NCBI GenBank assembly: GCA_016840035.1 | Contig: JAEOTC010000059.1 | Span: forward strand, 1-15,213 | DNA: 15,213 nucleotides | From: Candidatus Hodarchaeota archaeon | GTDB lineage: Archaea > Asgardarchaeota > Heimdallarchaeia > Hodarchaeales > Hodarchaeaceae | Reading direction: 5' to 3' | Shown: positions 1 to 15,213 of the stretch, piece by piece | Layout: each line of letters begins with the position of its first letter | How positions within the stretch are numbered: the stretch's first letter is position 1 | Notes under the pieces: model-generated | Told to the model about the DNA's origin: nothing | Seen by the model: only the letters and a program-made list of their open reading frames with translations | Databases searched by the model: none | Position numbers and translations under genes: made by a program

Positions 1-1
1 T

Positions 2-55
2 GATTGGCTTCAAACAAGCGGTTTGGGGGATTTACTTAAAAAATCAGAAGAATAA
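2..55 (+). CDS. 3' end of an upstream CDS, partial (…DWLQTSGLGDLLKKSEE*)
   Basis: Frame 2 is open from the window edge to TAA at 53-55 with protein-like codons. Too short to identify. Confidence 0.5.
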   Translation, partial: DWLQTSGLGDLLKKSEE

Positions 56-75
56 TTAGTATTATACTAATTATT
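51..75. repeat. Perfect 12-bp inverted repeat with 1-nt spacer (possible operator or terminator-associated element)
   Basis: AATAATTAGTAT (51-62), T, ATACTAATTATT (64-75). The arms are exact reverse complements. Confidence 0.7.
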
Positions 76-155
76 GACAAGTCCCGAATGGGGAAAAAAC
101 AAATATATCACACCTTAAGGTTTCTCACTGAAGAAAGTAATTTGGAGAATTCCGC

Positions 156-1004
156 ATGCATTTCATGTTATATCCCCCTATTTCAGTTCAAGGTTCCGTA
201 ACAAGGGAACTAAAGTTGCAAGGTATTGAAACACTTAAATCATTTACTGTGACTCCAGAAAAGATTAGCTTCACTATCAATCGTGAGGGATCTGAACAAA
301 CAATTGAAATAATTACTTTCAATTCTCCCGTTAATGATGTTAACTTCCGTATCAGTCCTGATGATGATTACCCGCTCGAATTAATGCCGATGGTTACAGT
401 AGAGTTCTTTGAAGGACTAGCACAGTTAATTGAAGGTTATACACTCATAACGGAAGTTGCTCCTGAAACTGGTTATCTTGAAGTATTCCGAGGGGATGTG
501 TACCCAATTTCTATTAGAAGAGCGGATAAAAATCTTTACGCCACTACTGCGGAATTACGTCCCTTGCGAAAAGATTACTTTGTTGCTCTCAATAATTTTC
601 TGCAAATCGATTTTGAAGAACAGCTTGAAACTTCACTAGCTACTTTTGTTGAGAATGTTCTAAATCCCATGACTACTACAATGAAGGAAGTCTTCGAATT
701 AGAAGAGAAAAAAGAACGTGAAGGGTCAGTTGTAACTGTAATCAAAGACGACTTTCATAGCTTAATTTCCCGAACGGAAGAATTAATTAGTATTGTTGAT
801 TATAACATGGATCAAACTGCTGAGCGGAATAAAGCATTTCTTCGTCTGAGTTTGCCCGTTATGCTGAAACAAGCGATTTTAGATAATATAGTTGAATATG
901 TGAAGTTTAATAATGCTGCTAATTCCATCTCATTATCAATCGAAAGTCGAAAAGAAGTTGATGCAGAGAGCCTAGCAGATTTAATTACAAAATTCTTCCA
1001 TTAA
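156..1004 (+). CDS. Hypothetical protein, 282 aa, acidic and soluble
   Basis: Long ORF with GGAGA at 144-148, 7 nt before the ATG. No family motif recognised with confidence. Confidence 0.8.
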   Translation: MHFMLYPPISVQGSVTRELKLQGIETLKSFTVTPEKISFTINREGSEQTIEIITFNSPVNDVNFRISPDDDYPLELMPMVTVEFFEGLAQLIEGYTLITEVAPETGYLEVFRGDVYPISIRRADKNLYATTAELRPLRKDYFVALNNFLQIDFEEQLETSLATFVENVLNPMTTTMKEVFELEEKKEREGSVVTVIKDDFHSLISRTEELISIVDYNMDQTAERNKAFLRLSLPVMLKQAILDNIVEYVKFNNAANSISLSIESRKEVDAESLADLITKFFH

Positions 1005-1025
1005 ATTATTTTTCTTCATCTTTTT

Positions 1026-1031
1026 AGGTGA
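1026..1031 (+). promoter_or_regulatory. Shine-Dalgarno site AGGTGA for adenine deaminase
   Basis: AGGTGA lies 5 nt before the TTG at 1037. GGTGA is the typical archaeal SD core. Confidence 0.7.
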
Positions 1032-1036
1032 TTTAA

Positions 1037-2821
1037 TTGGATATTTCATTCCTTAAAGAGTTAATTTCATGCGCAAGAGGGGAAATTCCCGCGGATATTC
1101 ATATTTTGAATGGTACACTTATCAACGTTATCACAAGGGAAACTTATCTTGCAGATATTTCGATTTATAAGAATCGAATAGCTAACGTTGCCAAACCAGG
1201 AGTTCTCGATCCACAATACTGTAAGAAGGTTATTGATGCGCGAGACAAATATATTTCACCAGGATTTATTGAATCTCATTTACATATTGAGAGCACTATG
1301 CTCCCTCCATCAGAATTTGCTAAATTAGTTGTTCCTCAGGGAACAACAACGGTAATTATGGATCCTCATGAAATTGGGAACGCATTAGGAGAAAAAGGCT
1401 TAAAATTATTATTAGATCTTGCAGAAAATCAACCTCTACGATTGTTAATCGAAATTCCCTCTTGTGTACCCGCAGCTCCAGGACTTGAAACAACTCCTTT
1501 CACAATTGATGATGAAACAGTACGAACTTTAATTCAGGATGAACCCCGTTTCTATGGATTAGGAGAAGTAATGAATTACCCGGGAGTCTTATTCAAGAAC
1601 GAAAGTGTTTTGAATAAAGTTCTCCTAGGGAAGCAACTTTCAGTAATTGATGGGCATAGCCCTGGGGTCTCAGGAAGAGACCTAGATGCCTATATTGCAA
1701 CTGGTATTAAATCCGATCATGAAAGTACAACAGGAGAAGAATTACTGGAGAAATTGAGGAAGGGCATGATAGCAATGGCGCGAGAGGGTTCTTTCGCTAA
1801 GGATCTTCATAATGTTCTGAAATTACTTAAAGACAAAGATCTTGATTTACGAAATTGTACTCTTTGTTCTGATGATAGAAATGTCATAGATCTAGTATCA
1901 AACGGTCACATGAACGCTCATGTAAGAATGGCTATTTCTGAGGGCATAGATGCGTTGACTGCAATACAAATGGTAACAATTAATGCAGCCACATACCTTA
2001 ATCTTCATAATGAGATCGGTTCAATTTCTCCTGGTAAGAAGGCCGATATCGTGTTACTGGATGATTTGAAAGAAATCAAGGTATCGTCTGTTATTTTCAA
2101 TGGAGAGGAGGTTTACACAAATAACCAACTATCATGGGAATTTGCGGATTCTACCATCCCTGATTGGGCACAAGATACAATAATTCTTCCTTCTTCTATT
2201 TCTGCGGGGGAGTTAAAAGCGAAAACATCTCTAAGAGATGGTAATTACCCCGTTAAGGTAATTGGTGTTATTCCTAATTCACTTCTAACTGATTTAAGGC
2301 AATTTAACTTAGAAGTAAGAAATGGTTGGATCCGTCCGAATCCGGAGGAGGATATTTTATCCATTTCAGTTATTGAACGATATGGAGTAAACGGAAATAT
2401 CTCAAATGCATTTATTCATGGATTTAAAATTACTGCAGAAAGGTTTGCTATGGCAACCACCGTTGCTCACGATAGTCATAACATGTTAGTAGCAGGTACA
2501 GACCATGAAACCATGGTTCAAGCTGTTAAACTTCTACAAGATATCAAAGGAGGGTATGTAGTCATTGCTGATGATAAGATTGGTAAAGTTCCACTGCCTT
2601 TTGCTGGATTAATGAGTATTCAATCATATCAAACCTTACTTCATGAATTAGAGGAAATAAACAGACTCTTTCATGATGGAGTATCAACTTTTAACGAACC
2701 ATTAATGGCTTTATCATTCATGGCACTACCAGTTATTCCACATTTAAAAATTACCGATAAGGGCCTTGTTGATGTAGATAAATTTGCATTCACGGAACTT
2801 ATTGCCGACACAAATCAATAG
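1037..2821 (+). CDS. ade: Adenine deaminase (AdeC, amidohydrolase superfamily)
   Basis: Motifs PGFIESHLHIESTM (HxH), DPHEIGN, EVMNYPGV, DGHSPG, SDHE, REGS, SDDR, GSISPGKKADIV, AHDSHN and LSFMALPVIPHLKITDKGL. Length of 594 aa is typical. Confidence 0.95.
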   Translation: MDISFLKELISCARGEIPADIHILNGTLINVITRETYLADISIYKNRIANVAKPGVLDPQYCKKVIDARDKYISPGFIESHLHIESTMLPPSEFAKLVVPQGTTTVIMDPHEIGNALGEKGLKLLLDLAENQPLRLLIEIPSCVPAAPGLETTPFTIDDETVRTLIQDEPRFYGLGEVMNYPGVLFKNESVLNKVLLGKQLSVIDGHSPGVSGRDLDAYIATGIKSDHESTTGEELLEKLRKGMIAMAREGSFAKDLHNVLKLLKDKDLDLRNCTLCSDDRNVIDLVSNGHMNAHVRMAISEGIDALTAIQMVTINAATYLNLHNEIGSISPGKKADIVLLDDLKEIKVSSVIFNGEEVYTNNQLSWEFADSTIPDWAQDTIILPSSISAGELKAKTSLRDGNYPVKVIGVIPNSLLTDLRQFNLEVRNGWIRPNPEEDILSISVIERYGVNGNISNAFIHGFKITAERFAMATTVAHDSHNMLVAGTDHETMVQAVKLLQDIKGGYVVIADDKIGKVPLPFAGLMSIQSYQTLLHELEEINRLFHDGVSTFNEPLMALSFMALPVIPHLKITDKGLVDVDKFAFTELIADTNQ

Positions 2822-2835
2822 GATGTATCAAATAT

Positions 2836-3213
2836 ATGGAAATTAAAGAGTATTGTATTTACTCCCTTGATTTCGCCTATACACGGATTTCTTCTCATAA
2901 TAATGTTGAAATAGATTTTAGAGGTATTTTAAGCTACCACACAAAGGATCTGGAATTATTCGCTCGTGTGACAAATGGTATCTTGGATCTGGACTCTGTG
3001 AACGTTTTTCTCTACTTCCAAGTTCAGCGTCATATAGATTTAATCCTTAAAGATATAAAAGAAGAAGAGATCGTAAATCAACGGCCCATTATAGTGAATC
3101 GTATAAAAATGGTAATAAGAAGGGAGTTAGAAGATATTGGCCTTGAATTCGTAAACTTCAAACAAATTTCCTTATGGAGTCATGGAGCTACCTCGAGAGG
3201 AATAGCGGCATAA
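2836..3213 (+). CDS. Stand-alone SPFH/band-7-like core domain protein, 125 aa
   Basis: SHNNVEIDFRGILSYHTKD…QVQRHIDLILKDIKEEEIVNQRPIIVNRIKMVIRRELEDIGLEFVNFKQISL follows the SPFH core pattern (TkDnv.v.v…y.v.D…lr.iig…leei…R..i…i…l…l…Gi.i..v.i). No TM segment or coiled-coil tail. Confidence 0.6.
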   Translation: MEIKEYCIYSLDFAYTRISSHNNVEIDFRGILSYHTKDLELFARVTNGILDLDSVNVFLYFQVQRHIDLILKDIKEEEIVNQRPIIVNRIKMVIRRELEDIGLEFVNFKQISLWSHGATSRGIAA

Positions 3214-3223
3214 TATCATTTTA

Positions 3224-4186
3224 CTAGTGATTTATCTCTTTCTTGATCGTTCGTACTTCAAACGCTCTCAGTTGAACCTGTTCTACACTTGGAGAATATT
3301 TATGATGCCCCTGTGATTCCACATAATATGAAGCGAGTGAGGCAGCTAATTTTGCGGTTTCCTCAATGGGATTCTTATTTGATACTCCATAAATTAATCC
3401 TGCGTAAAATGCATCTTGCCAACCATTGACAGTAATTTCATCAGTGATAGGTCCATCAGTGACCTTAATCTTTTGGTTTTTTGAGTAAACTACTACTTTC
3501 GACCGTGATTCCATTGAAATTATATATTTGAGTCTGGGAAATTTGATTAGGAAATCAGAACGAGATTCTTTAGCCTTTTTTTCAAGTATTTGCAGCTCTT
3601 CCTCATTGCAGACAAAGATTGACACTGTTTCTAGAAGTTGAGAGAATCTCCATTGAGAGATTTCCCTTATATTCCCATCAGGGGAATAAACAATGGGTAT
3701 GTTCTTGTTTGTGTCATGGATGAAATTAAGAAACTTTACATCAGCTTCAACTTTGCCAGTTCCAACAAATACAACCTTTAATTTTTCCAATACTTCAGTT
3801 GGGAATATATTTTCCAATGAATACTCTGCAAGATAATTATAGCAGTTATCCTGTTGTAGGGCTATGTAATTATCATTATTATCAGTTAAATGAAAATTAC
3901 AGGCAGTTTCTCTTTCCTCATCATGAAACAATTTTAATTTCACCCCTAACTGTTCAAAATAGGGTTTTAAGTTCCATTCAAAATCTTTACCAACAATTGA
4001 AGTAAGAACAGGGGAACTACCAAGTACAGTTAACCCATAAACAATATTAGAAGCCATTCCATCATATTCTCTATACGCATTTCCAGCTTGATGTACATCC
4101 GATTCAGTAAGGGCTGAAAAATCTGTCAAAACTCTAAAATGTAATTTATTTGCCACTTTTCCGATTACTAAAATTTCAGAATTCAT
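3224..4186 (-). CDS. PfkB/ribokinase-fold protein (nucleoside-kinase-like) with degenerate catalytic motifs
   Basis: GMASNIVYGLTVLG, SIVGKDF, CNEEE and DAFYAGLIYG…AKLAASLAS match the PfkB layout. The canonical DTTGAGD reads TVNGWQD. Confidence 0.8.
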   Translation of the reverse strand: MNSEILVIGKVANKLHFRVLTDFSALTESDVHQAGNAYREYDGMASNIVYGLTVLGSSPVLTSIVGKDFEWNLKPYFEQLGVKLKLFHDEERETACNFHLTDNNDNYIALQQDNCYNYLAEYSLENIFPTEVLEKLKVVFVGTGKVEADVKFLNFIHDTNKNIPIVYSPDGNIREISQWRFSQLLETVSIFVCNEEELQILEKKAKESRSDFLIKFPRLKYIISMESRSKVVVYSKNQKIKVTDGPITDEITVNGWQDAFYAGLIYGVSNKNPIEETAKLAASLASYYVESQGHHKYSPSVEQVQLRAFEVRTIKKEINH

Positions 4187-4226
4187 TTTTCTTGTTCACG
4201 TCATTCCTATTTCTGAAAGCTGAATA

Positions 4227-5117
4227 TTAGCTTGATCTAACAAGAATACTCGCATATCCGACCGTGTACCCTCCTCCTGGTCTGATATCAGTACTATTTG
4301 CATATTTTAAAACTTCTACTGAAGGTGTTCCAAGTTCCTTTGCAGTTTGAATAAGTGTGAAAATTGGTGCATACCCACACATTGTCATCCTAATCTTTTG
4401 TCTAAACTTGTCGGCCTCATCAATATTCATAGATTCTAAATAGGAAAGCATCGTTTTATCATTTTTGACAACAAGTTCATAATTATGTTCGTGTGAGAAG
4501 TCGCTACTTGAAACTATCAATACTCGTTTTTCTGAGTGAGATTTAATATACTCTACCAAAAATGTTGAAAGAGTAGACACGGTGGGGTTGTAGGACTGAT
4601 CCCCAATGCAAATTGGGACAATCTTAAACTTATCCTGATACAGATATTGGAGGAATGGTAATTGGATGTCTATTGAGTGTTCATTTACATGAGCAAGTCG
4701 CTCAAATCCTATTCGATTCTGAAGTGGTCCGAAATCATATGTTTTTGCATAATTCACAAATTCGGTATCAATTCTGACCTGCCCTAGTGGATTTTGCCAA
4801 TGTCCCTCAGGATAGATTGAAATAGGTGCCCCCATGCCCTGGTGATTTGGCCCCAATATCACGACTGTATCAAGATTTTCTAGGCGTTTAAATACTTCAG
4901 CGAATCCATGAGAAGCGATAGGGCCACTATAAACGTATCCCGCATGAGGAGAGACAATTCCTAATAGATTCGGGTCAAAATCTCTATTTTCTGGATTCTC
5001 AAGGGGATCCTCGCCATATCCCCACTGTTTATCAAGAAACATATTATGTATCTGTTTTCTTAAGCCTTTTTCGGTACCTTCATACCAACTACCTGCATGT
5101 CGACTTTGTCGATTCAA
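4227..5117 (-). CDS. amrB: MEMO1 family / AmmeMemoRadiSam system protein B
   Basis: Motifs RHAGSWY, SPHAGYVYSG, ILGPNH, EHSIDIQLPFLQ, SSDFSH, TMCGYAP and VGYAS. TTG start. Confidence 0.93.
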   Translation of the reverse strand: MNRQSRHAGSWYEGTEKGLRKQIHNMFLDKQWGYGEDPLENPENRDFDPNLLGIVSPHAGYVYSGPIASHGFAEVFKRLENLDTVVILGPNHQGMGAPISIYPEGHWQNPLGQVRIDTEFVNYAKTYDFGPLQNRIGFERLAHVNEHSIDIQLPFLQYLYQDKFKIVPICIGDQSYNPTVSTLSTFLVEYIKSHSEKRVLIVSSSDFSHEHNYELVVKNDKTMLSYLESMNIDEADKFRQKIRMTMCGYAPIFTLIQTAKELGTPSVEVLKYANSTDIRPGGGYTVGYASILVRSS

Positions 5118-5142
5118 TTTTCATCCCTACTAATTGTTAAGT

Positions 5143-5640
5143 CTAGGTTCCTAATTTCTTCATAATTCTAAAATGCTTTCCTCTTTGGACACCATACTTC
5201 TCTAATATATTCTTATTTTTGTCTTTGATTGTAAAATCTCCAGTATCTTTTCTAAGATAACCGACATAAATCTTCTCTTTTCTGATTTCAAACCATAAAT
5301 GGACGAAATTTTCAAATTGAGGATCTTCTGATTTATTAATAGTAAATTTACCCAACTTTTTTCCCTCACCTGTGATTTGAAGAGCATATTCTTCTTTTGC
5401 ATCGCGTTTTACGGATTTTTTTACCCCTGGAGTAACAGATATATTACGCAATCTCTTTTCCTCTGCATCTAGATAGGAGATTGCAAGTTGAGTTGCTTCT
5501 TCTATTGCTTCTTGAGTTGAAGTAGGGTCCGTAACATTTAGTTCAAATTCAATGAATATTTCTTCTGGTTCAAATTGACGCACTTGAATTTTCCTACTCC
5601 GCCCCACGCGTTTTGGCACAACCTGCCATTTATCTTTCAT
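5143..5640 (-). CDS. Hypothetical protein, about 165 aa (start moved to ATG at 5640)
   Basis: The GTG start at 5649 in the ORF track lies inside an AGGTGA SD (5651-5646), which sits 5 nt before the in-frame ATG at 5640 (MKDKW…). No family recognised. Confidence 0.75.
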   Translation of the reverse strand: MKDKWQVVPKRVGRSRKIQVRQFEPEEIFIEFELNVTDPTSTQEAIEEATQLAISYLDAEEKRLRNISVTPGVKKSVKRDAKEEYALQITGEGKKLGKFTINKSEDPQFENFVHLWFEIRKEKIYVGYLRKDTGDFTIKDKNKNILEKYGVQRGKHFRIMKKLGT

Positions 5641-5673
5641 AACTATCACCTTTTGTTTTACTTCGAAAGAAAG

Positions 5674-5692
5674 AATATAAGAAATCTTTCTG
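5674..5692 (-). promoter_or_regulatory. Candidate archaeal BRE/TATA promoter for the 5640 gene and downstream amrB and pfkB-like genes
   Basis: The minus strand reads CAGAAAGATTTCTTATATT about 25 nt upstream of the SD. The AT-rich background weakens the signal. Confidence 0.3.
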
Positions 5693-5790
5693 TTAATAAG
5701 AACTCAAAATAATTCTTAAAGCCAAAAATTTTTCGAGGACTCGAATTATTTCTGAATAATTTCCATAAAACCATCATTACGAAAACTTTA

Positions 5791-7212
5791 TTACTCAGAT
5801 GATTGTTTGAGATCCTTCTCAAGTATCATTTCATGAATGGCTTTTGCTGCTTTTCGACCTGCTTCCATGGCTAAAATTACAGTTGCTGCACCCGTTGCTA
5901 CGTCTCCTCCACAGAAAATTCTTTCACGAGTTGTTGCTCCTGTTGCTTCATCATGCACAAATGTGCCCCACTTTGTAATTTCCAATCCATCAGTTGTTTG
6001 AGCAATTAATTGATTTGGACGTTGACCTATGGCGATAATAACCGTATCCACAGGAAAAATGAATTCTGTTTCAGGGATAGGTATTGGTCTTCTACGTCCT
6101 GATGCATCCTTTTCTCCTAAATCCATCTTCATACATTTAAGACCGACTACGTTCCCTTTGTTATCTCCAATAATTTCTAGAGGAGAGGTTAGTTCTCCTA
6201 TTACGACACCTTCTTCTTTGGCATGAATGATTTCTTCAAGACGTGCTGGGATTTCTCCTTCTGATCTCCTATATATAATATCCACCTCACGCGCACCCAA
6301 TCGTAGAGAGGTTCTAGCACAATCCATTGCAACATTTCCTGCTCCAATGACTGCAACTTTTTCTCCAATTGTAACAGGTGTATCGTAGTCTGGGAACTGA
6401 TATCCTTTTAATAAATTCACCCTAGTAAGAAATTCGTTTGCTGAAAAAACTCCATTAAAGTTTTCTCCAGGTATCCCTAGAAAATTAGGTGTTCCCGCTC
6501 CCGAGGCAACATAGACTGCATTATTATTGTAATCTCCCAAAAGCTCATTGATTGTAATAGTTCTCCCAATAAGTACATCTTTTTCAAACTTTACGCCTAA
6601 AGCCATAACAGATTCTATTTCTTCATTTACTATGGCTTTTGGCATTCTGAATTCAGGAATTCCATATGTTAGAACTCCACCATATTCGTGTAATGCTTCA
6701 TACACAGTTACTTGATGACCCAATACTGCTAATTCCGCAGCACAGGTCAATCCTGAAGGTCCAGCTCCGACAACAGCCACTTTAGATCCGAGATCTTTAG
6801 AAATATTTCTATCACCACTCTGACCCTGATCAGCAACATAGCGTTCCAGATTACCGATGGAAATAGCATTGGGATGTATACAAAATTCTTGGCATTGATT
6901 TTCTTGAGGACAAACTCGACCAGTGATTGCTGGAAGGCTATTGGTGCATAAAATGATGTCCTTTGCCCCGTTGATATCATTTTCAATGACTTTTTCTATA
7001 AATTCGGGAATCTGAACATTAACAGGACAACCTTTCACGCACCGTGGTTTTTTACATTTTAAACAGCGAGAGGCTTCTTCTAAAGCTTCTTCGGGAGTAT
7101 ATCCTAACGCAACTTCATTAAAATTGCGAATTCGTTCACGGGATTCTTGAATATCCATGTGTGTGCGTTTTTTCTTAAGTTTCTGCTTTCTTTTCTCTCG
7201 TTCATCGCTCAT
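5791..7212 (-). CDS. nfnB: NfnB/SudA-type large subunit of NADH-dependent ferredoxin:NADP+ oxidoreductase (GltD-like), copy 1
   Basis: Fe-S motifs RCLKCKKPRCVKGCPV and GRVCPQENQCQEFC; also LERYVAD, FAD motif VVGAGPSG, YGIPEFR, GAGNVAMD, YRRS (NADP) and GGDVATGAATVILAM. Lies 15 nt downstream of an nfnA-type gene. Confidence 0.9.
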   Translation of the reverse strand: MSDEREKRKQKLKKKRTHMDIQESRERIRNFNEVALGYTPEEALEEASRCLKCKKPRCVKGCPVNVQIPEFIEKVIENDINGAKDIILCTNSLPAITGRVCPQENQCQEFCIHPNAISIGNLERYVADQGQSGDRNISKDLGSKVAVVGAGPSGLTCAAELAVLGHQVTVYEALHEYGGVLTYGIPEFRMPKAIVNEEIESVMALGVKFEKDVLIGRTITINELLGDYNNNAVYVASGAGTPNFLGIPGENFNGVFSANEFLTRVNLLKGYQFPDYDTPVTIGEKVAVIGAGNVAMDCARTSLRLGAREVDIIYRRSEGEIPARLEEIIHAKEEGVVIGELTSPLEIIGDNKGNVVGLKCMKMDLGEKDASGRRRPIPIPETEFIFPVDTVIIAIGQRPNQLIAQTTDGLEITKWGTFVHDEATGATTRERIFCGGDVATGAATVILAMEAGRKAAKAIHEMILEKDLKQSSE

Positions 7213-7227
7213 AATGTTCCAGACTCC

Positions 7228-9075
7228 TTAACTAGACCTTGTCATATGTTCCATGGCAATTCGTTCTTCATAGCGATAGGCCCGAGATCGCAAGGTTAAT
7301 TCATCGAAGTCAACCTTTAATCCATCGAAATTTGGTCCATCTACGCATGCAAACTTCACCTTCCCACCCACAGTAACGCGACAGGCTCCGCACATACCTG
7401 TTCCATCAACCATCAAAGGTGCTAGAGATACTATGGTTGGAATATTGTGTTTCTTTGTAAAATTCACTACTGCTCTCATCATTGGTATAGGGCCAACCGC
7501 AACAACATGGTCGAATTTTCTTCCTTCATCAATGAATTTCTTCAATAAATCTAATCCAAATCCATGATGACCCAAAGTCCCATCATCTGTAGCGATATGC
7601 AACTCATCACTGGCAGAATTCATATCATCTTGACAGATAAGAAGAGAACCTGTTCGAGCAGAGATGATACTTACGATATAATTGCCTTTCTCCCTCATTG
7701 CTTTTGTTTTTGGCAATACTGGGGCAACACCACATCCTCCTCCTAGTACTGCCACGGTGCCCCATTTCTCAATTTTTACAGGTTCACCAAGAGGCCCCAA
7801 TAGGTTTAAAATGTGATCTCCCGTGTCTAATTTACCCATCAACTTAGTACTTTTCCCAATTTTCTGAAAAATAAGAGTAATAGTTCCTGCATCTCTATCA
7901 AAATCAGCAACAGTGAGAGGAATCCTTTCACCATAATCTACTACACGGAGGATAACGAATTGACCAGGTTGACATTTTTCAGCAATTCGTGGAGCATCAA
8001 CAACCCACTTTATAATTTCGGGAGAAAGGTCGACTTTTTCGATTATTTTACTTTCTCCTTCGATAAATCTCTGGGCCAACACTGCAGTAATTTTTTCTGG
8101 TTCCTTTTCACTTTCTACTTTTTCTAAATCTGTAAGATATTTTGAAATTTGCATCGCTGCTGTCTGTCCTTCTGCAGCATCAATCCCCACTATTGAATCT
8201 CCTCTCGTCGCACTTCCCGCAGCAAATACTCCTTGTAAATTTGTATCTTGTTTTGCAGAATTAATTATTATTTTTCCTTCAGGAGTAACAGCTAATCCCG
8301 CATTCATGAATAATTCCCTATTTTTTATCTTGCTACTTAGAATGACCACAGTTTCAGTGGAGATAGAAACTCTTTCCCCAGTAGGGCTCTTTAAATTCAC
8401 TTTTTTAATCTTTATATCTCCCTCGAATGAAATAACTTCGTGTTGGAATCGAATATTTACAAAACTCTCATTTAACCTTCTTAACAGGGCTGGATGAGCA
8501 TCAAATGCATTTCTAGCTGTAATTAAACAGACATGTGCACCAACCGAATCATAATGCAACGCATTACGAACGGCCCATGAGTTGTGACCAATTATCGCAA
8601 CATTTTTCTCTTCATATTCACCTTCTGGAGGATTATTGTAGTAAATACCTTTTGAACGGTATTTTCTTTCTCCTGGAACATTGAGCTTCTTCGGATGTAA
8701 TCCAGTGGCAATAAGTACTGTTTTCCCTTCGTACATAATCTCTTCTGAGAAAAATTCACCCCTAACTACAGTTGAGTACACCCGTTTTATGTTTCCTTCC
8801 AGCTCAAACCGACTAACTTTTTCTGCATATCGGATTGTTGCCTTGTATTTCGCCTGACGTGCCATTTTATCAAGTAGTTCTTGACGTGTTATGCTAAAAA
8901 ACCCTGGATAGCCATCGACCATCATACTACCAGCGGTAGCAGATCCAGATCTAGCCTCAAGAACAAGAACACTTCGACCTAATTCAGCCGCGCGAATTGC
9001 ACAAGAAAGTCCAGCAGGACCGCCTCCCACACATATGACATCCCATATTTTTGATTCCAACAGATTTTGCTCCAA
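7228..9075 (-). CDS. nfnA: Fusion of an N-terminal thioredoxin-reductase-like flavoprotein domain (no CxxC) and a C-terminal NfnA/SudB (PyrK-like FAD/[2Fe-2S]) domain
   Basis: Residues ~10-316 carry DVICVGGGPAGLSCA, YPGF, LIATG and TNLQGVFAAG. Residues ~342-615 carry QPGQFVILRV, ERIPLTVAD, GPLG, GGGCGVAP, MVDGTGMCGACRV and CVDGP. The frame is continuous. Confidence 0.88.
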   Translation of the reverse strand: MEQNLLESKIWDVICVGGGPAGLSCAIRAAELGRSVLVLEARSGSATAGSMMVDGYPGFFSITRQELLDKMARQAKYKATIRYAEKVSRFELEGNIKRVYSTVVRGEFFSEEIMYEGKTVLIATGLHPKKLNVPGERKYRSKGIYYNNPPEGEYEEKNVAIIGHNSWAVRNALHYDSVGAHVCLITARNAFDAHPALLRRLNESFVNIRFQHEVISFEGDIKIKKVNLKSPTGERVSISTETVVILSSKIKNRELFMNAGLAVTPEGKIIINSAKQDTNLQGVFAAGSATRGDSIVGIDAAEGQTAAMQISKYLTDLEKVESEKEPEKITAVLAQRFIEGESKIIEKVDLSPEIIKWVVDAPRIAEKCQPGQFVILRVVDYGERIPLTVADFDRDAGTITLIFQKIGKSTKLMGKLDTGDHILNLLGPLGEPVKIEKWGTVAVLGGGCGVAPVLPKTKAMREKGNYIVSIISARTGSLLICQDDMNSASDELHIATDDGTLGHHGFGLDLLKKFIDEGRKFDHVVAVGPIPMMRAVVNFTKKHNIPTIVSLAPLMVDGTGMCGACRVTVGGKVKFACVDGPNFDGLKVDFDELTLRSRAYRYEERIAMEHMTRSS

Positions 9076-9283
9076 TCATTCCTGATATCATGAAACAGTA
9101 CGCATTAAAATAGCGATCTAGTTGAACAATGGTTATTGTCGCTCAATTATTGCGATAAACGATGAAGTATTTAATTGATATTCTCGTTCACAATCATGAA
9201 TATACCAAGATTTTTGAAGTTAAAACATAAAAAGAACGTAATAAGATCGAATTTGACCAATTTGATTTTTCGTAAGCAATCAC

Positions 9284-10252
9284 TTGATGGCAGCAAATAC
9301 AATGAAGATAGATCCATTTAGTACAAAATCTATGGTGCTGGAAAAATCACCCGAGACACGATCATTTTCGTCAAGCTTGATTGGATTTTACTTATGCTCT
9401 TTCGACACAACATATGGACTACAGATTCTCTACACAATACCACCAAGCTTACGCAAAAGCTCCGAAGAACATGACATTTTGAAGACGCATTATATATGGA
9501 AAGTTGAACATATCCCCATGCGCATAGATCTCAAGATTTCAGAGTTTATTTATTCTGCTCTTCAGCTACATGAATCAGACCCACAATCACCAGATGTATC
9601 AGCTACTGTAGAAAAGCCTATCTTCGGAATTGTATTCAAAATTTGGAAGGATGGTGAGTTAATTCATCCAGATGCTCTTGATCAATTTCGAAATGATCTC
9701 CAACTCGATTATTACTCCGATATAGAACTCCTATATAAACGGCAAATTTTAAAGCTAAATCCAGCGAAGCGACGAAAATATTTACAGCTCGCAGATAAAG
9801 CAGCAGAGATCGGGAAGTTCCTCAAATCTGAGTGGGAAAACCTAGTAAATAATGTTTCTAATATCGATATATTCTTTGAATCCCAAAAACTAACCTTTCC
9901 CGATTCCACTATTATATCATCAGAAAGAGAAGATCGTGAGAAGAATCTTTTTAAAATTCCAATTACTATGCGCGTATTACAAACTGAAGAGAGTAGTGAA
10001 GAAGTTTTAGTTATCTTAGTGAATCAATTGGAAACATTATTAGATGTAAAAATTAGGGTTTCAAAGAAAACCCAGTTTTTTAGTGAAAACCTTTGGGAAC
10101 AGGATCTTGAGGAATGGGCAATGAAAGAAGACATTATCCTTGAATTTCCTCGTTCATCAAAACTAGAGAGTTATATGCTAAAAATTACAAGTAAGAACCA
10201 TACTGTGGCAATTAAATCGTTAGAGATTGGCCCAGCAGATACAAAGTTATAA
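9284..10252 (+). CDS. Putative longin/uDENN-like N-terminal domain plus shared C-terminal beta-sandwich domain (paralog A)
   Basis: IGFYLCSFDTTYGLQILYTIP fits the uDENN/NPR2-type opening (hydrophobic strand-F-D/H-x3-G-x-strand-P). Aligns with the next gene at both ends. Start uncertain (TTG 9284, ATG 9287 or a later ATG). The ORF is solid; the fold call is inference. Confidence 0.65.
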   Translation: MMAANTMKIDPFSTKSMVLEKSPETRSFSSSLIGFYLCSFDTTYGLQILYTIPPSLRKSSEEHDILKTHYIWKVEHIPMRIDLKISEFIYSALQLHESDPQSPDVSATVEKPIFGIVFKIWKDGELIHPDALDQFRNDLQLDYYSDIELLYKRQILKLNPAKRRKYLQLADKAAEIGKFLKSEWENLVNNVSNIDIFFESQKLTFPDSTIISSEREDREKNLFKIPITMRVLQTEESSEEVLVILVNQLETLLDVKIRVSKKTQFFSENLWEQDLEEWAMKEDIILEFPRSSKLESYMLKITSKNHTVAIKSLEIGPADTKL

Positions 10253-10263
10253 AATAGCTACTG

Positions 10264-10276
10264 GAAAAGGTTATAT
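10264..10276 (+). promoter_or_regulatory. Candidate BRE-TATA promoter (GAAAAGG-TTATAT) upstream of paralog B
   Basis: A purine-rich BRE-like run directly precedes TTATAT in the 94-nt intergenic gap. A GGAGA SD lies just before the TTG at 10347. Confidence 0.4.
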
Positions 10277-10346
10277 CCTAAATTTCGAAATAGTAACGAA
10301 ATTGATTTGAATTTGAGAAGCTATGTAATTATTTGGAGAACTAGTT

Positions 10347-11354
10347 TTGCCGAATGGGAAAGCGAATCCAATTGATTCAATTCATTTAGAGGTCAAAGAT
10401 CGATCATTTGGTTTTTTTATATACTTTTATGACGAACTACAGGGTCATTCGCTTTTATTTACCTATCCAAAGACTCTTATGTCAAATGAAAACGAAAGGG
10501 CAATTCTAGCTATTCACCCCGCTTGGTGGCATCAAGATCAGTTTTTAAAAACTGAGAAATTTTCCACTATGGATCTTGAACTTAGTGGGGTTGTATACTC
10601 AGCTACTCTCTTTGAGTGTGAAGCTCAACGCTTGAAGAGACGATCTGGTATGAAAGCGATGAAATGGCAAAAAGAAAGGTTTATTCTTATAGTAAAAGCT
10701 CCCTCTGAAGTATCATTTATTGCTCAAGAAATTCTTCAAGAGTTTTATTCACGGATTAAAGAAGATTATAGTAAACATCTTTGTTATTTAGTTAGGTTCC
10801 AGCTCGAATCATCTGCACAAATGTCAAGTAAAGATTTCTCCCCAGAAAATGCTAAATTAGTTGAAGAAGAGCTTACTGAAATCTGTCAGTCATTATCTCC
10901 AAATACACCACTTAATAAACTCGAACCTTTTCTCCAAGAAGACGACAAGATAGAGAAACGTAAAAAATTACCAGGTTCTCCTTCTCATTCTGTTCCAAAG
11001 AAGAAGCTAAGATTCGCAATTCCAAGGAGTAAAGACACGACAGTAATCGCTCGAATTAATAATAAAGAGATTCGAGGAAGGCAAAAAACAGTAAAAATTC
11101 TATCAATAGAGCGTGGGGATGAATCTATATCAATTTCTTTAAAAAATACGTCTCCCTTTAATTTAGATAATATCACTATTCGAGTTTATGAATCACGGGG
11201 ATTCTTTGGGAAGGATAAATTAGTTAAAAAAATAAAGAATTGGCAACAGAATGAGGTATATGGACTAGATTTTAAACCTGAAGTTGAAAATGGAATAAGG
11301 TATTTGCTTAAAATAGAAGATGAAGAAGATACTTTAAAAATTAAGAGAATTTAA
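10347..11354 (+). CDS. Putative longin/uDENN-like N-terminal domain plus shared C-terminal beta-sandwich domain (paralog B)
   Basis: FGFFIYFYDELQGHSLLFTYP opening; DLELSGVVYSA matches DLKISEFIYSA in paralog A; basic/Pro linker; C-terminal IRV-x5-FF-x11-W domain. TTG start with GGAGA SD. Confidence 0.65.
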   Translation: MPNGKANPIDSIHLEVKDRSFGFFIYFYDELQGHSLLFTYPKTLMSNENERAILAIHPAWWHQDQFLKTEKFSTMDLELSGVVYSATLFECEAQRLKRRSGMKAMKWQKERFILIVKAPSEVSFIAQEILQEFYSRIKEDYSKHLCYLVRFQLESSAQMSSKDFSPENAKLVEEELTEICQSLSPNTPLNKLEPFLQEDDKIEKRKKLPGSPSHSVPKKKLRFAIPRSKDTTVIARINNKEIRGRQKTVKILSIERGDESISISLKNTSPFNLDNITIRVYESRGFFGKDKLVKKIKNWQQNEVYGLDFKPEVENGIRYLLKIEDEEDTLKIKRI

Positions 11355-11371
11355 GGAAATGGGATTTTAAT

Positions 11372-11770
11372 TTGAACGTAACACAAGTTAAAGATTTAAT
11401 GACAAAGGATTTAATCACTATTAGTGGAGAGAAAAGTGTAATTTACGCTTCAGAATTAATGATGGAAAAAAATATTGGATCTATTCTTGTTTATGACGAT
11501 TCCACAGTGATAGGAATTATAACGGAACGTGATATTGTAAGAAAAGTAATTACAGATTGTAAAGATCTATGTGATGTGAAAGCGCGAGAAATTGCTACTA
11601 AAGAAATCATCACAATCGCCCCTCAAGACACAATTGAGCACGCATTAATTACCATGTACAGAAGAAAAATTAAACGAATCCCAGTCAAAGATCCTGAATC
11701 TCATGAATTAGTAGGAATTATTACTACTCATGACATCATTGCCGCATTTAATACGTTAGAACTTAGGTAA
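11372..11770 (+). CDS. Stand-alone CBS-pair (Bateman) domain protein
   Basis: Motifs VKDLMTKDLITI, LMMEKNIGSILV, GIITERDIV, IKRIPV and LVGIITTHDII give two tandem CBS repeats in 132 aa. Confidence 0.93.
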   Translation: MNVTQVKDLMTKDLITISGEKSVIYASELMMEKNIGSILVYDDSTVIGIITERDIVRKVITDCKDLCDVKAREIATKEIITIAPQDTIEHALITMYRRKIKRIPVKDPESHELVGIITTHDIIAAFNTLELR

Positions 11771-11779
11771 AGGTTGTAT

Positions 11780-13513
11780 CTATTTTTTCACATCGTTGGC
11801 AACAATTATTTTTGACATTATCTTACCATGTAGATCATTAATGGTAAGTAGATATTCTTTTTCGTTTTTATCAATTCTTGGGCAATCAAGCTCATGTTCT
11901 TCACCAGGAGACCATCGAGGGACAGTTTTTTCCAACATAGTCGTTTCAAAGAATTCGTGTACATGAGATACTCGTATTTTAACTTGGTCAAGATCTTTAT
12001 CTGAAATATTAATAATATTGAGCTTTAAATAAACCGTATTTGGATAAATTGCAGCATGCTTCAATTCTAATGAGCCTTTAGGAACTCCAAAACTCTCAGG
12101 TGTTTCCTCAACTTGTGGAAAGAGGTCTTCATGAATAGCCGTTGCTGCTCGTCTTCCAGCACCCATTGCTGAAATCACTGTAGCAGCTCCAGTCACGATA
12201 TCCCCACCTGCATAAACATGAGGTTTACTTGTTCTTCCCATTTCATCTGTTACAATATTTCCCCATTTATTTACTTCTAAATCGGGAGTGGTCATTGTGA
12301 TTAAAGGATTGGCTTTATTTCCTATTGCTATGATAATTAAATCAGTATTAAGCACAAAATAATCCCCATCTATAGGTACAGGTCGTGCCCGACCTGATTT
12401 ATCTGGTTCACCTAGTTGATAGCGTTGGCACCTGATTGATTCAATACGTCCTTTTTCGTCACCCATAATTTCTACTGGGTTGGATAATAACTTAAATTGA
12501 ACACCTTCCTCTTCTGCGTGGTGAATTTCCTCTAATCTTGCAGGCATTTGTTCTCTAGATCTACGATATACGATATGGACATTATCAGCATCTAATCGTA
12601 AGGCAGTTCTTGCTGAATCCATAGCTACGTTTCCTCCTCCAACTACAACCACATTCTTACCCGTTAATAGGGGTGTATTATACTTAGGATAAAGATAAGC
12701 TTTCATCAAATTAGATCGTGTTAGATATTCATTCGCGGAATAGACACCCTGCAAGTTCTCTCCAGGGATATTCATGAACACAGGTAATCCAGCACCAACG
12801 CCGATATACACTGCATCATATCCATCTTCAGTAAATAATTCATCAATCCCACGAATTCTCCCAATAACAGAGTCGTATACGAACTTAACACCAGCGTTTT
12901 CTAGATTCTGAATTTCATATTGGACTACAGATTTTGGTAAACGAAATTCGGGAATTCCGTAAACAAGAACTCCTCCACCTAAATGAAACGCCTCATAGAC
13001 AGTTACTTCGTATCCTTGTTGAATCAAATCACCAGCAGTTGTTAATCCTGAGGGCCCACTACCTACAATTGCTACCTTTTTCCCATTTTTCCTCACTCGC
13101 TCTGGTTCAGGAACTTGACCAGTAAGTCGTTCATAATCTGCGACAAATCGCTCTAGATTTCCTATCCCTACTGATCTACCTTTCTTTCCTCTAACGCACA
13201 ATCCTTCGCATTGAGATTCTTGTGGACAAACACGACCACAAACAGCTGGGAGTACATTCCTTTCTTTAATTTTCCAAGCGGCCTCAAGGAACTTTCCTTC
13301 TTGAACTAATGCTATAAACTCGGGGATTGGAACACGTACAGGACATCCATCCACACATTTAGGTTTCTTACAATTCAAACATCGATTTGCTTCTTGGATA
13401 GCCATTTCTTCAGAATATCCATACGGAACTTCACGAAAATTCCTGGCCCGAACCTGAGGAGGCTGAGTTGGCATATCAGTAAAGGGAATTTGCATACGTT
13501 CCTTAGACTTCAT
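11780..13513 (-). CDS. nfnB: NfnB/SudA-type large subunit, copy 2, with an extra ~100-aa C-terminal domain
   Basis: Motifs RCLNCKKPKCVDGCPV, GRVCPQESQCEGLC, GSGPSG, GGGNVAMD, YRRS and GGDIVTGAATVISAM. The core ends near AIHEDL (residue ~464); residues ~481-577 are extra. ATGA overlap with the upstream nfnA stop. Confidence 0.9.
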   Translation of the reverse strand: MKSKERMQIPFTDMPTQPPQVRARNFREVPYGYSEEMAIQEANRCLNCKKPKCVDGCPVRVPIPEFIALVQEGKFLEAAWKIKERNVLPAVCGRVCPQESQCEGLCVRGKKGRSVGIGNLERFVADYERLTGQVPEPERVRKNGKKVAIVGSGPSGLTTAGDLIQQGYEVTVYEAFHLGGGVLVYGIPEFRLPKSVVQYEIQNLENAGVKFVYDSVIGRIRGIDELFTEDGYDAVYIGVGAGLPVFMNIPGENLQGVYSANEYLTRSNLMKAYLYPKYNTPLLTGKNVVVVGGGNVAMDSARTALRLDADNVHIVYRRSREQMPARLEEIHHAEEEGVQFKLLSNPVEIMGDEKGRIESIRCQRYQLGEPDKSGRARPVPIDGDYFVLNTDLIIIAIGNKANPLITMTTPDLEVNKWGNIVTDEMGRTSKPHVYAGGDIVTGAATVISAMGAGRRAATAIHEDLFPQVEETPESFGVPKGSLELKHAAIYPNTVYLKLNIINISDKDLDQVKIRVSHVHEFFETTMLEKTVPRWSPGEEHELDCPRIDKNEKEYLLTINDLHGKIMSKIIVANDVKK

Positions 13514-14400
13514 GATGTTTCCTCTTCCTTTGTTCTTTCAAGAAATTTAGCTAAGGAACGACACTCGGGTGAAAAATTTTGTAACCCCAATGTTTCTTCA
13601 GTAATATAGGATGTATTACGTACATGTATTAATTCCTCCCAATCAATTTTATGTGCATCGAATTCTGGTCCATCTACACAGGCAAATTTAGTTTTCCCAT
13701 CGTACGACAATCGACAACTTCCACACATTCCTGTTCCATCAACCATGATTGTGGTAACCGTTGCATATGTTGGAATACCCCCTTTCTCTTTTGTAAGCTT
13801 GGAAACTTTACTCATCATAACATTGCAGCCAATAACTTTAATATGATCTATCTCACGTTTCTGAACCTCAATCATATTATCAAGAATATCATAAATATGT
13901 CCACGCTCACCTTTTGACCCATCAGTAGTTACGAGAATTACTTCGTCACTTACAGTTTTGTATTCTTCTTCATAATAAAGGAGATTTTCATTTTTAGCTT
14001 CAATTATTGTGATTACAATATTTCCAAGTTCCTTGAGCTTCTTTGCTATTGGATATACCGCACCAACCCCATAACAACCCCCACCAAGTACAACTGTCCC
14101 AAAATTGTCAAGATATGCTGGTTCACCAAGAGGGCCGACAATACTATAGAAGCAATCTCCTTCCTCCATGAAAGCCATTTTCGAAGTGGATAATCCTAAC
14201 TCCTGAACTATAAAGGATATTGTTCCTTTTTCCTCGTCCCAATCCAGCAATGTCAAGGGAATTTTCTCTGAATGCTCATCAACCATTACTAAAATAAATT
14301 GTCCAGCTTTAGCTTTCTTGGCTATTCCAGGAACTTTGATATCTAGTTTATAGAAATTCGGTACGAATTCTTCTTTCTTAAGGATATTAAATTTGGACAT
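13510..14400 (-). CDS. nfnA: NfnA/SudB-type small subunit (FAD, [2Fe-2S]), copy 2
   Basis: Motifs KAGQFILVMV, EKIPLTLLD, GPLG, GGGCYG, TTDGSKG, MVDGTGMCGSCRL and CVDGPEF. AGGTGA SD at 14411-14406. Confidence 0.9.
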   Translation of the reverse strand: MSKFNILKKEEFVPNFYKLDIKVPGIAKKAKAGQFILVMVDEHSEKIPLTLLDWDEEKGTISFIVQELGLSTSKMAFMEEGDCFYSIVGPLGEPAYLDNFGTVVLGGGCYGVGAVYPIAKKLKELGNIVITIIEAKNENLLYYEEEYKTVSDEVILVTTDGSKGERGHIYDILDNMIEVQKREIDHIKVIGCNVMMSKVSKLTKEKGGIPTYATVTTIMVDGTGMCGSCRLSYDGKTKFACVDGPEFDAHKIDWEELIHVRNTSYITEETLGLQNFSPECRSLAKFLERTKEEETS

Positions 14401-15211
14401 CTATTTCACCTTTTCCTTTTGATTGGTTTATAGCCTGTTTAGTAGTAATATAAAGTCTGAACTCTTCCACTTTATCGGCTATAGGAACACCCATATACTC
14501 AAGACTTTGTTTCGCAACTTTTGGAATAATAATGTCGCCAGAATTTGAAATTTCATCCTTTAATTCATCAATCGTATTGTAGTTAAATCCGTCAAATCCC
14601 ATTGTATGAGCTAGTTTACTAAAGATCATCCAGCTGGGAAGAGCATCACCAGGCGGCTCAACAGCTTTGTTTATTGGGTATTTCATGTACTCCTCCCCTG
14701 ATTTAGTCCCATCCTCTTCAGTAAACACGGTGGTTGGAAGAACGACTTCAGCAAATTCAGAGGTGTCTGATTCGTAAATATTTTGAAGGATAAGGAGTTC
14801 TATACCCTTTAACTGAGAAAACAACGCTGAATCAAAAGTGGTTACAATTACTTTTATTCCTCGGGTATGTAAACTACTAATCCCTTCTTCATCATACACG
14901 ATAGGATGAGTACTGATTTTCTGTGCGAATTTTGACAAAACGAAAACAGATTCATCAGTGAGAGAGGGTGAAATCGCTATCCCAATTTCTTCTGGTTTAT
15001 ATTCTTTAAGCAAATTAGCAGTATGTGATATTGCCTCCTCCCAAGAAACAGGGTGTTGTTCCTCTTTTATCAATTTACGTTTGATAGTAGGGTATTTCAG
15101 CCGATCACGACTATTAACTAAAGCGGGAATACAAAAACGTCCTTTAACACAGTATTCACGACGAGCAGATAATTCATATGGAGGATGTACGTTTACAACT
15201 TTATCCCATTT
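14387..15211 (-). CDS. NuoG/FdhA-like (molybdopterin-oxidoreductase fold) Fe-S subunit, 5'-partial and internally shortened
   Basis: The frame stays open past the track's 15073 start to the window edge: KWDKVVNVHPPYELSARREYCVKGRFCIPALVNSRDRLKYPTIKRK…VSWEEA. This shows CxKGRF, RLxxP and SWEEA; later LLILQNIYESDTSEFAEVVLP…EEDGT and AVEPPGDALPSWMIF. Overlaps nfnA by 14 nt. Confidence 0.8.
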   Translation of the reverse strand, partial: KWDKVVNVHPPYELSARREYCVKGRFCIPALVNSRDRLKYPTIKRKLIKEEQHPVSWEEAISHTANLLKEYKPEEIGIAISPSLTDESVFVLSKFAQKISTHPIVYDEEGISSLHTRGIKVIVTTFDSALFSQLKGIELLILQNIYESDTSEFAEVVLPTTVFTEEDGTKSGEEYMKYPINKAVEPPGDALPSWMIFSKLAHTMGFDGFNYNTIDELKDEISNSGDIIIPKVAKQSLEYMGVPIADKVEEFRLYITTKQAINQSKGKGEIDVQI

Positions 15212-15213
15212 AA

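Follow-up and report, generated by a model that had tools for sequence, protein, structure and literature searches.

A conserved Asgard gene module of longin proteins, a CBS protein, tailed flavoenzymes and a RagA-like GTPase

Results and Discussion

The genes for two paralogous longin-like proteins, a CBS protein and a FeS flavoenzyme with an Ig-like C-terminal tail lie together on a 15,213-nt contig of Candidatus Hodarchaeota archaeon (Hodarchaeales, Asgard; JAEOTC010000059.1), which was analysed whole and is here called the window. The array to which the flavoenzyme belongs is headed, on an overlapping contig, by a gene for a RagA/Gtr1-type GTPase, here Rag300, and the association of this GTPase with a tailed flavoenzyme recurs among Asgard relatives. 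The module is very probably real and functionally linked to Rag300. GATOR1, which consists of NPRL2, NPRL3 and DEPDC5 (SEACIT in yeast), is a GAP for RagA/B (Gtr1), and FLCN and NPRL2 are Rag GAP subunits. Our best reading, for which the chances appear about even, is that the module regulates an archaeal Rag GTPase in the manner of GATOR1 or FLCN and is coupled to redox and adenylate state. Its proteins would then be partners in an archaeal relative of the eukaryotic switch for nutrient sensing.

Gene arrangement in the window

Open reading frames and domain searches bear out the initial annotation for the order of the genes, the two gaps (208 nt and 9 nt), the CBS gene and the fusions in both Nfn pairs.

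5791-7212, minus strand: NfnB1-like FeS flavoprotein, 473 aa, without tail (Fer4_20 and Pyr_redox_2)
7228-9075, minus strand: TrxR-type::NfnA-like fusion, 615 aa (two-domain assignment)
9076-9283, no strand: divergent intergenic region of 208 nt between TrxR::NfnA and longin A
9284-10252, plus strand: longin A; longin-like N-terminal domain, helical linker and Ig-like tail (coded 9917-10234)
10347-11354, plus strand: longin B; longin domain at about residues 18-190, then Ig-like tail (coded 11049-11351)
11372-11770, plus strand: stand-alone CBS pair (Bateman module; PF00571, two CBS stretches)
11780-13513, minus strand: NfnB2-like FeS flavoprotein::Ig-like tail, 577 aa (TIGR01316 and tail profile)
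13510-14400, minus strand: NfnA2-like FAD/NAD/[2Fe-2S] subunit (NF004862, 332 bits, cut-off 220; DHODB_Fe-S_bind)
14387-15213, minus strand: NuoG-like FeS protein, C-terminal part with molybdopterin domain; the gene runs on into contig C43

From profile scores and the Fer4_20, Pyr_redox_2 and DHODB_Fe-S_bind domains, both Nfn pairs are predicted to be NADPH:ferredoxin oxidoreductases of the NfnAB/SudAB type, in which a GltD-type large subunit carries FAD and two [4Fe-4S] clusters and a PyrK-type small subunit carries FAD and [2Fe-2S]. With TIGR01316 (cut-off 472), NfnB1 scores 552 bits and NfnB2, whose enzyme part spans residues 1-465, scores 603 bits. The 615-aa fusion begins with a TrxR-type flavoprotein domain at about residues 10-320 (Pyr_redox_2 at 12-290) that has no CxxC, and its residues 343-613 form the NfnA-like FAD/NAD/[2Fe-2S] subunit (NF004862, 382 bits, cut-off 220). 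The CBS protein (PF00571, 97 bits), with two tandem domains, is a predicted Bateman module; its gene starts 17 nt past longin B and converges on NfnB2 across the 9-nt gap (11771-11779). The NfnA2 and NfnB2 genes overlap by 4 nt.

A private Ig-like tail

The domain said to be common to NfnB2 and the longins is an Ig-like tail of about 100-112 aa, found at the C-terminal end of all three proteins; the NfnB2 copy (residues 466-577, coded 11783-12118) matches the C-termini of longin B (E=6e-7) and longin A (E=8e-7). A profile of 30 tails detects the window copies with E-values of 1e-33 (NfnB2), 6e-27 (longin A) and 2e-24, and gives no match to NfnB1. These three copies are the only matches of the profile in the 4.3-Mb genome. 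A library of 1.84 billion representatives yields 125 hits at E<=1e-3, all belonging to four architectures: longin::tail, FrhB::tail, arrestin-like::tail and longin::tail::CBSx4. A fifth architecture, NfnB::tail, is present only in the loci that we fetched, where the fusion also occurs in L005, L055 and L056. In family f20, 39 of 41 genomes contain tail hits, mostly three each. At the sequence level the tail is thus far exclusive to this module in the proteins searched.

A Rag-type GTPase on the adjoining contig

The initial annotation noted the absence of a GTPase gene. None is encoded on this contig, but the window is the whole contig, and its end (15087-15213) overlaps positions 12351-12477 of contig C43 with 127 of 127 nt identical. 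C43 continues the array with the N-terminus of NuoG, a NuoF-like gene, a NuoE-like gene and then Rag300 (300 aa), about 3.3 kb beyond the window end. The joined NuoG-like gene encodes 536 aa, matching L005, and the full order is Rag300-NuoE-NuoF-NuoG-NfnA2-NfnB2::tail, co-directional with Rag300 at the head.

Rag300 matches Gtr1_RagA (PF04670) with 75.8 bits (cut-off 22) and has the motifs of a Rag/Gtr G domain, namely GLSGCGKT (GxxGxGKT), DFGGQE, a Rag-type HKYD and TSIY. The G domain is followed by about 130 conserved residues, the part in which Rag/Gtr GTPases have their roadblock dimerisation domain. Among solved structures Rag300 comes closest to an archaeal GTP-binding protein and then to RagA and Gtr1, the best eukaryotic PDB matches (E ~1e-19), whereas RagC/Gtr2 and Arf match more weakly (~1e-10). 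The genome contains at least 25 Gtr1/RagA-type hits, so that proximity alone is a weak indication and the argument rests on conservation.

Conservation among Asgard relatives

Orthologues of Rag300 (phmmer E-values from 1e-74 to 1e-170, compared with 1e-8 to 1e-20 for paralogues) adjoin a tail-bearing flavoenzyme, either NfnB or FrhB-like, in 25 of the 27 relatives' loci sampled. The linkage extends over families f1 (the family of the window), f13-f15, f17, f20 and f32, and the two loci that depart from it each hold a solitary additional longin-B paralogue, both from one genome. The longin::tail gene adjoins or lies 9-33 kb off in 22 of the 25; in the other three, L063, L076 and L078, the fetched stretch stops short of the longin gene or of the GTPase. 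Separated arrangements occur in family f20, with the longin gene 9-33 kb from the enzyme-GTPase operon in the two loci where it could be placed and beyond the fetched stretch in two others. A CBS gene is nearby in all families but one. It follows the longin gene in 9/9 f1 module loci, and in L062 and L063, from two families, the two are fused as longin::tail::CBSx4.

Other components are restricted to the family of the window. Longin A is found in f1 only, and only there does the TrxR::NfnA/NfnB1 operon adjoin the module; in f1 the TrxR::NfnA fusion, divergent from longin A, is kept in all nine module loci sampled; in L004 it is split in two by gene callers and NfnB1 is absent. Half of the closest relatives, and every other family, have an FrhB-like protein as their tailed enzyme. 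NfnB2::tail and FrhB::tail occupy equivalent positions in close relatives, the tail being retained when the enzyme is swapped, and elsewhere the Rag300 orthologue sits between FrhB::tail and an arrestin-like::tail protein.

These comparisons refine the earlier proposal that the longin pair, the CBS protein and the tailed enzyme act as one signalling unit with Nfn, by analogy with eukaryotic longin heterodimers that control small GTPases. Synteny links longin::tail, the tailed enzyme and the CBS gene across relatives, and the Rag300 linkage and the CBS-longin fusions strengthen the case for a unit, but Nfn itself is not what is conservedly linked, the enzyme often being FrhB-like. The arrangement persists at 25-45% protein identity and through rearrangements, the enzyme swap and fusions. 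This persistence, together with the confinement of the tail sequence to the gene set of the module and, in a library of 1.84 billion proteins, to about 125 entries, argues against the view that there is no functional unit but only inherited synteny and a generic Ig-like tail. Such a view could appeal to the non-independence of kin and to the tail fold itself, which is common (Z 8-9.7 to many unrelated sandwiches); it was already disfavoured and we find it scarcely credible.

Longin proteins and the Arg-rich loop

Longins A and B are a paralogous pair, as proposed, with homology that spans the whole proteins (BLASTP E=4e-10, 23% identity). The model of longin B (pLDDT 70) has the beta-beta-alpha-beta-beta-beta-alpha topology of the longin fold (strands 22-29 and 33-40, helices 42-67, strands 75-79, 82-92 and 109-119, helix 120-140), and VIA-align comparisons with solved longin domains give Z-scores of 8.2-10.1 over 112-142 residues. 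The matches include FLCN, NPRL2, Sec22, VAMP7, sedlin, AP sigma and a Lokiarchaeal longin. FLCN (6nzd_H, Z=10.1) and NPRL2 (8fw5_B, Z=10.0) are at the top, but they are tied with SNARE, adaptor and TRAPP longins, and the fold alone therefore does not indicate a GAP. The model of longin A (pLDDT 53) is too poor for fold assessment alone, and it is homology to B alone that identifies longin A as a longin; the "longin-like" label proposed for the pair holds in this way for A and by topology and Z-scores of 8-10 for B.

Among the neighbours in the Atlas are NPR2, SMCR8 and Avl9/DENND11 clusters as well as a Heimdall cluster in which Folliculin hits occur. Among 33 family members, none matches Folliculin (PF11704), NPR2 (PF06218) or NPR3 (PF03666) at E<=5, and the family profile matched no solved chain among PDB sequences. 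The C-terminal part of longin B is neither a DENN nor an NPRL2/3-type domain; residues 246-335 are modelled as a seven-strand Ig/FnIII-like sandwich.

Two motifs mark longin B, namely FDExxGHxPL and a beta4-beta5 loop rich in Arg (R95, R99, G101). Both FDExxGHxPL and the loop motif SxRxKxR[SA]G[LM] are kept in all 23 aligned B-type sequences from eight families, six of the sequences being from f20, and one further f20 copy deviates in the loop (KKERAG in L075). R95 and R99 are invariant within a 33-sequence alignment (A1); among the aligned B-type copies of the eight families R95 is present in every one and R99 is replaced by Lys or Ala in four. Longin A has lost both motifs, its beta4-beta5 loop containing no Arg in 8/8 A sequences aligned, and tandem duplicates in f20 independently comprise one canonical and one degenerate ("a") copy. 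The beta1-beta2 motif consists of an invariant GH with Pro two residues on, where longin A has G-L. These patterns point to longin B as a candidate catalytic subunit and to longin A as a candidate non-catalytic partner. The conserved Arg may correspond to Arg78 of NPRL2 or Arg164 of FLCN.

The loss of the Arg-rich loop in the duplicated partner is not explained by a purely structural role, and this bears on the possibility that longin::tail and the CBS protein serve the oxidoreductase as subunits for regulation or assembly and do not act on a GTPase, with Rag300 nearby for another reason such as co-regulation with the MFS transporter. That possibility draws on the equal scores of longins in non-GTPase roles (SNAREs, adaptor sigma/mu subunits), on the direct regulation of many enzymes by CBS pairs and on the lack of a GAP-family link in the Pfam and PDB sequence searches. 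It leaves unaccounted for the persistence of the Rag300 orthologue next to tailed enzymes of two types across at least seven Asgard families, and we attach little probability to it.

Relationship to known systems

The module resembles GATOR1 in that two paralogous longins are encoded together, only one of them with the conserved longin-domain Arg, and in that the linked GTPase is RagA/Gtr1-like. The longin B model also matches a longin subunit of the SEA complex (8adl_S, Z=9.6) besides NPRL2. The module differs in that its longins fall outside NPR2/NPR3 by sequence, an Ig-like sandwich takes the place of the NPRL2-type C-terminal domain, and a CBS protein and FeS flavoenzymes accompany the longins. 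The queries used returned no DEPDC5, and we know of no TOR pathway in Asgard archaea. With FLCN-FNIP and C9orf72-SMCR8 the module shares a predicted heterodimer in which a single subunit bears the Arg, a beta1-beta2 loop with a conserved glycine motif and structural similarity (FNIP2, 6ulg_N, Z=9.2, in addition to FLCN). Unlike in those proteins, the module longins have no DENN domain, no Folliculin Pfam hit and GHxP rather than GP. The CBS pair recalls AMPK gamma, and the four longin-fused CBS domains of L062 and L063 equal the AMPK gamma count, but the module has no kinase partner.

Asgard FLCN/NPRL2-like longins have been published earlier (Liu et al., bioRxiv 10.1101/2020.10.19.343400; PMC12290439). 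The latter study includes 15 Asgard longins, with Heimdallarchaeial "FLCN/SMCR8-type" longins that carry a GP motif and an Arg finger (PMC12290439); this GP motif of GAP longins is absent from the beta1-beta2 loop of the longin A/B family. The prokaryotic pair MglA-MglB and the Asgard system of Liu et al. (2020/2021), in which a Rab-like GTPase is accompanied by LAMTOR1-like and DENN proteins, likewise combine a small GTPase with roadblock/longin-superfamily regulators in a conserved neighbourhood. For the conserved operon of Liu et al. the authors emphasise a non-Rag GTPase, whereas the one described here is Rag-type and its putative regulators are tied to redox enzymes and a CBS protein by a private domain. 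We found no published description of the module. This agrees with the initial annotation, which knew of no such system, as far as the module is concerned; for Asgard FLCN/NPRL2-like longins earlier reports exist.

Proposed mechanism

We propose that the private Ig-like tail could be a docking domain that joins the FeS flavoenzyme (NfnB2 here, FrhB-like elsewhere) to the longins. Longins A and B would form a heterodimeric platform acting on Rag300, as in NPRL2-NPRL3 or FLCN-FNIP, and most likely a GAP that uses the Arg loop of longin B. The CBS pair would report adenylate state and the flavoenzyme the redox state of NAD(P)H/ferredoxin (or F420), and the GTP/GDP state of Rag300 would mirror energy and redox supply. 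The parts of this scheme differ in strength. That the longins regulate Rag300 is slightly favoured. The Arg-finger GAP mechanism is put forward tentatively, and equally tentative is the notion that redox and adenylate state are inputs and not outputs. It is rather unlikely, though conceivable, that the module as a whole is a prokaryotic forerunner or sister of the GATOR1/FLCN-Rag switch, in which an Arg-finger longin heterodimer sets a RagA-like GTPase while redox, through the docked flavoenzyme, and adenylate charge, through the CBS pair, are sensed and the private Ig-like docking domain joins the components.

The direction of control could also be reversed, with Rag300 and the longins as the upstream switch and the tailed flavoenzyme recruited, assembled or toggled via its tail, so that electron flow is regulated and not sensed. 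Several observations are consistent with such an effector role: Rag300 heads a co-directional array with the enzyme subunits in this genome and lies between FrhB::tail and arrestin-like::tail elsewhere, arrestin-fold and longin proteins are typically adaptors, and the tail is kept through the enzyme swap as a cargo tag would be. However, the CBS-longin fusion is explained no better than under the sensing model, and neither a membrane anchor nor a signal for localisation turned up. We consider regulated electron flow unlikely, and retain the sensing of redox and adenylate state by a longin-based regulator of Rag300 as the preferred reading.

In the 208-nt divergent region longin A is preceded, at a distance of about 65 nt, by the motif TTTGAAGTT (9213-9221), and this motif or the near copy AAAACTTTTGAAGTTG is located at the equivalent place in 6 of 8 related loci.

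The longin locus and its genes

The window is an entire contig (C286, 15,213 bp) and belongs to a Hodarchaeales (Asgard) genome, 87% complete and assembled from marine sediment. The public runs that contain this stretch are of marine-sediment DNA only, with no RNA run listed. ORF calls and domain annotation bore out the gene order, domains and Nfn fusions of the initial annotation, and the same values were found for the 208-nt divergent gap and the 9-nt convergent gap.

Genes of the longin locus in the window (ORF calls and domain annotation)
5791-7212, minus strand: NfnB-like protein (NfnB1), 473 aa
7228-9075, minus strand: 615-aa fusion of a TrxR-type flavoprotein domain with an NfnA-like subunit (NfnA1)
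9284-10252, plus strand: longin A, without Pfam match
10347-11354, plus strand: longin B, without Pfam match
11372-11770, plus strand: CBS pair
11780-13513, minus strand: NfnB-like protein (NfnB2), 577 aa, with ~110 additional C-terminal residues (the tail)
13510-14400, minus strand: NfnA-like protein (NfnA2)
14387-15211, minus strand: NuoG-like protein, C-terminal part

The TrxR-type domain of the NfnA1 fusion has no CxxC in residues 1-330, with cysteines only at about positions 15, 24 and 182, and is therefore unlikely to act as a disulfide reductase; a flavoprotein of the TrxR-type ferredoxin/NAD(P)H kind is a possible identity. In the nine module loci sampled from the window's own family (f1), the fusion and NfnB1 are kept, except that gene calling splits the fusion in two at one locus, which also lacks NfnB1.

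A RagA-like GTPase on the abutting contig

The earlier statement that no GTPase gene is present holds for the window itself, but a RagA-like GTPase of 300 aa, here called Rag300, is encoded next to it on contig C43. The terminal 127 nt of C43 match the last 127 nt of the window, taken as reverse complement, without a single difference, which indicates that the two contigs abut. From the window outward, C43 carries the remainder of NuoG, NuoF-like and NuoE-like genes, and Rag300, which thus heads a co-directional array Rag300-NuoE-NuoF-NuoG-NfnA2-NfnB2::tail. Rag300 matches Gtr1_RagA with 75.8 bits (cut-off 22) and has the motifs GLSGCGKT, DFGGQE, a Rag-type HKYD, and TSIY. Its nearest eukaryotic relatives of solved structure are RagA and Gtr1 (E ~1e-19), with RagC/Gtr2 and Arf behind.

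At a threshold of E<=1e-5 the genome contains at least 25 Gtr1_RagA matches, of which twelve are strong, a large Rag-type expansion. Proximity of one such gene to the longin pair therefore weighs little by itself, and for this reason we extended the annotation to 29 loci of other genomes. One of these covered the same stretch as another, and one showed just the longin pair of a genome already represented, leaving 27 distinct loci.

Conservation of the neighbourhood

Family f1 shows two arrangements, that of the window (loci L005, L006, L055 and L056) and a second one in which lonA-lonB-CBS-FrhB-like is accompanied by a convergent Rag300 (L004, L007, L008 and L057). In families f13-f15, f17 and f32 there is just one longin, of B type, and it clusters with an FrhB-like protein and a Rag300 orthologue (E ~1e-74 to 1e-93, compared to 1e-8 to 1e-20 for paralogues). 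The CBS protein is part of the f13-f15 and f17 clusters and is absent from the f32 locus; locus L061 forms a contiguous operon. The same genes occur in family f16 (L063), with no Rag300 within the part of the contig covered. All four enzyme-centred loci of family f20 present an FrhB-like gene, then Rag300, then a ~390-aa protein, and in two of the four the longin genes, sometimes a tandem pair, are located 9-33 kb away on the same contig. L062 and L063 encode a longin protein with four CBS domains fused to it.

Longins resembling NPRL2 and FLCN, as well as Rag-type GTPases, were already known from Asgard archaea (Liu et al., bioRxiv 10.1101/2020.10.19.343400; PMC12290439; PMC10933270), and Liu et al. 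described a conserved operon whose GTPase is not of Rag type. According to Tran et al. 2024 (PMC10933270), a GTPase and its regulators do not generally share an operon, which makes genome layout a poor basis for predicting partners. Our full-text literature search found no paper joining Asgard, Rag, longin and CBS.

The shared C-terminal tail

The shared domain that the initial annotation had marked on NfnB2 was recovered: the extension of NfnB2 matches the C-termini of longin A and longin B with E ~1e-6. Jackhmmer and profile analysis places this tail also at the C-terminus of the FrhB-like proteins and of the ~390-aa protein, which has in addition a sub-threshold Arrestin_C match. The tail is rare: of 1.84 billion representatives, only 125 match its profile at E<=1e-3. 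The genome of the window contains exactly three copies, all within the window, and 39 of 41 f20 genomes have matches, mostly three each. In the length classes checked, the architectures are longin::tail, FrhB::tail, arrestin-like::tail and longin::tail::CBSx4. The tail is retained at the locus even where the enzyme changes between NfnB and an FrhB-like protein, as would be expected of a domain that serves for docking or tagging. In a tree of tails with long branches, those of NfnB fall together with those of FrhB on a weak split (77/90), a result that is only suggestive.

The arrestin-like::tail protein was seen at L061 (4700-5914), L059 (3370-4542), L062 (4762-5922), L069 (16420-17592) and L075-L078. 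Its gene follows Rag300 directly in most loci outside f1 and ~1-4 kb downstream in two. With the query used, it was not found in the 87%-complete genome of the window.

The conserved unit is thus composed of a RagA-like GTPase, one or more longin::tail proteins, CBS and a tail-bearing FeS flavoenzyme, and it is not confined to Nfn. The interpretation in the initial annotation is partly supported and, with the RagA-like GTPase, sharpened.

Fold and motif asymmetry of the longins

Longin A and longin B are full-length paralogues (E=4e-10), in agreement with their earlier description as a pair. A Pfam search of both gave zero matches, the Folliculin, NPR2 and NPR3 models were unmatched in all 33 B-family members scanned, and the longin profile had zero matches among PDB sequences at E<=10. 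In the AlphaFold2 model of longin B (33 homologues, pLDDT 70), a helical linker joins the N-terminal domain, of beta-beta-alpha-beta-beta-beta-alpha order, to a seven-strand sandwich; the model of longin A (12 sequences, pLDDT 53) was unfit for a fold search. In an exhaustive structural comparison, residues 18-190 of longin B fall among longin domains, with FLCN (6nzd_H, Z=10.1 over 142 residues) and NPRL2 (8fw5_B, Z=10.0) as top matches. Close behind, at most about 1.5 Z units lower, come Sec22, VAMP7, adaptor sigma, sedlin, CPLANE, BLOC-3 and DENND1A. The modelled N-terminal fold is accordingly that of a longin, and the ranking alone makes no GAP assignment.

Structural neighbours in the Atlas, all with TM <0.5, included clusters of NPR2, SMCR8 and Avl9/DENND11, and one Heimdallarchaeial cluster partly with Folliculin matches. 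Residues 246-335 form a generic Ig/FnIII-like sandwich, and Foldseek with the whole model returned mostly matches to this Ig-like tail (GH3 C-terminal domains); just two entries matched the N-terminal domain, the Asgard longin 8yqg and the GATOR1-KICSTOR chain 9v0j_A. The second match of an ESM Atlas feature search (score 0.89) was an Asgard cluster with NPR2 on 19% of its members, which we regard only as a lead.

Two motifs characterize the B-type longins. FDExxGHxPL, at the beta1-beta2 turn, is kept in all B-type sequences of eight families, and SxRxKxR[SA]G[LM], in the beta4-beta5 loop, in all except one f20 copy (L075). R95 and R99 are invariant in the 33-sequence alignment of the longin B family; in other families R95 is Arg in every B-type copy, and four of these copies carry Lys or Ala in place of R99. 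The Arg loop is missing from all longin A sequences aligned. Independent tandem longin::tail duplicates in f20 (L077, 16542-18610; L079, 6483-8665) each comprise one copy with the GH and Arg-loop motifs and one degenerate copy. This asymmetry resembles that of the pairs NPRL2/NPRL3 and FLCN/FNIP, in which the catalytic Arg is on one subunit (PMC8213707), with the Arg loop of longin B as a candidate counterpart. A difference is that a GP motif is reported for GAP longins (PMC12290439) where the longin B family has GH. Genome G074 carries two additional solitary longin B paralogues (L053, 9586-10611; L054, 9594-10616) in neighbourhoods without longin A, CBS, tailed enzyme or Rag300.

A complex prediction for longin A 25-200, longin B 15-200, GTP and Rag300 gave a median of 0.55, compared to 0.50 in a control with longin B replaced, and was given no weight in either direction. 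We infer a possible GAP mechanism for the longins, and signalling could serve redox/energy sensing or, in the other direction, control of the enzyme.

Rag GTPases and longin-domain GAPs are at the core of eukaryotic nutrient sensing, and Asgard genomes contain many Rag-like GTPases and longin proteins. The locus offers a matched set of a specific RagA-like GTPase, an Arg-asymmetric longin pair, a CBS sensor and redox enzymes with a rare tail, all of them small, soluble proteins open to expression and assay. If the link is true, energy/redox regulation of Rag-type GTPases would be older than eukaryotes and TOR.

Further observations around the locus

Past Rag300, C43 contains a divergent MFS transporter gene and then a second Rag-bearing operon. 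At L021, the C43 locus, the transporter occupies 6304-7755 (-) and Rag300 8120-9022 (+), and the divergent pairing recurs in 8 of the 8 f1 loci that extend far enough; none was seen beside Rag300 in other families with the query used. The pairing recalls eukaryotic transporter-Rag coupling. The second operon (L021, 951-4695, minus strand) encodes a Rag-type GTPase of 334 aa, a degenerate Rag-like protein of 314 aa, an uncharacterized protein of 268 aa and a second Rag-type GTPase, of 310 aa, and is also present in L007, L008 and L057, where its last gene is cut off.

A block at 1037-5649 of the window (adenine deaminase, PfkB-family kinase, Memo-like protein and an uncharacterized protein of 168 aa) is found, in whole or in part, upstream of the module in 7 of the 9 f1 module loci. 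In the 208-nt divergent region, TTTGAAGTT is located at 9213-9221 (+), ~65 nt upstream of longin A. Its recurring form AAAACTTTTGAAGTTG, an AACTT-N3-AAGTT inverted repeat, occupies the equivalent place in 6 of 8 related loci and might serve as an operator or as part of a promoter.

Follow-up and report, generated by a model that had tools for sequence, protein, structure and literature searches.

An Nfn small subunit fused to a thioredoxin reductase-like domain in one family of Asgard archaea

We analysed a 15,213-nucleotide window from the genome of a Candidatus Hodarchaeota archaeon (contig JAEOTC010000059.1) and found a gene in which a thioredoxin reductase (TrxR)-like domain is fused to NfnA. 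By homology, the gene encodes the NAD-side small subunit of an NfnI-type NADH-dependent ferredoxin:NADP+ oxidoreductase, a predicted activity for which the product of the downstream nfnB would be the partner. The fusion is real, is limited to one Asgard family of the Hodarchaeales type and is under purifying selection. It is an architecture not catalogued for Nfn and undescribed in the literature that we found. Our best reading of the whole, to which we assign a probability of about 0.45, is an Nfn small subunit with a TrxR-derived, probably dimerising domain that most likely acts as a third flavin port.

The fusion gene and its Nfn partner

The fusion gene occupies positions 7228..9075 on the reverse strand, stop codon included (translation, Pfam, NCBIfam), and the open reading frame (ORF) is free of internal stops on translation. 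Its product is 615 aa long if the TTG at 9075 is used and 610 aa if translation begins with the TTG of residue 6, the shorter start being the one that matches the orthologue P0004. Three segments follow one another on the reverse strand: a TrxR-fold domain (residues 10-324, 8104..9048), a variable linker of ~18 residues (residues 325-342, 8050..8103) and an NfnA/NfnS domain (residues 343-615, 7231..8049). A TrxR-like domain joined to an intact NfnA was what the original prediction had described, and Pfam and NCBIfam, phmmer and Foldseek bear it out. In public databases the protein is called ‘sulfide/dihydroorotate dehydrogenase-like FAD/NAD-binding protein’ or ‘ferredoxin--NADP+ reductase’, names that ought to mention the extra domain.

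The NfnA domain scores 382 bits against NF004862 (residues 343-613; cut-off 220) and 309 bits against P. furiosus NfnI-S (5jca_S residues 9-279). The match of residues 343-615 covers all of NfnI-S at about 52-57% identity, with a TMt of 0.89; the GGGxGxAP motif of the NAD domain and the Asp-Cys3 motif for the [2Fe-2S] cluster occur in both. The fusion has an FAD barrel and an NAD domain whose motif reads GGGCGVAP, and its Asp-Cys3 motif, DGTGMCGACRV...FAC, aligns to 5jca_S and is invariant across 29 orthologues. The fusion differs from NfnI-S in its ~340 extra N-terminal residues, which constitute a second flavoprotein domain, of TrxR fold. The nfnB gene (5791..7212, reverse strand, 473 aa) starts 15 nt past the fusion stop and is preceded by GGAG. 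Its product (P0002) has Fer4_20 and Pyr_redox_2 regions and scores 551.6 bits against TIGR01316, for which the cut-off is 471.75, in keeping with an NfnB that bears two [4Fe-4S] clusters as well as FAD and NADPH domains. In all the relatives’ loci examined (L001, L002 and L003) nfnB adjoins the fusion gene in the same orientation, and this NfnB and its orthologues form a tight clade of their own, with 72-92% identity. Among the Nfn copies here, the fusion is the one most like characterised NfnI.

The Nfn architectures in a 2019 survey fall into patterns A-D only, which are the split form, A-B fused, B-A fused and the diplomonad form (PMC6405883). Unlike in the fused patterns B, C and D (PMC6405883), NfnB is here a separate gene and not in one chain with NfnA. 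The original prediction had allowed that the fusion might be an already characterised architecture; it is none of the survey’s patterns, and no description of a TrxR-like + NfnA fusion was found in the literature searched. Pfam and NCBIfam detected no Fer4_20 region in the N-terminal domain. We rejected the idea that this domain is a degenerate NfnB copy, as in a B-A fused Nfn, because it matches TrxR over the full length at 156 bits and gltA partially at 50 bits.

Distribution and conservation

Twenty genomes, single-contig assemblies among them, carry the fusion as an uninterrupted ORF of 585-697 aa, and no stop or frameshift of the kind that the original prediction had warned of interrupts the junction. 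It was found in 19 of the 21 other genomes of the source genome’s family and in none of the 379 other Asgard genomes scanned (both at E ≤ 1e-50). Across NCBI, JGI, ENA and Logan, ~70 protein clusters with 59-100% identity carry it. Pairwise identity averages 0.75 and 0.69 over the FAD subdomain, 0.60 over the former NADPH subdomain and 0.78 over NfnA, compared with 0.35 over the linker.

An exhaustive HMMER search of 1.84 billion representatives retrieved no close standalone homologue of the TrxR-like domain: the fusion representative scored 364 bits and the next protein 142. In a phylogenetic tree all 29 fused domains group in a single clade (SH-aLRT 96), and the standalone protein P0276 is its sister, on a very long branch. 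P0276 (313 aa) and a second standalone protein from an Asgard context, P0246 (305 aa), resemble the fused domain in having neither CxxC nor the GD motif, and P0276 also carries the SWAVRN and H-x-x-L-x-x-R-L-x-x-S-F motifs of the fused domains. Both differ from it in being monocistronic and away from nfn genes, and their identity to it is 26-34%. They have Arf/Ras-type GTPase genes as neighbours; thermosome genes also adjoin P0276, and P0246 has a gene for ribosomal S26e close by. P0276 itself was not found at E ≤ 1e-40 in the 400 Asgard genomes scanned.

Fold and lost motifs of the TrxR-like domain

Residues 11-314 match TIGR01292 with an E-value of 9e-46 and 156 bits, under the cut-off of 343.45 bits. 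A phmmer search of the PDB aligned residues 10-315 end to end on residues 14-316 of M. tuberculosis TrxR 2a87 (E 2e-25). Identity to any TrxR is ≤36%. The AlphaFold2 (AF2) model of the domain gave TMt values of 0.85-0.86 to FR-state TrxRs in Foldseek, with an rmsd of about 3 Å, and its best superpositions are on FR-state and NADPH-independent TrxRs, e.g. 3cty. With low-Mr TrxR (TrxB) the domain shares the two-Rossmann fold and the GxGxxG, ATG and G-x-F-A-A-G motifs, whereas CxxC, GxGxxA, HRR and GD are all changed.

The FAD subdomain comprises residues 10-120 and 248-318. Its FAD-binding elements had been predicted to be retained, and translation confirmed the coordinates of both GGGPAG and GVFAAGS. 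The first dinucleotide (FAD-ADP) motif GGGPAG lies at 9010..9027 (reverse strand), with G17, G18, G19 and G22 invariant in 29 orthologues, and the C-terminal FAD motif GVFAAGS...GDS lies at 8185..8232 (reverse strand), with GS in place of the usual GD and S288 invariant. Because the ADP-binding motifs are retained, the domain is predicted still to hold FAD. Several polar residues that would contact the flavin, as in E. coli TrxR, differ here (AGSM for GGQL, VDG for VEN and GS for GD), so that FAD binding could be altered or lost.

The former NADPH/disulfide subdomain comprises residues 121-247 (8335..8715, reverse strand), and 39 of its 127 positions are ≥90% conserved. The lost-CxxC site, GIYYNNPPEGEY (8614..8649, reverse strand), contains NNPP (8626-8637), which the translation confirms and which stands opposite CATC of 2a87. 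NNPP is limited to the source genome’s subclade; the family consensus there is Y-Y-[SN]-[LP]-P, within G-[VI]-Y-Y-[SN]-[LP]-P-x-G-D-Y, and the only fixed positions are P150, G143 and, nearly, Y146. No cysteine in the TrxR-like domain is conserved across the 29 orthologues (C25 is present in 21), and the domain is therefore no longer a disulfide reductase. In the lost-GxGxxA site, GHNSWAVRNALHYD (8548..8589, reverse strand), GHNSWA stands opposite GGGDSA; G163, W167, R170 and D176 are invariant, and H164, A168, N171 and H174 are ≥90% conserved. In the lost-HRRxxxR site, TARNAFDAHPALLRRLNESF (8461..8520, reverse strand), TARNAFDAH stands opposite HRRDEFRAS, with H194, P195, R199, S204 and F205 invariant, and further on AAGS is opposite AAGD. 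The alignment to 2a87 thus upholds each of the replacements proposed earlier, namely NNPP for CxxC, GHNSWA for the NADPH motif, TAR for HRR and GS for GD. GxGxxA reads G-H-[TN]-S-W-A and HRR reads T-x-[RK] in 29/29 orthologues. In all 29, GxGxxA is without its middle glycine and only one of the three NADPH-phosphate arginines is left, so we expect no usual NAD(P)H binding. Two invariant replacement motifs, GH[TN]SWAVRNALHYD and DAHPALLRRLNESF, now occupy the former NADPH subdomain and lie outside the predicted dimer interface described below.

The source genome has a canonical TrxR on another contig with the intact set of motifs (GVSYCATCDG / GGGNSA / HRRDQLRA / CGD), and the motifs used for comparison are therefore real in this organism. 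It also encodes a TrxR-type ferredoxin:NADP+ reductase (FNR)-like paralogue with intact NADPH motifs. As separate TrxR and FNR-like paralogues are present, the fusion domain is unneeded for those roles. PDB TrxR-type FNRs score slightly under TrxRs against the fusion domain.

TrxR-type FNRs (E about 1e-20) such as B. subtilis YumC (3LZW) and B. cereus FNR2 (6GAS) are also without CxxC, but they retain GGGDxA and HRR and use NADPH, whereas the fusion domain has lost both motifs. The NADPH-independent FFTR, DTR, DDOR and deazaflavin-dependent TrxR resemble the fusion domain in combining the TrxR fold with lost NADPH cavity motifs. DDOR retains the disulfide yet is not known to reduce thioredoxin. 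The fusion domain differs from FFTR, DTR and DDOR in having no disulfide and no free C-terminal tail and in being covalently joined to NfnA. Such enzymes, their NADPH cavity motifs lost, receive electrons from ferredoxin or F420, and FFTR and DTR retain a redox-active disulfide and reduce thioredoxin (PMC8154056).

Predicted structure and dimerisation

We built the AF2 model on a composite alignment; the 29 fusion orthologues alone gave a pLDDT of 69 and a pTM of 0.41. In the model (pTM 0.55) no fixed packing of the TrxR-like domain on NfnA was predicted confidently, and the model accordingly contains no electron path between them. Linker residues 325-338 have pLDDT <50.

The homodimer model of the TrxR-like domain reached an ipSAE of 0.60 (runs 0.57-0.62) against 0.00 for the best of 3 controls, a score that may reflect the model's familiarity with solved TrxR dimers. 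Of 30 solved homo-pairs, 20 attain this ipSAE mark, as does 1 of 23 single chains. Contact agreement was ≥91%, with a pLDDT of 86-87, and the modelled interface is the usual TrxR FAD-domain interface. Positions that are ≥90% conserved make up 17 of the 28 interface residues compared with 105 of the 287 residues elsewhere in the domain (p 0.015). The models suggest self-pairing of the domain by way of its FAD subdomain, as in low-Mr TrxRs, and the enzyme would therefore probably be an (A'B)2 dimer of heterodimers. Such an assembly would differ from the solved Nfn enzymes, which are known as AB heterodimers.

The original prediction had offered either a flavin relay or a dimerisation module. These models favour the dimerisation part. 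The domain may still be a relay: the FAD ADP motifs are kept and new invariant residues have appeared, yet AF2 predicts no fixed contact with NfnA. That the domain re-routes the high-potential branch of Nfn is something we purely infer.

Genomic neighbourhood

The gene downstream of nfnB encodes P0243 (168 aa) and is syntenic in at least 14 genomes of the family. We considered P0243 as a candidate third subunit, but it occurs in 2 genomes without the fusion, is missing from 2 with it, has paralogues elsewhere and has neither Cys nor any family match; we rejected it as a redox partner. A conserved divergent neighbour cluster that includes a CBS-pair protein is found near the source-genome fusion and in a closed relative’s genome; of the loci examined, the most divergent has no CBS gene next to the fusion. 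Two divergent upstream ORFs had no match in PHROGs or Pfam. In one relative, a gene for an FrhB-like protein (an F420 enzyme) adjoins the operon; no FrhB-like gene was found in the source genome, an assembly of 293 contigs that is 87% complete. CofD scores above the cut-off in the source genome, which, judged by its gene content, appears able to synthesise F420.

Discussion

In the reading that we prefer, a central TrxR-like dimer would carry NfnA'B units on flexible tethers of ~18 residues. The N-terminal domain would retain FAD, its ADP-binding motifs being intact, while the surroundings of the isoalloxazine and what was once the NADPH/CxxC face would have been rebuilt as a new invariant basic/aromatic surface (H164, W167, R170, H174, H194-P195 and R199). 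Most likely it would give the NfnA side a third flavin port and pass electrons to or from a partner that is not a pyridine nucleotide, for which a ferredoxin- or flavodoxin-like protein or F420 would be candidates. Ferredoxin and F420 are proposed by analogy with FFTR/DTR and the deazaflavin TrxR. It counts against a redox port that no substrate is obvious for a flavin lacking both a disulfide and a nicotinamide site. The complete picture of a three-flavin Nfn, in which the NfnAB core is wired through the TrxR-derived FAD to a third, non-pyridine-nucleotide partner within an (A'B)2 assembly, is one that we advance tentatively, as a proposal that may well prove wrong.

The domain could instead be a pure scaffold or pseudoenzyme that does no more than dimerise or in some other way arrange two NfnA'B units, with any FAD being structural and no electron transfer taking place. 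Such a role fits the loss of every catalytic motif of the parent family, the homodimer score relative to its controls, the enrichment of conserved residues at the interface and a flexible tether with no predicted docking on NfnA. A mere scaffold, however, has no need of a conserved non-interface face, and the 39 conserved former NADPH/disulfide positions survive as new motifs off the dimer interface; standalone P0276, moreover, keeps these motifs though unattached to NfnA. We regard a pure scaffold as possible but rather doubtful. The same rebuilt site could belong to a sensor or regulator, whose pocket binds a metabolite or nucleotide or whose flavin senses redox state or O2, and which gates Nfn through the tether. 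An invariant basic/aromatic pocket where NADPH once bound is consistent with this, as are the CBS-pair protein in the divergent cluster at the source locus and in the closed relative’s genome and the fact that the fusion-bearing archaea belong to a group reported as oxygen-exposed. Against it, Pfam and NCBIfam recognise no known ligand-binding signature, and no CBS gene accompanies the fusion in the most divergent locus; we judge a sensor to be distinctly unlikely.

Two further explanations fare worse. The retention of the whole TrxR fold and the FAD-ADP motifs, together with the closeness of the PDB scores for TrxR-type FNRs and TrxRs, might point to a still-working TrxR or TrxR-type ferredoxin:NADP+ reductase with unconventional residues. 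This is very improbable given the absence of a conserved Cys, the loss of NADPH-site residues in every orthologue, a TIGR01292 score of less than half the cut-off and the organism’s own canonical TrxR and FNR-like paralogue. The fragmented, incomplete source assembly and the lost catalytic motifs could likewise suggest an error of assembly or gene calling, or a dead TrxR gene in a decaying fusion with nfnA. The ~70 clusters, the unbroken ORF in 20 genomes and a TrxR-like domain far better conserved than the linker refute this reading, and we give it almost no credence.

Nfn is a main valve among the NADH, NADPH and ferredoxin pools and offers the simplest model of flavin-based electron bifurcation, and in current placements Hodarchaeales-type Asgard archaea are the closest to eukaryotes. 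If the three-flavin Nfn is true, flavin-based electron bifurcation would gain a new architecture and a new mode of coupling, and the N-terminal domain would represent a new functional class, a TrxR-fold protein with neither a disulfide nor an NAD(P)H site. If redox-active, the domain would be an added entry or exit on a bifurcating enzyme and would mark out a thiol-free and NAD(P)H-free class of the TrxR fold; if it is only a dimeriser, it would be a flavoenzyme reused as a scaffold.

Gene organization and distribution of the TrxR-like/NfnA fusion

The fused gene (7228-9075, minus strand) encodes 615 residues in a frame that translation shows to be uninterrupted. There are two candidate starts: a TTG at 9075, directly after an in-frame TGA, and a TTG at residue 6, which gives the same MESKIWD as in the fusion orthologue P0004. 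Pfam and NCBIfam searches delimited a TrxR-like region (residues 11-314) and an NfnA-type region (residues 343-613). TIGR01292 matched the former over its whole length (E 9e-46) at 156 bits, under its 343-bit cut-off. NF004862 scored 382 bits on the latter (cut-off 220), in line with the intact NfnA originally predicted. The gene nfnB (5791-7212) starts 15 nt past the fused-gene stop, is preceded by GGAG and encodes a full NfnB (TIGR01316, 551.6 bits; cut-off 471.75).

In the NfnA half, both GGGxGxAP and the Asp-Cys3 cluster motif are retained. This half scores 309 bits to NfnI-S, compared with 195 bits to the small subunit of the NAD-independent Xfn, and its Foldseek match was P. furiosus NfnI-S (TMt 0.89). 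Apart from it, the genome has a single NfnA-like gene, NfnA2 (296 aa, 42% identical), in a second operon of the window. The likeness to NfnI-S, the kept motifs and this sole, divergent copy indicate that, of the organism's Nfn genes, the fused one is the most canonical.

Among 5.8 billion proteins, a word-indexed search retrieved ~70 clusters that share this architecture, 600-650 aa long and at 59-100% identity. Their sources label them as Hodarchaeales, Heimdallarchaeota and 'Promethearchaeota', with single cases labelled Thor- or Odinarchaeota. The next matches were ordinary NfnA-NfnB fusions covering only 43% of the query. Among 400 species representatives of the phylum, the N-domain was detected at E ≤ 1e-50 in 19 of the 21 other genomes of the window's own family and in none of the 379 genomes outside it. 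All these matches lie in stop-free frames of 585-697 aa, single-contig assemblies included. The stop or frameshift at the junction that the original prediction had raised is thus absent from the relatives' genomes, and we reject an assembly artefact given these unbroken frames and the ~70 clusters. In the loci examined, NfnB always adjoins the fusion; the NfnB orthologues group in a tight clade of their own (72-92% identity), after which identity falls to ≤ 60%. Full-text searches found no description of a TrxR-like/NfnA fusion, and none of the four patterns in a 2019 survey of Nfn architectures includes a TrxR-like domain (PMC6405883). The architecture therefore does not appear to have been characterized already.

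Neighbouring genes

The second, Nfn-like operon (11780-15211, minus strand) also comprises an ORF resembling molybdopterin oxidoreductases, which is still open where the window ends, and NfnB2 (577 aa), whose Pfam domains stop near residue 453, with the ~120 C-terminal residues beyond unassigned. At 9284-11770 on the plus strand, divergent from the fusion operon, are adjacent ORFs of 322 and 335 aa, which have no match in Pfam, NCBIfam or PHROGs, followed by a CBS-pair protein. In the closed genome CP070695 the fusion has this trio as a neighbour too (locus L001, 5075-7613), and a FrhB-like gene follows there. Downstream of nfnB, a 168-aa lysine-rich protein without a family match (5143-5649, minus strand) shows conserved synteny in at least 14 genomes of the family, has 1-2 paralogues per genome and occurs in two genomes without the fusion. 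Synteny with CP070695 extends to housekeeping genes at 1037-5117: an adenine deaminase (1037-2821, plus), a PfkB-family kinase (3224-4186, minus) and an AmmeMemoRadiSam system protein B/Memo-like gene (4227-5117, minus).

Replacement of the redox motifs

M. tuberculosis TrxR (2a87) aligns with residues 10-315 over their full extent (phmmer, E 2e-25), and all motif coordinates were confirmed by translation. The predicted losses hold in this alignment: CATC lies opposite NNPP (8626-8637), GGGDSA of the NADPH motif opposite GHNSWA, HRRDEFRAS opposite TARNAFDAH, and AAGD opposite AAGS. The FAD-binding elements GGGPAG, IATG and GVFAAG are retained, as also predicted. Because its ADP-binding motifs are kept, the domain probably still holds FAD; several flavin-side polar residues are altered, however, which may affect binding.

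Across 29 orthologues, new motifs are fixed: G-[VI]-Y-Y-[SN]-[LP]-P (P150 invariant), G-H-[TN]-S-W-A-V-R-N-A-L-H-Y-D (G163, W167, R170 and D176), D-A-H-P-A-L-L-R-R-L-N-E-S-F (H194, P195, R199, S204 and F205) and G-V-F-A-A-G-S-A-T-R-G-D-S (S288 and D293). No N-domain cysteine is conserved; C25 is present in 21 of 29. Mean pairwise identity is 0.75 and 0.69 for the FAD subdomain halves, 0.60 for the former NADPH/disulfide subdomain, 0.35 for the linker and 0.78 for NfnA. Judged by sequence, the domain is a working one whose job has changed, not a decaying one.

The genome encodes three further TrxR-fold paralogues, all on other contigs, so the fused domain is the fourth, and the only one without both CxxC and the NADPH motif. 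One is a canonical TrxR (GVSYCATCDG, GGGNSA, HRR, GD) and another is TrxR-type FNR-like, without CxxC but with GGGDTA and HRR intact. The last (G000:C292:2160-3068; 107-1090 of locus L006) keeps CATC but has a weakened NADPH motif, with GAGDVA for GGGxxA and no HRR; it could be a thioredoxin reductase of the NADPH-independent, DTR/FFTR-like kind.

When 1.84 billion representatives were searched exhaustively with HMMER, the fusion representative scored 364 bits, and ordinary TrxR-like proteins of ~310 aa came next at 142 bits (35% identity); short matches of >70% identity were fragments of the fusion. Among the top matches, the standalone proteins P0276 (L007 6001-6942, near thermosome genes) and P0246 (L008 6001-6918, near ribosomal protein S26e) are without CxxC and GD; both have Arf/Ras GTPase genes nearby, in settings that look Asgard. 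P0276 carries GSGSWAVRN, sharing SWAVRN with the fused domain, and L-x-x-R-L-x-x-S-F; P0246 has less in common with it. The 29 fused domains group as a single clade (SH-aLRT 96) in a maximum-likelihood tree, with P0276 as sister (support 99), a placement that is provisional because the P0276 branch is very long. The scan of the 400 genomes gave no match to P0276.

Predicted structure and possible role

In an AF2 model built from a composite alignment, each domain is well predicted (mean pLDDT 87.8). With a linker pLDDT of <50 at 325-338 and a pTM of only 0.55, the model shows two folded domains without confident mutual packing. The best Foldseek matches of the N-terminal half were flavin-reducing-state TrxRs (TMt 0.85-0.86), including 5mh4 and the NADPH-independent T. 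acidophilum enzyme 3cty; FO-state TrxRs and TrxR-type FNRs matched more weakly (TMt 0.56-0.64).

We modelled residues 1-324 as a pair, together with two FAD. The homodimer reached ipSAE 0.60 (runs 0.57-0.62), against 0.00 for the best of three controls, with contact agreement ≥ 91% and pLDDT 86-87; in calibration, the ipSAE mark was reached by 20 of the 30 solved homo-pairs, but also by 1 of the 23 single chains. The interface (residues 20-32, 54-60, 67-77, 274 and 295-305) is the FAD-subdomain surface used in TrxR dimers, so the pass may be a memory of solved dimers. The proposal of a dimerization module has model support, with that reservation. The interface is richer in conserved positions than the remainder of the domain: 17 of its 28 residues are conserved at ≥ 90%, versus 105 of the other 287 (p 0.015). 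Apart from one contact at H194, the newly fixed motifs in the former NADPH subdomain take no part in this interface.

The best-supported arrangement, on modelling, would be an NfnI-type enzyme made of two heterodimers of the fused chain and NfnB: the TrxR-like domains would pair centrally, each flexibly tethering one heterodimer. The N-domain could be purely a scaffold, a reading we consider possible though second in rank, or, improbably, a sensor. TrxR-fold enzymes described as NADPH-independent draw their electrons from ferredoxin or, in methanogens, from F420 (PMC8154056). CofD, a protein of F420 biosynthesis, scores above its cut-off in this genome. Its two matches have almost equal scores and lie on small contigs (G000:C249:143-1039 and G000:C195:752-1648); they could reflect duplication, strain heterogeneity or assembly redundancy. 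Given the enzyme precedents and the presence of CofD, we prefer, at a probability of about 0.45, the reading that the N-domain may serve this Nfn as a third, non-nicotinamide redox port.

Follow-up and report, generated by a model that had tools for sequence, protein, structure and literature searches.

A shared C-terminal Ig-like domain on longin proteins and redox enzymes in a Rag GTPase gene module of Asgard archaea

In a 15,213-nucleotide stretch of DNA from a Candidatus Hodarchaeota archaeon (contig JAEOTC010000059.1, positions 1 to 15,213; hereafter the window), two longin proteins, A and B, and the flavoprotein NfnB-2 end in a common C-terminal domain of ~95 aa, here called the tail. 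The domain is a genuine Ig-like beta-sandwich family, traced only to Asgard archaea, and the common denominator of the loci that carry it is a Rag-type GTPase together with a CBS protein, not Nfn. In our preferred reading, which we hold at about even odds, the tail is an "address" domain private to this module, through which redox enzymes that can replace one another are linked to a Rag/longin/CBS switch.

The three tails lie at 9959..10249 (+ strand; A residues ~226-322), 11082..11351 (+; B residues ~246-335) and 11783..12073 (−; NfnB-2 residues ~481-577). An earlier sequence-only reading had claimed that these C-termini align almost without gaps, and BLASTP bears this out: pairwise E-values are 6e-8, 9e-8 and 7e-8, with 28-39% identity and 0-2 gaps per pair. 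A profile built from the three segments, as that reading had proposed, finds exactly three copies in the 4.3-Mb genome, those of A, B and NfnB-2, with the next match at E = 0.2; a TAA flagged inside the match to B is B's own stop codon, overrun by the match. The consensus offered earlier proved too specific: among 28 diverse tail copies its "IRV" and the first F of its "FF" vary, only its N, F, W and Y never change, and its E and K rarely do. In a set of 1.84 billion representative proteins the tail has 85 matches at E<=1e-3, and all those whose source was traced are Asgard. Most are longin proteins (300-357 aa, tail included) or FrhB-like proteins (~500 aa, tail included) in which the domain forms the very C-terminus. 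The domain had been described as unrecognised, and it remains so: no Pfam model matched the three window tails, the families CARDB, NPCBM_assoc and DUF11 gave 0 matches in 28 tail members even at E<=10, and a PDB sequence search with the tail matched no family.

NfnB-2 (11780..13513, −; 577 aa) has an NfnB/SudA/GltD-type core (residues 1-~465) that a linker of ~20 aa joins to the tail, and this core matches Fer4_20 (E=3.8e-42; two [4Fe-4S]) and Pyr_redox_2 (E=3e-38; FAD/NAD(P)) in Pfam. Its gene overlaps by 4 nt that of an NfnA-2-like subunit (13510..14400, −; 296 aa; DHODB_Fe-S_bind), upstream of which lies the C-terminal part of a NuoG/FdhA-like subunit (14387..15213, −). The latter gene, uninterrupted and 567 aa long in sister genomes, runs on into contig C43 of the same genome, which the window's right end joins by an exact 127-nt overlap. 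The joined order reads Rag-GTPase, NuoE, NuoF, NuoG-like, NfnA2 and NfnB2+tail, facing CBS, B and A; this placement of the Rag gene at the head of the NuoEFG-NfnAB2 row is given by the contig join and by three sister genomes. Divergent from A lies a conserved flank (5143..9075, −) encoding a 615-aa fusion of a Pyr_redox_2 flavoprotein with an NfnA-like part, NfnB-1 and a 168-aa unknown protein. NfnB-1 (473 aa) lacks the tail, as had been noted before, and its alignment with NfnB-2 (53% identity) stops at NfnB-2 residue 462.

The GTPase (contig C43, 8120-9019; ~300 aa, its C-terminal half presumed to lie outside the GTPase domain) scores 75.8 bits against Gtr1_RagA, for which the curated cut-off is 22, and its best PDB sequence matches are LokiRagO (6e-16), LokiRagM, RagA and Gtr1, all before Arf. 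Its G1, G3 and G4 motifs are intact (GLSGCGKT, DFGGQ and HKYD). The CBS-pair protein (11372..11770, +; 132 aa; CBS E=7e-28) begins 17 nt downstream of B in a conserved position, and in a Helarchaeota homologue (P0053) a B-like protein is naturally fused to four CBS domains.

Protein A (9287..10252, +) has 321 aa counted from its ATG, as does the database copy, the open reading frame itself opening with a TTG at 9284; protein B (10347..11354, +) has 335 aa. B comprises a longin module, a linker and the tail, the longin module showing the invariant Gly ahead of beta2 and, between beta4 and beta5, the conserved loop S-x-R-x-K-x-R-x-G; A has an N-terminal longin-type module lacking the basic beta4-beta5 loop, then a helical linker and the tail. 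The suggestion that both are longin-like holds up well. An AF2 model of B residues 1-245 (pLDDT 83.8) has the topology b-b-a-b-b-b-a-a, in longin order, almost all of its best 47 structural matches in VIA-align are longin domains, and A is a paralogue of B in this N-terminal region (E=5e-8). The best VIA-align match is NPRL2 (Z 10.7, rmsd 3.4, 144 residues aligned), FLCN (Z 9.8), Npr2 (Z 9.7), FNIP2 and Lst4 are also among the best, and the best Foldseek matches are Npr2, NPRL2, NPRL3, Lst4 and FNIP2. The reference arginines of longin GAP subunits are NPRL2 R78, FLCN R164 and SMCR8 R147; between beta4 and beta5, most B-type proteins and no A-type protein carry an S-x-R-x-K-x-R-x-G loop. This asymmetry is like the split between catalytic and non-catalytic subunits in SMCR8/C9orf72, FLCN/FNIP and NPRL2/NPRL3 (PMC8213707; PMC12290439). 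In GAP subunits of the FLCN/NPRL2/SMCR8 type, a "GP" motif ends the loop before beta2 (PMC12290439). Only half of that motif is kept here, since the Gly is invariant in 33 of 33 sequences but is followed by Pro in only 1 of them (His in 19, Leu in 6).

Taken as an address domain, the tail would keep A and B in contact with the redox enzyme. The module comprises one or two NPRL2/FLCN-like longins, a CBS nucleotide sensor, a flavin/iron-sulfur redox subunit and a GTPase of the Gtr1/RagA type. The redox subunit is NfnB-2 here, last in the Rag-NuoE-NuoF-NuoG-NfnA-NfnB row, and an FrhB-like protein in sister species. A and B may form a GAP-like longin heterodimer with B, the arginine-bearing partner, as its catalytic-type subunit. 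The redox or energy state, and the adenine nucleotides to which the CBS protein is taken to respond, would then be coupled to the GTPase switch, the presumed direction of signalling being from these inputs to the switch.

The distribution of the domain follows that of the GTPase. The tail occurs in 102 of 301 Asgard genomes, belonging to 8 of 30 families, and in the same 301 genomes, which are related and therefore not independent observations, the Rag orthologue (E<=1e-50) is found in 7 of the 8 tail families and 0 of the 22 others. Sigyn-, Odin- and other Promethearchaeota loci contain FrhB+tail, longin+tail, CBS and Rag genes, plus a third tail-bearing protein of ~390 aa; in family f14, tens of kb often separate the Rag gene from the longin+tail gene. 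All module proteins carry the tail except Rag and CBS. These two are thus the candidate receptors in the account that we regard as the most serious alternative, though an unlikely one: the tails would each bind one third partner (the CBS protein, the putative C-terminal roadblock half of Rag, or a site at the membrane or envelope) and not each other, and the carriers would all be brought to one place, much as by adaptor ears or type 9 secretion sorting domains. Such an account fits a domain that nearly always ends its protein, set off from the rest by a linker, and that co-occurs by family with the Rag orthologue, and a weak likeness to type 9 secretion sorting domains points the same way (Por_Secre_tail matched in 4 of 28 tail members, best E 0.0066; RemA CTD among the structural matches), but these sorting-domain similarities are at noise level. 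It is also at odds with FrhB+tail proteins that persist where neither the Rag orthologue nor an adjacent CBS gene was found. In family f18 (3/3 genomes) an FrhB+tail gene sits amid unrelated genes, with A/B, other tail copies and the Rag orthologue not found, and in G001 and G017, which belong to the same genus as our genome, FrhB+tail is present and A/B, further tail copies and this Rag orthologue were not found; in both cases the lone protein keeps every invariant tail residue. The tail must therefore also have a role independent of A/B.

FrhB+tail is the most widespread tail carrier (its ESM Atlas cluster has 299 members), and with its solitary occurrence in f18, G001 and G017 this invites a second alternative, which we judge to be quite improbable: that the tail serves primarily to stabilise or oligomerise the FrhB-like enzyme itself and was copied onto neighboring genes by local shuffling, with no coupling between redox and GTPase. 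Extensive domain shuffling is known in Asgard proteins (Liu et al., bioRxiv 10.1101/2020.10.19.343400). Against this origin stand the family-level co-occurrence with one Rag orthologue and the tails of longin, arrestin-like and FrhB proteins, which form old, separate clades kept across Asgard classes. Within the genus, the tail is at the same locus in 21 of 21 genomes searched, and the third protein to carry it is an NfnB of 581-588 aa in some and an FrhB-like protein of ~493-509 aa in others, with no genome having both. No FrhB+tail gene was found in our genome, and no NfnB-2 orthologue in the FrhB-type sister genomes, where the Rag gene directly follows FrhB+tail. All NfnB tails form one clade (99/99) and are nearest to FrhB tails (28% identity versus 22-23%; 43-55 bits versus 19-43 bits). 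With one carrier or the other but never both, and with NfnB tails nearest to FrhB tails, the catalytic body was exchanged while the tail, and its place between CBS and Rag, were kept. The link to Nfn drawn by the sequence-only reading applies to this genome, where NfnB-2 carries the domain, but does not extend to sister species and other Asgard classes, which use an FrhB-like flavoprotein as redox carrier. Exchange of FrhB-like for NfnB with retention of the tail amounts to a natural experiment in partner swapping; a tail retained on NfnB at the same locus position makes service to FrhB's own structure alone hard to defend and points to the tail as a functionally important link, as the address reading would have it.

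An Ig-like beta-sandwich had been predicted from the hydrophobic pattern, and the NfnB-2 tail model is indeed a seven-strand sandwich of that class (pLDDT 91.5, pTM 0.82). The accompanying comparison to CARDB-type and adaptin-ear domains fared unevenly. The nearest named neighbors are ESM Atlas clusters carrying CARDB, NPCBM_assoc and DUF11 families (TM 0.69-0.75), whereas the adaptin-ear likeness is no better than that to many other Ig-like folds, because the list of structural matches is flat at Z 8-9.5: AP and GGA ears are absent among the matches listed, and the BBS9/PTHB1 GAE-type domain (Z 8.6), like RemA CTD (Z 8.2), is tied with dozens of unrelated Ig-like folds. The earlier reading took FF and W for a possible docking surface that assembles the three proteins or leads them to a common partner; the invariant N, F, W and Y could as well be residues of the sandwich core. 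Since some sandwiches of the CARDB and NPCBM_assoc type bind ligands or glycans, and since the weakest matches of the tail profile lie in repeat proteins with CARDB, NPCBM_assoc or DUF11 domains, the tail might be a small-ligand or glycan-binding sensor that gives each carrier the same chemical input independently. We hold this to be very unlikely, as those families are mostly extracellular structural repeats while the tail sits on redox and signalling proteins of the cytoplasm, a ligand-site motif is neither known nor conserved, and the flat match list is generic. That the likeness of the tails is due to chance or to an assembly or annotation artefact has a negligible probability given pairwise E-values near 1e-7, retention in all 21 congeneric and in 102 of 301 Asgard genomes, and a confident fold.

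Rag-, Arf- and Rab-like GTPases number in the dozens in Asgard genomes, as do longin and roadblock proteins, and for the problem of which regulator serves which GTPase, and what signal passes between them, the module offers a testable set of partners. In MK-D1, GTPase genes generally lie outside operons with longin genes, and gene order is of little help (Tran et al. 2024, PMC10933270). The module is an exception: one particular Rag orthologue stays beside, and is inherited along with, a redox enzyme, a CBS sensor and two longins that resemble eukaryotic Rag GAPs, and a single rare domain marks three to four of its proteins. As a tentative proposal, possible but short of probable, the module might be an Asgard forerunner of Rag nutrient and energy signalling, in which an NPRL2/NPRL3-like pair regulates Rag, the tail plugs in redox enzymes, the CBS protein adds adenine-nucleotide input, and redox state, instead of amino acids, is the ancestral Rag signal. 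The plugged-in enzymes would be FrhB-like or an electron-bifurcating-type NuoEFG-NfnAB complex, with an arrestin-like protein in other lineages. If binding through the tail and GAP activity of A/B are borne out, archaeal relatives of eukaryotes would allow direct tests of how Rag/GATOR/FLCN-type signalling arose and what input it first had.

Like adaptin and GGA ears and type 9 secretion sorting domains, the tail is a small beta-sandwich that a flexible linker attaches at the C-terminus of otherwise unrelated proteins; their use as a binding platform or address makes this likeness a functional analogy only, the tail having no specific structural or sequence relationship to either. With the E-set-type families CARDB, NPCBM_assoc, DUF11 and DUF7507 it shares the seven-strand sandwich (TM 0.69-0.75), but these are tandem repeats on surface proteins, whereas the tail, with no match to these Pfam families in 28 members, occurs once per protein, at the C-terminus of enzymes and signalling proteins of the cytoplasm. 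The NfnB-2 core has the same Fer4_20 and Pyr_redox_2 domains as NfnB/SudA/GltD flavoproteins of the NADH-dependent ferredoxin:NADP oxidoreductase type, a translationally coupled NfnA-like gene as in those systems, and 53% identity to NfnB-1; it differs in adding the linker and tail beyond the usual C-terminus and in its place in a NuoE-NuoF-NuoG-NfnA-NfnB row headed by a Rag GTPase.

Close parallels for A and B are the Asgard FLCN/SMCR8-type and NPRL2-like longins, which are structurally like eukaryotic GAP longins and notably present in Heimdallarchaeia (Liu et al., bioRxiv 10.1101/2020.10.19.343400; Traffic 2025, PMC12290439). As far as the accessible portions of these two reports extend, the Ig-like tail, its sharing with FrhB or NfnB and the Rag+CBS cluster are not reported, and the conserved operon of the Liu preprint has a non-Rag GTPase; one or more of the 15 published reference sequences may belong to the A/B family. 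Compared with the eukaryotic longin GAPs, no sequence homology to the NPRL2/FLCN type is detectable, no DEPDC5 or Ragulator context was seen at the A/B locus, and His or Leu mostly replaces the Pro of the GP motif. Where those proteins have a DENN or NPRL2 C-terminal domain, Pfam finds neither in the C-terminal part of A and B, which holds the ~95-aa Ig-like sandwich instead; A and B also have redox enzymes and a CBS protein among their putative partners. Nevertheless, the longins of GATOR1 NPRL2-NPRL3 (Npr2-Npr3), FLCN-FNIP (Lst7-Lst4) and C9orf72-SMCR8 are paired, as are A and B, which are encoded side by side, and just as longin GAP complexes act on Rag and Arf GTPases, A and B are tied genomically and phyletically to a Rag-type GTPase.

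The contig that makes up the window (15,213 nt, approximately 36% GC) encodes two adjacent longin proteins, A (9287-10252, +) and B (10347-11354, +), followed by a CBS-pair protein (11372-11770, +) and, convergent to all three, the NfnB-type flavoprotein NfnB-2 (11780-13513, -). The observation of the sequence-only reading that A, B, and NfnB-2 share a C-terminal domain, here called the tail, is confirmed, and the interpretation attached to it is supported in part. All pairs of the three similar C-termini align in BLASTP with E = 6e-8 to 9e-8, 28-39% identity, and 0-2 gaps, and a profile built from them detects no copies in the 4.3-Mb genome beyond these three. The tails cover residues 226-322 of A, 246-335 of B, and 481-577 of NfnB-2. 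As was also claimed, the window paralogue NfnB-1 (473 aa) lacks the domain: it aligns to NfnB-2 at 53% identity and ends after residue 462 of the latter, beyond which NfnB-2 continues through a linker of about 20 aa into the extra domain. The long consensus proposed for the three tails fails across the wider family: 28 diverse copies share just N, F, W, and Y without exception, and E and K almost without exception. The aromatic residues among the invariant ones may belong to the core of the fold. Recent duplication within the locus, or gene conversion, as the source of this similarity was rejected because the tail classes are only 20-28% identical to one another and each is conserved across Asgard classes. 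Elsewhere in the window, ORFs of 282 aa (156-1004, +) and 125 aa (2836-3213, +) flank an adenine deaminase gene; neither has a significant family match, the 125-aa ORF matching Band_7/SPFH weakly (E = 0.0085).

None of the Pfam models matches any of 28 tail members at E ≤ 10, and a tail profile has zero matches among all PDB sequences. Searched against 1.84 billion representative proteins, the same domain yields only 85 matches at E ≤ 1e-3, the majority being proteins of 300-357 aa with the domain at the extreme C-terminus or FrhB-like proteins of about 500 aa. An AlphaFold2 model from the 28-sequence alignment has seven beta-strands (mean pLDDT 91.5, pTM 0.82), and a fold search against the PDB returns a flat list of Ig-like sandwiches (Z 8-9.5, best 9.5) that includes GH2/GH3 Ig domains, DUF3244, ASF1, FlaF/FlaG, a transglutaminase C-terminal domain, HAP2 D3, and a BBS9 GAE-type domain. 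With so flat a list, no specific PDB relative can be named, adaptin ears included. Close matches in the ESM Atlas (TM 0.80-0.91) are solely Asgard clusters of hypothetical proteins of about 345 aa and FrhB-like proteins of about 496 aa, with clusters bearing CARDB, NPCBM_assoc, and DUF11 in the next tier (TM 0.69-0.75). The earlier guess of an Ig-like, CARDB-like beta-sandwich is therefore borne out by the seven-strand model and the Atlas matches, while the suggested likeness to adaptin ears proved non-specific. A few weak profile matches lie inside CARDB/NPCBM_assoc/DUF7507 repeat proteins, and those in another Heimdallarchaeial family (E about 1e-3), in a DUF11-containing protein of about 615 aa, were set aside as a remote fold relative outside the module described below. 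Given the lack of Pfam and PDB sequence matches, the rarity of the domain among known proteins, and the flat Ig-like fold list, the tail forms a new and rare sequence family within a common fold class.

The tail is found in the same locus in all 21 other genomes of the genus, usually in three copies. The conserved order is a 168-aa protein, NfnB-1, and a 615-aa flavoprotein-NfnA fusion, with A, B, the CBS protein, and a tail-bearing redox subunit divergent from these. The fusion (7228-9075, -), which adjoins NfnB-1, joins a thioredoxin-reductase-like Pyr_redox_2 flavoprotein to an NfnA-like DHODB_Fe-S_bind module, and is conserved (69-90% identity), divergently oriented to gene A, in all genus species examined. 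The 168-aa protein (5143-5649, -) has no Pfam match and adjoins NfnB-1 in sister genomes too. In sisters whose redox subunit is an FrhB-like protein, a GTPase of the Gtr1/RagA family (about 300 aa) directly follows the FrhB-tail gene on the opposite strand.

In the window's own genome, the orthologous GTPase lies on a second contig, C43 (8120-9019), and matches a distant Asgard copy with E = 3e-92. Its G1, G3, and G4 motifs are intact, and its best solved relatives are Lokiarchaeota Rag-like proteins, followed by RagA and Gtr1, with Arf ranking below all of these. NuoE-, NuoF-, and NuoG-like genes come next, the last of which runs off the contig end (locus L069, 11567-12477), and the final 127 nt of C43 are the exact reverse complement of the final 127 nt of the window. 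On the window side, the region 5' of NfnB-2 holds an NfnA-like gene and then the 3' portion of a molybdopterin-oxidoreductase-type gene (14387-15213, -). This portion encodes the C-terminal end of a NuoG/FdhA-like protein (567 aa in sisters; Fer2_4, NADH-G 4Fe-4S, Fer4, and Molybdop_Fe4S4 domains); its reading as a shrunken NuoG was rejected, since the gene is cut by the contig end. Three sister genomes carry the contiguous order Rag, NuoE, NuoF, NuoG-like, NfnA2, NfnB2 with tail, and then convergent CBS, B, and A. Because of the contig overlap and this order in the sisters, the Rag GTPase is part of the window's locus. C43 also carries a row of three more Gtr1/RagA-like paralogues (310, 314, and 334 aa) and a 268-aa protein without a family match (L069, 954-4695, -), about 3.4 kb from the module's Rag orthologue, beyond TrpRS and MFS genes.

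The redox subunit that bears the tail is not the same throughout the genus. In about half of the species it is an NfnB (581-588 aa), and in the remaining species it is a protein of about 493-509 aa with two [4Fe-4S] clusters, FrhB_N, and FrhB_C. Both carriers occur together in no searched genus genome: we found no FrhB-tail gene in the window's genome and no NfnB-2 orthologue in FrhB-type sisters, where the best match is NfnB-1 (54-55% identity). NfnB tails form a single clade (99/99) in a tail tree that resolves each carrier class without supporting any branching order among classes, so the case for deriving the NfnB tail from FrhB is built on identity and profile scores. Mean identity of NfnB tails is 28.1% to FrhB tails vs 22-23% to A or B tails, and all seven NfnB tails score 43-55 bits on an FrhB-tail profile vs 32-43 on the B and 19-35 on the A profile. 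These data are most simply explained if a NuoEFG-NfnAB operon took over the place of the FrhB-like body between CBS and Rag in one genus sub-lineage, with the tail kept on the new terminal subunit. A tail surviving exchange of the attached enzyme at the same position of the module would more likely serve that module than enzyme chemistry.

Beyond the genus, loci in Sigynarchaeota, Odinarchaeota, and another Promethearchaeota lineage combine FrhB with tail, one or two longin-tail proteins, CBS, a Rag GTPase, and a further tail-bearing protein of about 390-400 aa. This third family lies beside the Rag GTPase (L060, 6747-7943; L061, 2737-3912, -; L062, 12528-13685), and no copy of that size was found in the window's genus. 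The N-terminal region shows a likeness to arrestin/Vps26 in language-model features (score 0.91) and a weak match to Pfam Arrestin_C, which we treat as a lead only. A Helarchaeota protein of 641 aa (P0053) is a natural fusion of a B-like longin-tail protein with four CBS domains, and is the only case seen with the tail internal rather than C-terminal. Across a sample of 301 Asgard genomes, the tail occurs in 102 genomes and 8 of 30 families (for example, 64/68 genomes in f14 and 0/76 in f11). With a cut-off of E ≤ 1e-50, at which orthologues (41-50% identical outside the genus) stand clearly apart from paralogues, the Rag orthologue was detected in 7 of the 8 tail-bearing families and 0 of the 22 others, counts that describe a pattern rather than a test because related genomes are non-independent samples. 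In several families, 70-140 nt separate the start of the Rag gene from the end of the FrhB-like gene that encodes the tail.

Database homologues of A carry the annotation of hypothetical proteins from Hodarchaeales (Asgard), and the A/B family extends to Sigyn-, Odin-, and Helarchaeota as well as other Promethearchaeota. A and B are paralogous over their full length (N-terminal parts, E = 5e-8). Profile searches of the longin module against the PDB and Pfam gave no usable family match by sequence. The model of the B module (pLDDT 83.8, core >90) follows the order b-b-a-b-b-b-a-a of longins, with an added helical extension, and its best Foldseek matches in the PDB are Npr2/NPRL2, NPRL3, Lst4, FNIP2/FLCN, and a Lokiarchaeota longin. 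An exhaustive structural scan ranks NPRL2 first (Z 10.7), then AP-3 sigma, Sec22, FLCN (9.8), Npr2 (9.7), and FNIP2, with nearly all of the top 47 rows being longin domains. Some larger genus genomes carry extra B-like longin-tail paralogues (352-355 aa) outside the main locus in unrelated neighborhoods (L042-L044: G008 C41:247096-247374; G008 C6:393585-393866; G013 C385:7883-8155).

The mechanism that we infer, in which binding is predicted, draws on gene order, co-inheritance, fold, and the asymmetry in motifs. The tail would be a module-specific interaction, or address, domain joining the redox enzyme and the longin proteins, through either tail-tail association or one common receptor; A and B could regulate the neighboring Rag GTPase in the manner of NPRL2/NPRL3 or FLCN/FNIP, with the CBS protein as an added nucleotide-sensing input. 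A complex prediction for A, B, and the NfnB-2 tail, each with its own alignment and run without controls, scored 0.00 and speaks neither for nor against binding. Two genomes of the genus, G001 and G017, carry FrhB with tail and lack A and B, with the module's Rag orthologue found in neither; the block of NfnB-1, the 615-aa fusion, A, B, and CBS is missing (L040 and L041, respectively). The 168-aa gene forms the deletion boundary in both and directly abuts FrhB with tail. In family f18, where A/B and Rag were likewise not found, the FrhB-tail gene sits among unrelated genes. The FrhB tail keeps all invariant residues in all three settings, on a long branch in G001 and G017. This persistence speaks against docking as its exclusive role: the tail must also work on its own, perhaps through homo-oligomerization.

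With respect to known systems, many NPRL2-like longins have been described in Asgard archaea, along with a LAMTOR1-like/Rab-like/DENN operon containing a non-Rag GTPase (Liu et al., bioRxiv 10.1101/2020.10.19.343400), and a study of MK-D1 found that GTPases and longins are not, in general, linked in operons (Tran et al., PMC10933270). Subscription-only papers aside, we found no earlier description of the tail, of its sharing with FrhB or NfnB, or of the Rag/longin/CBS/redox cluster; what this window adds is NfnB as a carrier, the joining of the two contigs, and the argument from the swap. Longins with GP and Arg-finger motifs have been reported in Asgard archaea (PMC12290439), and in FLCN, NPRL2, SMCR8, and C9orf72 the GP motif occupies the loop before beta2 (PMC12290439). 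In the A/B family this motif is half kept: the Gly is invariant (33/33 sequences), whereas the Pro gives way, for the most part, to His in B-type proteins and to Leu or Val in A-type proteins. The beta4-beta5 loop carries a conserved S-x-R-x-K-x-R-x-G in most B-type proteins that is absent from A-type proteins, and eukaryotic longin GAP pairs, which draw their catalytic Arg from one subunit only (PMC8213707), have the same asymmetry; an Arg of the B loop is a candidate structural equivalent. The window locus is a longin-GAP-like Rag module that has redox partners and a shared domain private to it.
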